Part shown: positions 1 to 64,000 of the stretch, piece after piece
How the letters are laid out: each line of letters opens with the position of its first letter
How positions within the stretch are numbered: the stretch's first letter is position 1
Source of the DNA: an uncultured Candidatus Saccharibacteria bacterium
GTDB taxonomy: Bacteria > Patescibacteriota > Minisyncoccia > UBA6257 > 2-01-FULL-56-20
Assembly (NCBI GenBank): GCA_964365185.1
Contig: CAYIOP010000002.1
Location: forward strand, 2,684-66,683
Direction: 5' to 3'
DNA: 64,000 nucleotides
The notes under the pieces: generated by a model
Database searches by the model: none
Seen by the model: only the letters and a program-made list of their open reading frames with translations
Told to the model about the DNA's origin: nothing
Position numbers and translations under genes: made by a program

Positions 1-963
1 ATCGTTGATTTTTTTTGAATCCTCAGTGGTCGGCGTAAAAATGAGTCCTGGAAAATTTAAAATATCATCTCCTCCTCGAATCAAATCCGTTGTTCCTTGA
101 TTAAAATATTTTTTGTATTTCCGATAAACTTCAGTGAGTTTAATCGCAAGCGGACTATCAATATAAACCGGCACCTTGGGTATCCGACCTCGCTCCACTA
201 ATTCATTCAATTCAAAAAGTAGTTGTTGGGTTCTCTCCATCGCAAAAGCCGGAATCACCAAAACGCCTTTTGATTTAATAGTGTCTTCAATCGCGTCTTC
301 CAACATCTCTCTCCGAGCTGAAACATCTTCGTGCACTCTATCTCCATAAGCTGATTCAATCAAGCAATAGTCCGCTGCTGGCAACTCTTCGGTTGGATTG
401 ATAATTGGCGCTGGCGAATTTCCCAAGTCACCGGAAAAAACTATCGACTTACCCTCGGCCTCAATTTTAATAAACGCTGACCCTAAAATATGCCCTGCGT
501 CAAAAAATTCAATTTTAAAAACATCTAAATTAAAAATCTGGTGATACTCCACTCCCTGCCAAATCTTCATCACCTCTCCCACTTCCACTTCAGTATAGAG
601 CGGCGGCTTTTTTTCTCTCTCGGCTTCTTGGCCTAAAATATGCTCAGAATCCAAAAGTAAAAACTCCGCAAAATCCCGCGTGGCTGGAGTCGAAAAAATT
701 TTCCCCCGAAATCCATCTCGATAAAGTTTTGGGATGAGTCCAATGTGATCAATGTGCGAGTGAGTCACAAAAACCGCCTGAATCTCTTTCGGGTTAAAAG
801 GAAAAGGATCAAAATTTTGCCGCTCGGCAAAATTGCTGCCTTGATGTAATCCGCAGTCAATTAAAATCTTGGTCTTACCTTGATTAGCTTCTAATAAATA
901 ACTCGCGCCTGTCACCGTCCCTGCTCCGCCGTAAAAAGTAATCCTCATAAAATAAGTGCTCAT
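1..963 (-). CDS. MBL-fold beta-CASP-type metallo-hydrolase (RNase J-like). Partial: the 3' end runs off the window start.
   Basis: Minus-strand translation from the ATG at 961-963 gives MSTYFMRITFYGGAGTVTGASYLL...VFVTHSHIDHIG (HxHxDH motif)...SGDLG. It is open to position 1. Confidence 0.7.
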   Translation of the reverse strand, partial: MSTYFMRITFYGGAGTVTGASYLLEANQGKTKILIDCGLHQGSNFAERQNFDPFPFNPKEIQAVFVTHSHIDHIGLIPKLYRDGFRGKIFSTPATRDFAEFLLLDSEHILGQEAEREKKPPLYTEVEVGEVMKIWQGVEYHQIFNLDVFKIEFFDAGHILGSAFIKIEAEGKSIVFSGDLGNSPAPIINPTEELPAADYCLIESAYGDRVHEDVSARREMLEDAIEDTIKSKGVLVIPAFAMERTQQLLFELNELVERGRIPKVPVYIDSPLAIKLTEVYRKYKKYFNQGTTDLIRGGDDILNFPGLIFTPTTEDSKKIND

Positions 964-1108
964 ATTCTAGCACTCCGCCCCAAACATTCCAAACGTCCCT
1001 TTAATAACCCCGAGCGAATATTTTTCTTTTAGAGAGACTATCAGAATCCCAGACGGGCTGGGTTATCCCTTTCTTTATAATTTTACTCTGAACGAGTTTT
1101 TGCTTTAA

Positions 1109-1183
1109 GAGAAGCTTTCGGACTGAGCCGTAGCTTGGTCCCGAGGCCTTAGCCGAGGGTACGGCGAAGAAGAAGCAGGGGGA
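1109..1183 (+). ncRNA. candidate structured RNA motif (copy 1): GAAGCTTTCGGA-[hairpin]-GAAGAAGCAGGGGG
   Basis: Shares conserved flanks with 5958-6028. The internal hairpin stem GCCGTA/TACGGC differs from that copy in a compensatory way. Confidence 0.25.
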
Positions 1184-1317
1184 TTTAATTCGCTGGAAAT
1201 TAAATAACCCCGTTTCTCTTAAGGCAAAAGCGAGCGACCCCTTGACAGAACCAAAAAATAAGAATATAATATATTTTCACTTTGAAACTTGAAAACTAAT
1301 TTATAGAAAGGATTGAA

Positions 1318-1515
1318 ATGAAAAATCGGCTTTATTTCTTGATGGCGATTACTGGACTAATTTGGATGGCTATGACTGCCTGGCACTTTGGCCAGCCCGA
1401 AGTGATACGGGTCCACGCCTATCCAGTAGCCGCAATGACTCCCTGGATTCTCCCGGGCGCTATTATCGCAATTATCGGATTAGGGATGTTTCGTAAATCC
1501 CAACCCGAAAAATAA
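1318..1515 (+). CDS. small hydrophobic membrane protein (hypothetical)
   Basis: 65-aa ORF with two hydrophobic segments and no recognisable family. Confidence 0.3.
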   Translation: MKNRLYFLMAITGLIWMAMTAWHFGQPEVIRVHAYPVAAMTPWILPGAIIAIIGLGMFRKSQPEK

Positions 1516-1545
1516 GAAACCTACATCACTAGAAAGAGGTGAGAA

Positions 1546-1926
1546 ATGTCTGATGAGTTATTCAAATTAGTGGATGAAAACTACCCGATCAAACCCAATC
1601 ACATCAACACAAAACAACATCTATACAACGCCTTCGGTAAATCCGAAGTTGAAACTTCCGCAGGTTACATAGTCAGGCTATGTCAACGAAAAGGCAACTG
1701 GATTCCCTTCTCTCAAGAAGAGATCCAAAAATTCTACGAAGAAGCTAGGGGAAAGAAAGAGGATTTTTGGTTTAACGGGCTCGATACCGGAGGTGTTGAA
1801 GGGTACAATCTTCCCTTCGTTCCAAAAGGAGAAGATGGGTTATACCGTATAACCCATGGCTTCGTAGCTAAATGTTTTGTCCATTCCCCTTGTCTTGAAT
1901 TAAAACCTCAAGAGCAAGCTGAATAA
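1546..1926 (+). CDS. hypothetical protein
   Basis: 126-aa ORF in the same orientation as the neighbouring gene. No motif recognised. Confidence 0.45.
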   Translation: MSDELFKLVDENYPIKPNHINTKQHLYNAFGKSEVETSAGYIVRLCQRKGNWIPFSQEEIQKFYEEARGKKEDFWFNGLDTGGVEGYNLPFVPKGEDGLYRITHGFVAKCFVHSPCLELKPQEQAE

Positions 1927-2056
1927 CCGAACAGGGTAGTCCCTAATTCTGGACATCCATTCCATAAGTCGTCTATGCATCACTAGGCGGCTTTTTTATT
2001 TTTGAATTTCCTCCACCTGAACAAGTCCCGCCTAAGCGGGACGATCGAACACTCGA

Positions 2057-3325
2057 TCATTCGATCATTTTCAACACCTCCCCCACCGCCCCTCTCTCAC
2101 TCCACGGCAATTTCTTACCATTTTCAATATGAATAAATTCCTCACTCCCTTTGCCGGTTATAACCACCATGTCTCCTTCTTTCGCCAATCCAATCGCTTT
2201 TCTAATCGCCTCTTTCCTGTCCAAAATTTCTAAAACTTCTCGCGATTTGCTATTTGCTATTTGCAAAACCCCTTCCTTTAATTCATCTAAAATGTTTTGG
2301 GGTTTCTCATTGTACGGATCCTCATTCGTCAAAATTATCTCATCACAAAACTCCGCCGCAATTTTACCCATCACCGGCCGTTTCCACTTGTCTCTCCCGC
2401 CACCCGCCGCGCCCAATACACAAATCAATCTTCCTCTTTGCTCTTTGCCATTTGCGTTTTGCAAATTATCATAGACCCTACGCAAACTCTCCGGCGTATG
2501 CGCATAATCAATCACCACTTTAAACGGCTTCTCCTTTATAATTTCCATTCTTCCCGCCACTCCTTTAAATTCCAAAACCGCCTCCTTAATCACTTCGTCT
2601 TTTACTCCCACTAACTTTGCTAAACTTATGGCTGCGGATAAATTTTCCTGATTAAAATTACTAGAAAATAAATAAAGGTTATTGTCAATAGTAAGAAAAT
2701 ACTTCTTTAAATCCCTTTTAGAATAAAAATTAATTTTTTCTCTATTAAATTGATTTTTAAAAAAATCCGCGCTTTGATCATCCTGATTAAAAAATAATTT
2801 TCCGCCTTGCTTAAAAACTTTTTTAAAAAAATTTAATTTTGCTTGCCGATATTTTTCAAACGAGCCGTGCGCCTCAATATGCTCTGGCGCCAAATTTGTT
2901 AAAAGTCCGGCTTGCCACCGAATAAATCGGTGTCGCGACAAAACCACTCCTTCTGAAGTCACCTCGATTACTGCGTAGCGACATCCGGAGTTAACCGCTC
3001 TATTTAAAAATCGCTGAATAAACATTCTGCCCGGCATAGTGTTCTCGGTTAAATTTTTCTCCTGATCATTCCCGATTTTTACATAAAGCGAAGATAAAAA
3101 AGCTGTTTTTTCTTGCGCCTTATCTAAAATGCTTTTTAAAATTTCCATCACCGTAGTCTTGCCTTTAGTGCCGGTCACCCCAATCACCAAGATTTTCCGG
3201 CTGGGAAAAAAATAAATTAAAGCGCTAAAAAACGCCCATAAAAAATGGTAGGTTCTAACCAAAAATTTCAATTTATAAATTAACCGGAAAAATCCGGTTT
3301 GTTTTAAAAATCCCAAAGTATTCAT
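2057..3325 (-). CDS. Mur ligase family protein, MurE-like (UDP-MurNAc-tripeptide synthetase), with an N-terminal membrane segment
   Basis: Mur ligase P-loop VIGVTGTKGKTTV; DYAHTPESL motif typical of MurE/MurC-type ligases; LTNLAPEHIEAHG central motif. Confidence 0.65.
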   Translation of the reverse strand: MNTLGFLKQTGFFRLIYKLKFLVRTYHFLWAFFSALIYFFPSRKILVIGVTGTKGKTTVMEILKSILDKAQEKTAFLSSLYVKIGNDQEKNLTENTMPGRMFIQRFLNRAVNSGCRYAVIEVTSEGVVLSRHRFIRWQAGLLTNLAPEHIEAHGSFEKYRQAKLNFFKKVFKQGGKLFFNQDDQSADFFKNQFNREKINFYSKRDLKKYFLTIDNNLYLFSSNFNQENLSAAISLAKLVGVKDEVIKEAVLEFKGVAGRMEIIKEKPFKVVIDYAHTPESLRRVYDNLQNANGKEQRGRLICVLGAAGGGRDKWKRPVMGKIAAEFCDEIILTNEDPYNEKPQNILDELKEGVLQIANSKSREVLEILDRKEAIRKAIGLAKEGDMVVITGKGSEEFIHIENGKKLPWSERGAVGEVLKMIE

Positions 3326-3455
3326 ACCCCGTAGGAAATTGCCGGAAAAGCGTTTTTGTAAATATAAGAATATGTTTTCATTAAAAACTAAGTTTTACAA
3401 AGGATTTCTAATTACTGCATCTTTGACGGCAAACGCTTTATTTCCTACGGGGCAT
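3323..3455. repeat. 133-bp element with ~16-bp terminal inverted repeats (CATACCCCGTAGGAAAT ... ATTTCCTACGGGGCAT), copy 1
   Basis: TIRs at 3323-3339 and 3440-3455. A second copy of identical length lies at 16832-16964. The left end overlaps the start codon of the murE-like gene. Confidence 0.55.
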
Positions 3456-3467
3456 AAATAAATTAAG

Positions 3468-4049
3468 CTACTTACCCCGGCCGGATAAATTCTTCAAAGC
3501 CATTTTTAATTTATTCTCCAATGTGTCTTTTGAATCAAGTTTTGAAACTATATTTCTAACCTCATTTCTCTTATACCCCAAATCCACCAATACCTCAATC
3601 AAATCATTATTCGATTCTATTTTTGAAATCATATCTCCAGAACTAATGGTGCCAATTTTATTTCTTAATTCCAAAATAATTCTCTGGGCCAATTTTTCGC
3701 CTATCCCTCCGGCCTTAACCAAAAGGTCTCCTCTACCTTCCTTAATAGCTACTAAAACATCTTCCAAATGAGACGCCTCCATCACTGATCGAGCTGACTT
3801 CGGGCCAACTCCGCTAATAGAAATCAACAATTTAAAAAATTCCAGCTCTTTATCGCTGGAAAAACCATATAGTTCAATCCCACCTTCTTTGATATAAAGA
3901 TAGCAAAATATCGTAATTAAATCGCCTATCTTTACAGAGACCAGGAAATTTTTAAGGCAAAAGACCTGGAAACCGATTCCACCTACATCAACCACCAAAG
4001 AATTATCTCTGACTAAAACCGCTTTTCCGAATAAACTATAAATCACCAT
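3468..4049 (-). CDS. ruvA: Holliday junction DNA helicase RuvA
   Basis: N-terminal OB fold (VVDVGGIGFQV...LYGF) and HhH region LISISGVGPKSARSVM; ~190 aa, typical RuvA. Confidence 0.85.
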   Translation of the reverse strand: MVIYSLFGKAVLVRDNSLVVDVGGIGFQVFCLKNFLVSVKIGDLITIFCYLYIKEGGIELYGFSSDKELEFFKLLISISGVGPKSARSVMEASHLEDVLVAIKEGRGDLLVKAGGIGEKLAQRIILELRNKIGTISSGDMISKIESNNDLIEVLVDLGYKRNEVRNIVSKLDSKDTLENKLKMALKNLSGRGK

Positions 4050-4084
4050 CTTATTATAGCTAAATCAACAAATTAACCAAATTT

Positions 4085-4354
4085 AATGTTTAGCGCTAAA
4101 CATTCACTTTTCTTTTATCAGCCGATAAGTCGATAAAACCTACGTTTTTTGAAAAAACACTCAAAACAATGTTTAGCGCTAAACATCGATAATTAATCCA
4201 TAAACCGATAAGCCCGTAGAATCTAGATTTTTGCGAATTTTACTGAAAACAATGTTTAGCGCTAAACAATTTCTATCGTAGTAATCCGGCAAAATATACT
4301 ACTATATATAGTATTGCCGCATTTCCGTATATTAAGATGTTTAGCGCTAAACAT
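4085..4354. promoter_or_regulatory. array of four near-identical 18-20-bp perfect palindromes (A)ATGTTTAGCGCTAAACAT(T) with ~84-bp period, in the ruvA/yraN divergent intergenic region
   Basis: Copies at 4085-4104, 4169-4186, 4252-4268 (one mismatch) and 4337-4354. The sequence between copies is also partly repeated (ccgataag..aaaacaatg). Candidate operator array. Confidence 0.45.
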
Positions 4355-4387
4355 TAAACATTTCAAAAAATCTGCTAAAATTTAAAG

Positions 4388-4822
4388 GTGAATACAAAAA
4401 CAAGAGCTGAACATTTAACCATTGGAAAAATCGGCGAAAGCATTGCTCAAGAATACTTGCGTCACAAAGGGTATAGAATTATCGCCAAAAATTACCGTAA
4501 GCCCTGGGGAGAAATTGACTTAATCGCGAAATCCAAAGACCAAACTCTTGTTTTCTTCGAAATCAAAACCCTTAGGGATCGCGAATTAAGCCATCCATCA
4601 ATCATCCCAGAAGATAATCTCACTAATTCTAAACTTAAAAAACTCAAAAAAATTTGCGAAAGTTTTGCCAATTCAAATCCCCAGATCATAAACGAGAAAA
4701 GGGGATGGCAAATTGATCTTCTAACTCTGCTTTTAAAAAATCCTGAAAATCTAAATCAACCTAAGCTTTCGTTGACAGAAATAGAGAAATATTGTGAAAT
4801 AAAACATTATGAAAATATTTAG
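4388..4822 (+). CDS. yraN: YraN/UPF0102 family endonuclease-like protein
   Basis: GESIAQEYLRHKGYRIIAKNYRKPWGEIDLIA...LVFFEIKT matches the UPF0102 (PD-(D/E)xK) core. Confidence 0.7.
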   Translation: MNTKTRAEHLTIGKIGESIAQEYLRHKGYRIIAKNYRKPWGEIDLIAKSKDQTLVFFEIKTLRDRELSHPSIIPEDNLTNSKLKKLKKICESFANSNPQIINEKRGWQIDLLTLLLKNPENLNQPKLSLTEIEKYCEIKHYENI

Positions 4823-4869
4823 TTTTCTTTCCTCTTTATTCTTAATTCTCTATTCTATATTCTGTTAAC

Positions 4870-5412
4870 ATGTCTGGCCACAGTAAATGGTCCCAAATTA
4901 AACATCAAAAAGAAATTACCGACAAAAAGCGCGGCGCAACTTTTTCCAAACTTCTTAAAGCCATCTCCATCGCCGCCAAAGAAGACCCCAATCTCCAGTT
5001 TAATTTTCGCCTAAGAGCCGCTGTCCAAAAAGCCAAAGATTTAAATGTCCCGAACGACAATATTGAACGAGCTATAAAACGTGCCGCTGACCAAAGCGCC
5101 ACTCTTGAAGAATTAATTTTAGAGGCCTATGGCGAAGGTGGAGTAGCAATCTTAATCGAAGTCATCACCGACAATCGCAACCGAACCATTGCTGAAATCA
5201 AAAATATTTTAAAAAAAACCGACGGCAAGTGGGCTGAAACCGGCAGTGTGCGTTGGGCTTTCGAAGAAAATAAAAGCAGCGATAATGTATGGCCGACCAA
5301 ATTTAAAAAAAATCTTGACACTGAAAATATTACCAAACTTAAAAATCTTGTCTCCGCCCTCGAGGATCACGACGACGTCCAAAATGTTTTTACCAACACA
5401 GAATCAAATTAA
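4870..5412 (+). CDS. yebC: YebC/PmpR family probable transcriptional regulator (reduced length)
   Basis: N-terminus MSGHSKWSQIKHQKEITDKKRG and C-terminus LEDHDDVQNVF are canonical YebC. At 180 aa it is shorter than usual. Confidence 0.8.
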   Translation: MSGHSKWSQIKHQKEITDKKRGATFSKLLKAISIAAKEDPNLQFNFRLRAAVQKAKDLNVPNDNIERAIKRAADQSATLEELILEAYGEGGVAILIEVITDNRNRTIAEIKNILKKTDGKWAETGSVRWAFEENKSSDNVWPTKFKKNLDTENITKLKNLVSALEDHDDVQNVFTNTESN

Positions 5413-5418
5413 TTATCC

Positions 5419-5889
5419 ATGATAATTTTAGGCATTGATCCAGGCTATCGCCGCATCGGCTATGGTCTTATAAAAAAACATTCCGACTCACTGGAACTTA
5501 TAGCCGCTGATTTAGTTAAAATCAGCCAAACCGAAAACACCCGAGCTATTATTGAAACGCGTGATCAAATTCGCTTCTTAATTAAGCGCTACAATCCAAA
5601 AATTTTAGCGATTGAAAAACTTTTTTTCTCAAAAAACCAAAAAACCGCGCTTCTGGTCGCCGAAACTAAAGGCGTCATTCTATCTTGCGCCACAGAAAAG
5701 GGGATTACCATTCAAGAATATTCACCTAATGAAGTAAAGCTCGCTATCACCGGCTATGGCTTTGCCGATAAACAGTCCGTAGCTAAAATGATTCGCTTAA
5801 TTTTAAAAAGACCCGACCTAAAAGTGATTGATGACGTGAGCGACGCCATTGCTCTGGCTATTACCGCCATCAATCGCAAACTTAGCTAA
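5419..5889 (+). CDS. ruvC: crossover junction endodeoxyribonuclease RuvC
   Basis: MIILGIDPGYRRIGYGLI catalytic Asp region; 156 aa; sits next to yebC as in many bacteria. Confidence 0.85.
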   Translation: MIILGIDPGYRRIGYGLIKKHSDSLELIAADLVKISQTENTRAIIETRDQIRFLIKRYNPKILAIEKLFFSKNQKTALLVAETKGVILSCATEKGITIQEYSPNEVKLAITGYGFADKQSVAKMIRLILKRPDLKVIDDVSDAIALAITAINRKLS

Positions 5890-5957
5890 TCAAAAATAAA
5901 ACAACCGCTGGTCCTCAAAAGAAAAACATCCCCTATGAGTGAATATTTTCTTTTTCA

Positions 5958-6028
5958 GGAAGCTTTCGGAATCCCGCCGATACTTTGGTATAAAAACTTA
6001 TCAATCCGGCGGGATGAGAAGCAGCGGG
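5958..6028 (+). ncRNA. candidate structured RNA motif (copy 2): GAAGCTTTCGGA-[hairpin CCCGCCG/CGGCGGG]-GAGAAGCAGCGGG
   Basis: Same flank architecture and length (~70 nt) as 1109-1183. Intergenic, upstream of the PBP gene. Confidence 0.25.
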
Positions 6029-6322
6029 CGTTCACAGCTCTAGGTGAACGAACCGCGATTCCTTAAAAGAAAAATAGGAGTGAAAAGTTATGCACAAATC
6101 TCATATTTGACAATCAAAGAAATCAAAATATACTAAAGCCAAAATTATTTAAAAAGGTCGGGAAAACTAGCGGCTTATGGAAAAAAGTTTAAATAATAAC
6201 GCCGACGAAGAAAACGAATTTCTCGAAGGGGGTCTAGATGAAAGCGAACTGGAAAATGATTTCGCCAAACTCGACGAGGAGGAAGAATTTTAACGTTCGT
6301 AGGTTTTAATAGAACCTCTTTT

Positions 6323-8740
6323 TTGTTTTATAAATCCCAAGTGGGCATAATCAAGATTATGCAATTAGTTAAAAAAATTCTTTTTTATCTAGCTGTCGCC
6401 TTTATTATCCTCGGCCTTATTGGAGTTTTTTTATTTTTCTATTTTTCAAAAGATCTACCATCTTTAAACGAAATCACTAACCGTCAAATTCCAGAATCAA
6501 CTAAAATTTACGATCGCACCGGCAAAATTCTTCTTTATGAAATCTCCAATGGCCAGAAAAGAACCGCCGTTCCCATTGACCAAATCCCGCAATCACTAAA
6601 AGACGCAACCGTCGCTATTGAAGATGCCAACTTCTACACTCAACCCGGATTTAGTATTAAAGGCACAATCCGCGCTTTTCTAGTTAATTTAACGAGAGGG
6701 AAAATCGTCCAAGGCGGCTCCACTATCACTCAACAACTCGCCCGCAACGCTTTTCTCTCCGCCGACAAAACCATTGCCCGGAAAATTAAAGAATTTATTT
6801 TAGCCGTGGAACTTAACCGCCACTACTCCAAAGACCAGATTTTAGAATTATATCTAAACGAAATTCCGTACGGACCAACTTTCTATGGCGTCGAATCCGC
6901 CAGCTTGGCCTATTTTAGCAAATCCACGAAAGATCTCACCCTATCTGAAAGCGCTATCTTAACCGCTATTCCTAAAGCCCCCAGCTATTATCAACCGTGG
7001 GGCAATCACCAAAAAGAATTATTGGAAAGGAAAAATTTGGTTTTAAAAAGGATGTTTGAATTAAAAAAAATCACTTCCCAAGAATATGAAAAGGCGCTTA
7101 AAGAAAAAATTGTCTTCTCTCCGCAGGATACTCTGGGTATTAAAGCCCCTCACTTTATTATGTTTATTCAAGATTACCTGGTTCAAAAATACGGCGAAGA
7201 TATGGTTCGAGCTGGCGGCCTTAAGGTCATCACCACTCTCGATTGGACACTTCAAGAATTAGCCGAAAAAGTAATTACCGAAGGCGCCAAGAAAAATGAA
7301 GAGCTTTATCAAGGTAAAAATGCGGCCCTAGTGACCGAAGACCCTAAAACAGGCCAAATTTTAGCTATGGTTGGCTCTAGGGATTATTTTGATGCCGAAA
7401 ATGATGGAAGCTTCAACGTTGCCACTCAAGGCCTGCGTCAACCCGGTAGCGCACTAAAACCCTTTGTCTATCTCGCAGCTTTCAAAAAGGGCTACACTCC
7501 CGATACAGTTCTTTTTGATGTTCCCACTGAATTTGACACCACGAGTCGGCCGGATAAAAGTTATCGGCCTGAAAATTTCGACGGCGTTTTCCGCGGACCG
7601 GTCAATCTCCGTCGAGCCTTATCTCAATCCATCAACATCCCGGCGGTTAAAACTCTTTATCTAGTTGGCCTTTCAAGCGCGCTTGAAACTCTTAAAAATT
7701 TTGGCATCACCACTCTTTCTGATCCTCGACGCTACGGCCTCTCTTTGGTTTTGGGCGGCGGCGAAGTGAAATTAATCGAAATGGTCCAGGCCTACTCCGC
7801 CCTAGCGGCTGACGGAAATCTTCATCCCACTACCGCCATTTTAGAAATTAAAAACAAACAAAACTCGATCTTAGAATCTTACAAAGAAACCGGCAGAGAA
7901 ATATTTGACGCTCAATCGGTTCGAGTTATAAATGACGTCCTCTCTGATGTTGACGCACGATCAGGACTATATAGCGGCAGTTTAAATCTCACGCTTGTTC
8001 CCGGTCACGACATTGCTCTTAAAACCGGTACCTCAAACGACTACCGCGATGCTTGGGTTTTCGGCTACACGCCAACCTTAATTACTGGCATTTGGGCAGG
8101 CAACAACAACAACACTCCCATGCAACGCCACGGTTCAAGTATTTTAGCCGCTCTCCCTATCTGGCACGCCTTTATGAGTGAAGCTCTAAAAGACAAAGAG
8201 GTTGAAGCTTTCTCTCGACCAGAACAAAGCACGCCGACCAAACCTATTCTCGCCGGAGATTATTTAGCCAGCAACCAAATCCACACCATCCTTTATTATG
8301 TCGATCGCAATGATCCCGCTGGTCCTTACCCTCTAAATCCCGAAGCTGATTCTCAATTTAGCAACTGGGAATCTCCAGTTCTTGATTGGGCTAAAAAAAA
8401 TCTGCCTAATTTCAATGCTTTAAATCAGCCCGATGGTCTACCAACTCAAAATTTAACTCCGACCGGCAACATCAAAATCAATATCGAAAAACCCAAACCA
8501 GGGGAGTTTGTAGATAACTTTATTGAAATCAAGGCCTCGCTCAAAAGCTCTTCCGACATCACCGAAATTAATCTTTATTTAAATCATCTTTTGGTTCAAA
8601 AATTCACCCAAAATTTCGGCACCAACTATGGATTCAGTTGGCAATTTTCTCCATCCAATCTCGAACCTCAAAGTATTTTAGAGATCGAAGCTAAAACCCA
8701 AAATCAACAAAATAAAACCAGCGTAATTATCTATCACTAA
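6323..8740 (+). CDS. class A penicillin-binding protein (bifunctional transglycosylase/transpeptidase, PBP1A family)
   Basis: GT51 motif QGGSTITQQLARN; transpeptidase SALKPF (SxxK) and KTGTSND (KTG). N-terminal TM anchor. TTG start at 6323; an alternative ATG lies at 6359. Confidence 0.85.
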   Translation: MFYKSQVGIIKIMQLVKKILFYLAVAFIILGLIGVFLFFYFSKDLPSLNEITNRQIPESTKIYDRTGKILLYEISNGQKRTAVPIDQIPQSLKDATVAIEDANFYTQPGFSIKGTIRAFLVNLTRGKIVQGGSTITQQLARNAFLSADKTIARKIKEFILAVELNRHYSKDQILELYLNEIPYGPTFYGVESASLAYFSKSTKDLTLSESAILTAIPKAPSYYQPWGNHQKELLERKNLVLKRMFELKKITSQEYEKALKEKIVFSPQDTLGIKAPHFIMFIQDYLVQKYGEDMVRAGGLKVITTLDWTLQELAEKVITEGAKKNEELYQGKNAALVTEDPKTGQILAMVGSRDYFDAENDGSFNVATQGLRQPGSALKPFVYLAAFKKGYTPDTVLFDVPTEFDTTSRPDKSYRPENFDGVFRGPVNLRRALSQSINIPAVKTLYLVGLSSALETLKNFGITTLSDPRRYGLSLVLGGGEVKLIEMVQAYSALAADGNLHPTTAILEIKNKQNSILESYKETGREIFDAQSVRVINDVLSDVDARSGLYSGSLNLTLVPGHDIALKTGTSNDYRDAWVFGYTPTLITGIWAGNNNNTPMQRHGSSILAALPIWHAFMSEALKDKEVEAFSRPEQSTPTKPILAGDYLASNQIHTILYYVDRNDPAGPYPLNPEADSQFSNWESPVLDWAKKNLPNFNALNQPDGLPTQNLTPTGNIKINIEKPKPGEFVDNFIEIKASLKSSSDITEINLYLNHLLVQKFTQNFGTNYGFSWQFSPSNLEPQSILEIEAKTQNQQNKTSVIIYH

Positions 8741-8816
8741 ACCATCCTACTTGGGACTTATTGATAATTGCGAATTGATAATTGGTAATTGGAATTTTAT
8801 TACCCTCATTCCTATT

Positions 8817-8845
8817 CACCTGCAACCTAACACCCATCACCTCAC
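8817..8845. repeat. CACCTAA/CACCTNA heptamer-tract repeat (family also at 20485, 26775, 27040, 27491, 27752, 28576, 34755, 40443)
   Basis: cacctgcaacctaacacccatcacctcac lies between the convergent PBP and dnaN genes. Preceded by the ttgataattg tandem at 8761-8792. Confidence 0.45.
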
Positions 8846-9961
8846 TTACGCCTTTAGTATCGGCATCAAAATATAAAAATAAGAGGCCTCATTAAGCGAT
8901 TTGATAAGCGAGGGCTTATTGTCTTGCTCGTTAACTCCCAAAAAAATTTCTTCACCTCCCAAAACTTTAAGTCCTTCCAGTAAATATCGCCAATTAAATC
9001 CCACCTCACCAAAATTTTTCTGAATTTTAGCTGGCAAAAAATACCGATTCTCGCCCACCTCACGATTAGCTGAAAAAATCTCAATCGCCTTTCCTCCTTC
9101 CGCTGATTTAAATCTAATTTCATTGGTCTGCCCGCTAAAAATTCCGGCCAGTTTTAAAGCATTTATTAATCCTTCTTTTTCCACTGTTATTTCCGCGTCA
9201 AATTTTTTCGGCAAAATACCAGAATAATCAGGAAAATTGCCGTCGGTTAGCCGAGAAATAAATTCCCAATTGCCGGTCTTAAATAAAACTTGGTTTTGAT
9301 CGTGATAAATAGAAAGTTTGTCCTGATCCTTTAAAATTCTTGCCAATTCTTGGGCCGCACGAAGTGGTATTAAAAAATTAAAATTTTGAGAATGATTAGA
9401 TTTGAATTGGTTAGATCCAATTGTCTTTTCCGCCAACCGGAAACTGTCCGTGCCGACTATTTTTAAATTATTTAAAGAAAAATTGAAAATAATATTGTTT
9501 AATTCGGTTCTCAAGTCCGAAAATTGAGTGGCTGCCAAAACCTGAGTCAGGGCTTCTTTAAAAATCCCGGCCTCAAGCTCTAAAAAGTCTTCCTCGTTTT
9601 TTATTTTAGGGATAATTGGAAAATCTTCCGCCGGAAAAACTTGAGTTAAGGCCTCGTAATTGTCGGTTTTGACCTCAAATTGACTGCCTTTTTTTTCTAA
9701 ATTCAATCTTTCGCTCTGAAGATTATTAATCAGATTTAAAAAAGTGCTTAGTGGAATATTTATTTTTCCTTTCTCAATTATTTTTCCAGAAAGATAATAG
9801 CTAATCGCCAACTCTAAATTAGTTGTAATTAATTTTATTTTATCAGCTTGAGCTTCAATTTGGACACATTTTAAAATCGGCAGATTTAAATTTTCTCCGC
9901 TAGCCCTTCCGACAATATCTAACCCTTCTTTTAAATTAGTTCGCATTGTTATCAACTTCAT
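8846..9961 (-). CDS. dnaN: DNA polymerase III beta subunit (sliding clamp)
   Basis: 371 aa starting MKLITMRTNLKEGLDIVGRA...ILKCVQIEAQADKIKLITTNLELAI; immediately downstream of dnaA. Confidence 0.85.
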   Translation of the reverse strand: MKLITMRTNLKEGLDIVGRASGENLNLPILKCVQIEAQADKIKLITTNLELAISYYLSGKIIEKGKINIPLSTFLNLINNLQSERLNLEKKGSQFEVKTDNYEALTQVFPAEDFPIIPKIKNEEDFLELEAGIFKEALTQVLAATQFSDLRTELNNIIFNFSLNNLKIVGTDSFRLAEKTIGSNQFKSNHSQNFNFLIPLRAAQELARILKDQDKLSIYHDQNQVLFKTGNWEFISRLTDGNFPDYSGILPKKFDAEITVEKEGLINALKLAGIFSGQTNEIRFKSAEGGKAIEIFSANREVGENRYFLPAKIQKNFGEVGFNWRYLLEGLKVLGGEEIFLGVNEQDNKPSLIKSLNEASYFYILMPILKA

Positions 9962-10122
9962 AATTATAATAATTAATTAATTAAATTACTGATGTTATTA
10001 ATTGCACAATTCTGGGGAAAACTAAAAATTATTTTTTAAAACTTAATTAATCAAATGTTTTTCCCGCCGCCAATTTATTTTTTTCTCGCGTCGCCAGTTT
10101 AATAGCTGTGGGTAAGGTGGGG

Positions 10123-11490
10123 CTACTTATTATTAAGGAGCGACTCCTTAATCATGATAATTTTTTGATTAAACGGAGAATTCTTATTAATTTCCTGGTT
10201 TATTTTCTCAAAAGAGTGAATTACGGTTGTGTGGTCTCTTTTTAACTTTTCCCCAATGTATGGGTAGGACATCCTCAGGATTTCCCGAAGTAAGTACATT
10301 GCCACTTGTCTTGGCTCAACCATTTCCTTTTTTCGCGACCTACTGACCAAATCCGGCAATTGAATGGCATAAAAATCTGCCACCGCTTTTAAAATTTGAT
10401 CATCAGTAATTCGGCCAAAGAAATTTTGAGTTGTTTTTTCTATAATTTCTTCCACTACTTTCTTGTCGATCTCTCCACCCTTACTGTCTTGATAAAACAC
10501 AAGCTTATTTACCACCCCCTCTAATTCTCTAATATTTCTCTGGATAGAATGAGCCACTAAATCAATTACTCCCTCCGGCAATTGCCGATTTGCGGCTTGC
10601 AAACGATTTTTTATAATTGCCACCCTCATCTCGTAATCAGGATAACTAATATCCACCGTTAGCCCTCCGTCAAACCTCGACCTTAGCCGTTCTTCAAGGG
10701 TTGGGATTGATTGCGGCGGCCGGTCTGAAGAAATAATGATTTGTTTGTTGTTTTCGTAGAGCGCGTTAAAAGTATGAAAAAATTCTTCCTCGGTTTTTTC
10801 TTTGCCTCCGATAAATTGAATATCGTCGATAATGAGCACGTCGCAATCTCGGTATTTTTTCTTGATATCCTCCATTCTTTTATTGCGTATCGCCCACACC
10901 ACATCGCTGGTAAATTTCTCCGAAGAAACATATCTCGACCTAAGTTTGCCGCCATATTTAAATTTGATTTCATTGCCCAGCGCCTGAAGCAAATGGGTCT
11001 TACCCAGGCCCACTCCGCCATAAATAAAAAAAGGATTATATTTTGAACCCACCTCTTGGATAATCGCCAAGGCGGCCGCATGAGCCAATTCATTTGAGGA
11101 TCCCACCACAAAAGAATCTAAAGTATAACGAGGATTAAGATTTGTCTCGGGATCTACTCTTACTAAATCCAAACCCGCCTGGCTTTCTAGCCGGCCCATA
11201 TCCACGCTAATTTCCAAAGAAGATTTTTTGTTTAGCTTGGGTTCGTGATTAGTAACAATAAATTCCAGTTTTTTGGCTGAGCTATCAAAATTTCTTAAGA
11301 TTCCTAAGATATTTTTTTCGTATTTATTCTCCACCCATTCCTTAGCAAAGTTATTAGGTAGGGCAATATAAAAAATTCCCTCCTTCTGATCCACTAGTTG
11401 GCTATTCTTGAGCCAAGTCACAAAGTTAGCTCTTGAAAGCTGGATCTCCATCTCACTTAAAGTTTGTTGCCAAAGTTGATTTAGATCCAT
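10123..11490 (-). CDS. dnaA: chromosomal replication initiator protein DnaA
   Basis: AAA+ Walker A GGVGLGKTHLLQA, Walker B LIIDDIQF; sensor motifs; domain IV QVAMYLLRE...HTTV. Confidence 0.9.
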   Translation of the reverse strand: MDLNQLWQQTLSEMEIQLSRANFVTWLKNSQLVDQKEGIFYIALPNNFAKEWVENKYEKNILGILRNFDSSAKKLEFIVTNHEPKLNKKSSLEISVDMGRLESQAGLDLVRVDPETNLNPRYTLDSFVVGSSNELAHAAALAIIQEVGSKYNPFFIYGGVGLGKTHLLQALGNEIKFKYGGKLRSRYVSSEKFTSDVVWAIRNKRMEDIKKKYRDCDVLIIDDIQFIGGKEKTEEEFFHTFNALYENNKQIIISSDRPPQSIPTLEERLRSRFDGGLTVDISYPDYEMRVAIIKNRLQAANRQLPEGVIDLVAHSIQRNIRELEGVVNKLVFYQDSKGGEIDKKVVEEIIEKTTQNFFGRITDDQILKAVADFYAIQLPDLVSRSRKKEMVEPRQVAMYLLREILRMSYPYIGEKLKRDHTTVIHSFEKINQEINKNSPFNQKIIMIKESLLNNK

Positions 11491-11639
11491 CTAGCTTATT
11501 CTAGTTATAAAAACTTTTAAGTCAAAAGACCCATTTCCGGATAATTGGGGACTATCTGTTGAAAACTCATTTTTTATCTTGGTGGACGAAAATAAAATTT
11601 GCCACTCCTGCTTTTCTATGCTAAAATTTTCACAATCTT
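11491..11639. promoter_or_regulatory. candidate oriC / dnaA-rpmH divergent control region
   Basis: AT-rich intergenic region between divergent dnaA and rpmH. Only weak DnaA-box-like 9-mers (TTATCCGGA, TTATCAACC). The dnaA-dnaN spacer 9962-10122 carries TGTGGGTAA, an 8/9 match to the DnaA box. Confidence 0.3.
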
Positions 11640-11780
11640 ATGTCGCGAACTTATCAACCTAAAAAAAGGAAAAGAGCGAAAGCTCATGGATTTAGATCTC
11701 GGCAAAAAAGCGCTGGCGGTCGCCGAGTCCTAAGCCGCCGAAGAGCAAAAAGCCGTCGGAAACTTACCGTTTCTAAGTAA
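11640..11780 (+). CDS. rpmH: 50S ribosomal protein L34
   Basis: Not in the ORF track (46 aa). Translation: [46 protein letters not shown]. Confidence 0.85.
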
Positions 11781-11795
11781 AAAGTCATATTTTCT

Positions 11796-12128
11796 ATGAT
11801 TCCTAAGAAGCTTCGCCTTCCCAAGGACCAGTTTTTCAAAAAAAATAACGGCGTTACCACTCCTATCTGTGTTATTAAATTCAAAGCCAATTCTTTGGGC
11901 CACAATCGCTTTGCGGTGGTGGTTTCCTCCAAAGTCGAAGCGAAGTCCACTCTTCGCCACCTCATCAAGCGCCGCTTCTTTGCTGTTTTAAAAAGCTGGC
12001 CTAATCTGGGTCTAGACCTTATAATTATAGCCCTGCCCGAAGTTAAAAATTTTTCTTTCGCCGACATTAAAATTAAAATTCTTGAATCAATTCCCAAAAT
12101 AAAAATAAAAAATGGGCCATCTTTTTAA
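11796..12128 (+). CDS. rnpA: ribonuclease P protein component
   Basis: 110 aa; RFAVVVSSKV..RHLIKRRF motif region; canonical position after rpmH. Confidence 0.75.
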   Translation: MIPKKLRLPKDQFFKKNNGVTTPICVIKFKANSLGHNRFAVVVSSKVEAKSTLRHLIKRRFFAVLKSWPNLGLDLIIIALPEVKNFSFADIKIKILESIPKIKIKNGPSF

Positions 12129-12870
12129 TTTAATTCTTGTTGAGCCGCTGCTTAATATCCTCGTCTTTCTTTATAAAACCATTGCTTTGGGGGATTTTGG
12201 GCTGGCGATCATTTACCTCACCATCCTAATTCGACTGCTCCTTTTCCCTGTTTTTAGTAAAAGCGCGATTCATCAGCGCGAGATGCAAAAAATCCAGCCC
12301 AAGCTAAAGAAAGTTCAGGAACAGCACAAAAATGATCGCGCCAAGCAGGCCGAAGCCATGATGGCGCTATATAAAGAGCACAAAGTAAACCCTCTTTCTA
12401 GTTTTTTCTGGTTGCTTATTCAAATTCCGGTTTTTATTGCTCTCTACCAGGTTTTTTCAAAAAGCTTAACCCTCGATTCTCTAAGCGGTCTTTATTCTTT
12501 TATCACTCCCCCCGCCTCCCTTGATTATTCGTTCTTGGGCTTGATTAATCTTACAAAAAGTAATATTTTAATAATTGGCTTAGCCGCCATAGCTCAATAT
12601 TTTCAAGGCCGGTTGTCTCTCCCTAAGGTTGATCCCAGCCAAACCTTGTCGTCCGCCGAAAAAATGAGCCGAAGTATGGTTTTTTTAGGCCCCGCCCTAA
12701 CCATCTTTGTTTTATTTAATTTCCCCTCTGCCCTAGGCCTTTTCTGGCTTACCACCTCGCTTTTTTCAATCGGCCAGCAATTCGTTATTAATCATCGCGA
12801 CCATGGAAAATTGGACCAACTTCGTACAAATAACCCTCCAAAAGATGGGGTTCAAGGACTTCCGAGTTGA
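12112..12870 (+). CDS. yidC: membrane protein insertase YidC (short form)
   Basis: Multi-TM protein; LLFPVFSKSAIHQREMQKIQPKLKKVQEQHKND...MMALYKEHKVNP matches the YidC/Oxa1 core. Confidence 0.8.
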   Translation: MGHLFNLILVEPLLNILVFLYKTIALGDFGLAIIYLTILIRLLLFPVFSKSAIHQREMQKIQPKLKKVQEQHKNDRAKQAEAMMALYKEHKVNPLSSFFWLLIQIPVFIALYQVFSKSLTLDSLSGLYSFITPPASLDYSFLGLINLTKSNILIIGLAAIAQYFQGRLSLPKVDPSQTLSSAEKMSRSMVFLGPALTIFVLFNFPSALGLFWLTTSLFSIGQQFVINHRDHGKLDQLRTNNPPKDGVQGLPS

Positions 12871-13240
12871 TATAGATCCCGATCGCAATCGCGGCCTGGT
12901 TTTTATTTACGACAATCCTATCTTAGTTAAAGAAAATTTGCCGGTCATCGTTGAAAGTGTCAACCACCTAATTCAGATGGTTTCCAAAAAAGAAGGTTCC
13001 TCTTCCATCTTTTTTGATTTTAATAATTACCACCAAGAACGGGAAAATTTAATAGGCGAGCTTGCCAAAGCCGCCGCTAAAAAGGTTTTAGTCACCGGCG
13101 AAGACATTTCTCTCCCCGCCATGAATTCCTATGAACGCCGGCTGGTTCACTTAGCGCTCGCCATTCATCCTGATGTAAAAACTGAAAGCGCCGGCGAAGC
13201 TCGCGACCGTCACGTTATCATCAAAAAAATCGCAGAGTAA
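12803..13240 (+). CDS. jag: Jag/KhpB-like R3H domain RNA-binding protein
   Basis: C-terminal R3H motif SYERRLVHLALA..GEARDRHVII. Overlaps the end of yidC. The likely real start is the ATG at 12845. Confidence 0.7.
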   Translation: MENWTNFVQITLQKMGFKDFRVDIDPDRNRGLVFIYDNPILVKENLPVIVESVNHLIQMVSKKEGSSSIFFDFNNYHQERENLIGELAKAAAKKVLVTGEDISLPAMNSYERRLVHLALAIHPDVKTESAGEARDRHVIIKKIAE

Positions 13241-13267
13241 TAAAATTTCTGGGCAAATGCGATCGTT

Positions 13268-14410
13268 TTATTTCAAACCAAAAGAATAGAGTTTGTTGTC
13301 GTAGCGATTAATAAAGAAAATTTCACTTTCCGTTTTTTGGGGATTGATCATATCTAAGCCCTCGCCATCAAAAATTTTTTTAATTTCTCCGTCGCTCAAC
13401 TTAATTTTATAAAAAGCGTCATTCGAAAAGAAATTCTTTTTTAAATAATCATCCGGTAATCTAAATTGGGAGAAAGCTGTTTGGTCGCGATGGATGGCGC
13501 AATTTAAAAATTCAATCGCCACTTTTTTAGTACTGGTTTCGCTGCCGGTCTCCGCGCTAAAAAAACATTTTGAAGGCAAAGTGCTCCAAGCCAGTTTTTT
13601 AGCCCAATTCGCTTTTTGGTCCATTACTTCCAAGCGCCCCTCTTCCAATTTTAAAAATTTATTTCCCTTGTCGTCAAAAATCAACTCTAATCCTTTTTTA
13701 TTTCTCATCCAGAGTGTCAGGTTTCGGCTGGTTAAATTAAATTTCCAAATAGAACTCTCAAGCTCCGCGCTACTCGGCTCAATTAACAATAATTCGTCGG
13801 TCTTAACCCAATTTAAATCTATATCTTGAAGCTGGATCTTTAAAATTTCTCGAGGCGTTGATCTAGCGCTCGCTAAGTCCAGCGTCCCCAGAGATCCTCC
13901 GTTTTTCTCGGAAAAATAAGCGATGCGGTTGTCCAAGGGTGACCAATCCGCGGCTTTGATTCCTACGTCAAGTGGCCGCCAGGTTTTTTTCTCGGTGTCA
14001 AAAACGCTCCACTGAATTTTCTCCCACCCCTTCCCGAATTTAACCAACACCTTTTTCCCGTCCCAAGAAAATTTGGCTAAGGCCAAATCTTGAACTACGA
14101 CCGAGCTTAATGTTTGCTCTTCGTCTTTTAAAATTTTGGAAATCTGTCCATCCGGATGAACCACAATTATCGTCCCGTCTTTTTGGATAAAATAATTTAA
14201 GACCAAATCTTGGCTGATTAATTTAGTATTCTTGGTTAATTCTCCCAAACCCCCTCCGCCATTAACTTCTTCTTCGTTTGGCAAAATTAGCTCTTCTCCA
14301 TTGCCGCTTCCTTCTTGGTTGGGTTGTTTTTGTCGAATTAAATATCCAGCGACAAGCAAGATAGCTGCCGCAACCACCACCGAACCAATAATTAAATAAC
14401 GCTTCATCAT
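13268..14410 (-). CDS. membrane-anchored hypothetical protein with beta-propeller (TolB/PD40-like) repeats
   Basis: N-terminal TM; repeated W/F-x-(S/P)-DG-K/N patterns (FSWDGKKVLV, WSPLDNRIAYFS). First gene (3'-most) of the minus-strand T4SS-like cluster. Confidence 0.35.
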   Translation of the reverse strand: MMKRYLIIGSVVVAAAILLVAGYLIRQKQPNQEGSGNGEELILPNEEEVNGGGGLGELTKNTKLISQDLVLNYFIQKDGTIIVVHPDGQISKILKDEEQTLSSVVVQDLALAKFSWDGKKVLVKFGKGWEKIQWSVFDTEKKTWRPLDVGIKAADWSPLDNRIAYFSEKNGGSLGTLDLASARSTPREILKIQLQDIDLNWVKTDELLLIEPSSAELESSIWKFNLTSRNLTLWMRNKKGLELIFDDKGNKFLKLEEGRLEVMDQKANWAKKLAWSTLPSKCFFSAETGSETSTKKVAIEFLNCAIHRDQTAFSQFRLPDDYLKKNFFSNDAFYKIKLSDGEIKKIFDGEGLDMINPQKTESEIFFINRYDNKLYSFGLK

Positions 14411-14420
14411 TAATGAGTTA

Positions 14421-15317
14421 TTAATTTTTGCAATTAGTTATATCGCTTGGCAACAGGGGCAAACAAACACTGCTACTACAGGTATCAATTATATCGCTAC
14501 AACTATTTGAATTACTGCAAAGCAATTTGTACCCGGTCGGCTGACTTGAATCGTTTTGAGTGCAGCCAAATTTAGTTGCTCCGCCGCCTCCGCCAGTGGG
14601 GCCGCCCAAGCTGTAGCAACTGCCACCATTGCAATAGCCGCCCCCGTTATTTTCCATCGATTCATTGCATGATTGAGGGTTTAACCCAGCCGGACAATTG
14701 CCGTCTGGTATTATGCAATTTCCAGCCGAACAAACTTGTCCTAGTCCGCTGCAATTAGCCGACTCAAAACAACTTCCCGGCTCAACGCAGATATTATTAG
14801 GCGCGCAAATCAACCCTTCGTTGCAAGGGATAGCGGGCGTGCTGGTGCTCTGGATGCATATTCCTCCGACCGTGCCCGGCGGAATGCCCGGCAAAATTAC
14901 ATTTTTCCCCGTAATTTTTTTTAGTGTCGGAAGTTTTAGCTGGGTTAATTTTGGATTAATCGTGTTTAATACAACAAACGCGCCCGCCAAAAGCAAAAGT
15001 CCCAAAAGCGCCTGCTTGATTCGGTCTTTAGCATCTCCCTTGCGCGAAGGATTATCTGCCGAGAGCGTGTATTCAATACCTCCCCAAATCACCACCACAA
15101 AAGCCAGTAGCCCGCCCATCAGCAAGGCGTATTGATAAAGATTGCTGATGAGCCCAGCTGGGTCAGGATTTTTTTGGCTGGCTGGAATTGAGCCGGGAAT
15201 ATTGGGATTAATTTGCGCCGGATCAATCGTTGTTTCATCTGCCTGCGCCAAAGAAATCATCATCCCTCCTACTAATATTATCCCCGCCAATATCAAAAAA
15301 AATTTATAGTGCCTCAT
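14421..15317 (-). CDS. candidate T4SS pilin (TrbC/VirB2-like topology) with a long Cys/Gly-rich C-terminal extension
   Basis: Signal peptide, then two hydrophobic helices separated by a short charged loop (LLMGGLLAFVVVIWGGIEYTLSADNPSRKGDAKDRIKQALLGLLLLAGAFVVL). This is followed by ~150 aa rich in Cys, Gly and Ser. Confidence 0.35.
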   Translation of the reverse strand: MRHYKFFLILAGIILVGGMMISLAQADETTIDPAQINPNIPGSIPASQKNPDPAGLISNLYQYALLMGGLLAFVVVIWGGIEYTLSADNPSRKGDAKDRIKQALLGLLLLAGAFVVLNTINPKLTQLKLPTLKKITGKNVILPGIPPGTVGGICIQSTSTPAIPCNEGLICAPNNICVEPGSCFESANCSGLGQVCSAGNCIIPDGNCPAGLNPQSCNESMENNGGGYCNGGSCYSLGGPTGGGGGATKFGCTQNDSSQPTGYKLLCSNSNSCSDIIDTCSSSVCLPLLPSDITNCKN

Positions 15318-15322
15318 TAATT

Positions 15323-16033
15323 TTATTTTACAAAAGTTAATTTAATTTCCCGCGACGCCCGTTCGGTAAATTTTCTGGGATTTGAGACATTTAAAGTTGT
15401 TTTTAATTCAAAATTCGGCGCCACCTCTTGGTTTAAAACAACACTTAATTGATTTGATTTTTCGTTTTTTGCCGCTGGTCGGTCGTTAACTTTCCAAGAA
15501 AATTCAAGCTCCCCTTCGTTCTGAACGTTAAAAAAATACGGCTTAGCTAAAATTTGAATTCCTCGGTTTGAAAATTTATTTTCAAAAAACGGAGCAATTA
15601 GCGTCACCTCTGGCCTCACCGAGGGAATTAAAATGTTTTTAATAAGCATCCGCCCCTTATAATCTAGAATTTTAATTCTTAATTCCTGTTCTCCTGTCCC
15701 CACTACTCTAAAAGATGTCTTTTGGATGCCCACTCCGGTTTTAATCAAATCATCATTTAAATACCAGTAAATTTCGTTTTTAGAAAGGTTAACCAATCTT
15801 CCCGCATCAATTATTTCAAAGGCCGCTGAAATCAGCGAAGAATCAGTCGGCAAAATCTTGCCGGTAAATTCCGCTGGCGCGTAAGTATTAGCTCTCCAGG
15901 TGATTAAAAAATCTGGCTCCTTGGTCTGCGCCCGGGCTGTCAGGCCAAAAATTATTGCCAGCACCATTCCTAAAAACAGAATTATTACCCCGAATTTTAT
16001 CAGTTGTGGCCTATTGAATCCTATAAAAATCAT
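15323..16033 (-). CDS. hypothetical membrane-anchored protein (T4SS-like cluster)
   Basis: 236 aa, single N-terminal TM, beta-rich periplasmic part. Confidence 0.4.
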   Translation of the reverse strand: MIFIGFNRPQLIKFGVIILFLGMVLAIIFGLTARAQTKEPDFLITWRANTYAPAEFTGKILPTDSSLISAAFEIIDAGRLVNLSKNEIYWYLNDDLIKTGVGIQKTSFRVVGTGEQELRIKILDYKGRMLIKNILIPSVRPEVTLIAPFFENKFSNRGIQILAKPYFFNVQNEGELEFSWKVNDRPAAKNEKSNQLSVVLNQEVAPNFELKTTLNVSNPRKFTERASREIKLTFVK

Positions 16034-16219
16034 TTTAACTTTTTAATTATACCAGCTTTCTTCTTTGTTTCTAAACTGATAATTATCCACCATACTCCCT
16101 TCTGTTTTTGAAAATTGGGCATTGCTTACCCGCCGAAATCTTGATGAAGGCGGGATAATTGAAAATTTCTATCGTTTCTCCGTTGTATTACCACTGTATT
16201 TCTATGGCCTCTCTATTTT

Positions 16220-16834
16220 CTACGCCGTCATCCTGTAATCATTTTCTTCTTCGTCATCTTCGGGTTTTGCCTGCGGCTCCGGCAATTTTCGGGTAATATC
16301 CATCACTTTTTCTATTGGCTCTTTTTCTATACCAAAGGCCTCTTCTGAAACCTTAGGGGTTCCTGTTTCTTTTAACCCTCCTTCAGTTTTTGAAACAGCT
16401 TGGCCCGCTTCAGAACCACGAGCTGAACCCTTTGCTAATCCCTCGCTCGGAGCGCCTCCTCTTGGAGTTTGAACGCTTTTTTTAGGCATTCCCTTTTTGC
16501 CCCCAGCGCTTTGGCTAATTTGTACGGCTTTTGCCGCCGCGGATTCTGGATGTCTGTCGGCGTATACTGTCATCCAAAAACCAATTGTGAGGAGTGGCAG
16601 ATCTCCCACCCAAGGGATAAGTTCTGTCAGCCAAGACACTCCCATTCGGCCAAATCCTAAGCCCCTAAACCACAAATATATAACTATTATCGACGCCAGG
16701 ATGTCTCCTAGCCAGAAGTCATCTAAACCAAAAAAAATCAAAATAAGTTCAATCCCGTCAATTAAAATTAAATATATCGAAATCAGAACAATCTCTACTG
16801 TCTTAAGCTTTGGCTTCGGTTTCTCTTCATCCAT
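16220..16834 (-). CDS. hypothetical polytopic membrane protein with acidic C-terminus (T4SS-like cluster)
   Basis: 204 aa, 3 predicted TM segments. Its start codon is embedded in the left TIR of repeat copy 2. Confidence 0.4.
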   Translation of the reverse strand: MDEEKPKPKLKTVEIVLISIYLILIDGIELILIFFGLDDFWLGDILASIIVIYLWFRGLGFGRMGVSWLTELIPWVGDLPLLTIGFWMTVYADRHPESAAAKAVQISQSAGGKKGMPKKSVQTPRGGAPSEGLAKGSARGSEAGQAVSKTEGGLKETGTPKVSEEAFGIEKEPIEKVMDITRKLPEPQAKPEDDEEENDYRMTA

Positions 16835-16964
16835 GCTCCGTAGGAAATTAAATATTTTTTGTTAATTTGTAAACGACGTTTTCATATTATCTTACTTTGT
16901 CATAATTCTGCTAAATTATATTAGCTCAAAAATATTTTATTTTTCGTTATTTCCTACGGGGCAT
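16832..16964. repeat. 133-bp TIR element, copy 2 (CATGCTCCGTAGGAAAT ... ATTTCCTACGGGGCAT)
   Basis: Same length and ends as 3323-3455. The internal sequence is AT-rich with shared blocks (ttttgtaaa, gttttcat). Confidence 0.55.
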
Positions 16965-16978
16965 ATTTTATCTATAAT

Positions 16979-18736
16979 CTACGATTTTCCCTCTAAAATC
17001 TGTTGTGGATTCGTGGTGATAATTTTATCCTCAAAATAGGAAGCGATAATTTGAATCGAAACGTGTCTTCGGCCGGCAAAAAATAATCCTGTTCCCACTT
17101 CGGCTGTTAAAAGTAAACTTTTTTCCGCTTCAGTTAAACCAAAAGCCTTAGCCACGATATCAATGGTAGCCGGCGATTGTTTTAAAAGAATCTGAATTGA
17201 GGAGTTGGTGATAATCGGCCGGCCGTAAGGCGAGCGCAAAAAGTCCTCCACGTCTTGAGTAATAGTCGAGACCCCTAAGTAATATTTTCGAGCCCGTTTC
17301 ACCAGTCCAAAAAGGAAAATGGCGCTGTCTTCATATTTCATCATCCACCACGCCTCGTCGATAATTAAAAGCCGTTTTTTGAGTTGAGCGCGGGTTAAAT
17401 TCCAAATAAAATTTAAAATTATATACATCGCAATTGGCCGGAGCTCTTCTTCTAGATCGCGAATCGAAAAAACAATCAATCGGTTATTAACATTAATGTT
17501 GGTCGGCTGGTTAACAAATCCCGAAAAGCTACCTTTAGTGTATTTATAAAGTCGCTCCGCAATTCCTTTGCCCCCTTCCAAATTCCGTAAAACCGTCTCT
17601 AAATCTTCAAGCAGCGGTGCCTTCGCTCCGGTAAAATCCTCCCCAGCCACAATTTCGCGCGAAGCATAGGTTTCGGTAATTGCTCTATCCAAAAGCGCGT
17701 CTTCCACCGCCGTCACTTTGCCAAGCATTAGTTTAACCAGTCCTGCCATATTCACGATGTGAGACCGCAGAACATCCGATGCCGTCTCTCCGTCCGGAAT
17801 AGTTGGCACGTCAAACGGGTTAATGTGTTCGTCCGACGAGAGCGAGATATTAAAGAAACTTCCTCCAAAGGCCTCACATAACCTCTGGTATTCGTTTTCT
17901 GGGTCAATCACAATTACATCCACTCCGGTCATTAAGTAGCGGATAATCTCCAGTTTGGTAGTGTAGGATTTGCCTGAACCGGACTTGGCAAAAACTACCT
18001 GATTGGCGTTTTCAAGCGAAAACCGGTCAAAAATAATCAAATTATTATTGTGCCGGTTGATGCCGTACATAATGCCCTGGCTGGAGTTTAAGTCCTCAGA
18101 AACAAACGGAAAAAAAGAAGATACTGGCCCAGAATTCATTGGTGATTTCACATCGATTTTATCTTCTACGAGCGGGAAAATGGATTGCAACCCTTCAAGT
18201 TGTTGGAAAAGAGCGGGCTTAATATAAATCAGTTTCGCGTCCAAGATATTTACAACATGGCTTTCTAGTTTTGAGAGTTCCTCTAGGGTGTCTCCATAGA
18301 TGGCAATATAAACTCCCAAATCAAATAATTTTTCCTGGGCTTGTTGCAGAGAATCTCTTAAGGATTCCACGTCTTGAAGAGCGGTCTCTAGCATCGGGTC
18401 TCTCACTAAGCCCTTTTCTTGTTGGTCATTGATTTGGGATTCTATTTGAGCTGATTTTTTTCTTAAATTTTTAAGGGCAATGCCGGTGTCGATTGGATTT
18501 ATAAAAAGTGAGACGTCAAAAATGTTAGGCAAATTAATAAAGGGCTCAAACCAGCCGGTCGAGAGATAGCGTGGATAAGAAAAAACAAAAAACGTCTTGA
18601 CGAATTTGTCGCCGATTTTAAGGTAATTTGAATTCACCTGAACGCCGGCCGGCGAAATTATTTTTTTTGTTTCTTTAAAATTATTTTCCATATCTTTACA
18701 CTTCCTTTCCCGGAATATTTTGAAGTTCTTTTTCAA
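16979..18736 (-). CDS. VirB4/TrbE-family conjugal transfer ATPase, C-terminal ATPase portion
   Basis: Walker A FAKSGSGKSYTTK, Walker B LLIIDEAWWMM; TrbE/VirB4 C-terminal domain organisation. Confidence 0.75.
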   Translation of the reverse strand: MKKNFKIFRERKCKDMENNFKETKKIISPAGVQVNSNYLKIGDKFVKTFFVFSYPRYLSTGWFEPFINLPNIFDVSLFINPIDTGIALKNLRKKSAQIESQINDQQEKGLVRDPMLETALQDVESLRDSLQQAQEKLFDLGVYIAIYGDTLEELSKLESHVVNILDAKLIYIKPALFQQLEGLQSIFPLVEDKIDVKSPMNSGPVSSFFPFVSEDLNSSQGIMYGINRHNNNLIIFDRFSLENANQVVFAKSGSGKSYTTKLEIIRYLMTGVDVIVIDPENEYQRLCEAFGGSFFNISLSSDEHINPFDVPTIPDGETASDVLRSHIVNMAGLVKLMLGKVTAVEDALLDRAITETYASREIVAGEDFTGAKAPLLEDLETVLRNLEGGKGIAERLYKYTKGSFSGFVNQPTNINVNNRLIVFSIRDLEEELRPIAMYIILNFIWNLTRAQLKKRLLIIDEAWWMMKYEDSAIFLFGLVKRARKYYLGVSTITQDVEDFLRSPYGRPIITNSSIQILLKQSPATIDIVAKAFGLTEAEKSLLLTAEVGTGLFFAGRRHVSIQIIASYFEDKIITTNPQQILEGKS

Positions 18737-19376
18737 TCGTTTCCGGATTATAGAAATTATAAAAAAGCTCCACTAAGGCCTGGTCGTCTAAAAGAATCGC
18801 TTCTAGTCCGATTACGCTTAAGCCCTCAATAATTTGGTTTGATCGCTGGTTAATCTTGCTGACGTTTTCTTTAAACTCCAATTCTTTATTTTGTTCTTCT
18901 TGTTTTGGTTCCGGCGCTTGCTTTTTAAAAAACGGAATAAATTTAGTGATTCCCGCCACACTTTCTTTGCTTGGCAGATTAATTAAATTTAATGGCACCA
19001 CCACCAAAAATGTCTTCTCCATAATAGCGTTTTCATGAACAAACCCGCTGATAAATTGTTGGTATTCTCCAATTTGATTTCGGAGAAGGGGCGACGGTTC
19101 ATCGGCTTTTCTCGCTTCCAAGTTATTTAAATATCTTTCGATATTCACTTTTCTCGAATGAATGATGATTTGAATCGGAAAATCCAAGCTGTTTAAAAAA
19201 TTTTGATAACCCGACGAGATAATATCCATTTCACTCTCCGACATTAAAGCCGTATTTAACCCCGCCACCATCACTACCTGTCGCAGTCCTCCGTCTTTTA
19301 ATAGCACGACACTCTCTTTAATCTCCTCAATCTCCACCAAATCCTGAGTATTGGCTAGTTGTTGTTTTAGGGCCAT
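18696..19376 (-). CDS. probable N-terminal portion of VirB4 (separate frame, 41-nt overlap with the ATPase ORF)
   Basis: 226 aa. The two ORFs together total ~811 aa, the size of a full VirB4. They share strand, are adjacent and differ in frame by 1 nt. Confidence 0.4.
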   Translation of the reverse strand: MALKQQLANTQDLVEIEEIKESVVLLKDGGLRQVVMVAGLNTALMSESEMDIISSGYQNFLNSLDFPIQIIIHSRKVNIERYLNNLEARKADEPSPLLRNQIGEYQQFISGFVHENAIMEKTFLVVVPLNLINLPSKESVAGITKFIPFFKKQAPEPKQEEQNKELEFKENVSKINQRSNQIIEGLSVIGLEAILLDDQALVELFYNFYNPETIEKELQNIPGKEV

Positions 19377-19447
19377 AAAAATAAGTTCAATATATATTCT
19401 TCCTTCAATTATACTTTTACTTTGTCATTGAGTGAAGCCCTGACATA

Positions 19448-19924
19448 AGAGCTAAAAACGAAAAACTAAAAACGCAAAGTAAAGAATTAAGGGTTACCCT
19501 TTCTCTTTTTAAGGGTTAAGATGCTGGAGCCAAGAATATTAGCGATTTCAGTTGTTTCTTGTATCAATAATTCAACCTCTTCTAGGTTAGCTTTCTTAGC
19601 ATCTCTAAGTAAATACAGCCAAAACTTGCTCTCGTTGGCGGATTTTAAAGCATAACTAAAAAAATTAGTGAAGTCCTTTCTCGTGCTTCCAGCTTGAGCT
19701 TCAATAATATTCGCGCCTATACTAGTAGCGCTTCTCAGTAATTGCTTCGCGATTATTTGAACCGCTAAATCTTTTTTATCGAGGTTATCAATAAATTTTA
19801 TAATCTTCAAAGCCAATGAATAAGATTTCTTTTTTGAATCCATTCTTATTTTATATCTTTACACTTTTCGTTTTTAGCTTCTAATTAAATTCTACTTTAC
19901 GTTTTTCGCTTTTCGTTTTTAGCT
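19448..19924. mobile_element. IVS-like cassette: four-helix-bundle gene bracketed by ~30-bp imperfect inverted repeats
   Basis: Left IR agctaaaaacgaaaaactaaaaacgcaaagtaaag (19451-19484). Right IR ctttacgtttttcgcttttcgtttttagct (19896-19924). An extra direct copy cttttcgtttttagct lies at 19864-19880. Confidence 0.4.
19487..19843 (-). CDS. four-helix-bundle protein (23S rRNA intervening-sequence protein family)
   Basis: LAVQIIAKQLLRSATSIGANIIEAQAGSTRKDFTNFFSYALKSANESKFWL is the characteristic family core. Confidence 0.8.
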   Translation of the reverse strand: MDSKKKSYSLALKIIKFIDNLDKKDLAVQIIAKQLLRSATSIGANIIEAQAGSTRKDFTNFFSYALKSANESKFWLYLLRDAKKANLEEVELLIQETTEIANILGSSILTLKKRKGNP

Positions 19925-20449
19925 TTAACGGTAGTCCACCCTCCTCGCCGCTTTCCTCTCTCCGGTGATTTTCTCCAAAATTTGGTATTTTTCTTTAACC
20001 TTTTCCGAAAATTGTTTGGCGCTGGTTAAGCTTTCTTTGGTGCCGGTTTGAAGTTTTTGCCATTTTCCTTTTAAAGAAAGGCCCATCACGATATTTTCGA
20101 TCGACAATCCCGGCCGAGCCATTTTTTTAATTTCCTCGTCTTTTTTCACCTCTGATTTATCTAGAGTTGGTTTATCGGACTTCCAAACATAGGTTTGTGG
20201 TTGCCAGTAAAATTTTAAAGCTGAAAGCATTATCGTGGTAAAAGGCCGGCCGTTAATTTTAATAAAAGCCATCGAGCCGCCTACCGCCACCATTAGCAAG
20301 GTTAAAATCAGCCATAGCCAGGTTTTGACCATAAAAAATAGCAGAAAACTTAACCCCACCATCGCTCCGATATAAAAGAATTGTCTTAAGGTTAGGGGTC
20401 CAACTATTTTGTCTTCGGTTTCAATAAATTGAGGAACTTGAAATTGCAT
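19925..20449 (-). CDS. small two-TM membrane protein, VirB3/PrgI-like candidate
   Basis: 174 aa; two adjacent TM helices near the N-terminus; sits immediately upstream of the VirB4 ORFs, as VirB3 does in canonical T4SS. Confidence 0.35.
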   Translation of the reverse strand: MQFQVPQFIETEDKIVGPLTLRQFFYIGAMVGLSFLLFFMVKTWLWLILTLLMVAVGGSMAFIKINGRPFTTIMLSALKFYWQPQTYVWKSDKPTLDKSEVKKDEEIKKMARPGLSIENIVMGLSLKGKWQKLQTGTKESLTSAKQFSEKVKEKYQILEKITGERKAARRVDYR

Positions 20450-20484
20450 AAGTACATTTGATCTACAATATCTCTATTATCTCT

Positions 20485-20520
20485 CTATCACCTTTCGTCT
20501 ACAACCTAACACCTAATTTA
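20485..20520. repeat. heptamer-tract repeat (tctatcacctttcgtctacaacctaacacctaattt)
   Basis: Intergenic, upstream of the VirB3-like gene. Confidence 0.4.
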
Positions 20521-20524
20521 ATTA

Positions 20525-22138
20525 CTAAACTTTCTTAAGTGTTTCCAAGTCAATCTTTCCATTCTCCGGATTTAAATTCTTCGAATCCAAAGATATATTC
20601 TGCGGTTTTATGTCCGCGGTTTTAGGAGCTCCCTCTTGAAAAAATTTACCATCTTGTTTACTCGAGAAGAAATCATTTGTCTTAACACTTCCTTTGTTTA
20701 ATTCATCCGGTCTTTGAGGCAAGGGGGTGGGGGGCATTTTTATCTCCGGAGTCAATTTCTTATTTCCTCCGAAAAGCGATTTAAACCAATTTTTCTTCTG
20801 TGGCTCGGCTTCATAAGCCGGCAGTGAGCTTATCTGGTCTGCTCCATAATTAATTTTAGCCACTGGTTTTGGGATTGTTGGCTGCGGCATTTTATTGATC
20901 GGTGTTTCGGTTAGGGGTTTATTTAAATCAACCTTGTTGAATCGATTTAAATCCACCACCGGTTTTCCGGTTAAATCCATCGCCGGTTTTTGAAAGGCGG
21001 GTTTATTGATTGCTTCATTCGGTAAATTAGCTGGTCTCTCAAGCGGCGTCTGAAAAGAACTGTAGTGAACCACTTTTGGCGGCTTAATCACCTCTGATTT
21101 GGAAAATTCTTCACTGCTTTTTTTATCTTGTCTGCCAATTTCGATTCTAACAGGCCCCCTATCCTCGCCAGGCCTAATCATCTCGAACGTCGGGGACGGA
21201 GCTTCGATTTTAAAAGCCGCCTCTCTTTTCATCGGCGCCGAATTTAGCTCTTGATGAAGAATTAAAGGTTTCTCTGTTTCAATAGGGCGAACATTCGTTT
21301 TTGCTTCGAAGCTAGAAATTTTTGGAGTCGCCGTGATTTCAGTTGCCCCAACTTCTTGTTCTTCGTGTTTTTTAAGCACCCCGATTAATTCCGCGCCTGA
21401 CCGCTCTAATTTTTTAATTTCTTCCACAATCCCTAAAACATCGTTTTTTTGTTCCCAAGATAAGGCCGCTGGTTTTGGCGGCTCAATTGGTTTTTGAGCT
21501 GGCTGGATTTTTGGCGCTGGCGGCTGAGGAATCGGTATTTCTCTGGCTTGTGTCATGCTGCCGCTTAAATTCACCGGCATTATCGTTTCTATCTCGTCTA
21601 ACATCTTTGGCGCCACCTTTGGTTGCGCCTGAATTGGTTGAGGCTTTAAAGCCGGCTTAATTTCACCTTCCTTTTCTTTGGCCACTGTCCTTTCTATATT
21701 TTCCATCATGACCGGCGGCCTTTGGGTTTGAGTTATTGGTTGCTTTCTTTCTTCGGTTGTTTTAAAAGCCGCTTTTTCAAGTTCCAAATCCATTCCTACT
21801 CGCGATTCCTTGGTTACGGGAGCGTAAAGTTTCTCAAGCTGACTGCGATAAGGCGCAAAGAGCCGATTACCCAATGTTTTGGAAACATTCTCCGCGATTT
21901 TAATGTCGATTTTAAGAGCTTCCTGAAGTTCGCGCGCCACTTCCTCTGGGTGTAAAAATCCCATTATCACATAACCGGCGATTCTGGAAATTATTGGAAT
22001 TCTATCAACTGGAATATGTTCGGTCTCCGCAATTCGGTCTAAAATTTCCACGCTGTGTTCCGATACCAAAACCTCCCGCAGATTTTCTGGCAGAGTATCC
22101 CATCGCTGTAGAGCTTGTGATTTTGGAACAATAGTCAT
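20525..22138 (-). CDS. proline-rich hypothetical protein (T4SS-like cluster)
   Basis: 537 aa; central P/Q/K-rich low-complexity region (PIPQPPAPKIQPAQKPIEPPKPA). No catalytic motif. Confidence 0.45.
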   Translation of the reverse strand: MTIVPKSQALQRWDTLPENLREVLVSEHSVEILDRIAETEHIPVDRIPIISRIAGYVIMGFLHPEEVARELQEALKIDIKIAENVSKTLGNRLFAPYRSQLEKLYAPVTKESRVGMDLELEKAAFKTTEERKQPITQTQRPPVMMENIERTVAKEKEGEIKPALKPQPIQAQPKVAPKMLDEIETIMPVNLSGSMTQAREIPIPQPPAPKIQPAQKPIEPPKPAALSWEQKNDVLGIVEEIKKLERSGAELIGVLKKHEEQEVGATEITATPKISSFEAKTNVRPIETEKPLILHQELNSAPMKREAAFKIEAPSPTFEMIRPGEDRGPVRIEIGRQDKKSSEEFSKSEVIKPPKVVHYSSFQTPLERPANLPNEAINKPAFQKPAMDLTGKPVVDLNRFNKVDLNKPLTETPINKMPQPTIPKPVAKINYGADQISSLPAYEAEPQKKNWFKSLFGGNKKLTPEIKMPPTPLPQRPDELNKGSVKTNDFFSSKQDGKFFQEGAPKTADIKPQNISLDSKNLNPENGKIDLETLKKV

Positions 22139-22156
22139 TTAATTTAAAAATTAAAT

Positions 22157-24307
22157 TTATTCTTTTTCTCCTCCGCCTCCTCCATAGCTAAAGCCGCCTA
22201 AACCAACGGAGTTTCTCACCATAGAATTTTTAAAGTTTTCTACATTTTGTCTCATTTTTTCATCTAGTCTTGTTATTCTTTGAATTTGCGCTTCAGTTTC
22301 CAGAGAAGAAGGAAGGCCGGCTAGTCGGCTCATTTCTATTTTATAGCCAGCCAGCTCTTGTTCCATGGCGCCCTGATAAGATGGGGCGAAATTTTCTAAA
22401 GTCGAGGCCCTGGATTTTGAAATAACATTTGGCACTAACGAAGGCATGCTCGCTGTCATTCCATGGGCTACACTCCAACCTAGTTCCTTTAGAGTATTTT
22501 CGTCTAATCCCATTTTAGCTTTACCACTAAACATATCATTGATGTGCATAAGCGCCACATCTTTTTTCTCAAAAGTTTTATAAAATTCTCTCGCCGCCTC
22601 ATCAATTTTATCTCTTGAAGCCCCCCCTCTTTTTAAATTCATCATCTCTACATTTACCGTGCTCGCCTTTTCTAGTTTTTCGAAAGCTTTTTTCTGGTCA
22701 TATTGTTCATAAAGTTTTTTATTTCTATCATTAATAGTTGAATGAATATTTAAATCACCCAATTCTCCACGTTTCATTAATTCCTGTTCAATGGCTATTT
22801 TTTCTTCATTTGTAGCTGAAAGATGTTTGGTCTTTAGAACGCTATCAGAAAGTCCTTTTATTCTTTCTGCCGCCGCCTTCACTAAGTTTTCTCCCCCAGC
22901 CACCCTAAGTTGTGTTAACCCCGTTGCTCCCGCTCCCAGTCCTTTAGCCGCAAGGCCAGCGCCAAAGAATCTGGCTAATTTTGACCTATCTCTAAGCCCC
23001 TGAAGTCCCGAGGTAGCGGCTTTTAATCCCTTCTCAGCCCTAACAACCCCAGCCACTTTTCCAGCCGCCCTAATTCCTTTCCCTTTTGCCCACCCGCCCA
23101 TCTTGCCGGCAAATCCTTTCATCGCCGCCATCCCCGCCGCGGCTCCGTGAATGCTTAAACTATTGGCCGCGAAAAGTCCGCCGATCGCAAGCCCCACCAT
23201 CAAAACCGCCTGGAGCGCGAACTCTATAATTGGCGAAAAAAGCCCGGTAAAAAATCCGGTCTCAAGCGCCTTAAATGTCGAACTGTGAGTTGAACCAAAC
23301 GAACCCGAAGCCCCCTGGCCTTCAGACATTGCGCTGTTAACCAGAACCACTAAATAAAGGAAGAAAACTACAATCGGCGCGAAAAATACTTGTTTTAAAA
23401 AAGTGTGCCACCACTTATCCCAGTTGCTTTTAAGTCCTGGGAATATCCACATTAACCACGCAAACGGCATCAATATCAGAAGAATGCCAATCGAAACATA
23501 CCGATAAAGCAACATCACCACCAATATTCCTAAAGTAATATTAATTGCCGCCAAGGTGAGTATGGTCACAAACAAAGAAGCAATTGGCAGGAGTAATTTA
23601 CCCATTGATTGTCCTATAATCGAGTTGGTACCCGAATTTTGGTCAACATCTTCTGTGGTTAACTCATTCGCGCCTGCTTCAAATAAAACCCCTTTCTGCG
23701 GATTAAAAGCTCCAGATAAAGCGGTGGCAAAATTATTAAAAGAATTCCCCTCTCCAGCCGGATTCACTTGTTCCAAAAAATAAATCGTCAGTTGGTCCGC
23801 AAAGTTTAAAATCGCGCCGGCAAAAACCAAACTAAAATTAACCAGCAAAGCCGCCACAATCAATTTCCACAAAATCTCTTTAATGCCATAGCCAGAGATG
23901 CGCAAGATAGTGGCAATGGCAATCACGATAATCGCCGCGGTAAATCCTAAATTAGCGATTGAAAGGGATACCGGAAACCCGAATTTAACCGCCGGCGAAT
24001 TCACAATCTGAGTGTTCAGGTTCAAAATCACTTCAATTATCCAGGTCTGAATAGCAATTCCTATGGCCGCGATCGTGCTTATAAGCCACGAAAATCCAAA
24101 CATGACTTTTCCGATTACCGTATAAGCAATGTCGCCAAAAAAATCCGCGTGCGTCTGTTGCGGCGCAAACAAAATTACAAATACCAATGGCGCCGCGAGC
24201 CCCAGCCCCCAAACAATCACCCGTCGTTTTCCCCAAAACCAATTTTTTATTTTAATCAGTTGACGCATTTTCATCTTTTTAATTTTAACCAGTTGCCGCC
24301 GGTTCAT
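22157..24307 (-). CDS. VirB6/TrbL-like polytopic membrane protein with Ala/Gly-rich C-terminal domain
   Basis: 716 aa; signal/TM, then >8 TM helices, then a hydrophilic A/G/K-rich tail. Position and topology match VirB6-like channel proteins. Confidence 0.45.
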   Translation of the reverse strand: MNRRQLVKIKKMKMRQLIKIKNWFWGKRRVIVWGLGLAAPLVFVILFAPQQTHADFFGDIAYTVIGKVMFGFSWLISTIAAIGIAIQTWIIEVILNLNTQIVNSPAVKFGFPVSLSIANLGFTAAIIVIAIATILRISGYGIKEILWKLIVAALLVNFSLVFAGAILNFADQLTIYFLEQVNPAGEGNSFNNFATALSGAFNPQKGVLFEAGANELTTEDVDQNSGTNSIIGQSMGKLLLPIASLFVTILTLAAINITLGILVVMLLYRYVSIGILLILMPFAWLMWIFPGLKSNWDKWWHTFLKQVFFAPIVVFFLYLVVLVNSAMSEGQGASGSFGSTHSSTFKALETGFFTGLFSPIIEFALQAVLMVGLAIGGLFAANSLSIHGAAAGMAAMKGFAGKMGGWAKGKGIRAAGKVAGVVRAEKGLKAATSGLQGLRDRSKLARFFGAGLAAKGLGAGATGLTQLRVAGGENLVKAAAERIKGLSDSVLKTKHLSATNEEKIAIEQELMKRGELGDLNIHSTINDRNKKLYEQYDQKKAFEKLEKASTVNVEMMNLKRGGASRDKIDEAAREFYKTFEKKDVALMHINDMFSGKAKMGLDENTLKELGWSVAHGMTASMPSLVPNVISKSRASTLENFAPSYQGAMEQELAGYKIEMSRLAGLPSSLETEAQIQRITRLDEKMRQNVENFKNSMVRNSVGLGGFSYGGGGGEKE

Positions 24308-26714
24308 CTCCGTCGCAATAAAACTTAGACGTTGGCTCTAAATATGAACTGTTTATATCAGCCCTCCATTTCTTTATACCCTCCAATCTCTCGTTGGCAT
24401 CTGATAAAGATAAACTAAGCATTTCAAAATCAAACCTAGTTTCTAACGATTGATTTAATTCTCGTACTTGCGAAGTGCTGGTGGTATTTTGAGCTTCATT
24501 GATAAAGTTATTGAGCCATGTGATCGAAGAACTCGCTTTATTAATTTCTTGTTGGAGTATAACTGGCTCTCTTGTTTCATAGTTCTTAATAGCAATTACC
24601 ATATTCGATAATCTAATAGGATCCCTATTGTCAGGTGGTCCATAATCATCCGCGCATAATACAAGCGATCTTTTCAGCACGTCAATGGTTAAAGGTATTT
24701 CCGGTAAATAAGAGCTATATTGGGCAAGAGTCAGGACTAGAATTTCTCGATAACCCTCTGCCAATTTTATCAAAGTGCTGGTCGGCTGAACTGAATTAAT
24801 CTCATTAATTTCTTGCGCGTCGCGAACGCAATCCCGATATTCCTGCGACTCCAAATTATAAGTGGCGCAAGTGGTTGTATAATCTTCTACTTCGTTTCGT
24901 CTATTTGAAACCAAAGCTAACCCTTCCGCTCCTTTTTGAAACATTTTATTAATTAAAGAATCCACAAAAGCGGTCGCAATCGCTATTAAATCATTGGAAT
25001 TAACAATCCAATCCAGATGTGCTCCAAGCGCTCTGTCGAGTGTCTCTGCCACTGCTTTGCCTGGTGTGGTATCTTCCCAGCCGTCTTGCGGGCAAACGTT
25101 AAACCATTTTAGTCCATCTGAATCCTGCTCTATCGGACCGATGTAATCTACTCCTGTCATTTTAGCTACTGCTTTTGCATCTTCCTCATCATTACCACTT
25201 AACGAACCTAATCTGGCCTCAACTTCTATAAAATCAATTGTTTTTCTCTTCTTACAAACTCGAGTTGTTAAAAATCCTTGGCTTGAACCGACTTTAAGCT
25301 GTTCTGCTTCTGCTTGCTTGGCGGATTTAGCCAGCGCCAAGTCGCTTAATTCAATCACCACTCCAAAATAATTATTCTGGGGTTTTAATACTTTGATATA
25401 ACTCTCAATTCCTCCAGCCCTAAAGTCATCATAAAAATCTTTTATATTTTCCGTCGCTTCATTCAGAGTGCATTTGAATTGTTTTTGAGTTCTTCTTTCT
25501 TCATTGCCCCGGGGAATTTCAAAACTTTTTATTATTAATCCCCTAAACCGTGAACAAAGCACTCCGGGCACAGTGATATTTGCCACCGCGCTTGAGAAGG
25601 TATTCACCGCGGCGTCTTTTAGAAAACCCGGGAAGTCCTGAACAAATTTTGGTTTACCGCCGCCCTGAATCCAATTGGTCGTTTGCTTCACAATCATATC
25701 TATTAGTTTCTTTTTAAGTTTTTCAGTTATTACTTGTTTAATCACTTTCCAAACATCACGCGCAAATATCTGAATATCGAAAACTATATCCCCAAACCCC
25801 AAAAATGCGTGAGCTTTCTTAATTGAAAAAATATTTACTAGAAATGAAATTGCTCCGTTCTGATTTTCTCCGCTCGAAAATTTATTTAATGCTTCGGCTT
25901 TTTTAAATTCATCTTCAAATTTACCAATCGCCTGATTGTAATTTTCTTCCTGCAGTCCAAAAACCAAACCGGTTTTAACCGGGTCAATTTGATCTTGAGC
26001 CAAAGTCAAAAAGTTTTTCTGATACAAAATAAGCTCCAAAAAACTTTTATGGAAATTAGCGAGCGGCTCCGGCACCTTAAGTGTTTTGGTTTTAATTATT
26101 GTTTGATCCAAAGCCAGCTCCACCGAACCCATAACTGTCTCTGGCGACGACTCGCTCAAAAAATTTGATAACCCGGTTTTAACAAAATTTTGTTCAATGA
26201 TTTCATTAAAGTTAGCAATATATTGAGCAACATCTTCCTGACTGGAATTTTTAATTATTTTAAAATCATTACTTTCTTTTTCTAATTCCCCCCTAACTTT
26301 ATTAATTTCCTCTCCAATTGCTTGAGGATTAGATATTGCCGCGGCCGAAGCGATTACATCTTGAGTTACGACATTCACCTTGTCAGAGATTAAACCCCCT
26401 TCTTCGGGATTTAGCGTTGCCATCTTTTCAGTCAATTTTCGCGCCAGATTTTCTGTTAGATTAGAGGGGTCTTCAGCCGGAGGCAACTCAACTTCACTAT
26501 TTTGAACCAGCGCCTCTGGTTGTTGAATTAGTGTTTCAATAAAAGCGCTTTTATTATTTTGACCATTTTCGGCTTTTGTCCCGGCTTCTATTTCAAAATC
26601 ACTATTTATGGTTGGTTTTTTTGAGTCCAATAAGCCGCCTAAAACAAAAGTCAACGAGCCAGCCATCAGCGCAAGTAGCAAAAAACTGGTGATGAGTTTT
26701 TTCGGATCAGCCAT
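24285..26714 (-). CDS. large secreted/surface hypothetical protein (T4SS-like cluster)
   Basis: 809 aa, N-terminal signal/TM, no recognisable catalytic motif. First gene of the minus-strand cluster. Confidence 0.4.
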   Translation of the reverse strand: MADPKKLITSFLLLALMAGSLTFVLGGLLDSKKPTINSDFEIEAGTKAENGQNNKSAFIETLIQQPEALVQNSEVELPPAEDPSNLTENLARKLTEKMATLNPEEGGLISDKVNVVTQDVIASAAAISNPQAIGEEINKVRGELEKESNDFKIIKNSSQEDVAQYIANFNEIIEQNFVKTGLSNFLSESSPETVMGSVELALDQTIIKTKTLKVPEPLANFHKSFLELILYQKNFLTLAQDQIDPVKTGLVFGLQEENYNQAIGKFEDEFKKAEALNKFSSGENQNGAISFLVNIFSIKKAHAFLGFGDIVFDIQIFARDVWKVIKQVITEKLKKKLIDMIVKQTTNWIQGGGKPKFVQDFPGFLKDAAVNTFSSAVANITVPGVLCSRFRGLIIKSFEIPRGNEERRTQKQFKCTLNEATENIKDFYDDFRAGGIESYIKVLKPQNNYFGVVIELSDLALAKSAKQAEAEQLKVGSSQGFLTTRVCKKRKTIDFIEVEARLGSLSGNDEEDAKAVAKMTGVDYIGPIEQDSDGLKWFNVCPQDGWEDTTPGKAVAETLDRALGAHLDWIVNSNDLIAIATAFVDSLINKMFQKGAEGLALVSNRRNEVEDYTTTCATYNLESQEYRDCVRDAQEINEINSVQPTSTLIKLAEGYREILVLTLAQYSSYLPEIPLTIDVLKRSLVLCADDYGPPDNRDPIRLSNMVIAIKNYETREPVILQQEINKASSSITWLNNFINEAQNTTSTSQVRELNQSLETRFDFEMLSLSLSDANERLEGIKKWRADINSSYLEPTSKFYCDGDEPAATG

Positions 26715-26774
26715 TCCTATCTATTATAGCGTTATTATTCACTTCTTATACAGAAGATATCCACAATTTCTGTA

Positions 26775-26850
26775 ATCTATCACCTACTGCGTCCGTCCGA
26801 AGCTTTAAGCGAAGGCGGATAACCTATCATCTAAAACCTCTCACCTAACT
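26775..26850. repeat. intergenic copy of a ~36-bp core repeat (ctactgcgtccgtccgaagctttaagcgaaggcgga) flanked by heptamer tracts
   Basis: The core at 26784-26819 is almost identical to the core at 27051-27086 inside ksgA. Confidence 0.5.
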
Positions 26851-27682
26851 CTTTCGTAATTTTAATGATTTCTTCAACCCCTAAATCTTGAGGCCTAAGA
26901 TTAAAAGCTAATCCCAATTTCTCCAAACCCTCTTTAATTTTTGATCGATCAAGTTTTAACCCTTGTTTTAAGTTGTTTTCAATCGTTTTTCTTGGTTGCT
27001 GAAACAGAATTCGCACCATCTCATAATAATTTTTTCTCCCTACCTTTAACCTACTGCGTCCGTCCGAAGCTTTAAGCGAAGGAGGATCGCCTATCACCTT
27101 TAACCTAATCACGGCCGACTCCACCCCCGGCTCCGGCTTAAAAACCGATCTGGGCAAAGTTAAAATTATTTCGGGAATTGCCCAAAACTGGATTGAAGCC
27201 GCCAACCTATTCATTTTAGGTGGCTGGGCGATGATTCTCTCCGCCACCTCCTTTTGAATTGTCAAAACGCAAACCTCCGGTTTATTTTTAAGTTCTCCAA
27301 TTTGCCTCAAAAGATATCCAGTCAAATAATATGGAATGTTACCTACTAATTTATAAACTTTACATTTTTCGCTTATAGCTTTAAGTTCTTTTCTTACGTC
27401 TCCTTCAATAATTTCTATATTTTTATTTTCCTCGAATTTTTTTTTTAGTATTTGCACTAATTGTTCATCCCTTTCAATCGCAATAATCTTAACACCTAAC
27501 ACCTGCCTGCCCGCCACAGCTTTAGCGACGGAGGGACACCTAACACCTAATTCCTCCGTCAACTCTCCATGCCCCGCTCCTATTTCAATCACTGTTTCTC
27601 CGGTCTTTAACTCCAAAGCCGCCACAATTTTTTTAATGGCCTCATTGCTTTTTAAAAAATATTGTCCCAATTTTTTCCCCAT
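26831..27682 (-). CDS. rsmA: 16S rRNA (adenine1518/1519-N6)-dimethyltransferase KsgA/RsmA, carrying two in-frame repeat-element insertions
   Basis: KKLGQYFLKSNEAIKKIV, EIGAGHGELT and VGNIPYYLTGYLL align to KsgA. The extra 19-aa segments GVRCPSVAKAVAGRQVLGV and IGDPPSLKASDGRSRLKVG are absent from E. coli KsgA and are encoded by the dispersed repeat cores. Confidence 0.8.
   Translation of the reverse strand: MGKKLGQYFLKSNEAIKKIVAALELKTGETVIEIGAGHGELTEELGVRCPSVAKAVAGRQVLGVKIIAIERDEQLVQILKKKFEENKNIEIIEGDVRKELKAISEKCKVYKLVGNIPYYLTGYLLRQIGELKNKPEVCVLTIQKEVAERIIAQPPKMNRLAASIQFWAIPEIILTLPRSVFKPEPGVESAVIRLKVIGDPPSLKASDGRSRLKVGRKNYYEMVRILFQQPRKTIENNLKQGLKLDRSKIKEGLEKLGLAFNLRPQDLGVEEIIKITKELGERF
27040..27112. 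repeat. in-frame repeat insertion 2 in ksgA (core 27051-27086, flanked by direct repeats AGGTTAAAGGT on the coding strand)
   Basis: Near-identical to the intergenic core at 26784-26819. Confidence 0.5.
27491..27550. repeat. in-frame repeat insertion 1 in ksgA (core ctgcctgcccgccacagctttagcgacggaggga, flanked by 13-bp AGGTGTTAGGTGT direct repeats)
   Basis: Divergent relative of the 36-bp core with the same flank architecture. Confidence 0.5.
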
Positions 27683-27751
27683 TGATTAGATTTTCTAAAT
27701 TCTATTTTTAGTTTTTATCTCCACCGTATCTCAAATGTATTTCTATTGCAT

Positions 27752-27780
27752 CTCTATAACCTATAACCTAACACCTAATC
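27752..27780. repeat. heptamer-tract repeat (tctataacctataacctaacacctaatcc) in the ksgA-uvrD intergenic region
   Basis: Same CACCTAA-type heptamers. Confidence 0.4.
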
Positions 27781-29682
27781 CAAAGTAATGTATCTCTCCT
27801 CATCTCTCAAGTTTGAAGCCACTTCGAATTTCATCGCTTCTTCTGATAGCTCGCTTAAAAATCTCGACGGGATATCGTAAAAAGATAAAAACAATTTTTT
27901 TCGCGCTCGGGTCATTGCCACATATAAAAGCCGCCTCTCTTCTTCGATGGCATTTTGAGTTTGAAATGAACGGTGGTGGGGGAGTACGCCTTCATTTATG
28001 CCCGCGACAAAAACATTATCAAACTCTAGTCCCTTCGCCAGATGAATCGTCATCAAATTCACCGTCGCCTTGCTCTTTGCTATTTGCCTGTCCCGAGTAA
28101 TGCCGAAGGGCGATTTGCTATTTGTGACATTGTCCGTCGCTTGCAATAAACTCGCTCGTTCCAAAAAATCTTCCACACTCTTAAAATTTTCGGCAAAATT
28201 TAAAAGTTCCAATATGTTTTCTTTCCGATCTTCGGGATTTTCAAAATTCTTGTCGAGATAACCAAAATAATCCATTTTATCGATAAATTTCTTGATTATT
28301 GCTGCTGGCTCTGCCTCTTTAAAATCGCCAATTTCGCGAACGAACCTTGAAAAACCTGCCTTTTTCAGGAATTTCGACAATCGCTCCCGGCTTAGCTCAT
28401 CATCTCTATTAGAAATGTATCTTAAAGCCGCGAGCACATCTTTTACCTCTCGGCGTTCGTAGAATTTGAGTCCGCCGAAAATTTGATAAGGCAGATTACT
28501 TTCTATGAGCGCTTGCTCAATCGGCCGCGACTGCGCGTTGGTCCGATAAAGAACCGCAGTTGATTCATTTTTATCTTTAACCTTTAATCTATCACCTATC
28601 ACCTGTTCCACAATCCACTCCGCTTCATCAATTTCTCCGCCGGTTTCTTTAAGGATTATTTTCTCTCCTTTTGAATTGTTGGTCCAAAGAGTTTTATCTT
28701 CCAATCCTTTTGGTTTCTGAAAATTATTTTTAATTAATGATGAAGCCGCCTGAATTATATTTTGAGTGGAGCGATAATTTTCACCCAAAAAAACCGTCTG
28801 GCTTCTTGACCAGTCCTGAGCGAAATTTAAAAAAATATCTATTTTAGATCCTCGCCAGCTGTAGATTGTTTGGTTGTGATCGCCCACCACGCTTAAATTT
28901 TGATTTTGGGTTGAGAGCAATTTAACCATTTCATTTTGCGCACCGTTGATATCTTGATATTCATCAACCAAAAAATGAGAAAATCTTTTTTGATATCTCT
29001 TAAGTACCTCCGGTTTTTGTTTAAACACTAAAACCACCTTTTGAATTAAATCATCAAAATCAAAAGCATTATTTTTTTTAAGCTCAATCTCATATTCGCT
29101 TAAAGCTTTTTCTATAATTTCATTTTGAAAGTTTGATTTTTTGTCTTGTAGCGAGATTTCATTTTTAATCATCGATACTTCGCTCATCAAATCTCCCGGC
29201 TTCATTTTTATTTTATCTTCTGAGCGCTTAGCTATTTTTTTAAATAATTGAAAAGAATCATTGTCATCGAAAATCGCGAAATTTGGTTTGCGGTCGCAAA
29301 AAATGGCAACTTCTCGCAAAATTCTGGCGCCGAGCGAATGAAACGTTCCTATAAATGGCGCCTGGCGATTTGCGCTTTGCGATAAGCTTTTTGTTACTCG
29401 CGCTAGCATTTCTTCGGCGGCTTTGTTGGTGAAAGTTAAGGCGCAGATTTTTGAAGGCGGTACGCCGTTTTTCATCAGATAAACAATTCTAGCCATTAAG
29501 GTTTTAGTTTTGCCGGTTCCTGCCCCAGCCACAATTAAAAGGGGATATCCCGGAGCTGTGGCCGCTTTAAGCTGTTCTGGGTTTAATCCTAAATTTTTTA
29601 TCCCACTATCCTGATCTGCCATAAGGTTTGATTTTTTAACTCCCCACCCCTTTATAAAAGAGCGAAGGTTGATTTTTAGCAT
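27775..29682 (-). CDS. UvrD/PcrA/Rep-family ATP-dependent DNA helicase
   Basis: Walker A IVAGAGTGKTKTL; motif II DEYQDINGAQ; LYRTNAQSRPIEQAL; C-terminal YVAMTRARKKL. Confidence 0.85.
   Translation of the reverse strand: MLKINLRSFIKGWGVKKSNLMADQDSGIKNLGLNPEQLKAATAPGYPLLIVAGAGTGKTKTLMARIVYLMKNGVPPSKICALTFTNKAAEEMLARVTKSLSQSANRQAPFIGTFHSLGARILREVAIFCDRKPNFAIFDDNDSFQLFKKIAKRSEDKIKMKPGDLMSEVSMIKNEISLQDKKSNFQNEIIEKALSEYEIELKKNNAFDFDDLIQKVVLVFKQKPEVLKRYQKRFSHFLVDEYQDINGAQNEMVKLLSTQNQNLSVVGDHNQTIYSWRGSKIDIFLNFAQDWSRSQTVFLGENYRSTQNIIQAASSLIKNNFQKPKGLEDKTLWTNNSKGEKIILKETGGEIDEAEWIVEQVIGDRLKVKDKNESTAVLYRTNAQSRPIEQALIESNLPYQIFGGLKFYERREVKDVLAALRYISNRDDELSRERLSKFLKKAGFSRFVREIGDFKEAEPAAIIKKFIDKMDYFGYLDKNFENPEDRKENILELLNFAENFKSVEDFLERASLLQATDNVTNSKSPFGITRDRQIAKSKATVNLMTIHLAKGLEFDNVFVAGINEGVLPHHRSFQTQNAIEEERRLLYVAMTRARKKLFLSFYDIPSRFLSELSEEAMKFEVASNLRDEERYITLD
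28576..28606. repeat. heptamer-tract sequence inside the helicase gene, encoding IGDRLKVKDKNES (ctttaacctttaatctatcacctatcacctg)
   Basis: Resembles an 'empty-site' version of the ksgA insertion flank (GGTGATAG-ATTAAAGGTTAAAG). Confidence 0.3.
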
Positions 29683-29725
29683 TTTAACCGAATCTTGATT
29701 ATAAAGTAAACTGTTTTATAGAGAA

Positions 29726-29754
29726 TTGACCTAAGTCGATCTTAATTCTAAAAT
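29726..29754 (+). promoter_or_regulatory. sigma70-like promoter candidate (TTGACC-N17-TAAAAT)
   Basis: Upstream of the plus-strand gene that starts at 29888. Confidence 0.3.
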
Positions 29755-29887
29755 ATAGCGTCTTTACCAGCTCTTTGATAATTTACAAAATCATTTCCCT
29801 TTGGCTCCTTGAAAACTAAAAAGAGTAGCTCGCCCACGCGCCTTTCTTTGGCGCGGGGCAATTAAAGGTCGTTCTAAACTGATAATT

Positions 29888-31525
29888 ATGAAAAAAACCT
29901 TTATTCTGGCCCTCTCGTTGTTCTTAGTAATCCTATCTTTCAAAGCAGTAATGGCTGAAGACGAAATTCTGATTGTTGAACCCGCTACCCAAGATATGCC
30001 ATTTAGCGCCCCTACTCTTTTAGCTCTTCAAAATGAATCCCTGCCTCCAGAGATCTTACCAGAAAGCCCTACCTCTCCTGATTTAGGGTTATCTCTGATT
30101 GATGCTCTAAATAATGGCGAAGTTCAAAGCGATCAAGAAATTATTGAGGTTGCGTCATTCATTTCTAATTCCAACCCTGAGATTATAGATATTGATGACC
30201 TGCCTGATTTAGAAGTTGATTCGGGTCAAGAAAACCTGCTTCCTGTGATTGAAGCTCCGGCTTTTGTTTCGAGTACTGTTGGTTCAATGTTTGAATTTTC
30301 AGTTGTGATTAGCGATCCTGACGGAGATTTTATTTCAATTAAAACTAATCTGCCCGAAGGAGCTGTTTATTCCACCACCACTAACCTTGTCAGTTGGCTT
30401 CCGGTTTACCCGGGTAATTTTATCGCTTCCTTTTCCGCTTCGGATAGCTTTTCCACTAGTTCGTTGGATATCGGGATAGAAATTATCGAACCCGAAAACA
30501 AAGCCGCTTACAATCTTTGCGCTGATTTGAATCGAGATGGTGTTCTCGATCGCAATGATCCTAAGGTTTTAATGGATTATATTTTTAATGGCGGTCGTCT
30601 TGAATCAAATATCGATTATGATTTGGATGATAGTGGGGTAGTTGATATCAGCGATGTTGTCGCGCTTCTTTTCTATATTTACCGCCCAGAAGCAAGCTAT
30701 CTGCCGAGCTGTCCTATTCCCCCTGATAATAACAATCCTCCTCCAGTAAATCCTCCTCCCCCCGGCGGCGGCGCCCTGATTTTGGTTCCCGGTCGGTCGA
30801 ATCCAGCCGAACCCTCAACTTCTTCAACAGCTGGAATTGCTAATCTTCCGCCGGAGTTTCTGAATTTCTATCCAGCCACTTCAACTCCAGCCGATTGGCT
30901 TTATATCTATGATGCTGAGGCCTTCGATCCTGATGGCGATCGCTTAACTTATAGCTTAAGCAATGCCCCCTCGGGTATGAAGATAGTAAGTTCCACTGGA
31001 TTCATTTTCTGGATTCCCGGTCTAGTCCAAATCAGTCCCGATCCTTACGAAGTTGTTGTTAATCTCTCAGACGGGATAAATCTAGTCAGTCAAAATTTTT
31101 CTTTATTAGTTACCGCTTCACTTTGGAATGTCGCTGCTCCAGTTGTTGCTAACACCCCTCCCGAACCAGTCGAAGAAATTTCGCCTTCTATGCCAGAACC
31201 ACTAGTTGAATCCGTGGAAACCAAAATCCAAACCCCAACCACTTCCATTACTTTAGGACCTAACGATAATTTAAACAGAGGTCTTCTGGCCGCATTGATT
31301 GATGTTTTCGGAAATTTAGGCGATTGGCTGCTTAAGCGCCCAGTTTTTCTATTTTTGATTTTATTGATGGTTATTCTTTATTTTGTTCTCGCGGCCATCC
31401 GAAAAGAAAAACCAAAACTAATCCCCGAAAACTCCCCCCCAACTCCACTGATGATTTCTCCTGATTTGCCAGGTGACAATTCGTCATCTCCTACCCCGGC
31501 TGAACCATCTACCTATTATTACTAG
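29888..31525 (+). CDS. secreted, C-terminally membrane-anchored protein with a dockerin-like repeat pair and a Pro-rich linker
   Basis: Signal peptide; DLNRDGVLDRNDPKVLMDYIF and DLDDSGVVDISDVVALLFYI resemble dockerin type-I Ca-binding repeats; PPVNPPPPGGG linker; C-terminal TM VFLFLILLMVILYFVLAAI. Confidence 0.45.
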   Translation: MKKTFILALSLFLVILSFKAVMAEDEILIVEPATQDMPFSAPTLLALQNESLPPEILPESPTSPDLGLSLIDALNNGEVQSDQEIIEVASFISNSNPEIIDIDDLPDLEVDSGQENLLPVIEAPAFVSSTVGSMFEFSVVISDPDGDFISIKTNLPEGAVYSTTTNLVSWLPVYPGNFIASFSASDSFSTSSLDIGIEIIEPENKAAYNLCADLNRDGVLDRNDPKVLMDYIFNGGRLESNIDYDLDDSGVVDISDVVALLFYIYRPEASYLPSCPIPPDNNNPPPVNPPPPGGGALILVPGRSNPAEPSTSSTAGIANLPPEFLNFYPATSTPADWLYIYDAEAFDPDGDRLTYSLSNAPSGMKIVSSTGFIFWIPGLVQISPDPYEVVVNLSDGINLVSQNFSLLVTASLWNVAAPVVANTPPEPVEEISPSMPEPLVESVETKIQTPTTSITLGPNDNLNRGLLAALIDVFGNLGDWLLKRPVFLFLILLMVILYFVLAAIRKEKPKLIPENSPPTPLMISPDLPGDNSSSPTPAEPSTYYY

Positions 31526-31550
31526 TAATATGGAAGAGCCAGTTATAATC

Positions 31551-31585
31551 AAAAACCACCTACTAAAGCGGTGGTTTTTGATCTT
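31551..31585 (+). terminator. rho-independent terminator candidate
   Basis: aaaaaccacc-tactaaagc-ggtggttttt: 10-bp stem, T-run. Confidence 0.5.
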
Positions 31586-31623
31586 TAAGCATTCCCAAAT
31601 TAAAATTTGTTATTATAAGAAAA

Positions 31624-32127
31624 ATGAGATTACTAAAAGAGAAAATAATTTCCTATCCGTTTGTAAGAAATTGGTTAAACGAAATTAAATCCCAAGGTTT
31701 TGATTGTCTCGCCACCAGGAAATTGCTGCTCCTCGCAGGCGTATTTATTCTACTCATCCTTTTTATAATCGGCGTCGCCACCAATAGAGTCAGCAATAAC
31801 GTTGCTTTTTTAGTTGAACTAGGCAAGGTATCTTTTTCTCCCCGTACTTTTAAAAGTAATTTGCCGCCTATTTTTCAGGTTATTGCCGCCTGTGAGTCCG
31901 GTGGACGTCAGTTTGATGAGTCCGGCCGAGTTATTCGCGGTCGGATAAATCGCTATGATGTCGGTCTCTATCAAATCAACGAAGTTATTCACCGCAATGC
32001 CATTCAAAACACTGGTCTTGATATTTACACTGAAGAAGGCAACACCGCTTTTGCCTCCTATCTTTATCAACAATCCGGTCTTGAGCCCTGGCGTTTTTCT
32101 AGAAGCTGTTGGCGCGACGCGCTCTAG
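31624..32127 (+). CDS. transglycosylase-like (Rpf/lysozyme-like) domain protein with N-terminal TM
   Basis: IAACESGGRQFDESG...YDVGLYQINE resembles the CESGG...GLxQI core of Rpf/lytic-transglycosylase-like domains. Confidence 0.45.
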   Translation: MRLLKEKIISYPFVRNWLNEIKSQGFDCLATRKLLLLAGVFILLILFIIGVATNRVSNNVAFLVELGKVSFSPRTFKSNLPPIFQVIAACESGGRQFDESGRVIRGRINRYDVGLYQINEVIHRNAIQNTGLDIYTEEGNTAFASYLYQQSGLEPWRFSRSCWRDAL

Positions 32128-32197
32128 AAAACTCTTTACTTTTATGCCTTTACGGTGTTAATTTAAAATCAGTACAATTCAATCAAGGAGAACTTAA

Positions 32198-32596
32198 ATG
32201 TTTAATTGTCCGTCCTGTGGCCAACTGACAATTCACCTCAAAGCTGGCAGTTGCGGTGGTCTCGGTAGCTTAGATGGCTGCGAATTTTGTGATCAAGTGT
32301 ATATACAAACTTCAGGTGGCGTCGTCGACGATGGCCGCCACAGTTATGAACTCCTCGGCACCACACTCACAAAGTGGCGTAAGCTCAAAGCCGACGAGGA
32401 AAAAAGAGAGGCGGAGCTTGAGAAAAAAAGAGAGACCGGCGAAATCATCAAATGTCCCGGCTGTAATCTTGAGCTCTCCGCCTCTGATCTGCCAGCTCAG
32501 ATTAAACACATGGAAGATGAACATTCCGAAATCATCGCCGAGCGTCTCTATAATTCTGGTGAGAAAATTAAAGCCGCTACCTTCGTCAAGACTTAA
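32198..32596 (+). CDS. zinc-ribbon hypothetical protein
   Basis: CPSCG...CEFCD and CPGCN Cys pairs; charged coiled middle. Confidence 0.4.
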   Translation: MFNCPSCGQLTIHLKAGSCGGLGSLDGCEFCDQVYIQTSGGVVDDGRHSYELLGTTLTKWRKLKADEEKREAELEKKRETGEIIKCPGCNLELSASDLPAQIKHMEDEHSEIIAERLYNSGEKIKAATFVKT

Positions 32597-32616
32597 AAGC
32601 ACAAAACCAGTCTCCT

Positions 32617-32650
32617 CGCCGCCGAAATTAATTTCGGCGGCCTTTTCTAT
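32617..32650 (+). terminator. rho-independent terminator
   Basis: Perfect 24-bp palindrome gccgccgaaatt|aatttcggcggc followed by cttttctatt. Confidence 0.6.
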
Positions 32651-32719
32651 TAATTGAATTAGAATAAATTTAAATCAAAAAATTTGTCGCCAGTCATAAG
32701 TTATCAGTCATGAGTCAAT

Positions 32720-34246
32720 TCACACTTCCTCCCTCAGCCGATAACTAAATGCCTCCGCCAAATGATTCTCTGAAACTTTTTCCTCTCCGCTTAAATCCGC
32801 GATGGTTCTGGCTACTTTTAACAACCGGAAATATCCTCGAGGCGAAAGCCGCGTTTCATCCAAGCTTTTTAAAAACTTTTCCGCGCCGGTCTCAAAATTT
32901 ATCATCTCTTCGGTTTGTTTAGCGCTCATCTCGCCGTTGTTCTTAATTTTAAGTTTTTGAAATCTTTCTTTTTGAATCTCTCTCGCATTCTGGATTTTGG
33001 TTTTGATTTCCGGGCTTGTTGGTTTTAAATTTCTCTTCTCTCGTAATTCCAGAATTTTTATTCTTGGCACTTTAATTTGTAAATCAATCCGGTCGAGTAG
33101 CGGCCCAGAAATCTTTTTTTGATAACGAATCACTTCGTAAGCTGTGCACCGACATTCTTTTTCTTCATCGCCGTAAAATCCGCAAGGACAAGGGTTCATC
33201 GCGGCCACGAGAGAAAACTTAGCCGGGAATTCCAAACTGTTTTTGGCGCGAGAAATTTGCACTCGGCCCGACTCCATTGGTCCGCGCAACGCCTCCAAGA
33301 TATTTTTCGGAAACTCCGGCAGCTCGTCTAAAAAAAGCACGCCTCGATGAGCCAAGCTTATTTCTCCTGGCCTAGGATAGGTTCCGCCGCCAACCACCGC
33401 GATGAGTGATGCGGTCTGATGAGGCGTTCGAAAGGGGCGGGCCTTAATTAACCCTCCGGGATTAAGTCCCGCCGCGCTGTAAATTTTTGTCACCTCAATG
33501 GCTTCCTCATGGGTTAACTCTGGTAAAATACCCACCATCGCTTGAGCCAGCAAGCTCTTGCCCACGCCCGGCGGCCCAATCATCAGCAAGTTATGCCCAC
33601 CAGCTGCCGCCAACGTAATGGCTCGCTTCGCGTTTTCTTGGGATTTAATTTCCGAAAAATCAGTTCCTAAATACTCGGTTTTTGCCTCTGGATTAAAAAT
33701 TGCCGGCTCGATCTTTCTTTTTTCTTCTAAAAATTCAATTGCCTCTGATAAATTATTGAGCGGAATAATTTTTATTCCTGAAACCACCGCCGCTTCGTTG
33801 GCGTTTTCTGCTGGCAAAAAAACATAGTGGCATTTTTTTTCCTTAGCCATCTGAGCAATATTAAGAGCTCCGGCTATTGGCCGCAGCCGGCCGTCGAGCG
33901 CTAATTCACCCAAGAAAATTTTATCTTTTGTTTCAAATCCTTTCATTTGTCCGGTTGAGAGCAGATATCCGAGCGCAATCGCTAAATCATACTGGGAGCC
34001 GGCTTTCTTCACGTCCGCCGGCGCCAAATTCACCGTGATTTTCCTATTTTCTCTGTTTGGCGGCTTAACCCCCGTGTTTTTTAGAGCTGAATTAACTCGC
34101 TCCTTAGCTTCATTTAAGGCCTTGTCTGCTAAGCCCACTATATTAAAAGCATGAAGGCCGACATTTAAGTCGACCTCAATTTCAATCAATCTTGCGTTAA
34201 TGCCTTCTAATTCAGCTGAATAAATCCTCGCTAGATTTTTAAGCAT
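32720..34246 (-). CDS. comM: YifB/ComM family Mg-chelatase-like AAA+ ATPase
   Basis: N-terminal Lon-like domain (GLHAFNIVGLADKALNEAKERV), Walker A MIGPPGVGKSLLA, ChlI-type C-terminal region. Confidence 0.85.
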   Translation of the reverse strand: MLKNLARIYSAELEGINARLIEIEVDLNVGLHAFNIVGLADKALNEAKERVNSALKNTGVKPPNRENRKITVNLAPADVKKAGSQYDLAIALGYLLSTGQMKGFETKDKIFLGELALDGRLRPIAGALNIAQMAKEKKCHYVFLPAENANEAAVVSGIKIIPLNNLSEAIEFLEEKRKIEPAIFNPEAKTEYLGTDFSEIKSQENAKRAITLAAAGGHNLLMIGPPGVGKSLLAQAMVGILPELTHEEAIEVTKIYSAAGLNPGGLIKARPFRTPHQTASLIAVVGGGTYPRPGEISLAHRGVLFLDELPEFPKNILEALRGPMESGRVQISRAKNSLEFPAKFSLVAAMNPCPCGFYGDEEKECRCTAYEVIRYQKKISGPLLDRIDLQIKVPRIKILELREKRNLKPTSPEIKTKIQNAREIQKERFQKLKIKNNGEMSAKQTEEMINFETGAEKFLKSLDETRLSPRGYFRLLKVARTIADLSGEEKVSENHLAEAFSYRLREEV

Positions 34247-34257
34247 TTCCTCCTCTC

Positions 34258-34596
34258 TTATTTACTTGTTTTAAGTTTACACTCTTGGCAAAGCTCTGAT
34301 TCCGGAATTAAATCTAAGATATTTTCCGAAATTTCTCCCTCGCAATTAAGACACTTCCCATAACTTCCACTTTTTATTCGCTTCAGTGCCCCCTCAATTT
34401 CTTGTAGCCGTTTTTTAAGTTCATTGGCTACCGCTATCCTGTTTCCTCTTTCTTCAACTTCATCCGATTCTTCATCTCCGCCTTCTATGTCGCTGCCAAA
34501 ATCAACTCCTTTTTCATCCTCGGCTATTTCTTTCTCTAGTTTTTCTTTCTCCTGCTCCAAAATTATTCTATATTTTTCTGTATTGGTGTTTTTCAT
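34258..34596 (-). CDS. DksA/TraR-family C4-type zinc-finger protein
   Basis: C-terminal CLNCEGEI...CQECK four-Cys finger after a coiled-coil, 112 aa. Confidence 0.65.
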   Translation of the reverse strand: MKNTNTEKYRIILEQEKEKLEKEIAEDEKGVDFGSDIEGGDEESDEVEERGNRIAVANELKKRLQEIEGALKRIKSGSYGKCLNCEGEISENILDLIPESELCQECKLKTSK

Positions 34597-34639
34597 CAGT
34601 TTAAATCTATCCTACCTCTAGTTTTTTTTCAACCTTTTT

Positions 34640-34740
34640 TGACGCTGTTAGAAACCCAATTCTCTATAAGGGTTTTGTAAGTAATTTTATGACTTAGGCC
34701 TTTTGGCTAGGAAGAAAATTACTTACAAAACCTGTAATTG
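34640..34740. repeat. conserved hairpin element (18-bp perfect stem ggttttgtaagtaatttt / aaaattacttacaaaacc; loop contains TTGGCTAGGA), copy A
   Basis: The loop and surrounding sequence are shared with 43743-43879. Confidence 0.4.
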
Positions 34741-34754
34741 TTTTATTTTCCGAT

Positions 34755-34774
34755 CTCTATCACCTGACACCTAT
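34755..34774. repeat. heptamer-tract repeat (tctatcacctgacacctatt)
   Basis: Adjacent to hairpin element copy A. Confidence 0.35.
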
Positions 34775-34777
34775 TAT

Positions 34778-36436
34778 TTATTTCAAAACTCGAACGGTTT
34801 TTAGGTACCAGTCCTTTACTCCCAAGAAGCGATCAGCTGGTTCTTCAATCGCGTTGCTTAAAACTCCTTTCAGCTCATTTTGAGAGATATAGATATAATC
34901 TTGGGAAAAAAGAAAAATAGCCGGGTAATCTTCTTTAATTAAAGTCGCTACCTCTCTTAAATCCCCCTTCCGTTTTTCCTGATCTGATTCTTCCTGAAGA
35001 TTTTCTATTAGAGAATCCACCTTTGCGTTTTGATACAAAGCTAAGTTTATTCCCGGATCGAATTTTTGCGAAGAATGCCAGAAATAAAATAAATCCCAAT
35101 CTTTGTTTAGCTCATTCCCATAAAGCAACATTTCGTAATCTCTATTTTTGGTAATTTCTTTGCTTAATAAATCTATTGGTTTGCTCATGAGTTCAATTTT
35201 AAATCCTTCTTTCTCCCAAGCCGTTTTTAAAATCTCGGCGGCTTTCGTTAAAAACGGAATCTCCGGCACGGTTAAACTGATAACGAGAGGTCGCCTTTCT
35301 TTACCAAAAGTTTTATATCTCACCTCCGATTGAAGATTTTCATCTTCTTTTGGAAAAAACCAGCCAGCCTGTTCTAAGATATCGCTGGCTTTTGACTCAC
35401 CGACGGATTCCAAAATTGGAGTCTTGAAGTTATTAAAATTATAAGGCAGGGGACTCACGCGAATCTCGCCTCTGCCAGCCAATATCTCGGTTAATATTTT
35501 TTGTTTTGGAGTCGATACTTCCAAAGATTTTCTAATCGCTTTTTCTCCCAAGGTTTCGTTGCGGCTTTGATTTATAAAAACTGCGTAATAACCGGGGGAT
35601 TTAAATTTAATCTCTTGATTGGGACGTTTAATCTCGGCGAGCTCCTCCGGTTCTAGGCCGCCAAAGCCGTCAATCACTCCTCGATTAAAGGCCTGAATTA
35701 ATCCTTCTCGATCTCGAAAAAATTTAAAAGTAAAATTTTCAATTAGAGCTTCACTGTTGTAATTTTCATTGATTCCCAGCTGGTAATCGCTGATAAAACC
35801 ATCTCGGCCCTTTTTAAAGTTAATCAATTTAAAAACTCCACTTCCGATCGGGCTTAAATTATAATCCGAGATTCTCCAGTTTAAAGTCGGCACGTCTCCG
35901 AAGATATGCTTCGGCAAGATATAAAGATCTTCTAAGTTTTTAAAAAAAGTCGTTGCGGCTTGCCCCGACTTTATCTGAATCTCCAATTCACTTAACCGTT
36001 TTATGAGAACGTCCTGAAATTTATAATAAAGCGGCGAACGAGCATCTTGGTCTTGGATTCTTTGAATAGTAAAAATAATATCATCGCTCGTAAGTTTTTC
36101 GCCATCCGACCATTTTACCCCCTCTTTTATTCTCACCTTCCAATCCTCGTTTTCCAATCTCTCAATTTTATCGGCCACATCTCCCAAGCGGCTGAAAATC
36201 AATCGCACCAAACTCTTGTCAATTTCACTAGTTGCGAGAATAGGATTTATTAAAGTTGGCTGCCCCACAGCCCCTTCAATGTATTCTCCGCCGGCCACTG
36301 GCATCGCCCACGTCGATTTTTTAACCAGCATAATTCCCAGTCCTAAAATTGTCACTAAAGCCGTCACGCCCGCTCCGATCAGTATTTTTTTCTCTCTTTG
36401 GGTTAAAGAAGAATATATTTGTTTAAACTTTTGCAT
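34778..36436 (-). CDS. extracellular solute-binding protein, family 5 (oligopeptide/nickel-type ABC substrate-binding protein)
   Basis: 552 aa, N-terminal TM anchor; overall SBP-5 architecture. No cognate permease/ATPase genes are adjacent. Confidence 0.5.
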   Translation of the reverse strand: MQKFKQIYSSLTQREKKILIGAGVTALVTILGLGIMLVKKSTWAMPVAGGEYIEGAVGQPTLINPILATSEIDKSLVRLIFSRLGDVADKIERLENEDWKVRIKEGVKWSDGEKLTSDDIIFTIQRIQDQDARSPLYYKFQDVLIKRLSELEIQIKSGQAATTFFKNLEDLYILPKHIFGDVPTLNWRISDYNLSPIGSGVFKLINFKKGRDGFISDYQLGINENYNSEALIENFTFKFFRDREGLIQAFNRGVIDGFGGLEPEELAEIKRPNQEIKFKSPGYYAVFINQSRNETLGEKAIRKSLEVSTPKQKILTEILAGRGEIRVSPLPYNFNNFKTPILESVGESKASDILEQAGWFFPKEDENLQSEVRYKTFGKERRPLVISLTVPEIPFLTKAAEILKTAWEKEGFKIELMSKPIDLLSKEITKNRDYEMLLYGNELNKDWDLFYFWHSSQKFDPGINLALYQNAKVDSLIENLQEESDQEKRKGDLREVATLIKEDYPAIFLFSQDYIYISQNELKGVLSNAIEEPADRFLGVKDWYLKTVRVLK

Positions 36437-36504
36437 GTTTAATTTATATAAACTAAATATCGCTCATGTCATTTTTAAGCGAGCTGACCAATTCTAACTT
36501 TAAC

Positions 36505-36717
36505 TTAATTCAAAAATTGAAAAATCGCTAACCCAACAAAAACAACCGCTAAGAAAATTGTGCCTCGAAAAATAGTTTTCTCAAGCCCCCTTCGCGCGTG
36601 GTAATAACCTCCTTCTCCGCCGCCAAAAATGCCAGAAAGGCCAGCCGAACGTTCCTGGAGTAAAATTAAAACTACCAACACGACCGCGACTACGATTTGA
36701 ATAATTGAAATTATCAC
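36505..36717 (-). CDS. secG: preprotein translocase subunit SecG
   Basis: 70 aa, two TMs, LLQERSAGLSGIFGGGEGG glycine-rich loop. Confidence 0.65.
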   Translation of the reverse strand: MIISIIQIVVAVVLVVLILLQERSAGLSGIFGGGEGGYYHARRGLEKTIFRGTIFLAVVFVGLAIFQFLN

Positions 36718-37073
36718 GTTCTTTTTTTGAAAAATAAATGAATTAAGAAATTGGCAATTCCCAAAATAATAGCGGCGTAAAAGATAGTGAGAACCCCATC
36801 AATATTAAGGTTATTTGCTAAGCTGTCAAGAATATAAAGGAGTAGCATATTCACTAAAATTAAACCTAAACCCAGAGTCAAAATAATAAGTGGTCCTAAA
36901 ATCAACTTAAAAATCGGCTTCAAAATAAAGTTAAGCAAGGTAAAAACTAAAGCTACTAAAACCGTTTTCTCGAATCCGCCCGACAAGCTGAATTTCGGCA
37001 AGTATTGGGACATTAAGGTAAATACCCCAGCATTCACTAAGGTCGCAACGATTATTTTTATCAGCCAATGCAT
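36714..37073 (-). CDS. DUF360/holin-4-like small membrane protein
   Basis: 119 aa, 4 TM; overlaps secG by ATGA. Confidence 0.4.
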   Translation of the reverse strand: MHWLIKIIVATLVNAGVFTLMSQYLPKFSLSGGFEKTVLVALVFTLLNFILKPIFKLILGPLIILTLGLGLILVNMLLLYILDSLANNLNIDGVLTIFYAAIILGIANFLIHLFFKKRT

Positions 37074-37092
37074 CTTTATAATATTCTACTAT

Positions 37093-38622
37093 TTAAATTA
37101 TTTCTCTCAAAAGGCTTCTGCCGGTCATCTCATCCGGCTTATTAACACCCATTAATTCCAAAATTGTCGGTGCCACATCCGAGAGCACTCCGATTGTCTC
37201 CGAATTAAAGCTTTGCCAATTAATAAACCTTTTATTTTTAAATTCTTTAGCCACTAAATAAAAAGGCACCGGGTTGGGGTCATGTTGGGTCTCTGCTTCG
37301 CCCGTCAAAGGGTTCATCATTTGTTCCACATTGCCATGGTCTGAAGTAATAATAATTGTTGACTCTGTTTGAATCCCGGTTTTAATCACTCTCCCAATTT
37401 GAGTGTCGATAATTTTTACCGCTTCCAAAGCCGCTTGGTAATTACCAGTATGGCCAATAGTGTCTGGGTTAGCATAGTTGGCTAAAATAAAATCAAAACC
37501 TCTGGCTTCAAGCGATTGAATTATGCGGTCAGTGATTTCTCCAGCCCTTAACTCTGGGTGTTCATCAACGTGCGGCACTTTAATTGAAGGAATAAAAACC
37601 CGGTATTCTTTTGGAAAAGGTTGTTCTATGTAGCCGTTAAAAAAATAAGTTACGTGAGCGTACTTGTAACTCTCGGAAATTCGAAGTTGGGTTTTGTCTG
37701 CCTCGCTCAAAATTCTACCTAAGGGATATTTAATGTCTTCCGGTGGAAACGCCACCGGCACATCAAATTGGTCTTCATATTTAGTCATGGTGGCGATATA
37801 AAAATTCTGGAATTTTTGAGTCGGGAATTTATCAAAATCTTTTAAAATAAACGATTCGCTTATCTGCCGAATGCTATCTTCTCTAAAGTTGAAGAAAATT
37901 ATTGATTCTCCGTCTTTAATTTGGCCATCTTTTTTGAGCGCTAAAGGCGGCAGAAATTCTTCATTTAATTTTTTTTGATAGGTTTCCTGAATAATCGGAC
38001 TCACCTCTTCTGTGATTTCTCGAGCGGGCGAGACCATCGTTTCATAAGCCCTCTCGGTGAGTTTCCAGTTTTTTTCCCTATCCATTGCGTAATAACGGCC
38101 CACTAAAGTCGATAATTTTTCTTTTGGAATTTTATCCAGCGCTTTTTCCAGCCGGAAAGGAGTGGCATCTTTGCCGTCCGAAAAAAGATGGAGCTTAACT
38201 TCCACTCCTTCCTGTTCTCCCATCCGAATTAAAGCCAAGAGGTGATCTAGGGATGAGTGCACTGTCCCTTCGGTTAAAAGTCCAATCAAGTTAACTGCTG
38301 ATTGGTTTTTTTTGGCAAAATCAAAAGCTCCTTTTAAAGCCGGGTTTTTAAAAAAACCTTCATCTTTAATAGAGATAGAAATTCTCGGAAAATATTGATA
38401 AATTACCTTACCAGACCCAATCGTCAAATGTCCCACCTCGCTATTGCCGATTTCTCCCCAAGGTAAACCGACGCTGATTCCCGAGGCCTGCAAACTGGTA
38501 ACCGGAAAGTTTTCCTCGAGCCACCTAAAGGTTTCTGGTTTAACCACGTGAATAGGATTGGATTGGTTTTTCTGCCCTAAGCCCCAACCATCAAGAATGA
38601 TGAGCAAAACAGTTTTTTTCAT
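37093..38622 (-). CDS. gpmI: 2,3-bisphosphoglycerate-independent phosphoglycerate mutase
   Basis: ILDGWG N-terminal motif, GHLTIGSG..., 509 aa, typical iPGM. Confidence 0.9.
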   Translation of the reverse strand: MKKTVLLIILDGWGLGQKNQSNPIHVVKPETFRWLEENFPVTSLQASGISVGLPWGEIGNSEVGHLTIGSGKVIYQYFPRISISIKDEGFFKNPALKGAFDFAKKNQSAVNLIGLLTEGTVHSSLDHLLALIRMGEQEGVEVKLHLFSDGKDATPFRLEKALDKIPKEKLSTLVGRYYAMDREKNWKLTERAYETMVSPAREITEEVSPIIQETYQKKLNEEFLPPLALKKDGQIKDGESIIFFNFREDSIRQISESFILKDFDKFPTQKFQNFYIATMTKYEDQFDVPVAFPPEDIKYPLGRILSEADKTQLRISESYKYAHVTYFFNGYIEQPFPKEYRVFIPSIKVPHVDEHPELRAGEITDRIIQSLEARGFDFILANYANPDTIGHTGNYQAALEAVKIIDTQIGRVIKTGIQTESTIIITSDHGNVEQMMNPLTGEAETQHDPNPVPFYLVAKEFKNKRFINWQSFNSETIGVLSDVAPTILELMGVNKPDEMTGRSLLREII

Positions 38623-38908
38623 GTATTTTGTGAGTAACTCTAATTTTAAAAGATTTTTGGCCGGTTGACTAACTTTAAAATCAGCCCTATACTTTATAGG
38701 TTCCTTTTAAGCGATTTTAATTTCCAGATTGAAGAATGACGGTTAATTCTAGCTTTATTAAATTCTTGAAAAAGCAATAATTCCCTCTTTATTATCAGGG
38801 CGCTTTTTACGTTTAAAAGGTGACACTAACTAAAAAGTCACAAATTTTTTATTCCTAAAAAATTCAAACACTTATCTAAGTTAATGAAGAATTTAGGGAA
38901 TTTATTAC

Positions 38909-40435
38909 ATGTCCGAATTCTTACCCCTTCTTATCGGGGGCGCCTTGGTTCTAGGAGGAGCGGCGGGTTATTTTATTCGCCACATCTTTTTTGCTCGTAA
39001 ATCAAGTTCTATCGAGCATAAAATTATCTCTAAACTTGGAGAAGCCGAAGAGCGGTCAAAAAAAATTATTTTAGAAGCCGAAAGTAAGGCCGTCGATCTT
39101 TTAGGCGACGTTCGGCGTGAAGGTCGCGAACAAAAAACTAAACTTGATAGTTTAGAAGAAAGGATTTTGCACCGAGAGGAAATTTTAGACAAAAAATTAG
39201 TTGCCCTAAGCAACGACGAAAATTCTTTAAAAGCTCAAAAAGAAGAAATCAAGAAAAAAGAATTAGAAATTGAGAATGTCAAAAACGATTTGGAAAGTCA
39301 ACTTGAGAAAACTAGCGGCCTAACTCGAGATGAAGCCCTTAAGCTTTTAACTGGAGAAATTAAAGAAAAATATAGCCGTGATTTAGCCGATTCCATTCAA
39401 AAACTAGAAAAAGAACGAAAAGAAGAAATCGAAAAGAAATCCAGCGAGATTATCGCTTCGAGCTTGGAACGCTATGCCCGATCTCAGGTGGCCGAACTCA
39501 CCACCACCTCTTTTTCTTTGGCGGACGAAGAATTAAAAGGAAAAATTATTGGTCGGGAAGGCAGAAATATCCGAGCGCTCGAAAGAGCCACCGGCGTTGA
39601 ATTTGTAATTGATGAAACTCCAGATAGTGTGGTGATTTCTTCTTTCGATCCCATTCGAAGAGAGGTTGCTCGCATGGCTCTTGAAAAACTAATCAAAGAT
39701 GGCCGCATTCAACCCGCTAAAATTGAAGAAAAAGTTGAAGAAGCCAAACAAGAACTTAATAAACGCATTATGGAAATTGGCGAATCCGCCACTCAGGAAG
39801 TTGGTATCTATGATTTACCCAAAGAAATTATCCAGCTTTTAGGTCGCCTGCATTTTAGAACTAGTTATGGCCAAAACGTCCTCCTCCATTCTATAGAAAT
39901 GTCTTATCTAGCCGGCATGATGGCCTCTGAACTGGGTTTAAATGTAGAAGTCGCTAAAAAAGGCGCCCTGCTTCACGATATAGGCAAAGCTATTGACCAC
40001 GAAGTTGAGGGCACTCACATTGAACTTGGCCGTAAAATTTTGAAAAAATACGGCGTTAACGACTTAGTGATTCAAGCTATGCAATCGCATCATGAAGATT
40101 ATCCCTACGCGATTCCCGAAGCGTACTTAGTCACCACTGCTGATGTTTTGTCGGGCGCGAGGCCTGGCGCCAGGCGTGATTCTCTTGAACATTATATTAA
40201 ACGTCTCGGTGACTTGGAAAAAATTGCCTCTGAATTTCCGGGTGTCAAAACCTCTTACGCTGTTTCCGCTGGTCGGGAACTTAGGGTTTTTGTTGTTCCG
40301 GAAAAAATAGATGACTTTCGGGCGTTGGAGATGGCTCGAGAAATTGCCAATAAGATTCAATCTGAGTTAAAATATCCTGGTGAGATTAAAGTCGTGGTGA
40401 TTCGCGAAATGAGAGCGGTTGAGTATGCCAAGTAA
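38909..40435 (+). CDS. rny: ribonuclease Y
   Basis: N-terminal TM, coiled-coil, KH domain (GKIIGREGRNIRALE), HD domain (LLHDIGKAIDHE...H). Confidence 0.9.
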   Translation: MSEFLPLLIGGALVLGGAAGYFIRHIFFARKSSSIEHKIISKLGEAEERSKKIILEAESKAVDLLGDVRREGREQKTKLDSLEERILHREEILDKKLVALSNDENSLKAQKEEIKKKELEIENVKNDLESQLEKTSGLTRDEALKLLTGEIKEKYSRDLADSIQKLEKERKEEIEKKSSEIIASSLERYARSQVAELTTTSFSLADEELKGKIIGREGRNIRALERATGVEFVIDETPDSVVISSFDPIRREVARMALEKLIKDGRIQPAKIEEKVEEAKQELNKRIMEIGESATQEVGIYDLPKEIIQLLGRLHFRTSYGQNVLLHSIEMSYLAGMMASELGLNVEVAKKGALLHDIGKAIDHEVEGTHIELGRKILKKYGVNDLVIQAMQSHHEDYPYAIPEAYLVTTADVLSGARPGARRDSLEHYIKRLGDLEKIASEFPGVKTSYAVSAGRELRVFVVPEKIDDFRALEMAREIANKIQSELKYPGEIKVVVIREMRAVEYAK

Positions 40436-40442
40436 TTAGATT

Positions 40443-40529
40443 ATAGGTGATAGGTTTTAGAATTTTGGCGCTAAAAAGCAAAATAGTGGAATTTTTCTAA
40501 CACCTAACATCTAACACCTAACCTCTATG
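40443..40529. repeat. heptamer-tract repeat pair in inverted orientation (ataggtgatagg ... ctaacacctaacatctaacacctaacc) immediately upstream of the 40527 start codon
   Basis: Same CACCTAA family as the other heptamer tracts. Confidence 0.4.
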
Positions 40530-41930
40530 TTCCTAAAACTCTCCAAATTTTTTATTTATCTTTCTGTTTTTAGCGTCGTTATTGTTTTGACCTCGACTTT
40601 CTTTCCGTTTATCGGTGGCAAGTATTATTTTTTCCGCGTTTGCGTTGAATTAGCTCTTATTTTCTTTTTACTGTTTTGGGCTTTTGAGGCTCAAGGAAGA
40701 GAAATTCTAGACCGGTTCCGTAAGATTTCTCGAGAGCCACTTTTTATCGCCACCTCCCTTTTTGTTTTGTTTTATCTCTTAGCTTCAATTTTTGCCTATA
40801 ATTCTCACGCTGCTTTCTGGTCCAATTATGAGCGAGGCGAAGGAGGGTTTCAAATGTTCCATTATTACATTTTTTTTGTTTTATTACTTTTGATTCTTAA
40901 AGAACCAAAAGAATGGAAAAATCTTTTTATTTCTTCGGTCGTGGCAGCCGTTTCAATGATCGGCTACGGCCTCTTAGCCAATCTTGGTCTTGTTTCCCAG
41001 TTTATTGATCCATTCATGGGGGAACCTCCTTCCGGGTTTTTAAAACGACTCATTCAGCCCCGATTTCAAGGTTCTTTGGGCAATCCCGCTTATGTCGCCC
41101 CTTATTTAATGTTTGCTATGTTCTATGGCGCCTATCTTTGGATAAGCTCTAAGTGGCGAAAAAATTGGCGACGACATTTATTTTTTGGGGCTCTTATTCT
41201 TTTTTTCTTATCCTTTCTTATACTGTCTCAAACCCGAGGAGCTTTTTTAGGATTAGCCATCGCTATTTTGATTGGGCTAATTTATCTTATCATTAGTTTT
41301 CCGGCCATTAGGAAAAAAACTCTTATAATTCTAGCTGTTTTAATTTTTATTGGAGGCCTTTTAATTGGTTCTCGCCATAATTCTTTTGTTAAAAATCTTC
41401 CTGGCGGGCGATTTTTTGAAATCTTTGATCTCGGTGTTAAAACTGATACGGTTCAAACCCGTTTTTGGACTTGGGGCTCGGCTTGGGCCAGTTTTAAGGA
41501 ACGCCCAATTTTGGGTTGGGGTCCTGAAAATTTTAGTGCGGCTTTTGATAAGTATTTTGATATCCGCCATTATTCTCCAGGCAAAAATTCCGAAACGTGG
41601 TTCGACCGAGCTCACAGCGTTATCTTTGATTACTTAGCTGAAACCGGACTTTTAGGATTTTTAAGCTACCTGAGCATTTTTGTAATTTTCTACTGGAGAG
41701 TTTTTTCTCGCCCCAAAAATAAATCTGAAATGAGAGCTAACTCTCTAGAGCCATCAGGCGATTTAAATTTTAGAAATAATTTTCTTCTTCAAACTCTTTT
41801 CGTTATCCTTCCGATTGGTTATTTGGTTCAAGGCCTAGTTCTTTTCGATGTCTTACCAATTTATGTAAACCTTTTTATCTTTTTAGCGTTCAGCGTTTAC
41901 TTATTTACTTTCTATGAATCAAAATCTTAA
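40527..41930 (+). CDS. O-antigen ligase/polymerase-like polytopic membrane protein
   Basis: ~12 TM; TRGAFLGLAIAILIGL and a large periplasmic loop typical of the Wzy_C/O-antigen-ligase family. Confidence 0.45.
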   Translation: MFLKLSKFFIYLSVFSVVIVLTSTFFPFIGGKYYFFRVCVELALIFFLLFWAFEAQGREILDRFRKISREPLFIATSLFVLFYLLASIFAYNSHAAFWSNYERGEGGFQMFHYYIFFVLLLLILKEPKEWKNLFISSVVAAVSMIGYGLLANLGLVSQFIDPFMGEPPSGFLKRLIQPRFQGSLGNPAYVAPYLMFAMFYGAYLWISSKWRKNWRRHLFFGALILFFLSFLILSQTRGAFLGLAIAILIGLIYLIISFPAIRKKTLIILAVLIFIGGLLIGSRHNSFVKNLPGGRFFEIFDLGVKTDTVQTRFWTWGSAWASFKERPILGWGPENFSAAFDKYFDIRHYSPGKNSETWFDRAHSVIFDYLAETGLLGFLSYLSIFVIFYWRVFSRPKNKSEMRANSLEPSGDLNFRNNFLLQTLFVILPIGYLVQGLVLFDVLPIYVNLFIFLAFSVYLFTFYESKS

Positions 41931-42543
41931 AAAAATCATCGCTATTGTTGCCGGCCTTATTCTTGTTTTTGTCGCTTATTTTGGCAGTTACTTGCCGCTT
42001 CAGAAATCTCATCTTTTTATTAAAACCATGAGAAACCTAAGCCAAATAAATTCTCTTCAAGAGTTTGAAGAAGCAATGTCAACTGTTCTTGAATTTAATT
42101 CGCCGATTGGGCAAGAAGAACTGCTACGTCAGTTTGCCAGCACGATTATCGATGTTATCAATCAACCCAACACCCCCCCCGAAGTTGTAAAAGAACTTAT
42201 TACCTATCTTAATAAATATTATGAACCTATTATTCAAAGTGGCAGTGGCATGAGTTTTAATCAAAATCTTTATGTTTTAGGTACTCTAAATGAGATCGCT
42301 GCCTTAAAAACCCAGAATCCAGAATTTTTATCTGCTGCCAAAACCTATTATCTTAAAAGTTATGAGATTGGCCCAAAACGTCCCCAAGCTTTGTTTGGTC
42401 TTTTTGATATCTATCGGATTGAAGGAAATGTTGAAGAGGTAAAGAAAATCCACGAACAAATTCTTACTCAGTGGCCAGGCGAGAAAAAAACCAAGCAGGC
42501 CTTTGAAGAATTTCTTAGTAAAGTTTCATCTAGTAATCAATAA
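41914..42543 (+). CDS. hypothetical membrane-anchored protein
   Basis: 209 aa, N-terminal TM. Confidence 0.4.
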   Translation: MNQNLKKIIAIVAGLILVFVAYFGSYLPLQKSHLFIKTMRNLSQINSLQEFEEAMSTVLEFNSPIGQEELLRQFASTIIDVINQPNTPPEVVKELITYLNKYYEPIIQSGSGMSFNQNLYVLGTLNEIAALKTQNPEFLSAAKTYYLKSYEIGPKRPQALFGLFDIYRIEGNVEEVKKIHEQILTQWPGEKKTKQAFEEFLSKVSSSNQ

Positions 42544-42676
42544 AAAAAATATTAGGTTTGGCGAAAATGTATCTTTTATCCTCTCGTTTTTTATTGTGTC
42601 ATTTTGCTATCGCATCGAATTTTATGGCAGCGCGTTTTGCCTTGACTTTAAAGCGGTATAGTGATAAAAATTTACC

Positions 42677-43699
42677 ATGCCAAAAGCGATTATAACCGGC
42701 ATCACTGGTCAAGACGGCTCTTACTTAGCCGAGCTTTTACTCTCTAAGGGCTACGAGGTTCATGGTATTATTCGCCGGGCTTCTTCATTTAACACCGGGC
42801 GGATCGATCACATCTATCAAGACCCCCACGAAAAAAATCGCCGGCTCTTTCTTCACTATGGCGATCTTTCTGATGCCAACACAATTCGTCGCCTAATTTA
42901 TAAAGTGGAGCCAGATGAAATCTATAACCTCGGTGCTCAATCTCATGTTCGGGTCAGCTTCGATGTTGCTGAATACACAGTCAATATTGTTGGCGTTGGC
43001 ACACTCCGATTGCTTGAAGCTATTAAAGATTATGAAGAACACGCCGGCAAAAAGGTAAAATTTTATCAGGCCTCATCTTCCGAAATGTTTGGCTCGACCC
43101 CTCCTCCTCAAAATGAAACTACTCCGTTTTATCCGCGAAGCCCGTATGCTTGCGCCAAGGTCTTCGCCTATCACACTACCCGTAATTATCGCGAAGCTCA
43201 TAGCATTTTTGCAGTTAACGGTATTCTCTTTAATCACGAATCAGAACGCCGAGGAGAGACATTTGTAACTAGAAAAATTACCCGTGGTATCGCGAGAATT
43301 TTGGCCGGACTCGACAAAAAACTTTATCTTGGAAATCTTGATGCGCGTCGCGACTGGGGCTACGCTCCTGAATATGTCGAAGCTATGTGGCTGATGCTTC
43401 AACAGCCGACCCCAGAAGATTACGTGATCGGTACTGGCGAAAGTCATAGCGTCAAAGAATTTGCTGAGACCTCTTTTAATTTAGCGGGTCTAAATTGGCA
43501 AGACTACATCGAAATTGATCCTAAATACTACCGTCCGACCGAAGTTGAAAATTTAGTAGCTGATACCACTAAAGCCAAAACCAAACTTGGTTGGGAAGTT
43601 AAAACACATTTTGATAACTTGGTTAAAATAATGTTAAGGCATGATCTTTTGTATCACGGCCTCAAAGAGGCTGCCGATAAAATTAATCTTGAGAGCTAG
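42677..43699 (+). CDS. gmd: GDP-mannose 4,6-dehydratase
   Basis: [37 protein letters not shown]...HYGDLSD; YACAKVFAY. Confidence 0.9.
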
Positions 43700-43742
43700 A
43701 AGAGCTTACAGCTTTTCTGTCGAGTAAAAAATCAATCCGGAA

Positions 43743-43879
43743 TAGCGCTGTTCGGAAATCATATTATACTTAATTTTTTTCTACCGGTTCTCGGAGAGAT
43801 TTTCTGATTTAGACCCTTTGGCTAGGAGGAAAATTTCTTCAAGAACCTACGGTTATTGGGACTTTTCGAACAGCACTAT
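43743..43879. repeat. conserved hairpin element copy B (loop gatttagaccctttggctaggagg) nested in the outer inverted repeat gctgttcggaaa / tttcgaacagc
   Basis: Shares the loop TTGGCTAGGA(G/A)GAAAAT and surrounding sequence with 34640-34740. Confidence 0.4.
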
Positions 43880-43960
43880 CCAGAATTGACAAATAATTTT
43901 AATTATTTATAATAGATTTAGTTGTAAATTTTGTAATTTTAAACATAGAGAGGTGTAGCG

Positions 43961-44749
43961 TTGGAAAAAGAGAAATGCGTTATTGCGACTCAAACTCTCT
44001 ACCGGTCACCCGGTGAAGCTCGAGCCGAACTAGCGATTCAAATGTTTAGGGCTGCCAGCGAACACGGTTTTCATGTGGTTTGCTCTGATGGTGGATCTTA
44101 TGAAGATTTTCGAGACGACACCCGAGATTTAGGAGTTGAATTGTTGGATGAATCAGAATCAGGAATGGGTCCAGGACGACGCCAGGCCATTAAGCGCGCT
44201 ATGGAAGTTGTTGGTCCGGGCGGCGCAGTTTGTTTCATTGAACCAGAAAAAGGGCCTTTAGTGAAACATTTGAATTCTTGCTTTGAACTAATTTCAAAAG
44301 GAGCTGATATCGTTGTGCCTCGTCGATCGCGCCAAAGCTGGAAAACATACCCACGTTTACAACGGCTTAGCGAACCCTTCGGTAATTATTCGTTGGAAAT
44401 GGCAGTTGGTCGGAAAGATCTCGACATTTTCTTTGGGGCGCGGGTGTTTAATGTTCAGGCCGGGGGACTTTTCCTAGAGCGGCGGCCGGATATTCCTGGA
44501 GAAAATTCCTGGGGTACGACTCTCTATCCTGTCATCGATGCTATCCACCGCGGTTTGAAAGTAGTCAGCGTAATCGTAGATTACCTTCACCCCCCCGAGC
44601 AAGCCGCGACCGAAAACAATCTATCTTTCTATACAAGACGACTGGCTCAAATCACTGAGCTTGCAACTGGCACTTTTATTTATGCGATGAAACTTGGTCT
44701 CATTCAAAAAGAATCGGTTTTGATTGATCATTGCCAAAAATCAGTTTGA
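43961..44749 (+). CDS. hypothetical protein (GC-rich; glycan locus)
   Basis: 262 aa; noticeably higher GC than its flanks; no motif recognised. Confidence 0.4.
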   Translation: MEKEKCVIATQTLYRSPGEARAELAIQMFRAASEHGFHVVCSDGGSYEDFRDDTRDLGVELLDESESGMGPGRRQAIKRAMEVVGPGGAVCFIEPEKGPLVKHLNSCFELISKGADIVVPRRSRQSWKTYPRLQRLSEPFGNYSLEMAVGRKDLDIFFGARVFNVQAGGLFLERRPDIPGENSWGTTLYPVIDAIHRGLKVVSVIVDYLHPPEQAATENNLSFYTRRLAQITELATGTFIYAMKLGLIQKESVLIDHCQKSV

Positions 44750-44855
44750 TTCTTCAATCAATGCCCAAACTAATGGACGGACGCCTAAGGAGTTCGTCCA
44801 TTTTTATTCTTGCTTAGGTTAGATGATGATGGTAATCTGAAAACACCTAAAAATT

Positions 44856-45791
44856 ATGGATCTAAAGAAAAAAAAGATTTTAATTACTGGCGCTCACGGT
44901 TTTTTAGGCGGCTTTGTAATTCAAAAACTGCTTGAATTAGGAGTGCCTGACACTAATCTTTATACCCCGACTTTTAAAAAATATGATTTGCGCGAGTGGG
45001 GAAATTGTGAGAGGGTTGTAAAAAATCAGGATCTTGTTATTCATCTCGCGGCTAAAGTCGGCGGGATTGGGTTTAATAAAGAGAACGGCGCCGAACTTTT
45101 TTACGACAACATCATGATGGGCGTTCAGATGATTGAGGCGGCGCGGCTCTCTGGCGCAGAAAAATTTGTGGCTCTTGGTACAGTTTGCGCCTATCCTAAA
45201 TTCACCCCCGTGCCATTTAAAGAAGAAAATCTTTGGAATGGTTACCCAGAAGAGACCAATGCGCCTTACGGAATCGCGAAGAAATCACTACTGGTTCAAC
45301 TTCAATCCTATCGCGATCAATACGGCTTTAACGGTATATTTTTGCTGCCGATAAATTTGTACGGGCCCGGCGATACTTTTGATCCATCCCGTTCTCATGT
45401 TGTGCCCGCTCTTATCAAAAAAGTTTGTGATGCCAAGAAAGAGGGCCACGATCACATTGAGCTTTGGGGAACTGGGAAGGCGACCAGAGGATTTCTATAT
45501 GTTGAGGATGCGGCCGAGGGGATTGTGCTTGCGGCTCAAAAATATGATAAACCCGATCCAGTGAATCTCGGATCATCCCTTGAAATATCAATTAAAGATT
45601 TAGCCGAAATGATCTGCCGCTTAGCAGATTTTAAAGGGGAGATTCGTTGGGATCATTCAAAACCCGATGGCCAGCCAAGGCGATGCCTTGACGTGTCCCG
45701 CGCCGAGAAAGAATTTGGCTTCAAGGCCAATACATCTTTTGAGGATGGTTTGAAGAGGACTATTGATTGGTATGAAAAACATAATGTCTGA
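44856..45791 (+). CDS. fcl: GDP-L-fucose synthase (GDP-4-keto-6-deoxymannose 3,5-epimerase/4-reductase)
   Basis: [12 protein letters not shown] Rossmann; [23 protein letters not shown] matches the canonical NLYGPHDNF...SHV(I/V)PAL. Confidence 0.85.
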
Positions 45792-45841
45792 AGAGTTTGT
45801 AAATATCATAACCACCAGATAAACTCTTAACTTATAATGTA

Positions 45842-46807
45842 ATGCATAAAAATTCTAAACTGACCCTTTCTCTATACCGGAAATTGCTGCTTGTTAGACT
45901 GGCGGAGGAAAAAATCAGAGAGGAGTATCCTTATGATGCCATTAAAACTCCAGTTCACTTGGCCAACGGCAGTGAGGCCATTTCAGTTGGTGTTTCGAGC
46001 GTCTTGCCGCCCGACTCCAAAGTTTTTGGAACTTACCGTAATCACGGTCTTTATCTGTCTTTGACTGACGACACCGACAGTTTTTTTGCGGAGCTATACG
46101 GTAAAGCCGTGGGTTGTGCCAAGGGCAAGGCGGGTTCAATGCATCTTTCTTATCCCGAAAAGGATTTTATAGCAACTTCAGCAATAGTTGGAACCACTAT
46201 CCCGCTTGCCGTGGGAGCCGCCTTAGCAAACAACTATCGTAACTCGAATGATATTGCGGTCGCTTTTTTTGGTGACGGTGCCCTCGAGGAGGGCGTTTTC
46301 TGGGAAAGTCTAAACTTCGCCTGTCTTAAAAAACTCAAAACACTTTTTGTTTGCGAAGATAACGGCTTGGCGATTCACGCACAGGCTCGCGAGCGTCGCG
46401 GGTTTAAATCAATACCTGATGCTATTCGCGGTTTTGATTGTCACGTAGCGAGCGGCGATGGAACAGATCTAAGTTCCGTCAGCGAGCTAACTCAAAGCGC
46501 GTTGAAGTTAATAGCCGAGGATCCTAAGCCGGCATTTCTTCATCTTGCATATTTCCGATTTCTGGAGCATGTGGGTGTAGAAGAGGATTTCTCGGCCGGT
46601 TATCGCGCGAGGCCCTCGGAAGAAGAAATAAAACGATTAGATCCGATCATCCGTTACGAAAGATATCTTCTTGATTCAGGCATAGGCCAGACGGAGCTTG
46701 AGAATATTAAGTCAGAACTTATAAAAAAGATTGATAAGAGTGTCGAGGCCGCTAAGGCGGCGCCCCTTCCATCAAAGGACGAACTATTGACTGACGTTTT
46801 TGTATAA
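45842..46807 (+). CDS. thiamine-diphosphate-dependent dehydrogenase E1 component, alpha subunit
   Basis: E1 alpha TPP-binding region (GTYRNHG..., GDGALEEG). Confidence 0.7.
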   Translation: MHKNSKLTLSLYRKLLLVRLAEEKIREEYPYDAIKTPVHLANGSEAISVGVSSVLPPDSKVFGTYRNHGLYLSLTDDTDSFFAELYGKAVGCAKGKAGSMHLSYPEKDFIATSAIVGTTIPLAVGAALANNYRNSNDIAVAFFGDGALEEGVFWESLNFACLKKLKTLFVCEDNGLAIHAQARERRGFKSIPDAIRGFDCHVASGDGTDLSSVSELTQSALKLIAEDPKPAFLHLAYFRFLEHVGVEEDFSAGYRARPSEEEIKRLDPIIRYERYLLDSGIGQTELENIKSELIKKIDKSVEAAKAAPLPSKDELLTDVFV

Positions 46808-47843
46808 AATGATTTTAACTTTTAGAAACGCCTTAAATTTTGCTATGAAGAAAGAAATGGAATCAGATCGAGATGTTTTTGTGTTTGGATTGGATGTGCC
46901 CGATCATAAACGAATTTTTGGAAGTACAGCGGGACTGGTAGAACAATTCGGTCCGGAGAGGTGTTTCGGAACGCCTTTATCAGAAGAAGCTATGACAGGT
47001 GTGGCTTTGGGGGCTGCCATATCTGGCCTTAGGCCCATACATGTTCATATCAGAGCGGATTTTATGTTTTTAGCAGCTAATCAGATTGTTAATATGGTGT
47101 CAAATATTCGTTATATGAGTGGCGGGAAATTAAAGGTACCCTTAGTCATAAGAGCTGTTATTGGCAGGGGATGGGGTCAGTCGGCGCAGCATAGCAAATC
47201 GCCACACAGCACTTTCGCTCATTTTCCGGGCCTCAAGGTTATTTTACCAACGAATCCGCAGGACGCTTACAGCCTTTTGAGGGCATCGATACGTGACGAC
47301 AATCCAGTTATTTTTTTGGAACATCGCTGGCTTTATGATATAGAGGGCGAGGTTGATGACAGCTTGAATATTTCTTTAGGGAAGGCGGCGGTAAGACGGA
47401 AGGGAGACAAGGTAACAATTATCGCCATCTCTTGGATGAATGTTGAGGCGATGGAGGCGGCCCAAATTTTAGCGAAGCAGGGTGTAGAAGTTGAAGTCAT
47501 TGATATACGATCAATCTCGCCATTAGACGAAGAAACAATTATCGAGTCCGTCAAAAAAACCGGCCGCTGTGTTGTAGTCGATCACGACTGGCGATTCTTG
47601 GGCGCAAGCGCGGAGATAGCCGCCATTATTCAAGAGAAATGCTTTGGACTTTTGAAAAATCCGGTCGCGCGAATCGGTTTTCCTGAGTCGCCTTGCCCCA
47701 CCACGCGACCCCTCGAGGACGCTTTTTACCCGTCGGCAATAAATATTATTAGGATCGTCGAGAAGATGCTTGAACTTCCCGAATCGGATTTGAATAATGA
47801 GAGATTTTACAATTACGAAAATAAATTTAAAGGACCTTTCTGA
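46800..47843 (+). CDS. TPP-dependent dehydrogenase E1 component, beta subunit (transketolase-like C-terminal)
   Basis: Typical E1 beta/transketolase pyrimidine-binding fold (FGTPLSEEAMTGVALGAA...); overlaps the alpha gene by 8 nt. Confidence 0.7.
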   Translation: MYKMILTFRNALNFAMKKEMESDRDVFVFGLDVPDHKRIFGSTAGLVEQFGPERCFGTPLSEEAMTGVALGAAISGLRPIHVHIRADFMFLAANQIVNMVSNIRYMSGGKLKVPLVIRAVIGRGWGQSAQHSKSPHSTFAHFPGLKVILPTNPQDAYSLLRASIRDDNPVIFLEHRWLYDIEGEVDDSLNISLGKAAVRRKGDKVTIIAISWMNVEAMEAAQILAKQGVEVEVIDIRSISPLDEETIIESVKKTGRCVVVDHDWRFLGASAEIAAIIQEKCFGLLKNPVARIGFPESPCPTTRPLEDAFYPSAINIIRIVEKMLELPESDLNNERFYNYENKFKGPF

Positions 47844-47854
47844 TATATATATCA

Positions 47855-48913
47855 ATGCCCAGAAATTCTTTCATTGATGACATTATTCAAGATGATTGCT
47901 TGGATATTTTAGAGAGAATCGATTTGCGACCATTTAGGAATAAAAAAGTACTTTTAACCGGGGCCAATGGTTTGCTAGGTTCTTATCTCACAACTCTTAT
48001 TTTTATAGCCAATCAAAAAAAGAATTTGAACTGTCAGCTAACCTGCGTAAGTCTTCATGGGCCTAATAAAATCGTGAAGAACCTACTTAGAGATAAAAAA
48101 ATAAAATTCTCCAAAATCGATTTGGCAAAAGATTTTGATTTGGGACAGTCAAAATTCAACTTTATATTCCACGCCGCTGGTTATGGTCAACCGGCTAAAT
48201 TTGTAAAGGATCCTTTCTCAACCATAAACATTAATGTTCACGCGACTTCGAAACTTTTGGAAGTTACGAAACGTTCGAGAGGACGGTTTATATTTTTTAG
48301 TTCAGCCGAAATTTATGGTAATATCCCTAAAGAATTGGGGGCGGTTAAAGAGGAGTTCGAGGGGAGTATTTCTATCTCGAATCCCCGGAGCGTCTACGGC
48401 GAGTCGAAGAGGATGGGCGAGGTTTTAACTCTCGCTTTTAGGAGAGAGTATGGAGTTGATGCTAAAATTGTGAGAATTTCTCATGTTTACGGTCCAGGCG
48501 GCTCCACTAACGATAGCAGAGTTTTGTTTGAATTTATAAAAAAAGGATTAACTAAAGACAAGATTGCTTTACTTGATAGGGGCGAGGCGGTGAAAACCTA
48601 TGGTTATATCTCGGACGTTATAAGTATGATTGTGTACGTTGCTCTAAATAGTAAAGATACGGTGTATAACATAGGTGGGCGTGATTCTTTGAGCATTCTT
48701 GAATTGGCAAGGGTGATCGGTAATGTATGTCAAGTGCCGGTTTTAGTTCCTAAAAGGTCAGTGCGTCTAGCGTATATCAGCAAAGACTCAAGATATGTCA
48801 AACTCGATCTAACGAGGATTCTGAAAGAAATGAAAAGATTTAAATTCACGTCATTCGAGAAAGGACTTGCAAGAACAATCGATTGGTTTCGTTTCATAAG
48901 TAAGATGCAGTAA
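47855..48913 (+). CDS. NAD-dependent epimerase/dehydratase (SDR family)
   Basis: KKVLLTGANGLLGSYL glycine-rich motif; YxxxK context. Confidence 0.7.
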   Translation: MPRNSFIDDIIQDDCLDILERIDLRPFRNKKVLLTGANGLLGSYLTTLIFIANQKKNLNCQLTCVSLHGPNKIVKNLLRDKKIKFSKIDLAKDFDLGQSKFNFIFHAAGYGQPAKFVKDPFSTININVHATSKLLEVTKRSRGRFIFFSSAEIYGNIPKELGAVKEEFEGSISISNPRSVYGESKRMGEVLTLAFRREYGVDAKIVRISHVYGPGGSTNDSRVLFEFIKKGLTKDKIALLDRGEAVKTYGYISDVISMIVYVALNSKDTVYNIGGRDSLSILELARVIGNVCQVPVLVPKRSVRLAYISKDSRYVKLDLTRILKEMKRFKFTSFEKGLARTIDWFRFISKMQ

Positions 48914-48934
48914 ATAAATTAACCAACACCATTA

Positions 48935-50098
48935 ATGTTTTGGAAATTACAAGAAAACGTTTTTGAGAAAAGCGACATAAACTTGTTGGTTGATTTTATT
49001 AAGTCAACTGGTCGCTTCACGCAGTTTAAAAAGGTGAGAGAATTTGAGGAGGCCTGGTCTAATTGGCAGGGGACAAAGTACAGCGTTTTTGTTAATTCCG
49101 GCAGTTCAGCTAATTTAGTCATTGTGAGCGTTTTAAAGCAGATCTATGGCTGGAAAGATGGCGATGAAATAATCGTCCCGGCAGTAACTTGGCCAACTAA
49201 TATTAACCCAGCCATTCAACTTGGATTAAAACCGGTCTTTGTTGATATTAATCTAAGCGACCTCTCATTTGATTACGAGGACTTAGTTTCAAAGATAACT
49301 TCGAAAACCCGAGCTATTTTTGTAACCCATCTCATAGGTTTTCCAGCCGATATTAGAAGGATCGAAAAAATTATTGTTGGCAGGGATATTAAAATATTCG
49401 AGGATTGTTGCGAATCGCATGGGGCAAGAATAGGAGAAACTAAAGTTGGAAATTTAGGTTTGGTGAGTTCCTTTAGTTTTTATTGGGGTCATCACATCAC
49501 TACAGTTGAAGGAGGAGTTATTTGCACGAACGACAAAGATATTTATAAAAATGCCATTCTTAAGAGATCGCATGGCCTCGCCCGTGAGTTGCCGATAGAG
49601 TATCATGCGGATTACGCCGCGGCGCACAAGGATATAGATTTTAATTTCTTATTTCTGACAGACGGTTTTAATTTCCGAAACACAGAATTCAACGCGGTTT
49701 TAGGACTTTCTCAAATTAAAAAACTAGATTCTTACATAAAAATTAGAAACGATAATTATCAAAAATTCTTAGAAATCCTCAAGCCCTACCAAAACCATCT
49801 CCACCTCCCTTATAAAGATGGTTTATCATCTTTCTCGTTGCCGTTTTTATTTAAAGACGCTGATAAGCGTAAAAAATTTCAATCAATTCTCCGCGAGAGC
49901 GAAATAGAATCTCGTCCGGTAATCAGCGGCAACCTCCTGCGCCAGCCGTTTCTTTCTTCTTATGGTGACCCTAAAGATTTTGAGAACGCTGAATTCATTC
50001 ACAATAATGGTTTCTATATCGGCAACAACCAGTTCGTGAATGATGAGCGACTCGGCCGACTCGCTGAGCTTGTAGAAGATTTTTTTAAGACCAGGTAG
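48935..50098 (+). CDS. DegT/DnrJ/EryC1/StrS-family PLP enzyme, RfbH/DdhC-like (sugar dehydrase/aminotransferase)
   Basis: FVNSGSSANLVIV...; fold-type I AAT-like; 387 aa. Confidence 0.7.
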   Translation: MFWKLQENVFEKSDINLLVDFIKSTGRFTQFKKVREFEEAWSNWQGTKYSVFVNSGSSANLVIVSVLKQIYGWKDGDEIIVPAVTWPTNINPAIQLGLKPVFVDINLSDLSFDYEDLVSKITSKTRAIFVTHLIGFPADIRRIEKIIVGRDIKIFEDCCESHGARIGETKVGNLGLVSSFSFYWGHHITTVEGGVICTNDKDIYKNAILKRSHGLARELPIEYHADYAAAHKDIDFNFLFLTDGFNFRNTEFNAVLGLSQIKKLDSYIKIRNDNYQKFLEILKPYQNHLHLPYKDGLSSFSLPFLFKDADKRKKFQSILRESEIESRPVISGNLLRQPFLSSYGDPKDFENAEFIHNNGFYIGNNQFVNDERLGRLAELVEDFFKTR

Positions 50099-50175
50099 TT
50101 TCTTCCGATAAATACACAGAACTTATCCCCACCTCACCGATTGACGTGGGAGTTTAATTATATATAATTAAAAAC

Positions 50176-50979
50176 ATGACAAACAACGAAGCCGATAAAA
50201 ATATCCAAGGGCTTAAGCCAAGCGAAGAGGAGTTTGGCGCGGACCGGACGCAAAGGTGCATCGACCTCATGCGACCCGAGGTTAAGGAGCTTTTAAATCT
50301 CCCGCTTAAAGACAAAATAGAAAAGACGGAGGAGATAATCAAAGAGACCATTAAAAAATACAAAAACCCCGGAATAGGTTTCAGCGGCGGCGGTGACAGC
50401 GAAGCCATGCTTCATATTGCCATGAAAATAAAACACGACTGGCCAATACTTCTCGTTGACACCAGATACGAGTTTCCCGAGACCTTAGATTTCGTGGAGC
50501 AACTAAGAAAGGATTGGAACTTCGAGAGTTTTACCGTGGTTAGGGCCGGCACTGATAGAGCCGATGAATTTAAGGAAAAATATGGAGCTGGAACAACCGA
50601 GTTTACTCTTGAGTTTAATAAATGGCACAAGATAGACCCGTTAATCCGCGGCATAAAACAGTTAGGACTCGATGCGTTTCTTGGTGGCATCAGGGGAGTC
50701 GAGCACGAAGAAAGAGCGAAGGAGCAATTCTTTTCTCCCAGAACCGATCCGCCGCATGTGAGGGTCCATCCGATACTTTTCTGGACTAGGGACGATGTGC
50801 AGACATACCTGAAAGACAACGGGCTCCCTCATAATCCTGTCTATGATAAGGGCTATACCTCTCTGGGTTCAACCCTCGATACTACTCCCAATCAAAATCC
50901 CAACATGCACGAAAGAGCTGGCCGAGGGGTTGAGAGAGAAAGGATAATGAAACAACTCCGAAGCTTGGGTTATAACTAA
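50176..50979 (+). CDS. PAPS reductase/FAD synthetase-family (ATP-pyrophosphatase-fold) protein
   Basis: GIGFSGGGDSEAMLHIA PP-loop (SGGxDS) and LLVDTRYEFPETLDFV. Confidence 0.7.
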   Translation: MTNNEADKNIQGLKPSEEEFGADRTQRCIDLMRPEVKELLNLPLKDKIEKTEEIIKETIKKYKNPGIGFSGGGDSEAMLHIAMKIKHDWPILLVDTRYEFPETLDFVEQLRKDWNFESFTVVRAGTDRADEFKEKYGAGTTEFTLEFNKWHKIDPLIRGIKQLGLDAFLGGIRGVEHEERAKEQFFSPRTDPPHVRVHPILFWTRDDVQTYLKDNGLPHNPVYDKGYTSLGSTLDTTPNQNPNMHERAGRGVERERIMKQLRSLGYN

Positions 50980-50999
50980 AACGAAAGTTTTACTAGAAC

Positions 51000-51200
51000 C
51001 TACTTAATATATCCGAGGGCCCTTAAATGTTCGCGTATCTTTTCCCTATCCGGAAGTTGAGAAGGTTCGGTTTTATTGACTAATAACTCGCGGAGAACAT
51101 AGATCACAAACGCCGATGCGGAAACAAACCCGGTGTTTTTGATCAATTTTTTAATTTTTTTATTTAATGGTTCTGGGATAGAAACCGTGGTGTATTTCAT
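51000..51200 (-). CDS. small hypothetical protein, possibly ribbon-helix-helix
   Basis: 66 aa; overlaps the next gene by ATGA; weak RHH-like N-terminus. Confidence 0.3.
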   Translation of the reverse strand: MKYTTVSIPEPLNKKIKKLIKNTGFVSASAFVIYVLRELLVNKTEPSQLPDREKIREHLRALGYIK

Positions 51201-51493
51201 CTTTGCTTTTTCTCTAAGGCGACCTTGAATCGGCCTTTCTTAAAAACTTTATAGTATTCGTAAAGCGCGAATGAAAGCACGACCAGAGCCAGCGTATATT
51301 TCACCTGAAGGGGTCTTTGGACAATCAGCGTGGCATAGCCAAAGGCGACAATATTGGCGACGAACGAAATTCCAAGCAAAAGAAAACTTAAGCCCTCAAT
51401 CGTGCCGGTCTTCCTCGTTTTTATTATTTGGGGGATATAGCAAGCCGTAAAGAGAGTTGTTGCCGTCCATCCCAGCCATTGCGCGAATTCCAT
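51197..51493 (-). CDS. PQ-loop / SemiSWEET-like 3-TM membrane protein
   Basis: 98 aa, three TM helices, CYIPQIIKTRKTG PQ motif in the TM1 loop. Confidence 0.5.
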   Translation of the reverse strand: MEFAQWLGWTATTLFTACYIPQIIKTRKTGTIEGLSFLLLGISFVANIVAFGYATLIVQRPLQVKYTLALVVLSFALYEYYKVFKKGRFKVALEKKQR

Positions 51494-51597
51494 AGATTAA
51501 TTAGAATAATTATATATAATTATATTATCTGTTAGGCAAGTTTCTGTCAAATGGGAATATTTTGACTTTTAGGATTTGAGTTTTAAGATTTATCAAC

Positions 51598-52971
51598 ATG
51601 ACTTCCGAAAAAAAACCCAATATTGTTCTAATTACTTTTGACTGTACCCGGGCCGATCGGATGGGAATTGCGGGTTATAAAAAAAACATCACTCCTTTTT
51701 TGGACTCTTTAGCTAAGAAAGGTGCTTATTTTAAGCGTGCCTACTCAACTGGCCCTGGTTCCCCGCATTCGTTTGTTGCTATCCTTACTTCAACCCTTCC
51801 TTTTGACTACGGTGGCTTTGGATATATAGACAGACCTAGAATGTTGGTTAGTGAGACACTAAAATCAGCCGGCTATACTACAATCGGAGTGCACTCCGCA
51901 GCTTATATGTCTGCTTATTTTGGTTATGACAGAGGGTGGGATCAGCTTGTTTACTTAAGTAATTTTAAAGACGGTGATGTTATTCCCGGCATTCGGCGCG
52001 ATACTTGGCAGGCGCGACTTCTTAAAAAACTTAACGCGGCCCATAAATTTGTAAAACGTAAATCTCCTTGGATAGATAAATGGGTATTTTTTGTGATTGA
52101 AAGAGCCGCTTTTATCTGCCGCAAAATTTTTGTTGATATCTTTAGATTTCGCCCCGCCTTTATCATTGCTGAAGAAATTAATCAGAAAGTTAAAGAAATA
52201 CTTCCGCGTGCCCCGCGTGCCCCGCGCGAACCGCTCTTTCTCTGGGTGCATTATATGGACCCGCACGCTCCCTACACACTTTTTCGGAAGATCAAAGGAA
52301 CTTTTATCCAAAAAATAAGATATTTTTTGTGCGACATCCTACCTTATTTCGTTGGACAAGGAAGTTGGGCCACGCGCCTTTTTAAATCTTTTTTTATCAA
52401 CACCTATGATATTTCTATTCAGTATACCGACCAAAACATCAAAAATCTTTTTGAGTATCTTAATTCGATCGAAGTTATTAATGACGACAGCCTAGTTATT
52501 CTTTGTTCCGACCATGGCGAAGAATTTTTTGAGCACGGCAATGTCGGCCATTTAGCCACTCTCTATAACGTCAATCTTAATGTCCCACTAATTTTTTATG
52601 GTTCCAAACATTTATCTTTCAATGGGATAATTGACCGACCAGTCAGTTTAATGGATATCTCGCCGACGATTTTAGACGTTGCCGGAGTTGAAAAACCAAA
52701 AGTTTTTAAAGGACAAAACATTTTTAATACCGAGCCAAGACCGATTATCGGTCAAGTGCCCGATACCGAAGATGATCTCTCTAATCAGACGTTTCGAGGA
52801 GTCAGTTTAATTTATGATGGCTATAAATTCATTAAAATGATTGATCAAAAAATGCTCTTTTCGCTTGACGATGCCAATGAGCAAAATAACCTCTATGATA
52901 AAAAACCAGAACTTGCAAGAAGAATGGAGGAATTAATAAAGCCCTATGAATTTATACATCCTGCCAATTAG
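51598..52971 (+). CDS. sulfatase-family protein (alkaline-phosphatase superfamily)
   Basis: NIVLITFDCTRADRMGIAGY (sulfatase N-terminal metal/FGly region), HYMDPHAPY, CSDHGEEFFEHGNVGH. Confidence 0.75.
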   Translation: MTSEKKPNIVLITFDCTRADRMGIAGYKKNITPFLDSLAKKGAYFKRAYSTGPGSPHSFVAILTSTLPFDYGGFGYIDRPRMLVSETLKSAGYTTIGVHSAAYMSAYFGYDRGWDQLVYLSNFKDGDVIPGIRRDTWQARLLKKLNAAHKFVKRKSPWIDKWVFFVIERAAFICRKIFVDIFRFRPAFIIAEEINQKVKEILPRAPRAPREPLFLWVHYMDPHAPYTLFRKIKGTFIQKIRYFLCDILPYFVGQGSWATRLFKSFFINTYDISIQYTDQNIKNLFEYLNSIEVINDDSLVILCSDHGEEFFEHGNVGHLATLYNVNLNVPLIFYGSKHLSFNGIIDRPVSLMDISPTILDVAGVEKPKVFKGQNIFNTEPRPIIGQVPDTEDDLSNQTFRGVSLIYDGYKFIKMIDQKMLFSLDDANEQNNLYDKKPELARRMEELIKPYEFIHPAN

Positions 52972-53995
52972 CACTGACCAGTTAAAGGATAATTTTTTTG
53001 ACCCCGCTCCGATTCCAAGCGGTGGCCAGCCCAATGTTGATTTCTGGAATGAATTTAGCAGCGGCCTAAAAAAAGCCGGCGTTGAAGCTCATACCACTGA
53101 TTACTGGAGTAAAGATAAAAGCCAACCCGACGATATCTTGATGGTCATAAATCACCCCGGCGAAACTTTCCTTTGGAGCTCATTCTATTTTCTGAAACAC
53201 TTCAAAAAGCGCGGCGGCTTTATTCTCGAACGCCGCCGATTTTTGTACAAAAACTACCGCTATTTCAAAAAACGTATCCTCTATCAAGGAGAACTGCCGG
53301 TAGCCATGCCTTATGTCTATAATAATTTACCAGCACTTAATAAAAAAGGTATTTACACTAAAATCTTGCTAATCTGCAAAGGTTTTGGCAATTACGATTA
53401 CTTTAACCACTATCTTGATATTAATAAGGATATCACCAGTCAGTACTTTGATAATCCTAAAAATAAATTTTTAGTAATGATTAATTCCAATATTCGGCCC
53501 CACTCTCTTAAAAATGAGTATTATAGTGAGCGTTTAAAGCTCATTAAATATTTCAGCCGCATTCCTGGATTTGATCTTTACGGCTATTTTTGGGATAAGA
53601 GACCACGCCACCCATTCTTTTTTCACTACGGTAAATATGTCCGCCATAGCTGGCGGGGCACGACACCCGATAAAGTTAAAACCCTAAGCGAGTATAAATT
53701 TTCCCTTTGTTTAGAAAATTGTATTTACCCCGGTTTTGTAAGCGAGAAAATTTTTGATTCTCTGGCCGCTGGTTGCATTCCGATTTATCTCGGCCCCAAT
53801 GATACCGAAGAAATTGTTCCTAAGTCCTGCTTTGTTAATTTCCGGCGATTCAATAATTATGATAAGCTTTATCATTATATTTCTGCTCTTACTGAAAAGG
53901 ATTTAAATCGATATCGCGATTCAATAAAAAATTTCCTTAAAAGTCGAACGCCCGACAAAGGAATAGATGTTTTTGTCCATAAACTTATTCATTAA
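52946..53995 (+). CDS. GT10-family alpha-1,3-fucosyltransferase
   Basis: FSLCLENCIYPGFVSEKIFDSLAAGCIPIYLG matches the FxLxFENSxxxxYxTEK...IPIYxG signature of bacterial FutA-type enzymes. Confidence 0.7.
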   Translation: MNLYILPISTDQLKDNFFDPAPIPSGGQPNVDFWNEFSSGLKKAGVEAHTTDYWSKDKSQPDDILMVINHPGETFLWSSFYFLKHFKKRGGFILERRRFLYKNYRYFKKRILYQGELPVAMPYVYNNLPALNKKGIYTKILLICKGFGNYDYFNHYLDINKDITSQYFDNPKNKFLVMINSNIRPHSLKNEYYSERLKLIKYFSRIPGFDLYGYFWDKRPRHPFFFHYGKYVRHSWRGTTPDKVKTLSEYKFSLCLENCIYPGFVSEKIFDSLAAGCIPIYLGPNDTEEIVPKSCFVNFRRFNNYDKLYHYISALTEKDLNRYRDSIKNFLKSRTPDKGIDVFVHKLIH

Positions 53996-54029
53996 TTATT
54001 CTGTTGACCGCTAAAGCCCACTGCGAATT

Positions 54030-54884
54030 ATGAATTTTCAAGAAGAACTTGTTAGTATCGGCTTACCCACCTACAATGGTTTGCCATACCTAAAAAAAGC
54101 AGTTGAATCAGCCCTTAACCAGACATATTCAAATATCGAACTTATTATTACCGACAATCCTTCAACAGATGGAACACAAATGTTCTGTGAAGAATACGCA
54201 AAGAAAGATAGGCGTGTAAAATATATTCGTCATCAAAAGGATATTGGAGCTTTTAAAAACTATAATTCCGCTTTTAAGAACGCTCAAGGAAAATATTATT
54301 GCTGGCTTTCATTTGATGACTATTTAGATAAGTATTTCATTGAAAAATGCGTAACAAAATTAAGAGAAGATAAAAAAGCTATTATGGCGATCAGTAATTT
54401 TGTTTTTGTGAATATTTCTGGAGAAATTGTGTTTAAACCCAATCCCAAAGATTATTTCCCAATCGAAAAAGATCTCTATCTACGGCTTAAGGAATATATT
54501 TTACTATATTGGATACTCGGCAAAGCTACATTGTTTCATGGTCTTTGGCGGCGTGAGGCGATTGCTAATGAAATCATCAGAGACCTACCCGATAGTGATA
54601 TCGGTTTCATTTTCCGAGGACTTTCACGTGGGAACTTTCTCTTTGTAGACGAAGTTCTTTTTTATAAAGGCATCCTGCCCGGCCGCGAATCACGCGAACA
54701 TGAGAAATTAACTTTTAGACGAGTTATATCTTCTATATTTTTCCGGATTAAACTTATCCCACTATATTTTTTTAATATGAAATATACAACTAGAATTAAA
54801 AATCTTTCCTTTGTAAAAAGGCTTAAGCTTATTTTTTGGGAATGTATATCAATAATAAGAATGTTCGTAATGCGAAAATATTAA
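54030..54884 (+). CDS. family 2 glycosyltransferase
   Basis: VSIGLPTYNGLPYLKKAVESALNQTYSNIELIITDNPSTDGT (GT-A DxD region). Confidence 0.8.
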   Translation: MNFQEELVSIGLPTYNGLPYLKKAVESALNQTYSNIELIITDNPSTDGTQMFCEEYAKKDRRVKYIRHQKDIGAFKNYNSAFKNAQGKYYCWLSFDDYLDKYFIEKCVTKLREDKKAIMAISNFVFVNISGEIVFKPNPKDYFPIEKDLYLRLKEYILLYWILGKATLFHGLWRREAIANEIIRDLPDSDIGFIFRGLSRGNFLFVDEVLFYKGILPGRESREHEKLTFRRVISSIFFRIKLIPLYFFNMKYTTRIKNLSFVKRLKLIFWECISIIRMFVMRKY

Positions 54885-54969
54885 TTATTGATAACGATGG
54901 ACTAATTATAAGTTTTTTTTCTTAAGCCTAGAAGAAAATCGCGCAAATTTTAAAATTACGGGACGGTTA

Positions 54970-55641
54970 TTGCATAATTGTTTATGTTTGGATATAATAG
55001 AAGTCAAAAACATGAACGAAATTAAACTCAATATTGGATGCGGTGGACGTCCGTTGGGCGGCTATATTAATGTTGATATGGATAGCGCCGATGATCTCCG
55101 CCGACGCTATCCTAGTCGGAAGTTTGCCCCCGATCTAAAAATCTATGATTATGATATTTTTCATCTTCCATATCAAGATAGTACAGTAGATGAAGTTAGA
55201 GCCGATTCATTCCTTGAGCATCTTTCATTTAGTGAAGAACCAAAATTTTTTAAAGAAGTTAGTCGCGTACTTAAGTCCGGAGGGACTTTCAAGTTTTTAG
55301 TGCCGAATTTTGAAGAAGTTGTTAAAGCTTGGCTTAAAGCCAAGGATGATTGGAAAGAATTTTATAGAAATGACGACGAGGCCATTGCTAAACATCACTG
55401 GTTTGGGAATTATTCTTATGCGATTGATAACCGTTGGGGATACCTGACGGCGGCATTTTACGGCACGCAAAATGGCGATGGGCAATTTCACAGGAATTGT
55501 TATACCGAGGGCAAGATTCGAGCTATGTTAAAATATCTAAGATTTACGGATATTGAGATTCAACGCGAGGGAGTAGAAGACGATCATGATGTAATGTTTT
55601 GGGACGACGTCATGCTTAGGGTTCGTTGCCGAAAACTCTAA
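54970..55641 (+). CDS. class I SAM-dependent methyltransferase
   Basis: IGCGGRPLGGYINVD motif I; LKSGGTFKFLVPN; the probable true start is the ATG at 55013. Confidence 0.7.
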   Translation: MHNCLCLDIIEVKNMNEIKLNIGCGGRPLGGYINVDMDSADDLRRRYPSRKFAPDLKIYDYDIFHLPYQDSTVDEVRADSFLEHLSFSEEPKFFKEVSRVLKSGGTFKFLVPNFEEVVKAWLKAKDDWKEFYRNDDEAIAKHHWFGNYSYAIDNRWGYLTAAFYGTQNGDGQFHRNCYTEGKIRAMLKYLRFTDIEIQREGVEDDHDVMFWDDVMLRVRCRKL

Positions 55642-55660
55642 TTAGTTATTTTCGCAACTT

Positions 55661-55692
55661 AAAAATGCGGCCGCGGAGGCCGCATTTTTATT
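55661..55692. terminator. hairpin terminator (aaaatgcggcc-gcgga-ggccgcatttt)
   Basis: 11-bp perfect stem, flanked by A/T runs. Confidence 0.5.
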
Positions 55693-55734
55693 GACTAAAT
55701 TTAGAGTTAAAGATATTCTGATTGAGTAATTTAC

Positions 55735-56190
55735 ATGATAAACGGCGTCGTTATTAAAAAAATAGATGTTCACACAGATGAACGCGGATTTTTTGCTGAA
55801 TTAGTTAAATTTGGCGAAGAAACTTTTCACGAAATTAAGCAAACCAGTTATTCAGAAACTAAACCCGGAATTATTAAGGCGTTCCATATTCATGATTATT
55901 GGGAGGTCTGGTGTATTGTAAAAGGTGAAGCTCAAGTCGTATTGCATGATCTCCGACCCAATTCAGCGACCCAAGGCAAGACCGATATCATCTTAACTGG
56001 CGAGCAAAATTTGTTGGTGATCGCTATCCCCGGTGGCGTCGCGCATGGTTATAAAACGCTCGGCGCAAAACCCATGGGTATTATCTACCACTCAACCGAG
56101 GCCTATAATCCTGAGAATATCACCATCCGCACCATCCCCTACGATTCTCAGGAAATAAATTTCGATTGGAACAAAAACTATGGCCATTAA
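55735..56190 (+). CDS. cupin-fold dTDP-sugar 3,5-epimerase/isomerase-like protein (RmlC-like)
   Basis: DERGFFAEL...AFHIHD...GGVAHGY pattern. Confidence 0.65.
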   Translation: MINGVVIKKIDVHTDERGFFAELVKFGEETFHEIKQTSYSETKPGIIKAFHIHDYWEVWCIVKGEAQVVLHDLRPNSATQGKTDIILTGEQNLLVIAIPGGVAHGYKTLGAKPMGIIYHSTEAYNPENITIRTIPYDSQEINFDWNKNYGH

Positions 56191-56596
56191 AATCAAAGTT
56201 AAAAATTCCGGTCTTATAAAAATTTCAGTTCGTAAAGATAAGCGTGGTAATCTTTTCGCCGCCGAAGCTCTCCGCCAGATCCCTTTTCTGATTCGGCGGG
56301 TTTATTTTCTGACTGATTTCAAAAATTCTAACACTGCTCGCGGCCAGCATGCTCATAAAAAATTAAACCAAGTTATTTTCTGTCTTCGTGGTTCTTTTTA
56401 TTTAAGCTTGGATGATGGAAAACAGAAACAGAAAATCCGCTTGAGCAATCCCTCGCTCGGTATTCTATTAAGGCCGAAATTGTGGCACAGTATGAGCCGG
56501 TTCTCTAAAGATTGCGTTATTCTGGTAGTCGCGAGCGACTATTATAAGGAAACCGATTACATTCGGGATTATAGTGATTTTAAAAAATTAAAATGA
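56180..56596 (+). CDS. WxcM/FdtA-like sugar 3,4-ketoisomerase domain protein
   Basis: DKRGNLFAAE...IRRVYFLT...RGQHAHKKLNQVIFCLRG...LVVASDYYKETDYIRDY matches the FdtA/QdtA core. Confidence 0.65.
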   Translation: MAIKIKVKNSGLIKISVRKDKRGNLFAAEALRQIPFLIRRVYFLTDFKNSNTARGQHAHKKLNQVIFCLRGSFYLSLDDGKQKQKIRLSNPSLGILLRPKLWHSMSRFSKDCVILVVASDYYKETDYIRDYSDFKKLK

Positions 56597-57537
56597 ACTC
56601 CAAACCTAAAAAAACTATTCTTGTAACCGGCGCCTTAGGCCATATCGGCTCCAAGCTCATTCGTGAATTTTCTCCGGAGATTGTGGGCAAGGTGATTATC
56701 GTCGATAATCTTTTGACCCAGCGCTACGCTTCGCTTTTTAATCTTCCCGCATCAATTCAATACGAATTTCACGAAGACGATATTCACACCGCCGATTTTT
56801 CAAAATATCTAAAAAGCGTAGATGCGGTGATTCACTTGGCCGCCATCACCGACGCTCCGGCTTCAGTAGATAATTCCAAAGAAACCTTCGATGTGAATCT
56901 CGGCGGCACCAAGCGATTGGCTGACGCTTGTCTTGTCGCAAACGTACCTATGTTTTTTCCGTCAACCACCAGCGTCTATGGGTCCCAAGAAAATTTTGTG
57001 GGCGAAACCTGCGAAGAACTTAAACCCCAAAGCCCGTACGCTGAATCCAAACTTCAGGCCGAAGAATATCTTCGCGGCTTGAAATCCCAAGGACTTAAAT
57101 TTATCATCTGTCGCCTCGGCACAATCTTTGGTTATTCAGTTGGAATGCGATTTCACACCGCGGTCAATAAATTCACTTGGCAAGCGGTTCATGGTATTCC
57201 TCTTACTGTCTGGAAAACAGCTTGGCAGCAAAAACGTCCTTATCTTGATCTTGCCGATTGCGTTAAAGCCATTAATCTCATTTTGGAGCGCGATATTTTT
57301 GACGGAGAAACTTATAATATCCTTACCAATAATTTTACGGTTGAAGATATTGTAACAACTATTAAAAAATTTATTCCTAATCTTGAAATTAGTTATGTTG
57401 ATTCAGCGATTATGAACCAGCTTTCTTATGAAGTTAGCGATGCGAAGTTTAAATCCTTAGGATTCGTATTGACCGGCAATTTGGAAAAAGGGATTAAAGA
57501 AACAATAGATAGTTTGAATGGCCTCTTCTCAACTTAA
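56593..57537 (+). CDS. NAD-dependent epimerase/dehydratase (SDR)
   Basis: ILVTGALGHIGSKL; YAESKLQAE (YxxxK). Confidence 0.75.
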   Translation: MNSKPKKTILVTGALGHIGSKLIREFSPEIVGKVIIVDNLLTQRYASLFNLPASIQYEFHEDDIHTADFSKYLKSVDAVIHLAAITDAPASVDNSKETFDVNLGGTKRLADACLVANVPMFFPSTTSVYGSQENFVGETCEELKPQSPYAESKLQAEEYLRGLKSQGLKFIICRLGTIFGYSVGMRFHTAVNKFTWQAVHGIPLTVWKTAWQQKRPYLDLADCVKAINLILERDIFDGETYNILTNNFTVEDIVTTIKKFIPNLEISYVDSAIMNQLSYEVSDAKFKSLGFVLTGNLEKGIKETIDSLNGLFST

Positions 57538-57552
57538 AGCAGAGCTTCTCGA

Positions 57553-58251
57553 ATGAAAATAATTTTCTTGAATCTATGGGGCGCTAAGATTAAAAAAAAC
57601 CTCGCCGAATTTTTAAAGTCCCAATCCCATAATACCGATATTTTTTGCCTCCAAGAGGTTTATGGTGAAGCGAAGTCGCTTTTAATAGATTGCTTATCCG
57701 ATTTTAAAGAAGTGTCGGCAACTAAACCGATGGCTTTTGGTAATAATTTTTTCGCCCAAGCGACATACATAAAAGAGAATATACCAATTATAAGTTCAGA
57801 TACTTTATTGGAAAATGAAAATGAATCTGGACTCGGTCTTTCTGTGTATATTAGTTTTAAAGGAAAAGATCTACATATTTGCAACTTCCACGGCTTAACC
57901 TTTGCCGAAGACGACGACAAATTGGACACTTCAACTCGGCTCTTTCAGTCAGAATTAATAATTAAAAATTTTGAAAAGAAATCGGGTCTTAAAATCATTG
58001 GCGGTGACTTCAACATCCTACCTCAAGCCGAAAGTATAAAGATGTTCGAAAAGAAGGGTTACACCGATCTCATCAAAAAGTATCACATAACTACAACCAG
58101 AAGCCGCATTGCCTTAAAAAAATATCCCGGTCACGAAGAATATTTTTCCGATTATGTTTTTATAAGTCCTGATGTAAAACTTAAAAAGTTTTCCGTCCCC
58201 AGCCTAGAAATTTCCGATCACCTACCCCTGATTCTTGAAATCGACGTTTAG
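57553..58251 (+). CDS. endonuclease/exonuclease/phosphatase (EEP) family protein
   Basis: IFCLQEV N-terminal motif; C-terminal SDHLPLILE. Confidence 0.55.
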   Translation: MKIIFLNLWGAKIKKNLAEFLKSQSHNTDIFCLQEVYGEAKSLLIDCLSDFKEVSATKPMAFGNNFFAQATYIKENIPIISSDTLLENENESGLGLSVYISFKGKDLHICNFHGLTFAEDDDKLDTSTRLFQSELIIKNFEKKSGLKIIGGDFNILPQAESIKMFEKKGYTDLIKKYHITTTRSRIALKKYPGHEEYFSDYVFISPDVKLKKFSVPSLEISDHLPLILEIDV

Positions 58252-58283
58252 AAGAGAGGAACAAACGTACGTAGGTTATAAAT

Positions 58284-58311
58284 TTGACATTTTTTAGGGT
58301 TTGTGTATAAT
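58284..58311 (+). promoter_or_regulatory. near-consensus sigma70 promoter (TTGACA-N16-TATAAT)
   Basis: TTGACA at 58284-58289, TATAAT at 58306-58311, ~58 nt upstream of the 58369 start. Confidence 0.4.
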
Positions 58312-58368
58312 GGTGGCAGAAGCTTGAATTCCCGTTTTCCTAATCCATAAAAGAAAGGATGGCACTCT

Positions 58369-59103
58369 TTGGTTATTAAAAAACTTCCCTTCCCGCGTCT
58401 CGCCGAATTAGTGAGAAAGAGGTACGAGCAGAATCCGGACGCGAAGAGACACGGTTCTTTTGAAGAGCACGATCTTCTTGTTGGTAGCTTTGCTTCTATC
58501 ATCGCTCCCAATCCAAGAACAGGACGTCTTGGAATTGCTGCCGGATATTGTCACAGTATCGATCACCTCGTAGGAGGGCGTCTCGACAATTTTGATGTCG
58601 AAAACCCAGCGAATCTCCGTAAGACGGCCACCACTCCCGAAGAAGTGGAGCGTTACTTGCGTGAACTCCTCGCAGCTTCAAAGGAACTCTCCGAGGAAGA
58701 CCAAGAAGAAGTGGTGCAGGCGGTTCTTCATCACGAAGGAAACAATGAGCAGATCGACTTACTCCCGCATCACCTCTTGGCACAGACTTTAGTCGAAGCC
58801 GATCGCCTTGCCAACATGATCACCACGATTCCAATGCGGGGCGCAAGGTTTAGTTTGCACTTGCCCTTAGTCGACCCTCTTCATTTTGAGAATGATCCCG
58901 CTGCGAATTATCGCAATCCTAAATCTGTTCTCTGGGACGTAGCCAACTGCGCCAGTTGGGGAGATCGCGGGGGGCCCTATATACTCCGGCTTCCCAAAGC
59001 TCGAGAGCTAGGAGCCAAGTACGCAGCCCACCTCCGGCAGATAATCGCATGGATTCGCGAAGACTACATGGATACGAGAATCGTTTCTGAAAACTCGAAT
59101 TAA
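58369..59103 (+). CDS. hypothetical protein (GC-rich; possible HD-type metal-dependent hydrolase)
   Basis: CHSIDH ... HHEG ... EADRL spacing loosely resembles HD-domain metal ligands. Confidence 0.35.
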   Translation: MVIKKLPFPRLAELVRKRYEQNPDAKRHGSFEEHDLLVGSFASIIAPNPRTGRLGIAAGYCHSIDHLVGGRLDNFDVENPANLRKTATTPEEVERYLRELLAASKELSEEDQEEVVQAVLHHEGNNEQIDLLPHHLLAQTLVEADRLANMITTIPMRGARFSLHLPLVDPLHFENDPAANYRNPKSVLWDVANCASWGDRGGPYILRLPKARELGAKYAAHLRQIIAWIREDYMDTRIVSENSN

Positions 59104-59130
59104 TTTATTCGTTTTTCGTAGTCATGAACA

Positions 59131-59167
59131 AAAAGCGGCCTAGGAATAATCCCAGGCCGCTTTTCAT
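59131..59167. terminator. hairpin terminator (aaaagcggcctagg-aataat-cccaggccgctttt)
   Basis: GC stem flanked by an A-run and a T-run (bidirectional-type). Confidence 0.5.
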
Positions 59168-60397
59168 TTGAAATTAGTCCCCTCGAATGTTAGAATGAAG
59201 CCCATGAAAATCAAACTTAGTCCTATTATTGACTTCGGAAAAATGCCGATTGCCAACGCCTTTTTAACTGAAGATCAGTTTAAAGACGAGTATTTCTATA
59301 ATATGGTTTTGGGTTATGACCCCGAAACGCACGCTATCGGACTCGTAAACACCGTTCCGCCTAAGATGATGTTTCACGACCACTACGCTTTTTTCTCCGG
59401 AACTTCCAAGGCCATGCAAAAACACTTTCGAAATACGGCGGAAAAACTTCTGCCTCTGGCGGGAAAAGGTATGGTCGTTGAGGTTGGTTCAAATGATGGC
59501 ATCATGCTTGAGGCCTGGAAAGAATTTGGAGTCAAAGCCATCGGTGTTGAGCCATCCAGGAATGTGGCCGAGGTCTCCAAATCGCGCGGCCACGATGTTA
59601 TCATTAAATTTTTAACTCCCGAAGTTGTTGACGAAATTTTATCCCAAGGAAAAGTATCACTGGTCTATAGCGCCAACACCTCTTGCCACATCGAAGGGTT
59701 CGTCGAATATCTTGCAGGTATCACTAAATTAATTGGTCAGGGCGGCATTTTTGTTTTTGAAGACCCTTATTTTTTGGATATTATTGAGAAAACATCTTAC
59801 GACCAGATTTACGATGAACATGTCTGGTATTTTACTATTTCGTTTATAAATCAAATACTTAAGCCCTACGGTTTCCATGTTTTCGATTGTGAACACATCG
59901 AAGTGCACGGCGGCGAGCTCCGAATGTATGTTGGTCATAAAGACACTCATCCCGCAAAACCAATTGTTGCTGAGTGGCTCAAAAAAGAAGTTGATCTTCC
60001 AACCAAACTCGAAGTTTTAAAAGCCAATGTCCAAAAGTCAAAAGTTATGCTTCTTGAAATACTGAATCAGTTAAAAAAAGAAGGCAGGCGTTTAGCTGGA
60101 TTTGGCGCAACTTCTAAAGCCACCACCATTTTCAATTATTGCGGCATTGGGCCAGACCTTATACCTTTTGTGACCGACACCACTCCGTTGAAGCAAGGTA
60201 AATACTATCCCGGCGTTCACATTCCGGTTGTTCCTCAGGGGGTTTTTGAGGCCGGCAAGACCGACTCGTCAAAATTTATTGATTATGTTTTTTTAGGCGC
60301 CTGGAACCATTTTAAAGAAATTGATGAGTATCAATCATGGTTTAGGGTTGCGGGCGGGCATTGGATAACCCATGTGCCTCTGCCGAAAATTATTTAA
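59168..60397 (+). CDS. SAM-dependent C-methyltransferase-like protein (NDP-hexose C-methyltransferase family architecture)
   Basis: VVEVGSNDGIMLEAWKEFG (motif I), DVIIKFLTPE... and a long C-terminal domain, as in TylCIII/NovU-type enzymes. The start may be 59204. Confidence 0.55.
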   Translation: MKLVPSNVRMKPMKIKLSPIIDFGKMPIANAFLTEDQFKDEYFYNMVLGYDPETHAIGLVNTVPPKMMFHDHYAFFSGTSKAMQKHFRNTAEKLLPLAGKGMVVEVGSNDGIMLEAWKEFGVKAIGVEPSRNVAEVSKSRGHDVIIKFLTPEVVDEILSQGKVSLVYSANTSCHIEGFVEYLAGITKLIGQGGIFVFEDPYFLDIIEKTSYDQIYDEHVWYFTISFINQILKPYGFHVFDCEHIEVHGGELRMYVGHKDTHPAKPIVAEWLKKEVDLPTKLEVLKANVQKSKVMLLEILNQLKKEGRRLAGFGATSKATTIFNYCGIGPDLIPFVTDTTPLKQGKYYPGVHIPVVPQGVFEAGKTDSSKFIDYVFLGAWNHFKEIDEYQSWFRVAGGHWITHVPLPKII

Positions 60398-60517
60398 AAC
60401 GTAGCAGTTGCTACTCATAAATAATTTAGTATTTTTCATTAGGATTCCTTGAGGGGAAAAAATAGACATCGTTCCATCAATAAAGTATTATTGAAAAAAC
60501 AAAAATAATCAAAGAAC

Positions 60518-61330
60518 ATGGAGTGCGAGAAATGCAATTTTAAAAACCCAACCGCGACTGCGACGGCAGTAGTTATTAAAAATGGAGAAATTCTTCTCTT
60601 AAAAAGAAATGAAGATCCTCATAAAGGAGAATGGGATTTTATCGGAGGATTTCTAAATGAAGAAGAAACTCCTCTTATGGCTCTAAAACGAGAGATTAGA
60701 GAAGAACTAAGCGTGACAGAGTTCAACGTTGACTATATAAAATCATTCCCAGGCACGCATCTTTGGAAAGACAAAACCTACCCCATCCTTTCCCACGCTT
60801 TCTTAGTAAGCCTAGGGAGCGATCTCAAACTTAACGAGGAAAACAGCGAGTATAATTTTGTTCCACTCAAGGAAGTTGAGTCCGTCTGTTTTGATTCAAA
60901 TATGAAGATACTTCAGTATGTAAAGGAAAATTTTCTGTTTGACTTGCCGAGAGTCGAAGAGCTTATGCGGCAGCTTGATCCCCAGATGAAATTAAATGAG
61001 CAATATATTTACAAAGCCATTTTAGATGGCTTTGTTTCGAAAAAGTACGACGGCAATAAGTTGATCGGTTTGGGATGGATATTCCCTCGGCAAACTATGG
61101 TTCGAAGGCAGGCGGTCGTGGAAGATATGATTGTTGATAACGCCTACCGAGGGAAAGGTTTTGGCAGAGAAATTCTAAAAGATTTACTCCGGTGGGCCAA
61201 AGAAAACGATATGGATATGGTTGAGCTTACAACCAATCCTGCGCGAGTAGCTGCTAACGAACTTTATAAATCAGAGGGCTTTTGGTTGCACCCAACAAAT
61301 CATTATTTATACAACGTTAAGAAAAATTAA
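60518..61330 (+). CDS. NUDIX hydrolase - GNAT acetyltransferase fusion protein
   Basis: NUDIX box GGFLNEEETPLMALKREIREELS; C-terminal GNAT motif A RGKGFGREILKDLLRWAKEN. Confidence 0.6.
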   Translation: MECEKCNFKNPTATATAVVIKNGEILLLKRNEDPHKGEWDFIGGFLNEEETPLMALKREIREELSVTEFNVDYIKSFPGTHLWKDKTYPILSHAFLVSLGSDLKLNEENSEYNFVPLKEVESVCFDSNMKILQYVKENFLFDLPRVEELMRQLDPQMKLNEQYIYKAILDGFVSKKYDGNKLIGLGWIFPRQTMVRRQAVVEDMIVDNAYRGKGFGREILKDLLRWAKENDMDMVELTTNPARVAANELYKSEGFWLHPTNHYLYNVKKN

Positions 61331-62034
61331 TGCGGAGCATTACTAAAAATCCTAACCGGATAAACATAATACCGCCCCGTATAATTATCTGGGGAGGCAC
61401 CGGACAGGCGAAAGTTATTCGGCCCATTATTGAACATTACGGATCAAAAGTTGTTGCTGTTATTGATGATACTCCTGGCCTGCCGTCGCCCTTTCCTGAT
61501 GTAGAAATTTGGCGCGGGTATGAAGGATTTAAGCAATGGGCGGCGCAAGAGAAAAGCCGCAGTGAAATCGGTTTTTGTATTGCTATTGGTAATCCCCATG
61601 GACGCGCGCGTCTGCGGTTACACGACTTACTTATCAAAGAGGGTTTGTCGGCGATAAGCATTGCTCATCCCAGTGCTATTATTGCCGAGAACGCAATTAT
61701 CGGCGAAGGAGCGCAAATTCTTGCTGGTGCGATTATCCAACCAGAGGCAAAGATAGGAAAGGAATGTATTATAAATACCGGGGCAAGCGTGGACCATGAG
61801 GATATTCTCGAGGATGGAGTAGAGATAGCTCCTGGAGCAGTACTTGCTGGTTTAGTCCGCGTCGAAACATGTGCCTGGGTTGCCTCTGGAGCTATTATAC
61901 TCCCGCGCCTTACAATTGGCGCCGACTCAATTGTTGGTGCCGGAGCGGTTGTGATTGAAAACGTTCCACCTCGAACAGTCGTAGTTGGTATTCCAGCGCG
62001 CAAATTAAAATCAATAGACGATACGCGGAAATAA
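61330..62034 (+). CDS. NeuD/PglD-family hexapeptide-repeat sugar N-/O-acetyltransferase
   Basis: N-terminal Rossmann-like IIIWGGTGQAKVI; left-handed beta-helix repeats; C-terminal VVVGIPAR. Confidence 0.8.
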   Translation: MRSITKNPNRINIIPPRIIIWGGTGQAKVIRPIIEHYGSKVVAVIDDTPGLPSPFPDVEIWRGYEGFKQWAAQEKSRSEIGFCIAIGNPHGRARLRLHDLLIKEGLSAISIAHPSAIIAENAIIGEGAQILAGAIIQPEAKIGKECIINTGASVDHEDILEDGVEIAPGAVLAGLVRVETCAWVASGAIILPRLTIGADSIVGAGAVVIENVPPRTVVVGIPARKLKSIDDTRK

Positions 62035-62036
62035 AA

Positions 62037-63188
62037 ATGCCCAAAATAAACGCTAAAAAAATCAGTAAGATCCGTATGGCCGATCCCTGGATCACCCAGC
62101 ACGAAATTAACGTTGTAAACGAAGCCATGAAAACCGGCTGGAAAAGCTATCAATATGTGGAAAAATTTCAGCCCGCCTTCGCCCGCTATCACGGGCGGAA
62201 ATTTGGCATCATGACTCCTAATTGCACCAGTGCGTTGCACTTATTGCTTTTGTCTTTAGGCATCAAAAAAGGCGACGAAGTTATTTTGCCGGAATGTACT
62301 TGGACCGGCAGTTCGGCGCCGGTTACTTACGTCCAAGCCACTCCGATTCTTTGCGATATTGAGGAAAAAAATTGGTGTTTGGATCCTAAGTCCGTTGAGA
62401 AAAGAATCACTAAACGAACTAAAGCCATTATTGCCGTGGGTCTTTACGGCAATATGCCTAATATGGACGTCTTAACTAAAATCGCCAGAAAACATAAATT
62501 ATTTTTTATTGAAGATGCCGCTGAATCGCTCGGCTCAACCTATAAAGGCCAGAAATCCGGTTCTTTTGGCATCGCCTCTGTCTTTAGTTTTCATCGCACC
62601 AAAACTTTAACTACCGGCGAAGGCGGTATGTTGCTTTTAGACAATAAAAAAATCTATGATCGCGCTATGTTTCTGCGGGACCACGGCCGACACGCCACGA
62701 TTCCTTACTGGACCGTCGAGGCCGCGCCTAAATACATGCCTTTTAATATTCAAGCCGCTATCGGCTACGCTCAATTTCAAAGATTAGATGAATTAATTGC
62801 GCGTAAGCGGGAAATATTTTTTATGTATCGGAAACTTTTCGCCGATACTCCTGATGTTGAATTGAATGAAGAATCGAAAATTGTGAAAAACGGCGCTTGG
62901 GCGACTTCCTTAATTATCGGTCGTTCCTACTGCATGCCTAAACAGTTTATGATTGATGAATTAAAAAAGCGCGGCCTACCCGCCCGGCCATTTTTCTACC
63001 CACTCTCTTACTTGCCCGGCTATGCTCATTATAAAACTGGCAGTCGAAAATTAAATCCGGTTGCCTACGATGTTTCTTCTCGCGGCATCACTCTGCCCGC
63101 TTCTTTTGATTTAAATAAAGCTCAAATTGAATTTTATGTTCAAGCTGTTAAAGATATTCTTAAATCTCGCTCCAAGCAAAAAAAATGA
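62037..63188 (+). CDS. DegT/DnrJ/EryC1/StrS-family sugar aminotransferase
   Basis: PLP fold-type I; SFHRTKTLTTGEGG (Lys-containing active-site loop). Confidence 0.8.
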   Translation: MPKINAKKISKIRMADPWITQHEINVVNEAMKTGWKSYQYVEKFQPAFARYHGRKFGIMTPNCTSALHLLLLSLGIKKGDEVILPECTWTGSSAPVTYVQATPILCDIEEKNWCLDPKSVEKRITKRTKAIIAVGLYGNMPNMDVLTKIARKHKLFFIEDAAESLGSTYKGQKSGSFGIASVFSFHRTKTLTTGEGGMLLLDNKKIYDRAMFLRDHGRHATIPYWTVEAAPKYMPFNIQAAIGYAQFQRLDELIARKREIFFMYRKLFADTPDVELNEESKIVKNGAWATSLIIGRSYCMPKQFMIDELKKRGLPARPFFYPLSYLPGYAHYKTGSRKLNPVAYDVSSRGITLPASFDLNKAQIEFYVQAVKDILKSRSKQKK

Positions 63189-64000
63189 AGGTAAAATTCG
63201 TCGACCTATCCGAGCCCACTCAAGCTGTTAAAAAAGAATTTTTGAAACGCCTTGGCGCATTTCTGGATAAAGCCAATTTTATTCTCACGGATGAGGTCGC
63301 CGAGTTTGAAAAAGAGTGGGCCGTATATATAGGTACTGATTATGCGGTCGGCGTTTCAAATGGCGCCGACGCGCTTTGGCTCGCGTTGAAATCTTTGGGC
63401 ATTCAAGAAGGGGATGAGGTCATCACTCAAGGCAATGCTTATAACGCCTCCGCAACCGCTATTCTCCGCGCCGGAGCTGTTCCTCGTTACGCCGACATCA
63501 ATCCCAAAACTCTTCTTATCGACCCGTCTAAAATAGAACCCCTCATCAATTCTAAAACTAAAGCGATCATGTCCGTTCATCTCTATGGTCAGGCCTCAGA
63601 TATGAGCGCTATTTTGGCAATCGCTAAAAAGCATCAGCTTTTCGTTATCGAGGACTGCGCTCAAGCGCACGGCGCTACCTGGCAAGGCAAAAAAGTCGGG
63701 GCTTGGGGAGATGTCGCGGCCTGGAGTTTTTATCCCACTAAAAACCTCGGAGCTTTTGGCGATGCCGGCGCCATCACAACCTCAAACGCGCGGGTCAAAG
63801 AAGAAGTTCGAATCTTGCGCAATCTTGGCCAGACCTCAAAAAACAATCACACGCATTTGGGCTACAATATGCGTCTTGATCCCATCCAAGCCATCGCGCT
63901 TTCCCTTAAACTTTCTTATCTAGATGAAGCCATTAGAAAACGGCAGCTAGCCGCCTCTCTTTATAACGAACTTTTCGATCAAGCTAAACTTCCAGTTGAA
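63185..64000 (+). CDS. second DegT/DnrJ/EryC1/StrS-family sugar aminotransferase (partial; runs off the window end)
   Basis: ATG at 63185 overlaps the upstream stop. Translation: MKVKFVDLSEP...AWSFYPTKNLGAFGDAGAITT. Confidence 0.75.
   Translation, partial: MKVKFVDLSEPTQAVKKEFLKRLGAFLDKANFILTDEVAEFEKEWAVYIGTDYAVGVSNGADALWLALKSLGIQEGDEVITQGNAYNASATAILRAGAVPRYADINPKTLLIDPSKIEPLINSKTKAIMSVHLYGQASDMSAILAIAKKHQLFVIEDCAQAHGATWQGKKVGAWGDVAAWSFYPTKNLGAFGDAGAITTSNARVKEEVRILRNLGQTSKNNHTHLGYNMRLDPIQAIALSLKLSYLDEAIRKRQLAASLYNELFDQAKLPVE

Follow-up and report, generated by a model that had tools for sequence, protein, structure and literature searches.

Patescibacteria are ultra-small groundwater bacteria that largely do without Shine-Dalgarno sequences, and their leaders are often very short or missing altogether. 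Their ~1-Mb genomes contain hardly any spare DNA, and mobile elements are thought to be scarce in them. Among known transposons, members of the IS1380 family have CC ends and generate 4–5 bp duplications (ISfinder). IS1380 is the prokaryotic relative of piggyBac (PMC10140906), which is characterised by a 4-bp duplication, 5′-CCC...GGG-3′ tips, a terminal inverted repeat (TIR) of ~13 bp, and a palindromic internal repeat with asymmetric spacing; piggyBac also binds its four target bases unpaired (PMC7351741). In Correia elements, the stem formed by the TIRs binds RNase III, and the element ends can create promoters (PMC2649163). In TnGBS and ISLre2 elements, it is the dissymmetry between the two ends that sets the orientation (PMC3942029). 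Rickettsia palindromic elements (RPEs) are mobile repeats, small and palindromic, that persist in a reduced genome (PMC10969869). Here, we describe two short units from a patescibacterial genome that are very probably insertions of a non-autonomous DNA transposon (MITE) family, widespread in Patescibacteria, that duplicates 4 bp of its target and lands mostly on the TATG of start codons.

We analysed a 64,000-nucleotide stretch of DNA from an uncultured Candidatus Saccharibacteria bacterium, hereafter “the window”. A sequence-only reading of the window had described two TIR-bearing units of equal length, each ending on the CAT of a minus-strand gene. Both units are present where they had been placed, but their parts are drawn differently here: in each, the element proper is 126 bp, the TIR is 13 bp, and the outer 4 bp on either side are a direct repeat that lies outside the inverted repeat (Table 1). 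On the forward strand, copy 1 reads CATA-CCCCGTAGGAAAT ... ATTTCCTACGGGG-CATA (3323 to 3456) and copy 2 reads CATG-CTCCGTAGGAAAT ... ATTTCCTACGGGG-CATA (16832 to 16965), with exactly 100 nt between the arms in both cases. The 16-mer ATGCCCCGTAGGAAAT occurs four times in the window when up to 3 mismatches are allowed, versus 0.6 occurrences expected, and none of 100 shuffles reached four. The CATs are indeed start codons: minus-strand ORFs begin at both of them (2057–3325, encoding a Mur ligase, and 16220–16834), and the MurE start is confirmed by an alignment of M1 to M1 with a 61% identical homolog. Copy 1 matches the subfamily B profile (E = 3.8e-34) and copy 2 the subfamily A profile (E = 2.7e-22), both on the minus strand (nhmmer). 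A shared interior was rejected: ungapped identity between the two interiors is 29%, i.e., chance level, and they are unrelated because the copies belong to two subfamilies. What had looked like a third copy in the source genome, immediately beyond the window, proved to be a chance 9-mer beside a tRNA.

Table 1. Features of the two insertions, in window coordinates.
Feature	Position	Strand	Remarks
MITE copy 1, subfamily B, 126 bp	3327..3452	-	Between the ruvA stop (3468-3470) and the murE start
Copy 1 target-site duplication, gene side	3323..3326	.	CATA on +, TATG on -; includes murE start codon 3323-3325
Copy 1 target-site duplication, upstream side	3453..3456	.	CATA on +, TATG on -; perfect 4-bp direct repeat
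Copy 1 TIR, gene-proximal arm	3327..3339	+	CCCCGTAGGAAAT
Copy 1 TIR, gene-distal arm	3440..3452	+	ATTTCCTACGGGG
Copy 1 mini-ORF (MPRRK*)	3438..3455	-	ATG CCC CGT AGG AAA TAA; upstream duplication ATG plus TIR
MITE copy 2, subfamily A, 126 bp	16836..16961	-	Between the TraG/VirB4-like ATPase gene stop (16979-16981) and the start of a 204-aa gene
Copy 2 gene-side flank	16832..16835	.	CATG (CATG on -); contains start codon 16832-16834; 3/4 match to the other flank
Copy 2 upstream flank	16962..16965	.	CATA (TATG on -)
Copy 2 TIR arm	16836..16848	+	CTCCGTAGGAAAT; one mismatch to consensus
Copy 2 TIR arm	16949..16961	+	ATTTCCTACGGGG
Copy 2 mini-ORF (MPRRK*)	16947..16964	-	
Copy 2 left-end internal palindromic repeat/hairpin of subfamily A	16922..16948	-	AACGAAAAATAAAATATTTTTGAGCTA
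Copy 2 right-end internal half-repeat	16849..16861	-	CAAAAAATATTTA; abuts the gene-proximal TIR; polarity marker of A/C-type elements

The search for further arm pairs that had been proposed for these units returned plentiful copies. A scan of genomes gave 28 loci (several per MAG, nearly all in Patescibacteria), and a scan of metagenomes gave at least 120; these public scans yielded at least 145 non-redundant copies, again nearly all patescibacterial. The 13-bp TIR (CCCCGTAGGAAAT/ATTTCCTACGGGG) is found in all copies, which are 109–310 bp long, fall into several subfamilies, and have a coding content limited to mini-ORFs of 5–45 codons. They lie upstream of dozens of unrelated genes. Four copies in one MAG (CAYSWC), at four different genes, are 98–99% identical to one another and presumably reflect recent activity, while nested or chimeric copies, with B inside A, are found at three loci (L026, L022, and L009). 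In degenerate copies, one arm often decays without compensation. One apparent case of independent insertion at a single site (L092/L113) is really a homology breakpoint inside the element, i.e., recombination between copies.

All counts of duplications and start codons refer to the 115 non-redundant copies that could be oriented. Perfect 4-bp duplications flank 73 of these, and a further 18 have 3-of-4 matches, as compared to 1/115 for a control shifted by 10 nt. The perfect duplications comprise 13 different tetranucleotides: TATG (49 copies), TAAA (5), TATA (4), CATG (4), and nine others. The preferred target is TATG or, more generally, YWWR; non-ATG targets include TAAA and TAAG, and at least one copy (L019) sits on the stop codon of the upstream gene. 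Copy 2 of the window deviates in having an imperfect duplication (CATG/CATA) and its TIR mismatch. The duplications bear on a different route of mobilisation, in which the repeats would be REPIN/PATE-type elements moved by an HUH enzyme (RAYT or the TnpA of IS200/IS605) acting on single-stranded hairpins. The GTAG inside the arm, the conserved hairpins with covariation, and the polarity bias would all suit such elements. To our knowledge, however, HUH-mobilised elements (IS200/IS605) leave no target-site duplication; duplications that are perfect yet variable in sequence are contrary to HUH mobilisation, and the ends are true 13-bp TIRs. We consider this route very improbable.

In 71 of the 115 copies, an ORF of 50 codons or more has its ATG −1 to +3 nt from one end of the element; on the opposite side, such an ATG is found in only 2 copies. 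Start codons were verified against the N-termini of homologs. The reconstructed target of copy 1 is ...TTTATT-TATG-AATACT (murE, 12 nt after the ruvA stop) and that of copy 2 is ...ATAAAA-TATG-GATGAA (the 204-aa gene, in a T4SS cluster). The CAT at the unit ends coincides with a start codon because insertion into TATG duplicates that tetranucleotide: the gene retains an intact ATG, and another ATG is left at the far side of the element. The coincidence is therefore an effect of insertion and not the mark of a leader that evolved in place. An arrangement of short inverted repeats around a segment of ~100 bp, directly upstream of genes, is also what an inverton (an invertible promoter, with the inverted repeats as crossover sites for a site-specific invertase) would look like. 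Against this, direct repeats flank the inverted repeats, the assemblies show essentially one orientation (71:2), and the 144-nt gap between the genes flanking copy 2 has the same layout in the four places listed, of six contigs (same population). Moreover, a Pfam sweep that took in every window ORF of 250 aa or longer, some of the shorter ones, and the four ORFs next to the copies detected no transposase or recombinase in the 64-kb window. We regard an inverton as scarcely credible.

Comparison with relatives provides direct evidence for mobility. An exact empty site was found for a copy beside a PerM gene: the empty locus (L153) reads ...TGTATAATTAAATA/ATGGAAAAATTT, versus ...TGTATAATTAACCCAAATG-element-ATGGAAAAATTC at the filled locus (L006). 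The PerM proteins of the two loci share 86% identity, and the site is empty in three further relatives as well. Among the orthologous sites, L006, L023, and L162 are filled and L153–L155, L156, L158, and L160 are empty; two lineages carry an insertion at the same PerM start codon, where their closer relatives have none. In the case of the window loci, the databases contained no relative close enough to provide an exact empty site, the best MurE homolog being 61% identical. The syntenic ruvA–murE junction is nevertheless present in two relatives, without the element, which answers the comparison of orthologous loci suggested in the sequence-only reading. That reading had offered a MITE-like mobile repeat as one of three possibilities, and it is this one that the data strongly support: the assignment to a MITE family follows from the duplications, the 98–99% identical copies, the nested and chimeric copies, and the exact empty site. 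In sum, the copies are short (under ~500 bp) and non-coding, have TIRs and a target-site duplication of fixed length and variable sequence, occur as dispersed near-identical copies, and are variably present at orthologous sites. The element is not described in any paper that we found in the literature searched; it is a new MITE family with an unusual landing site.

These observations also contradict an immobile cis-regulatory RNA, i.e., a riboswitch- or attenuator-like leader that evolved in place. Such a leader would be expected directly 5′ of start codons and with a stable predicted structure, both of which are found here. It is contradicted by the target-site duplications, 4-bp direct repeats of varying sequence, and by the exact empty site; the nested copies, the presence of copies before dozens of unrelated genes, and the absence of the element from syntenic junctions count against it as well. 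A search of Rfam 15 returned no match over either window copy or the elements of four scanned loci, at E-values up to 1. We judge this explanation to be extremely improbable. The related suggestion of a shared translational switch on the two window genes is unsupported, since the two copies differ in subfamily and in polarity (opposite, as judged by homology) and have unrelated interiors.

The elements contain a palindromic internal repeat, GAAAATATTTTC, at a distance of 1 bp from one TIR and 8–35 bp from the other: specifically, GAAAATATTT is 1 bp from the right TIR and the palindrome GAAAATATTTTC is 8–35 bp from the left TIR. The stems that extend the palindrome covary in sequence from one subfamily to another. 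Subfamily B is more symmetric and occurs in the other polarity; window copy 1, a member of this subfamily, has polarity opposite to the A/C rule. The near-absolute polarity of the A/C elements could arise by selection, if the A/U-rich GAAAAUAUUUAAUUU end must face the gene; the other A/C end has a hairpin and, after it, a U-rich stretch. Alternatively, the polarity could come from an asymmetric transpososome. Two candidate signals were set aside. An outward promoter was rejected because a sigma-70 scan of both window copies gave scores at chance level; only 33 of 115 copies have a TATAAT-like box, at 37 nt from the right end, and this box is absent from subfamily A and from the window copies. 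An antisense terminator was also rejected: a loose heuristic gave 84 versus 38 of 114, and these counts are confounded by the U-richness of the antisense strand.

Why copies accumulate at start codons is a separate question from what the element is. Since insertion regenerates the ATG and leaves the upstream DNA untouched, the start codon may be one of the few sites at which gene-dense genomes tolerate an insertion, and copies would accumulate there for that reason. A rival for the location, though not for the identity of the element, is that the transposase actively picks start sites, e.g., by recognising easily unpaired or opened DNA at the +1/ATG of leaderless or short-leader genes, with asymmetric ends fixing the orientation as in TnGBS/ISLre2 at sigma-A promoters. 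The polarity of 71:2 points in this direction, as does the location at start codons of even the 98–99% identical, presumably recent, copies. Of 63 left flanks, ~27 have a TAnnnT box that starts 12–16 nt before the ATG; in the PerM targets, TGTATAAT precedes the ATG by 6–9 nt. Precedents are the binding of unpaired target bases by piggyBac (PMC7351741) and the dissymmetric inverted repeats that set orientation in TnGBS/ISLre2, where elements with symmetric inverted repeats insert both ways (PMC3942029); the more symmetric subfamily B is likewise the one found in the other polarity. The PerM start codon that is filled in two lineages with empty closer relatives would also fit repeated targeting, but the identical immediate flanks of the two filled sites also fit lateral transfer of a filled allele. 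Counting against targeting, many targets are operon-internal start codons that lack a promoter, such as the ruvA–murE junction with its 12-nt spacer; non-ATG targets exist, including the TAAA, TAAG, and stop codon cases above; and purifying selection in a gene-dense genome could give the same distribution. On balance, we consider active targeting possible but less likely than not.

A further question is whether the inserted RNA has a function. Folding of the window copies, another check suggested beforehand, predicts strong hairpins that are far more stable than those of shuffled sequences (z = −4.9 and −5.6). The long stem, which could sequester the AUG, exists because of the TIRs; it is simply the pair of transposon ends. 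Given this predicted stem, RNase III processing or sequestration of the start codon in the mRNA is physically plausible. The interiors of the elements fold weakly, with z-scores that are alike on both strands (−1.06 vs −0.98), such that RNA structure confined to the sense strand was rejected and strand-specific selection on the RNA is unsupported. All 63 copies with an ATG on both sides have a mini-ORF of 5–45 codons, of which only one reaches the real ATG. In the window, the MPRRK* mini-ORF is a by-product of insertion that consists of the upstream duplication ATG plus the TIR. Coupling of the mini-ORF to the downstream gene was rejected because the mini-ORF ends far from the real ATG and its length varies. 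A ribosome initiating on the upstream ATG would sit over the 5′ arm and might thereby open the stem, in a hypothetical relay.

It is conceivable that the elements persist because they have been exapted as 5′-leader modules, with the added RNA controlling or aiding how the downstream gene is translated or processed. Ribosomes on the mini-ORF might relieve start-codon sequestration, for instance, or RNase III might cleave the RNA as it does in the Correia elements of Neisseria (PMC2649163), which provide a precedent. The very stable predicted stems include the AUG, the ATG-CCC-CGU-AGG-AAA mini-ORF lies exactly on the 5′ arm in every start-codon copy, the internal stem covaries, and polarity is strong. 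Elements are also more conserved than the neighboring gene in two of three informative orthologous pairs; in one pair, the elements are 88% identical and the adjacent genes 71% identical. Together with the covarying stems, this pair hints at constraint beyond that expected for a purely selfish repeat. By contrast, the window copies have unrelated interiors and opposite polarity, the mini-ORF varies from 5 to 45 codons, one arm often decays uncompensated in degenerate copies, interior folding is weak and equal on both strands, and the promoter scan of the window copies was at chance level. We therefore view exaptation as doubtful. The two ideas can be combined: the transposase would home to gene starts, with the start codon or transcription start of short-leader genes lacking a Shine-Dalgarno sequence being recognised as easily unpaired DNA, and every new copy would supply a ready-made structured leader, comprising the TIR stem, an A/U-rich ribosome landing pad, and the mini-ORF that lies on the 5′ arm, through which initiation at the old ATG would be passed on to the regenerated ATG. 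We think this combination unlikely; if true, such a mobile 5′-leader would rewire expression in streamlined CPR genomes.

A DDE-type transposase that acts in trans and cuts with a 4-bp stagger probably mobilises the elements, and the CCC...GGG tips, 13-bp TIR, and asymmetric internal palindrome point to an IS1380/piggyBac-like enzyme. This assignment is drawn from end architecture, as ~1 Mb of fetched loci contained no autonomous copy, in which these TIRs would enclose a transposase gene. TIR pairs 1–3 kb apart were likewise absent from the fetched loci, in which all lone TIRs have a degenerate partner 130–220 bp away; the collection-wide scans covered TIR pairs up to 600 bp apart. Two scans of viral contigs found no autonomous element.

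An abundant MITE superfamily of this kind shows how a transposon can colonise a patescibacterial genome: it lands on start codons, which are rebuilt by its own duplication, in a fixed orientation. It has placed a strong predicted hairpin and a mini-ORF before dozens of genes, some of them essential, e.g., murE. How translation starts in Patescibacteria, and whether DDE transposases can target start sites, thereby become testable. On a practical level, the repeats break assemblies and mediate rearrangements (as at L092/L113), and the ATG chosen by gene callers may be wrong. Should the IS1380/piggyBac link hold, the family would serve as a prokaryotic model of asymmetric, piggyBac-like ends whose target is not TTAA.

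The family resembles several known systems in part. It shares with piggyBac and IS1380 the 4-bp duplication, the CCC...GGG tips, the TIR of ~13 bp, and the asymmetrically spaced palindromic internal repeat. The likeness is one of ends only, since no transposase gene with such TIRs was found. The target is TATG/YWWR, in contrast to the TTAA of piggyBac, and, apart from the CCC and TAG motifs, the TIRs cannot be aligned with those of ISEcp1 or piggyBac. Correia elements of Neisseria (CREE/NEMIS) and similar MITEs (RUP and ERIC) are also non-coding, ~100–155 bp long, bounded by TIRs and a short duplication, and present in many copies near genes; when co-transcribed, Correia TIRs form a long RNA stem, as is predicted for the present element. 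Correia elements differ in having a 26-bp TIR and a TA duplication and in occurring in Neisseria, whereas the present element has another TIR, a 4-bp duplication (mostly TATG), and patescibacterial hosts. We know of no report of a Correia-like element on start codons with fixed polarity. TnGBS, ISLre2, and ISKra4, which are prokaryotic Mutator-like DDE elements, similarly have a fixed orientation and position relative to a gene-expression signal; however, these autonomous elements have a transposase of another family and insert 15–17 bp upstream of the −35 box, while the landmark of the present element is the start codon. Lastly, RPEs also insert where genes are not destroyed, in a reduced genome. 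RPEs are in frame inside ORFs and are translated, whereas the elements described here lie just outside the ORF, with its ATG regenerated.

The two inverted-repeat units that the sequence-only reading reported are present at the positions it gave, and they are two MITE copies, each of 126 bp plus a 4-bp duplication (see table). The distance from arm to arm (arms being the terminal inverted repeats, TIRs) is exactly 100 nt in both copies. Allowing up to three mismatches, the window contains four occurrences of the 16-mer arm where 0.6 would be expected, and no shuffle reached four. The inverted repeat itself is real; however, it ends at CCCC/GGGG in the aligned copies, and the next four bases outward, which had been counted as part of it, are direct repeats. 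Each unit is flanked on both sides by minus-strand genes. As had been proposed, the CAT at its left end is the ATG of the adjoining gene, and for murE this start is confirmed by a 61% identical homolog, whose alignment begins at its M1. Between their ends the two copies are unlike (29% ungapped identity, i.e., chance), and they belong to different subfamilies; subfamily B has internal repeats AAAGCGTTT in place of AAATATTTT. Just outside copy 1, antisense to murE codons 9–15, is a terminator-like hairpin with a T-run after it (AACCGGAAAAATCCGGTT TGTTTT).

Coordinates of the elements and other features (L-numbers are loci from public genome and metagenome scans, in their own coordinates)
Feature	Position	Strand	Detail
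Copy 1 (subfamily B)	window 3323-3456	+ (reading)	CATA / CCCCGTAGGAAAT ... ATTTCCTACGGGG / CATA
Copy 1 neighbours	window 3468-4049; 2057-3325	minus	ruvA; Mur ligase
Copy 2 (subfamily A)	window 16832-16965	+ (reading)	CATG / CTCCGTAGGAAAT ... ATTTCCTACGGGG / CATA
Copy 2 neighbours	window 16979-18736; 16220-16834	minus	TraG/VirB4-like ATPase; 204-aa protein without Pfam match
Terminator-like hairpin	window 3282-3299	+	
Palindrome array	window 4087-4353		TGTTTAGCGCTAAACA
dnaN and dnaA	window 8846-11490		8.8-11.5 kb
AT-rich palindromic DNA	window 9959-10060		
Type IV secretion cluster	window 13268-26714		
Three large ORFs	window 20525-26714		537, 716, 809 aa
Orientation/skew region	window ~38600-44000		orientation ~38.6-38.9 kb; skew ~40-44 kb
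B-in-A elements	L026 2346-2611; L022 2331-2590; L009 5573-5814		
PerM-start elements	L006 308-437; L023 (rc) 2563-2692 / L162		
PerM -10 boxes	L153, L156, L158, L160 ~1480-1500; L006 280-307		
Recombinant pair	L092 367-517; L113 (rc) ~12183-12334		
Arm pairs outside Patescibacteria	L025 85-197; L028 6480-6608		Okeania sp.; Ignavibacteriaceae

The window derives from the Hainich H43 groundwater metagenome. A search for arm pairs 85–115 nt apart in one genome per species, a check of the kind that the sequence-only reading had suggested, returned 28 loci, sometimes several per MAG and nearly all in Patescibacteria; the hosts are Saccharibacteria, Liptonbacteria, Parcubacteria and Hainich H43 bins. 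Scanning metagenomes as well returned at least 120 loci. Among the matches listed, we gathered 145 non-redundant elements; in 115 of them a conserved subterminal motif gave the orientation. Perfect 4-bp repeats flank 73 of these 115 (again among the matches listed), with a three-of-four match in 18 more, compared with 1/115 for a control shifted by 10 nt. The repeats vary among copies (CATA, TATG, TATA, CTAA, CAAG, CAAA, TTAG, TTTA and others) and are target-site duplications. Elements fall into size classes of ~125, 150, 190, 220 and 300 bp, and one MAG carries four copies, 98–99% identical, at four different genes. Subfamilies also nest: subfamily B has inserted into the hairpin at the left end of subfamily A, at ...TTTTCTCG / (the slash marking the insertion point). 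The L009 chimera, which joins the left part of A to B, has a CATG duplication of its own on its flanks; composites thus seem to be mobile as single units. No Rfam family matched, and the literature searched contained neither the arm sequence nor a description of MITEs in Patescibacteria; the family appears to be undescribed so far. Outside this phylum, two loci have the same 11-nt arm pair at ~100-nt spacing, with unrelated interiors and without CCCC/GGGG tips or 4-bp duplications; the Ignavibacteriaceae pair is enclosed by a further, longer inverted repeat (AATCCTTGTAGAA...).

Orthologous loci show the site before insertion. Upstream of the AI-2E/PerM gene of L006, the filled site reads ...TGTATAATTAACCCAAATG-element-ATGGAAAAATTC; an 86% identical relative has the exact empty site, ...TGTATAATTAAATA / ATGGAAAAATTT, and three further relatives are likewise empty. 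Together with the duplications, near-identical copies and nesting, this bears out the suggestion of a MITE-like mobile repeat. At the ruvA-murE junction, two syntenic relatives, at 61% too distant for a precise empty site, have ordinary spacers and lack the repeat. The elements at the PerM starts of L006 and L023 share 88% identity and their immediate flanks are almost identical, whereas the genes match at only 65% (aa) or 71% (nt) and the sites of closer relatives are empty; either the site was hit more than once, a filled allele was transferred laterally, or constraint is strong. Between L092 and L113, the downstream gene is identical, as is the right end of the element (its final ~35 nt), whereas the remaining element and upstream DNA are unrelated, and the L092 flanks are mismatched (TTTA/TATG). 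This pattern indicates that MITE copies recombined and thereby rearranged the genome.

The family consists of non-autonomous TIR elements that prefer TATG/YWWR targets and sit overwhelmingly at start codons, in a single polarity, a combination that is unusual among bacterial MITEs. Among the matches listed, TATG accounts for 49 of the 73 perfect duplications (CATG, AATG and ATGA also occur), and in 71 of the 115 oriented copies the ATG of the right-hand duplication is the first codon of an ORF at least 50 codons long, as against only two for the left-hand duplication. Every such ATG that was checked proved to be the true start of its gene. With the element and one repeat taken out in silico, the junctions become compact again, ruvA-TAG-cttaatttatt-TATG-aat (murE) for copy 1 and TAG-attatagataaaa-TATG-gat (204-aa gene) for copy 2; hence, the element inserted into the tetranucleotide holding the start codon, and the duplication remade the ATG. 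At the far end, the other copy of the ATG runs on through the TIR as ATG CCC CGT AGG AAA, giving a mini-ORF (MPRRK* in both window copies, 5–45 codons in others). Many targets lie 6–16 nt 3′ of a TATAAT-like box, and TAnnnT boxes 12–16 nt 5′ of the ATG are common at non-PerM sites. Across five Patescibacteria lineages, PerM/AI-2E genes lack a Shine-Dalgarno sequence and carry, 6–9 nt 5′ of the ATG, a TG-extended −10 box (TGTATAAT or a near variant, e.g., TGTAGGAT, TGTAATAT), which suggests that their mRNAs are leaderless or have a very short leader. Some targets, such as ruvA-murE, are operon-internal. The non-ATG duplications TAAA and TAAG include a TAA; in L019, the sole copy checked, the stop codon of the upstream gene lies within the duplication. 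Copies away from start codons are co-oriented with their neighbors ~3–4 to 1.

The sequence-only reading also raised a shared regulatory switch on two genes. RNA folding, which it had called for, gave a long stem containing the AUG in both window copies (z −4.9 and −5.6). Sequestration of the start codon would be physically sound because the predicted stem includes the AUG, and ribosomes translating the upstream mini-ORF would sit over the 5′ arm and might open the stem. A shared switch is nevertheless unsupported, with interiors at chance identity and differing subfamilies. Interior folding is weak and does not differ between strands, degenerate copies have lost one arm with no compensating change, and a promoter scan of both window copies found nothing above chance. 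The internal stem covaries among subfamilies (GGGATTTT/AAAATCCC, GGGGTTTT/AAAACCCC, GGGTTCTC/GAGAACCC, CAGAGA/TCTCTG and others), which favors a hairpin maintained by selection, whether as DNA or as RNA.

Several other features of the window stand apart from the MITEs. In the divergent region that separates ruvA from the UPF0102-YebC-RuvC operon, the 16-bp palindrome TGTTTAGCGCTAAACA occurs four times without mismatch, at 83–85 bp spacing; no shuffle reached this count, the array is not a tandem repeat, and a related palindrome occurs in the ruvA-murE spacer of the relative L032. The array looks like an operator array of a repair regulon, possibly with a lineage-specific LexA-type box. Gene orientation turns from minus to plus at iPGM / RNase Y, near a sign change in GC skew and away from dnaN and dnaA; the replication origin may lie away from dnaA. 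The type IV secretion cluster includes a T4SS pilin, the TraG/VirB4-like ATPase, three consecutive large ORFs without Pfam matches and several smaller such ORFs.

Mobilization would occur in trans by a DDE transposase; no transposase-bearing copy was found in the window or in ~1 Mb of fetched DNA. The distribution could reflect survival of insertions that spare the ORF and its upstream signals. Selection might likewise set polarity: the gene-proximal end is A/U-rich, and the other end, read in reverse, presents a hairpin and then a U-rich stretch, although the terminator heuristic for this hairpin is confounded by base composition. Alternatively, an asymmetric transpososome could impose orientation, as documented for TnGBS/ISLre2 at promoters (PMC3942029). 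The ends of subfamily B are more symmetric and the polarity of copy 1 is opposite to the A/C rule, which agrees with an asymmetric transpososome, based on very few B copies.

The ends themselves are asymmetric in A/C-type copies: GAAAATATTT(A) adjoins the right TIR in all of them, and at the left end a palindrome, GAAAATATTTTC, lies 8–35 bp from the TIR, lengthened by stems. Like piggyBac ends, they combine CCC...GGG tips, a 13-bp TIR and a 4-bp duplication with a palindromic internal repeat spaced unequally at the two ends. For piggyBac itself, the transposase C-terminal domain binds the internal repeat as a dimer, and the four target bases are taken up unpaired (PMC7351741). The IS1380 family comprises prokaryotic relatives of piggyBac (PMC10140906), and the link of the MITEs to piggyBac/IS1380, drawn from end architecture, is one of resemblance, not membership.

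Follow-up and report, generated by a model that had tools for sequence, protein, structure and literature searches.

An array of parS-like palindromes attached to the 5' end of yraN in Patescibacteria probably marks a ParB-type partition complex

The window analyzed here, a stretch of 64 kb from an uncultured Candidatus Saccharibacteria bacterium, carries a small group of palindromes in the intergenic region between ruvA and yraN, which raises the question of what protein these palindromes bind and which process they serve. A preliminary description of the locus had listed four perfect 20-bp palindromes starting at 4085, 4169, 4252 and 4337 with a spacing of 84±1 bp. A 16-bp palindrome, TGTTTAGCGCTAAACA, is present in exactly four exact copies in the window, all of them at the array and spaced by 83, 83 and 85 bp. 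The 20-mer, AATGTTTAGCGCTAAACATT, is perfect only at 4085, with each of the other three copies off by one outermost base, and its copies start at 4085, 4168, 4251 and 4336; the four repeats therefore stand as exact 16-bp cores, while their 20-bp perfection, starts and spacing required correction. The placement between divergent ruvA and yraN genes is borne out by Pfam-supported gene identifications. No match to the 20-mer at up to three mismatches was found in 100 of 100 dinucleotide-preserving shuffles, and a relaxed form of the site, TGTTTnnCGnnAAACA, with at most one mismatch, is found at the same four places only in the 64 kb. The contigs bearing the genes of the window stem from Hainich groundwater assemblies, and the names borne by homologous YraN proteins and related loci point to a Parcubacteria/Paceibacteria-like member of the Patescibacteria/CPR. 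The array and its flanking genes comprise the following features:

3468..4049, minus strand: ruvA, with Pfam domains RuvA_N, HHH_5 and RuvA_C; divergent neighbor of the array only in the clade of the window
4087..4102: site 1, TGTTTAGCGCTAAACA, within the perfect 20-mer at 4085-4104; 38 bp to the ruvA start codon at 4049
4122..4143, plus strand: spacer motif M4, copy 1, CCGATAAGTCGATAAAACCTAC
4170..4185: site 2, 16-bp core exact
4205..4226, plus strand: spacer motif M4, copy 2, CCGATAAGCCCGTAGAATCTAG
4253..4268: site 3, 16-bp core exact
4287..4319: inverted repeat CGGCAAAATATACTA...TAGTATTGCCG in spacer 3
4338..4353: site 4, the yraN-proximal site, 16-bp core exact; ends 34 nt 5' of the yraN GTG at 4388
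4343..4379, plus strand: duplicate of the yraN 5' end, 76% identical to 4403-4439
4388..4822, plus strand: yraN (UPF0102, PD-(D/E)XK nuclease; Pfam UPF0102), the gene consistently attached to the array
4398..4413: degenerate fifth site in the first codons of yraN, matching at 9/16 positions overall and at 7/8 in its right half, GCTGAACA

Downstream of yraN in the window lie yebC and then ruvC. The spacers between the sites are only partly similar, as the preliminary description had observed: spacers 1 and 2 share M4 (CCGATAAG..GTAAAACCTA, with the pattern CCGATAAG..GTA[AG]AA[CT]CTA), the sole motif common to the two. The degenerate tandem unit of ~84 bp that had been derived from this similarity was not recovered, as Tandem Repeats Finder called no tandem repeat at the array. 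Given the diverged spacers and the lack of a tandem repeat call, the four cores are individually preserved, and this pairing of exact copies with diverged spacers is a centromere-like pattern. M4 is also present in the spacers of arrays from the same clade (loci L004, L014, L023, L055, L065 and L085) and lies distal to the arrays in L001, L027, L031 and L081. The inverted repeat of spacer 3 has a similar element at the same position in L019 and L085, and is related to a multi-copy motif, M3, of the form (A/T)CCGGCAA(T), which many other lineages carry distal to their arrays. The near-copy of the yraN 5' end at 4343-4379 shows that the array expanded by duplication of a unit that included the gene start. 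In L055, L065, L004, L081 and L085, an intact site at the place of the degenerate fifth site contains the yraN ATG, and the protein starts with MFSAKH. A scan of 3900-4500 for sigma-70 consensus promoters and terminators placed none for ruvA or yraN, and a tRNA and tmRNA search of the window returned none.

The regular repeat-spacer layout is also that of a CRISPR-like or TIGR-like guide array, and CPR genomes carry TIGR arrays (PMC12045711); a CRISPR-like or mobile remnant was one outcome that the preliminary description had set against its own operator proposal. The neighboring genes include no cas or tas gene or domain, however, the repeat measures only 16-20 bp, and box C/D-type elements are absent. 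A TIGR array was rejected because no tas genes are present and the spacers share motifs. A mobile-element origin was also rejected, as the array occupies the same chromosomal position in many species and lacks plasmid or phage similarity, the only matches being four single-copy ones in IMG/VR. An explanation of this kind, whether as guide array or as remnant, is extremely improbable.

Scanning one genome per GTDB species for exact matches gave 93 stretches. The multi-copy loci among them carry Patescibacteria-type or unclassified-MAG titles in all but one case, a GC-rich MAG; the titled lineages are Paceibacterota, Saccharibacteria, Liptonbacteria, Parcubacteria and Minisyncoccia, and the GC content of these loci ranges from 26 to 60%. 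Titled non-CPR genomes (e.g., Sphingomonas and Pedobacter) have single-copy matches, and two-site exceptions outside the CPR titles occur in MAGs titled Deltaproteobacteria (L042), Chloroflexota (L064) and Agrococcus (L073). Neighbors were counted by clustering the flanking ORFs of 32 multi-copy loci. A YraN homolog adjoins the array in 25 of the 32, with the array directly 5' of yraN, whereas RuvA adjoins it in only 10. The array is a conserved cluster located directly 5' of yraN in the CPR/Patescibacteria. In other lineages the array is flanked on the opposite side by a dksA/traR-like zinc-finger gene and then comM, while nusA lies downstream of yraN; elsewhere the opposite neighbor is a HAD hydrolase, uppS or another gene. 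The corresponding pair in the window is encoded as follows:

32720..34246, minus strand: comM
34258..34596, minus strand: dksA/traR-like zinc-finger gene, the comM partner

This pair lies 28 kb from the array without any site, indicating that the array tracks yraN and not comM.

These neighbor counts bear directly on the suggestion of the preliminary description that the array, standing upstream of the damage-inducible gene ruvA, is an SOS-like or LexA-type operator. Site 1 does lie 38 bp upstream of ruvA, and recombination genes are nearby, but the array follows yraN (25/32) rather than ruvA (10/32). The copies that had been anticipated upstream of other repair genes are absent from the 64-kb window, including from the surroundings of a uvrD-like gene and of comM (the window contains no recA or lexA), and the motif is unlike any LexA box known to us. 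An SOS function for this array is scarcely credible. The expectation that the array would be conserved at orthologous loci in relatives holds as to its presence, with the tie being to yraN. What endures of the proposed dimeric-repressor operator, once the ruvA specifics are removed, is a conserved dyad array of the kind bound by dimeric helix-turn-helix proteins. It had also been suggested that an 84-bp period would place all sites on one face of the DNA; a spacing of 80-85 bp is found only in the clade of the window (L004, L023, L055 and L065), and spacing elsewhere varies from 27 to >200 bp with no common helical phase.

The linkage to yraN was also evident in a motif-blind sample of 80 metagenomic yraN loci, selected by protein similarity alone in a metagenome scan with an alignment of seven YraN sequences as the query and encoding YraN proteins 38-60% identical to that of the window. 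Within 700 bp upstream of yraN, at least one TGTTTnnCGnnAAACA site (at most one mismatch) was found in 39 of the 80 loci and at least two in 22, against a chance expectation that we estimate at about 0.002 per locus. Nearly all exact TGTTTnnCGnnAAACA sites in these loci (95 of 96 in 427 kb) fall between -1000 and +600 of the yraN start. The arrays contain 2-12 copies at variable spacing and sometimes extend into or past yraN (L131, L107, L061 and L081). The interval from the end of the proximal site to the conserved G13 codon of yraN measures 10-120 nt in 30 of 40 loci, and in several relatives a site overlaps the ATG; sites over the promoter or start of a gene are the arrangement looked for in an operator, and this position fits an effect on yraN expression. 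Some sites lie within the coding sequence of yraN or folD, and the sites are few and clustered, forming the only array in the 64 kb of the window; clustering irrespective of coding context is the arrangement looked for in parS. The exact site found inside folD in three genomes encodes LFSAK(H/Q), and since the scan took exact matches, this may be an ascertainment on a conserved peptide. Upstream of yraN, isolated TGTTTnnC half-sites reach 5.6/kb vs. 0.77/kb, a 7-fold enrichment that extends to the 48 loci without a full site, and they are arranged as inverted repeats, everted repeats (GATAAACA-N4-TGTTTATC) and direct repeats (TGTAAAACAaTGTGAAACA).

A resemblance of the motif to chromosomal parS, at 12 of 16 positions, had gone unremarked in the preliminary description. 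Relative to the parS consensus, TGTTNCACGTGNAACA, the window motif retains the outer arms and the central CG (TGTTT..CG..AAACA) and carries the central hexamer AGCGCT, not CACGTG, so that it falls short of the consensus itself; the 12 positions at which the CPR sites do not vary (TGTTT, CG and AAACA) are parS positions without exception. Canonical parS, TGTTTCACGTGAAACA (PMC7383237), is absent from the window at up to two mismatches, and the AGCGCT variant thus appears to replace the canonical site and not to coexist with it. Among the motif-blind loci, yraN arrays composed of exact canonical parS are found at the same position: L131 contains nine exact copies plus one CACGCG variant, L169 has 11 sites, seven of them exact, and canonical parS is also present upstream of yraN in L105, L107 and L137. 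Arrays of the AGCGCT type seen in the window are present in L095, L096, L102, L112 and L170, an array of GTCGAC sites is present in L111, and other arrays are mixtures. Half-site triplets are mixed within one array as CAC and GCC in L123 and L145, as AGC and GTC in L170, L040 and L043, and as AGC and CAC in L072 and L060. This mixing indicates that the AGCGCT and CACGTG forms represent one family of sites, a continuum to which both the window motif and canonical parS belong. In some related lineages the palindromes upstream of yraN are of quite another kind (TGTGTAAAAATTACACA, TGTTATACTGTATAACA and TGTTGGTTGACCAACA). In L108 the upstream element is GTTTCCC.GGGAAAC, which resembles the site of the ParB-family protein Noc (NBS, TATTTCCCGGGAAATA), from which the window motif differs. 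NBS sites are scattered genome-wide, and Noc is confined to the Firmicutes. ParB-family specificity can switch at the inner half-site positions through a few residues, as established for Noc and NBS (PMC7383237).

The pattern of variation in these sites also informs a reading in which the palindromes act as RNA or single-stranded DNA hairpins, either as 5'-UTR structures that sequester the yraN start or as structures in incoming or replicating single-stranded DNA. The flanks beyond the 16-mer are complementary at 2.85 of 6 positions, compared to 2.31 +/- 0.08 in shuffled pairings, and at 6/6 positions in 14 of 159 sites; the ATG lies inside the palindrome in some relatives; and the predicted fold is very stable (z = -8.7). 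This stability is trivial, as palindrome copies pair with each other. The two half-sites vary independently at positions 6-7, a change in one not being compensated in the other. The flank symmetry could come from template-switch mutation at palindromes. Rfam searches at the gathering threshold identified no family in the whole window, and at E <= 1 on 3900-4600 returned only sub-threshold plant-miRNA hairpin models. A hairpin function is very improbable on this evidence. It is also improbable that the palindromes are recognition sites of YraN itself, serving in binding, autoregulation or nicking. The array and yraN are inseparable across lineages, like the genes of centromere-binding proteins beside their sites, and among PD-(D/E)XK enzymes, restriction endonucleases for example, recognition of palindromes by dimers and rapid shifts of specificity are frequent. 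The CPR YraN is, however, an ordinary single-domain UPF0102 protein with no extra DNA-binding domain, YraN is monomeric with relaxed specificity, and the match to parS would have to be coincidence.

Chromosomal parS sites are multi-copy and lie near dnaA, as does the array in the window. The replication genes of the window are located as follows:

8846..9961, minus strand: dnaN
10123..11490, minus strand: dnaA

The distance from the array to dnaN-dnaA is 4.5-6 kb in the window, and the same arrangement is found in L004, L048, L055 and L085. Proximity to dnaA could also mean that the region is part of the replication origin, with the palindromes as DnaA-type or origin-organizing repeats and yraN flanking oriC. 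The flanking genes diverge from the array, as they might at an origin, and the direct repeats TGTAAAACAaTGTGAAACA found upstream of yraN in other lineages match at 8/9 positions the relaxed DnaA-box consensus, TTWTNCACA. In addition, M4 contains AAACCTAC, which is similar to the Thermotoga DnaA box. Against an origin, the cumulative GC skew reaches its minimum at about 38-44 kb in the window with no switch at the array, and no consistent switch was found at the arrays across 40 loci. Canonical DnaA boxes show no clustering at the array, TGTTTAGCG matches the DnaA box at only 5/9 positions, and boxes of the TGTTTCACA type occur at chance level in the window. We regard an origin as highly improbable.

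We consider it probable that the palindromes mark a ParB-type partition complex with a second role in gating yraN, and not an SOS operator. Specifically, the array is proposed to be a cluster of parS variants bound by a ParB-family protein, ~6 kb from dnaN-dnaA and overlapping the promoter and start region of yraN, a reading to which we assign a probability of roughly 0.55. It draws on the parS match, the architecture of the array, the tolerance for half-sites, the proximity to dnaA, the lack of canonical parS in the window and the existence of ParA and ParB in the CPR. Each palindrome would be bound by a dimer of a ParB-family helix-turn-helix protein, the simplest candidate being the chromosomal ParB, with its gene at another place in the genome. 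In the dnaA-proximal region, the cluster would nucleate a partition or SMC-loading complex. The strict attachment of the array to the 5' end of yraN suggests that the same complex also acts on this gene, and since the proximal site either overlaps or immediately precedes the yraN start, and another site lies 38 bp from the ruvA start, this complex probably limits or times yraN expression. ParA and ParB are encoded in Southlakia epibionticum by SEML1_0183 and SEML1_0184, which were scored as essential or growth-defective (PMC10633639, supplement). The binding protein at the array is one that we infer, since no parA or parB gene was found in the 64-kb window by GERR-type ParB motif regexes or by tblastn with B. 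subtilis Spo0J and Soj; tblastn with the same queries also found none in the 5 kb to the left of the window (L174) or in ~130 CPR loci. The sole Spo0J/Soj match among the loci was in L039, an archaeal chance locus. With Spo0J as the query, a large database returned only Bacillus proteins and no CPR ParB.

The array can be compared to several characterized systems. It shares with the chromosomal ParABS system a 16-bp palindrome type with TGTTT/AAACA arms and a central CG, and the half-site enrichment recalls the ParB of P. aeruginosa, which binds half-parS sites (PMC10419367). It differs in that chromosomal parS sites are dispersed, whereas here they form one tandem intergenic array fixed to the 5' end of a single gene with parAB not nearby, and in that the central hexamer varies between and within lineages far more than is usual. 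Chromosomal parS is normally very conserved. The tandem layout is closer to plasmid centromeres such as sopC of the F plasmid, where SopB binds a 16-bp palindrome in every one of 12 43-bp units; there too, each unit carries one ParB-family palindrome. KorB of RK2 is both a partition protein and a promoter silencer, the same dual role as is proposed for the array. KorB is a ParB-family protein and its operator OB is TTTAGCGGCTAAA, with the half-site TTTAGC (PMC11790492) that is also the AGC half-site of the window motif. OB is a 13-bp sequence with a central base, whereas the core in the window is the 12-bp TTTAGCGCTAAA without a central base, extended to 16-20 bp, and the combination characteristic of OB, TTTAGC(G/C)GCTAAA in 13 bp with korB on the same replicon, was not found. 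The RK2 and F centromeres are borne on plasmids; the array is chromosomal, has no plasmid or phage match and has no korB- or sopB-like gene adjacent to it. A precedent for an origin-proximal partition complex that acts on neighboring transformation genes is comCDE of Streptococcus pneumoniae, where ParB-parS modulates the competence operon (PMC4488948). The pneumococcal case involves a single parS, spreading and read-through, and a regulatory operon, whereas in the present one a whole array sits over the promoter or start of the gene for a recombination nuclease.

Several observations run counter to the ParB reading. A pure centromere would have no reason to stay with one gene through many rearrangements, yet this array does; the freely varying hexamer and the unlike palindromes of some lineages resemble a rapidly evolving regulator-operator pair more than a chromosomal parS; the operator of a non-ParB repressor, KorA, is likewise close to the motif; and the GC-skew and parA/parB searches were negative at the loci covered. 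These points lead to the main rival, in which the array is the operator of a dedicated non-ParB helix-turn-helix repressor, encoded elsewhere, that keeps yraN and the divergent gene tightly off, its likeness to parS being convergent or due to a shared type of helix-turn-helix. The strict linkage to yraN, the constrained position ahead of G13 and the ATG overlaps would suit such a repressor, as would palindromes that differ by lineage and include parS-unlike forms, as expected of co-evolving regulator-operator pairs. Palindromes of 16-20 bp with a central CG are a typical form of the LacI-type operator, as are those of the 5-N6-5 kind for the CRP/FNR type, which is a further point in favor of a repressor. 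The YraN nickase could also be toxic, which would justify tight repression. The KorA operator OA of RK2 is TGTTTAGCTAAACA (PMC11790492), the target of a dimeric helix-turn-helix repressor, and its half-site TGTTTAG is identical to that of the window; the window motif equals OA plus two extra central bases. OA is 14 bp rather than 16 bp, however, and half-sites 2 bp further apart imply a different dimer geometry; OA sites occur singly and not in arrays, and no KorA-like gene was found here. More generally, across >100 loci the arrays have no conserved candidate regulator gene next to them, the adjacent genes being ruvA, dksA-like and comM, nusA, HAD hydrolase, folD, uppS and others, and not the cognate regulator often looked for beside an operator. 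Up to 12 identical high-information sites over ~1 kb, some inside or downstream of yraN, would be excessive for a repressor, half-sites in several geometries imply a flexible binder, and relatives carry arrays of exact canonical parS at this very position. A dedicated repressor is considered unlikely, although it accounts well for the attachment to a single gene.

An extension of the ParB reading, offered tentatively, is that the CPR centromere has been condensed to one parS array fused to the yraN promoter and start, with a central hexamer that drifted together with ParB to give the CACGTG, AGCGCT, GTCGAC, GCCGGC and other forms. The evolution of all sites together in one array could explain how the hexamer drifts between lineages. 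The literature searched contained no prior description of this motif, or of parS or ParB in the CPR. If this condensed, yraN-fused centromere is real, it would amount to a series of naturally occurring switches in ParB specificity and would tie the expression of a recombination nuclease to the state of the origin domain.

The identity of the sites is of interest because chromosomal parS is among the most conserved DNA sites in bacteria, and to our knowledge work on changes in its specificity has centered on the ParB/Noc pair up to now. CPR bacteria are believed to rely on the uptake of DNA. It is only of late that YraN has been identified as the D-loop nuclease of natural transformation, a PD-(D/E)XK nickase that is needed together with the ComM helicase (10.1101/2024.02.06.579203). 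Should the array instead belong to a dedicated repressor, it would be the first conserved cis-regulatory element of yraN. If the palindromes are ParB sites, CPR genomes would be a source of dozens of naturally occurring parS variants together with the ParB proteins that match them, the array would serve as a simple centromere marker for thousands of uncultured genomes, and these bacteria would represent the second case, after pneumococcus, of a partition complex touching transformation genes.

Across the CPR, the identity of the palindrome 5' of yraN depends on the lineage. At a number of the loci compared with the window, one or two copies of a different 17-bp palindrome, TGTGTAAAAATTACACA, lie upstream of yraN; four of these loci carry it as a pair ~43 bp apart near the yraN start. 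The palindromes TGTTATACTGTATAACA or TGTTGGTTGACCAACA are found in other lineages. On the distal side of the arrays, the motif (A/T)CCGGCAA(T) is present many times over, in both direct and inverted orientation, and these copies include a 20-bp palindrome, AATCCGGCAATTGCCGGATT. A single everted palindrome, TTGATAAACA-N4-TGTTTATCAA, is likewise found in the yraN upstream region. Because several repeated motifs lie 5' of yraN, this upstream region is composite. The loci concerned are:

TGTGTAAAAATTACACA upstream of yraN: L119, L121, L122, L132-L134, L148, L149, L159, L164, L166 (paired in L119, L121, L122 and L166)
(A/T)CCGGCAA(T), window: 4287-4319
(A/T)CCGGCAA(T), 300-700 bp upstream of yraN: L001, L027, L031, L043, L060, L061, L081, L083, L086, L118, L126, L143, L145

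A second conserved motif, M4 (CCGATAAGCCCGTAAAACCTAC), is repeated within the arrays of the window's clade, with one copy to a spacer (window 4122-4143 and 4205-4226; spacers of L004, L014, L023, L055, L065 and L085), and in other lineages it is found distal to the arrays. The sequence AAACCTAC resembles the Thermotoga DnaA box. The cumulative GC-skew minimum of the window falls at 38500-44000, ~27 kb from dnaA, and the genes change from the minus to the plus strand in this region:

37093-38622 (-), gene at the strand switch
38909-40435 (+), RNase Y

Either the origin is not located beside dnaA in this genome, or the skew is unreliable there.

Exact copies of the 16-bp AGCGCT-type palindrome (16-mer) of the window's array were also identified inside coding genes:

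folD: L025 2362, L046 2587, L058 2541
uvrC: L052 972

The three folD copies occupy the same codons, specifying LFSAK[H/Q], in genomes ranging from 28 to 53% GC, and the uvrC copy belongs to a fourth genome; at a further locus (L169) yraN is followed directly by folD. The folD copies may reflect DNA-level selection, or they may be an ascertainment effect on a peptide that is itself conserved. Outside the CPR, eight exact copies of the AT-rich 16-mer were found in a 68% GC MAG labelled Planctomycetota (binchicken_co19_649; L063 4533-6866, also L007 3424 and L056 208), four of them within a ~112-bp tandem unit. Each is set within TATACTGTTTAGCGCTAAACAGCATG, which resembles a -10 box followed by the palindrome and then an ATG. 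Neither yraN nor parB was detected near these copies, which may be operators of an unrelated family, or else sites for the same family of binders in a non-CPR genome.

A gene cluster at window 14421-19376, with members that include proteins lacking a Pfam match, is probably a patescibacterial type IV secretion or DNA-uptake-like system:

14421-15317, T4SS pilin-like protein
16979-18736, TraG/VirB4-like P-loop ATPase
19487-19843, 23S rRNA intervening-sequence protein gene, after the cluster

In one Saccharibacteria MAG, a LAGLIDADG homing-endonuclease gene (L024 651-1085) is inserted between yraN and the palindrome array. In the cultivated Saccharibacterium Southlakia epibionticum, SEML1_0521 carries a UPF0102/YraN domain fused to RNase HII (PMC10633639 supplement), suggesting that, in addition to its part in transformation, YraN is connected with replication and repair in a housekeeping capacity.

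Follow-up and report, generated by a model that had tools for sequence, protein, structure and literature searches.

Eleven co-directional open reading frames (ORFs) occupy positions 13268–26714 on the minus strand of the window, the whole 64-kb stretch of DNA that was analysed. They are intact and tightly coupled, with coding capacities, in order, of 809, 716, 537, 174, 118, 226, 585, 204, 236, 298 and 380 aa, and the same gene set is reproduced by independent gene calls on public contigs with identical DNA, in agreement with the original prediction of eleven minus-strand genes. Hidden Markov models place five of the eleven in type IV secretion system (T4SS) families: a VirB4 ATPase, a TrsD-like VirB4 N-terminal domain, a PrgI/VirB3 protein, a PF18895 pilin and an extended VirB6. 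Five further genes are conserved and lineage-specific; one of these encodes a TolB-like propeller (p380), and the other four have no assigned fold or family (p809; pro537; p204, a small polytopic membrane protein; and p236, a bitopic all-beta protein). The earlier statement that most components have no recognisable homology was overstated, six of ten having some.

The VirB4 ATPase gene (16979..18691, minus strand) encodes the C-terminal two-thirds of VirB4, in a 585-aa ORF; with the ATG at 18691 as start, the protein has 570 aa. The VirB4 assignment of the original prediction is borne out by a match to NF045971, 'VirB4-like conjugal transfer ATPase, CD1110 family', at 1.4e-116 (390.6 bits against a curated cut-off of 325), together with a PF19044 match at 5.7e-30; the Walker A motif (AKSGSGKS) was read from the translation and the Walker B motif (LLIIDE) was located by script. 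The clade to which this VirB4 belongs was judged by identity to its relatives, which is 59–84% for Patescibacteria homologues (the best 80 genome matches, all metagenome-assembled genomes [MAGs] of Patescibacteria) versus 29–35% for the nearest plasmid homologues, the CD1110-family VirB4 proteins of Firmicutes and Actinobacteria plasmids; these values are consistent with a place in the Patescibacteria clade. The N-terminal domain is a gene of its own, encoding a 226-aa TrsD-like protein (18696..19376, minus strand), and the ATG of the ATPase gene follows its stop codon 4 nt on. Its assignment comes from family-level matches and collinearity. NF045975 (1.2e-8) and NF041427 TrsD (7e-6), both scoring under their curated cut-offs, and TIGR00929 (4.5e-4) all match at VirB4 N-terminal positions, and there is a precomputed PF26593 TraC-like match; moreover, the TrsD-like protein and the ATPase are collinear with the single fused VirB4 ORFs (768–800 aa) of four related loci, the TrsD-like protein aligning to residues 1 to about 220. 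VirB4 is split in the other loci, with a median gap of 4 nt, and the TrsD-like gene adjoins virB4 in 57 of 73 loci.

Three more proteins of the cluster belong to T4SS families. The PrgI/VirB3-like protein (19925..20449, minus strand), with two transmembrane (TM) segments, matches PF12666 PrgI at 3.5e-11 (43.9 bits against a gathering cut-off of 27), and its gene was detected in 71 of 80 related loci, these being the best 80 genome matches to VirB4 among more than 576 related loci, all in Patescibacteria MAGs. It had been predicted as a VirB3-like gene directly upstream of VirB4; the identity holds but the position does not, as two genes, one of the 23S rRNA-IVP family and the TrsD-like gene, intervene. 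The extended VirB6-like polytopic protein (22157..24268, minus strand) is 703 aa long when read from its called start (24268), as in the public gene call, within an ORF that extends to 24307 (716 aa), and its TM profile comprises about seven to eight segments followed by a hydrophilic C-terminal domain of about 330 aa. The window copy has a weak match to NF046089, the CD3337/EF1877 mobilome membrane protein (2.6e-4, under the curated cut-off), while six of the 35 relatives encoded in related loci match PF04610 TrbL/VirB6, the best at 1.3e-7. The proposal of a VirB6-like protein is supported only at the family level. The only pilin in the window is a 298-aa VirB2-like protein (14421..15317, minus strand), for which the earlier candidacy is upheld by matches to PF18895 T4SS_pilin (3.3e-9, 37.1 bits against a gathering cut-off of 26.6) and NF045849 (8.9e-5). 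It has a signal peptide, a two-TM hairpin at aa ~55–122 and a Gly/Cys-rich C-terminal tail of about 170 aa containing 18 Cys residues.

The other genes are more varied in character. The 118-aa four-helix-bundle protein of the 23S rRNA-IVP family (19487..19843, minus strand; PF05635, 3.4e-22; TIGR02436, 1.4e-25) is encoded in only 3 of the 80 related loci, and it is a passenger within the cluster and not a T4SS component. Pro537 (20525..22138, minus strand) is Pro-rich (11%) as predicted, although it contains no TM segment and is cytoplasmic; conservation is limited to an N-terminal helical domain of about 108 aa, whose profile has no Pfam or PDB match, and the tail is variable and of low complexity. 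Its position between VirB6 and PrgI is that of SEML1_0011 in Southlakia. A VirB10-like identity was considered for pro537 and rejected on the absence of both a TM segment and a conserved C-terminal domain. Only two genes, not the three small membrane proteins previously described, lie between VirB4 and the pilin. The first encodes p204 (16220..16834, minus strand), assigned as a small polytopic membrane protein by its TM profile; it bears a conserved 'ELIPxxxxLPxxT' segment, and its acidic/Pro-rich tail is disordered. In all ten related loci inspected, the gene next after VirB4 encodes such a protein, which BLAST detects in only seven loci. The second encodes p236 (15323..16033, minus strand), in which a TM helix at the N terminus is followed by an ectodomain of all-beta type, Ig-like and BiPBP_C-like. 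BiPBP_C is matched by 5 of 24 members of its family (best 3.9e-7), there is no PDB sequence match, and p236 and the pilin are encoded by abutting genes in 21 of 23 loci. The AF2 model of p236 is all-beta past the TM helix and gives no sign of an NTF2-like VirB8 fold, at a low confidence (pLDDT 46) that a very divergent VirB8 could escape. The cluster closes, here and in related loci, with p380 (13268..14410, minus strand), which is membrane-anchored by an N-terminal TM segment; the predicted beta-propeller is corroborated by its family profile, which aligns with PDB chains of TolB across some 160 residues (3.6e-8) and also matches DPP-IV and WD40 propellers. Membership in a Tol-Pal system proper is unlikely in a monoderm.

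The first gene of the cluster encodes p809 (24285..26714, minus strand), which is exported or displayed at the surface and carries a TM/signal anchor near its N terminus (aa 6–31) and, in its family, a signal-peptidase-type AxA site, consistent with the large secreted protein of the original prediction. There are several prominent features. First, a core of about 300 aa (aa ~300–610) is conserved, and contains W348-IQGGGKP-F357, four near-invariant Cys residues (387, 415, 487 and 541) and TPG550-552, preceded by 'KKAHA-FLGFGDIVFD'. Second, the family is large, a library of 1.84 billion proteins yielding 2,520 cluster representatives with E≤1e-3, and p809 itself has no sequence match in Pfam, NCBIfam or the PDB. 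Third, some relatives bear F5/8-type-C, Ig-like, PKD or CHB_HEX_C modules; the one recurrent Pfam match among relatives is PF13605 DUF4141, in 4 of 58 and 1 of 32 (best 7.1e-5, 22.6 bits, below the cut-off of 30), and the family consensus sequences have no match. Fourth, in 34 of 36 related loci the gene immediately precedes that of VirB6, at a median gap of 4 nt. Finally, 45 of 135 family members carry an 'IPVxD'-type motif that keeps a fixed spacing (median 50 aa) from the W-IQGGG core downstream of it, where shuffled sequences would give 2.6 and gave 8 at most; IPV[FIT]D occurs just after the AxA site.

This motif recalls VirB5. The mature TrwJ protein (R388 VirB5) starts AQG-IPVFDG, and five more VirB5 proteins have the motif or a close variant. 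The hhalign comparison of the p809 family with seven VirB5 proteins aligned only 17 columns, spanning the signal-peptide end and the motif (E 1.7e-4, probability 50%), where signal-peptide-only controls reach 2e-3, and gave nothing once the signal peptides were removed. The AF2 model of p809 is poor (mean pLDDT 58, core below 50), and too poor for its Foldseek search of the PDB, without a match at E≤1e-3, to be of use. Motif and gene order constitute a resemblance to VirB5 and not proof of homology, the profile tests giving no confirmation, and we regard p809 as a family-specific T4SS accessory protein and, as a lead, a candidate VirB5-like component.

As originally noted, no VirD4/T4CP, relaxase or VirB11 was found in the 64-kb window, either by Pfam scans of all ORFs of at least 300 aa or when Firmicutes and R388 sequences of relaxases, T4CPs and VirB11 served as tblastn and phmmer queries. 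A T4CP or relaxase may lie elsewhere in the genome, VirD4-like genes being far from virB4 in many Patescibacteria (2025 survey, PMC12102498). None of the cluster ORFs matches SLT, CHAP, NlpC or lysozyme in HMM scans, so that no VirB1-type hydrolase is seen, and a VirB8-type protein is not detectable in the window. Compared by hhalign with proteins of a Clostridium perfringens plasmid locus, p809 showed no relation to the SLT hydrolase (probability 0.1%), nor did p236 to the protein after that hydrolase or the VirB6 family to a 264-aa upstream protein.

The arrangement uvrD-ksgA-p809-VirB6-pro537-PrgI-TrsD-VirB4-small membrane protein-p236-pilin-p380, followed by jag-yidC-rnpA-rpmH and dnaA-dnaN, is kept across dozens of Paceibacteria MAGs with intergenic gaps near zero, so that the synteny, flanks included, holds in related genomes; it is typical of the class Paceibacteria (Parcubacteria). 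The window itself belongs to a MAG from Hainich groundwater, with Ca. Liptonbacteria and Wolfebacteria as relatives. The flanks are housekeeping genes, jag, yidC, rnpA, rpmH, dnaA and dnaN adjoining the cluster, and the GC content of 0.37–0.43 is like theirs. The predicted location next to the replication origin is correct as to the adjacency to dnaA, but the GC-skew turn and gene-strand switch are near 38.7 kb, about 27 kb away. With no T4CP, relaxase or VirB11 in 64 kb, housekeeping flanks of equal composition and a conserved order, this is a vertically inherited chromosomal apparatus and neither a plasmid nor an integrative and conjugative element (ICE). We are confident that it is a chromosomal Patescibacteria-clade T4SS derived from monoderm MPF_FATA conjugation machinery. 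Such pilus-type clusters are real and biologically important, and nearly all ultra-small Patescibacteria (CPR) carry one beside dnaA; the same system, near dnaA and without a relaxase, is reported for 2,407 Patescibacteria genomes (PMC12102498). In Southlakia epibionticum, a Saccharibacterium, the locus is essential, being needed for epibiotic growth (Wang et al. 2023, Cell, PMC10633639).

By analogy with VirB systems, a VirB4 hexamer would dock on VirB3 and VirB6 in the membrane and spend ATP to pull pilin subunits out of it and assemble them into a short wall-crossing pilus or conduit, with p809, p236 and p380 probably forming or anchoring the extracellular part. Because the locus is essential for epibiotic growth of Southlakia and no relaxase is present, the literature suggests that the machine would serve host-cell contact and macromolecule exchange rather than conjugation. 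A host-interaction or uptake apparatus, as opposed to a self-transmissible plasmid, had been suggested for this cluster, and is supported here and in published work (PMC12102498, PMC10633639). Our tentative reading is a T4CP-independent pilus conduit mainly acquiring host material (nucleic acids or nucleotides). An uptake role has been proposed (PMC11665869 and PMC12857230), and T4SS-pilus-like tubes have been seen at a parasite–host interface (bioRxiv 10.64898/2026.06.21.733656).

A machine for effector export, injecting or releasing proteins into the host bacterium like the VirB/Dot systems of pathogens, is how the Saccharibacteria literature first interpreted such a system; the cluster family encodes exported proteins with adhesin-type modules, and exporters without a T4CP are known (e.g. 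Ptl and Brucella VirB). However, the window has neither a coupling protein nor a recognisable effector, and the known T4CP-less exporters take Sec-exported substrates from a periplasm, which a monoderm would lack. Import is also favoured by the lack of nucleotide synthesis in these organisms and by the ability of Southlakia to dispense with ComEC-dependent competence. We consider export somewhat unlikely. A role in pilus-mediated adhesion only is improbable. An active or decaying conjugative element (an ICE or integrated plasmid) has in its favour the descent of VirB4, PrgI and VirB6 from monoderm conjugation systems, but is highly unlikely, as the 64-kb window has no relaxase, MobC, T4CP, integrase or repeat boundaries, the housekeeping flanks occur in the same order in many genomes of the class, base composition equals that of the flanks, the ORFs are intact and coupled, and just 103 of the 3,035 Patescibacteria genomes surveyed carry a relaxase (literature, PMC12102498). 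That the ATPase is instead a non-T4SS translocase of FtsK/HerA type with unrelated membrane-protein neighbours is refuted to near certainty, its secondary matches to DUF87/HerA (4.3e-8) and CedB/CedD being weak, whereas the VirB4 CD1110 family (MPF_FATA) is best by a hundred orders of magnitude and over its curated cut-off, PrgI and the pilin exceed Pfam gathering scores directly, and TrsD and VirB6 are linked by weak or family-level matches.

An acquiring conduit would have functional counterparts in Helicobacter pylori ComB and archaeal Ced, VirB4-type ATPase machines for uptake without relaxase, T4CP or VirB11, an analogy drawn in PMC11665869, where import in Patescibacteria is a proposal only. 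ComB, unlike the window, is a diderm system with VirB7-10, and the weak CedB/CedD matches in the P-loop region (CedB, 33.7 bits against a cut-off of 700) do not amount to sequence-level membership. R388 MPF_T VirB/Trw has a VirB2 pilus and a VirB5 tip/stalk protein encoded beside VirB6; correspondingly, the window has a VirB2-like pilin, an exported-protein gene directly upstream of VirB6 and, in the p809 family, IPV[FIT]D after the AxA site as in mature TrwJ. In contrast, p809 is three to four times the size of VirB5 and has a Cys-containing core absent from VirB5, and the window has no VirB7/8/9/10/11. This p809-family motif with VirB6 adjacency, and the VirB5-like resemblance, is one unreported lead.

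The Firmicutes MPF_FATA conjugative systems (CTn2/CD1110 family, pCF10 Prg/Pcf) share a CD1110-family VirB4 (29–35% identity to that of the window), a PrgI gene upstream of VirB4 and a monoderm architecture without VirB7/9/10. The C. perfringens plasmid pSXP-169_2 has MobC, a relaxase, VirD4 (CD1115) and an 850-aa SLT hydrolase, all four absent from the window, and an unsplit 783-aa VirB4 and no pilin, whereas the window has one. The closest counterpart is the Patescibacteria-clade T4SS (Quiñonero-Coronel et al. 2025, Microb Genom, PMC12102498; Southlakia SEML1_0006-0019, PMC10633639). Southlakia, with the core order VirB4-0009-PrgI-0011-0012-VirB6-pilins beside dnaA (PMC10633639), differs in having an array of six pilins, where the window has one with a Cys-rich tail, and in having lysozyme/peptidase genes after VirB4 and an NTF2-like (VirB8-like) gene; the window instead has p809, p204, p236 and the TolB-like p380, typical of Paceibacteria loci, and the passenger four-helix-bundle gene. 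Nonetheless, an MPF_FATA-type VirB4 with a separate TrsD-like gene, PrgI/VirB3, VirB6, a PF18895 VirB2-like pilin, the lack of a nearby relaxase or T4CP, the core order VirB6...PrgI-TrsD-VirB4 and the chromosomal position beside dnaA/dnaN/ksgA/rnpA/rpmH are common to both. The finding is thus already known, the cluster matching the Patescibacteria-clade T4SS reported by Quiñonero-Coronel (2025) and Wang (2023), and since that locus was described in 2023–2025 the window copy is an ordinary example of it.

The region between window positions 13268 and 26714 contains 11 ORFs, all orientated in one direction on the minus strand with short or overlapping junctions, and the HMM matches and gene calls bear out, with minor corrections, the original prediction of a T4SS gene cluster at this location. 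The ORFs match the gene calls on independent public contigs with identical DNA (from the 0.1-µm fraction of Hainich groundwater well H43), in which the VirB4 start is the ATG at 18691 and VirB6 is 703 aa long. The cluster is flanked by housekeeping genes. On the low-coordinate side these are dnaN (8846-9961, minus strand), dnaA (10123-11490, minus), rpmH (11641-11781, plus), rnpA (11796-12128, plus), and yidC and jag/R3H (ending at 13240, plus); on the opposite side are ksgA/rsmA (26831-27682, minus) and the gene for a UvrD/PcrA helicase (27775-29682, minus). The GC content of the cluster (0.37-0.43) is no different from that of the rest of the window, and scans for promoters and terminators gave results no better than shuffles. 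A search for DnaA boxes revealed no cluster at dnaA, including the 150-bp dnaA-rpmH spacer. The cumulative GC-skew minimum (window ~38600-44000) and the switch in gene strand from minus to plus (between the iPGM end at 38622 and the RNase Y start at 38909) both lie about 27 kb from dnaA, and the true origin may not be located there.

Just past uvrD is a plus-strand gene (29888-31525) coding for a Pro-rich 545-aa protein that has an N-terminal signal peptide, He_PIG Ig-like domains (6e-14) and a TM segment at its C-terminal end; this possible surface adhesin was not found in related loci by tblastn. A ComM-like Mg-chelatase/MCM-type AAA+ protein, belonging to a competence-associated family, is encoded about 6 kb from the cluster (32720-34246, minus). 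A Wzy_C O-antigen-ligase-like gene (40527-41930) and an extended series of sugar-nucleotide and glycan-modification genes on the plus strand (42677-63188) suggest a surface-glycan locus; the series includes genes for GDP-mannose 4,6-dehydratase, several epimerases, two DegT aminotransferases, a GT10 fucosyltransferase-like enzyme, a C-methyltransferase, a sulfatase, and E1 alpha/beta dehydrogenase-like proteins.

The VirB4 ATPase (16979-18691, minus) belongs to the CD1110 (MPF_FATA) family (NF045971, 1.4e-116, 390.6 bits against a curated cut-off of 325; PF19044, 5.7e-30); the Walker A motif AKSGSGKS is legible in the translation and the Walker B motif LLIIDE was located by script. Its ATG lies 4 nt after the stop codon of a TrsD-like ORF (18696-19376, minus) corresponding to the VirB4 N-domain, whose matches are weak, below cut-offs, and confined to the first ~200 positions of the VirB4 models and to the TrsD family. 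These two genes form a single ORF of 768-800 aa, collinear with both window proteins, in four related loci (L012:746-3106, L032:9314-11716, L038:9368-11674 and L063:9410-11719), and are separate in the remaining loci, with a median gap of 4 nt; we therefore regard the split as a lineage feature, the TrsD-like gene being the 'TrsD' of the 2025 survey by Quiñonero-Coronel et al. A frameshift or assembly error is ruled out by the presence of the split in most loci and by identical calls on independent contigs. PrgI/VirB3 (19925-20449, minus) matches PF12666 above the cut-off (3.5e-11). VirB6 (22157-24268, minus) has 7-8 TM segments and a hydrophilic tail of ~330 aa; alone it gives a weak CD3337/EF1877 match, 6 of 35 orthologues from related loci match TrbL/VirB6 (best 1.3e-7), and its profile has no match among PDB sequences. 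The T4SS pilin (14421-15317, minus), the only one in the window, matches PF18895 above the cut-off (3.3e-9) and comprises, after a signal peptide, a hairpin of two helices and an unusual Gly/Cys-rich C-terminal tail of ~170 aa with 18 Cys (14421-14930). The tail is variable, since the pilin ORFs of related loci vary in length between 99 and 499 aa, and it would decorate the pilus surface if the pilin C-terminus faces outwards.

A genome scan using one genome per species identified more than 576 loci encoding relatives of this VirB4. The best 80 of these are all from Patescibacteria MAGs (59-84% identity), including Paceibacterota, Wolfe-, Harrison-, Kaiser-, Zambryski- and Terrybacteria, together with records labelled 'Saccharibacteria' by an automated pipeline. 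Comparison of every window protein with the related loci by tblastn and blastp reveals the conserved order uvrD-ksgA-p809-VirB6-pro537-PrgI-TrsD-VirB4-(small membrane protein)-p236-pilin-p380, followed by the convergent jag-yidC and then dnaA-dnaN. Neighboring genes of the cluster almost abut: VirB6 follows p809 directly in 34 of 36 loci, as the pilin does p236 in 21 of 23. Among plasmid-encoded VirB4s the nearest are CD1110-family proteins of Firmicutes and Actinobacteria (29-35% identity); one example, a C. perfringens locus, encodes MobC, a relaxase, VirD4 and PrgI, together with a VirB4 in one piece and an SLT hydrolase. In contrast, there is no detectable MobC, relaxase, VirD4, SLT hydrolase or VirB8/9/10/11 in the 64-kb window, as judged by scanning every ORF of 300 aa or more against Pfam and by tblastn and phmmer with Firmicutes and R388 proteins; the absence of VirD4, relaxase and VirB11 had been noted in the original prediction.

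Among the remaining genes, p380 (13268-14410, minus) codes for a TolB-like beta-propeller anchored in the membrane (3.6e-8 for the family profile against PDB). The p204 family (16220-16834, minus) consists of small polytopic proteins encoded directly after VirB4 in all ten related loci inspected. A four-helix-bundle '23S rRNA IVP' protein (19487-19843, minus; PF05635, 3e-22; TIGR02436, 1e-25) is encoded between PrgI and the TrsD-like gene; tblastn detects it at this position in just 3 of the 80 related loci (L016, L042 and L057), and it is a passenger. Conservation of the Pro-rich pro537 (20525-22138, minus) is confined to its first ~108 residues, a domain with no match in profile searches that included PDB sequences, and a VirB10-like role is rejected, as there is neither a TM segment nor a conserved C-terminal domain. 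The p236 protein (15323-16033, minus) has an N-terminal TM helix and a predicted all-beta ectodomain, with BiPBP_C-like (Ig-like) matches in 5 of 24 relatives; a word-indexed search returned two homologues, the structure predicted from three sequences has a pLDDT of 46, and the profile has no match among PDB sequences. Unlike the Southlakia system, which has an NTF2-like VirB8 fold, p236 gives no sign of such a fold in profile matches or in the low-confidence model, and there is no support for its being VirB8-like when set against the C. perfringens protein that follows the hydrolase.

The first gene of the cluster, p809 (24285-26714, minus), belongs to a widespread family. Besides an N-terminal anchor it contains a core of ~300 aa in which W-IQGGG-P, four Cys and TPG are near-invariant. 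At E<=1e-3 the core family comprises 2,520 representatives (50%-identity clusters), and it has no PDB or Pfam relative (PDB profile searches with three different alignments). A word-indexed homology search returned 13 proteins, to which a profile re-search added none; the structure predicted from the 13-sequence alignment has a mean pLDDT of 58, below 50 in the conserved core, and Foldseek against PDB returned only noise, so the model is unusable. Discoidin, Ig-like, PKD or chitobiase-C domains are present in some members, and these adhesin-type modules fit a putative surface location. No support was found for a VirB1-like hydrolase.

Could p809 be the VirB5-type component missing from the patescibacterial pilus machine, one reported neither in the 2025 survey (PMC12102498) nor in a 2025 FEMS review? 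First, the only recurrent Pfam match is DUF4141 (five members, best 7.1e-5, below gathering score), mapping to ~30 residues just ahead of the core, and the gene adjoining traJ/VirB6 in conjugative transposons of Bacteroides is marked by DUF4141; consensus sequences of the p809 family do not match this domain. Second, in short-form relatives the signal peptide ends in AxA and IPV[FIT]D comes next, and mature R388 TrwJ (VirB5) starts AQG-IPVFDG, with the motif or variants in five other VirB5 proteins. Of 135 family members, 45 carry an IPVxD-type motif at a constant spacing from the core (2.6 expected from shuffles), and the window protein has KKAHA-FLGFGDIVFD at this position, behind a 300-aa extension. 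Third, hhalign of the family against VirB5 aligned 17 columns (E 1.7e-4, probability 50%), uncomfortably near the 2e-3 reached by signal-peptide-only controls, and gave no signal with signal peptides removed. Because the hhalign and consensus results are against it and the AF2 model is of no use, we keep the VirB5 assignment as an unconfirmed and rather doubtful hypothesis. Under it, p809 would be exported and translationally coupled to VirB6, AxA cleavage by signal peptidase would expose an IPVxD N-terminus as in VirB5/TrwJ, and the protein would nucleate or cap the VirB2-like pilus, its Cys-stabilized core, in some lineages with lectin- or Ig-type modules, forming a host-binding tip. In long forms, such as that in the window, the module would follow an N-terminal extension of ~300 aa that has an internal AHA site. 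Long-form p809 proteins retain an internal hydrophobic stretch, an 'AHA' signal-peptidase-like site and the VirB5-like motif ~300 aa from the N-terminus (25730-25830, minus, aa ~286-312 in the window protein), and in short forms the same module directly follows a normal signal peptide; this arrangement suggests either an added N-terminal extension or internal processing.

The direct observations are the gene content of the cluster, its conservation, and the lack of DNA-processing genes nearby. By analogy with VirB systems, VirB4 (N-domain plus ATPase) would dock on VirB3/VirB6 and drive extraction and polymerization of the VirB2-like pilin, and the exported p809, p236 and p380 would build or anchor the extracellular part in the monoderm wall. 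The literature suggests that the apparatus would serve host contact and exchange rather than conjugation, and reviews propose either effector delivery or uptake of host molecules (PMC11665869, PMC12857230). An effector export machine seems somewhat less likely than uptake, since the T4CP that acts as export receptor is missing from the window, the known T4CP-less exporters rely on a periplasm, and these organisms must import nucleotides, with ComEC-dependent competence dispensable in Southlakia. For these reasons we lean, tentatively, towards uptake of host material, which is quite possible.

Few machines are known to be essential for the epibiotic lifestyle of CPR bacteria, and the patescibacterial T4SS is among them. 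The window adds a clean Paceibacteria example with all genes intact, and a gene-by-gene inventory of the accessory proteins specific to the class: VirB4 in split form, one pilin whose tail is rich in Cys, a TolB-like propeller, a bitopic beta-sandwich protein, and the widespread exported p809 family coupled to VirB6. Its value lies in these parts, chiefly the possible VirB5 counterpart, which if true would help to explain how a VirB2-type pilus is built in a monoderm; the basic finding repeats published work. The description and interpretation in the original prediction coincide with what is known of Patescibacteria T4SSs, and are thus correct but not new; the system is almost certainly the Paceibacteria form of the one already described. 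Among 3,035 Patescibacteria genomes surveyed, 2,407 contain a monophyletic VirB4 clade within MPF_FATA, accompanied by TrsD, PrgI/VirB3, VirB6 and VirB2-like (PF18895) pilins, with relaxases nearly always absent and T4CP genes mostly elsewhere; the usual position of the system in Paceibacteria and Microgenomatia is near dnaA, dnaN, ksgA, rnpA and rpmH (PMC12102498). The counterpart in Southlakia epibionticum, SEML1_0006-0019, also adjoins dnaA and is essential for epibiotic growth (Tn-seq; Wang et al. 2023, PMC10633639), and a 2026 preprint describes T4SS-pilus-like tubes at a parasite-host interface together with acquisition of host RNA (bioRxiv 10.64898/2026.06.21.733656).
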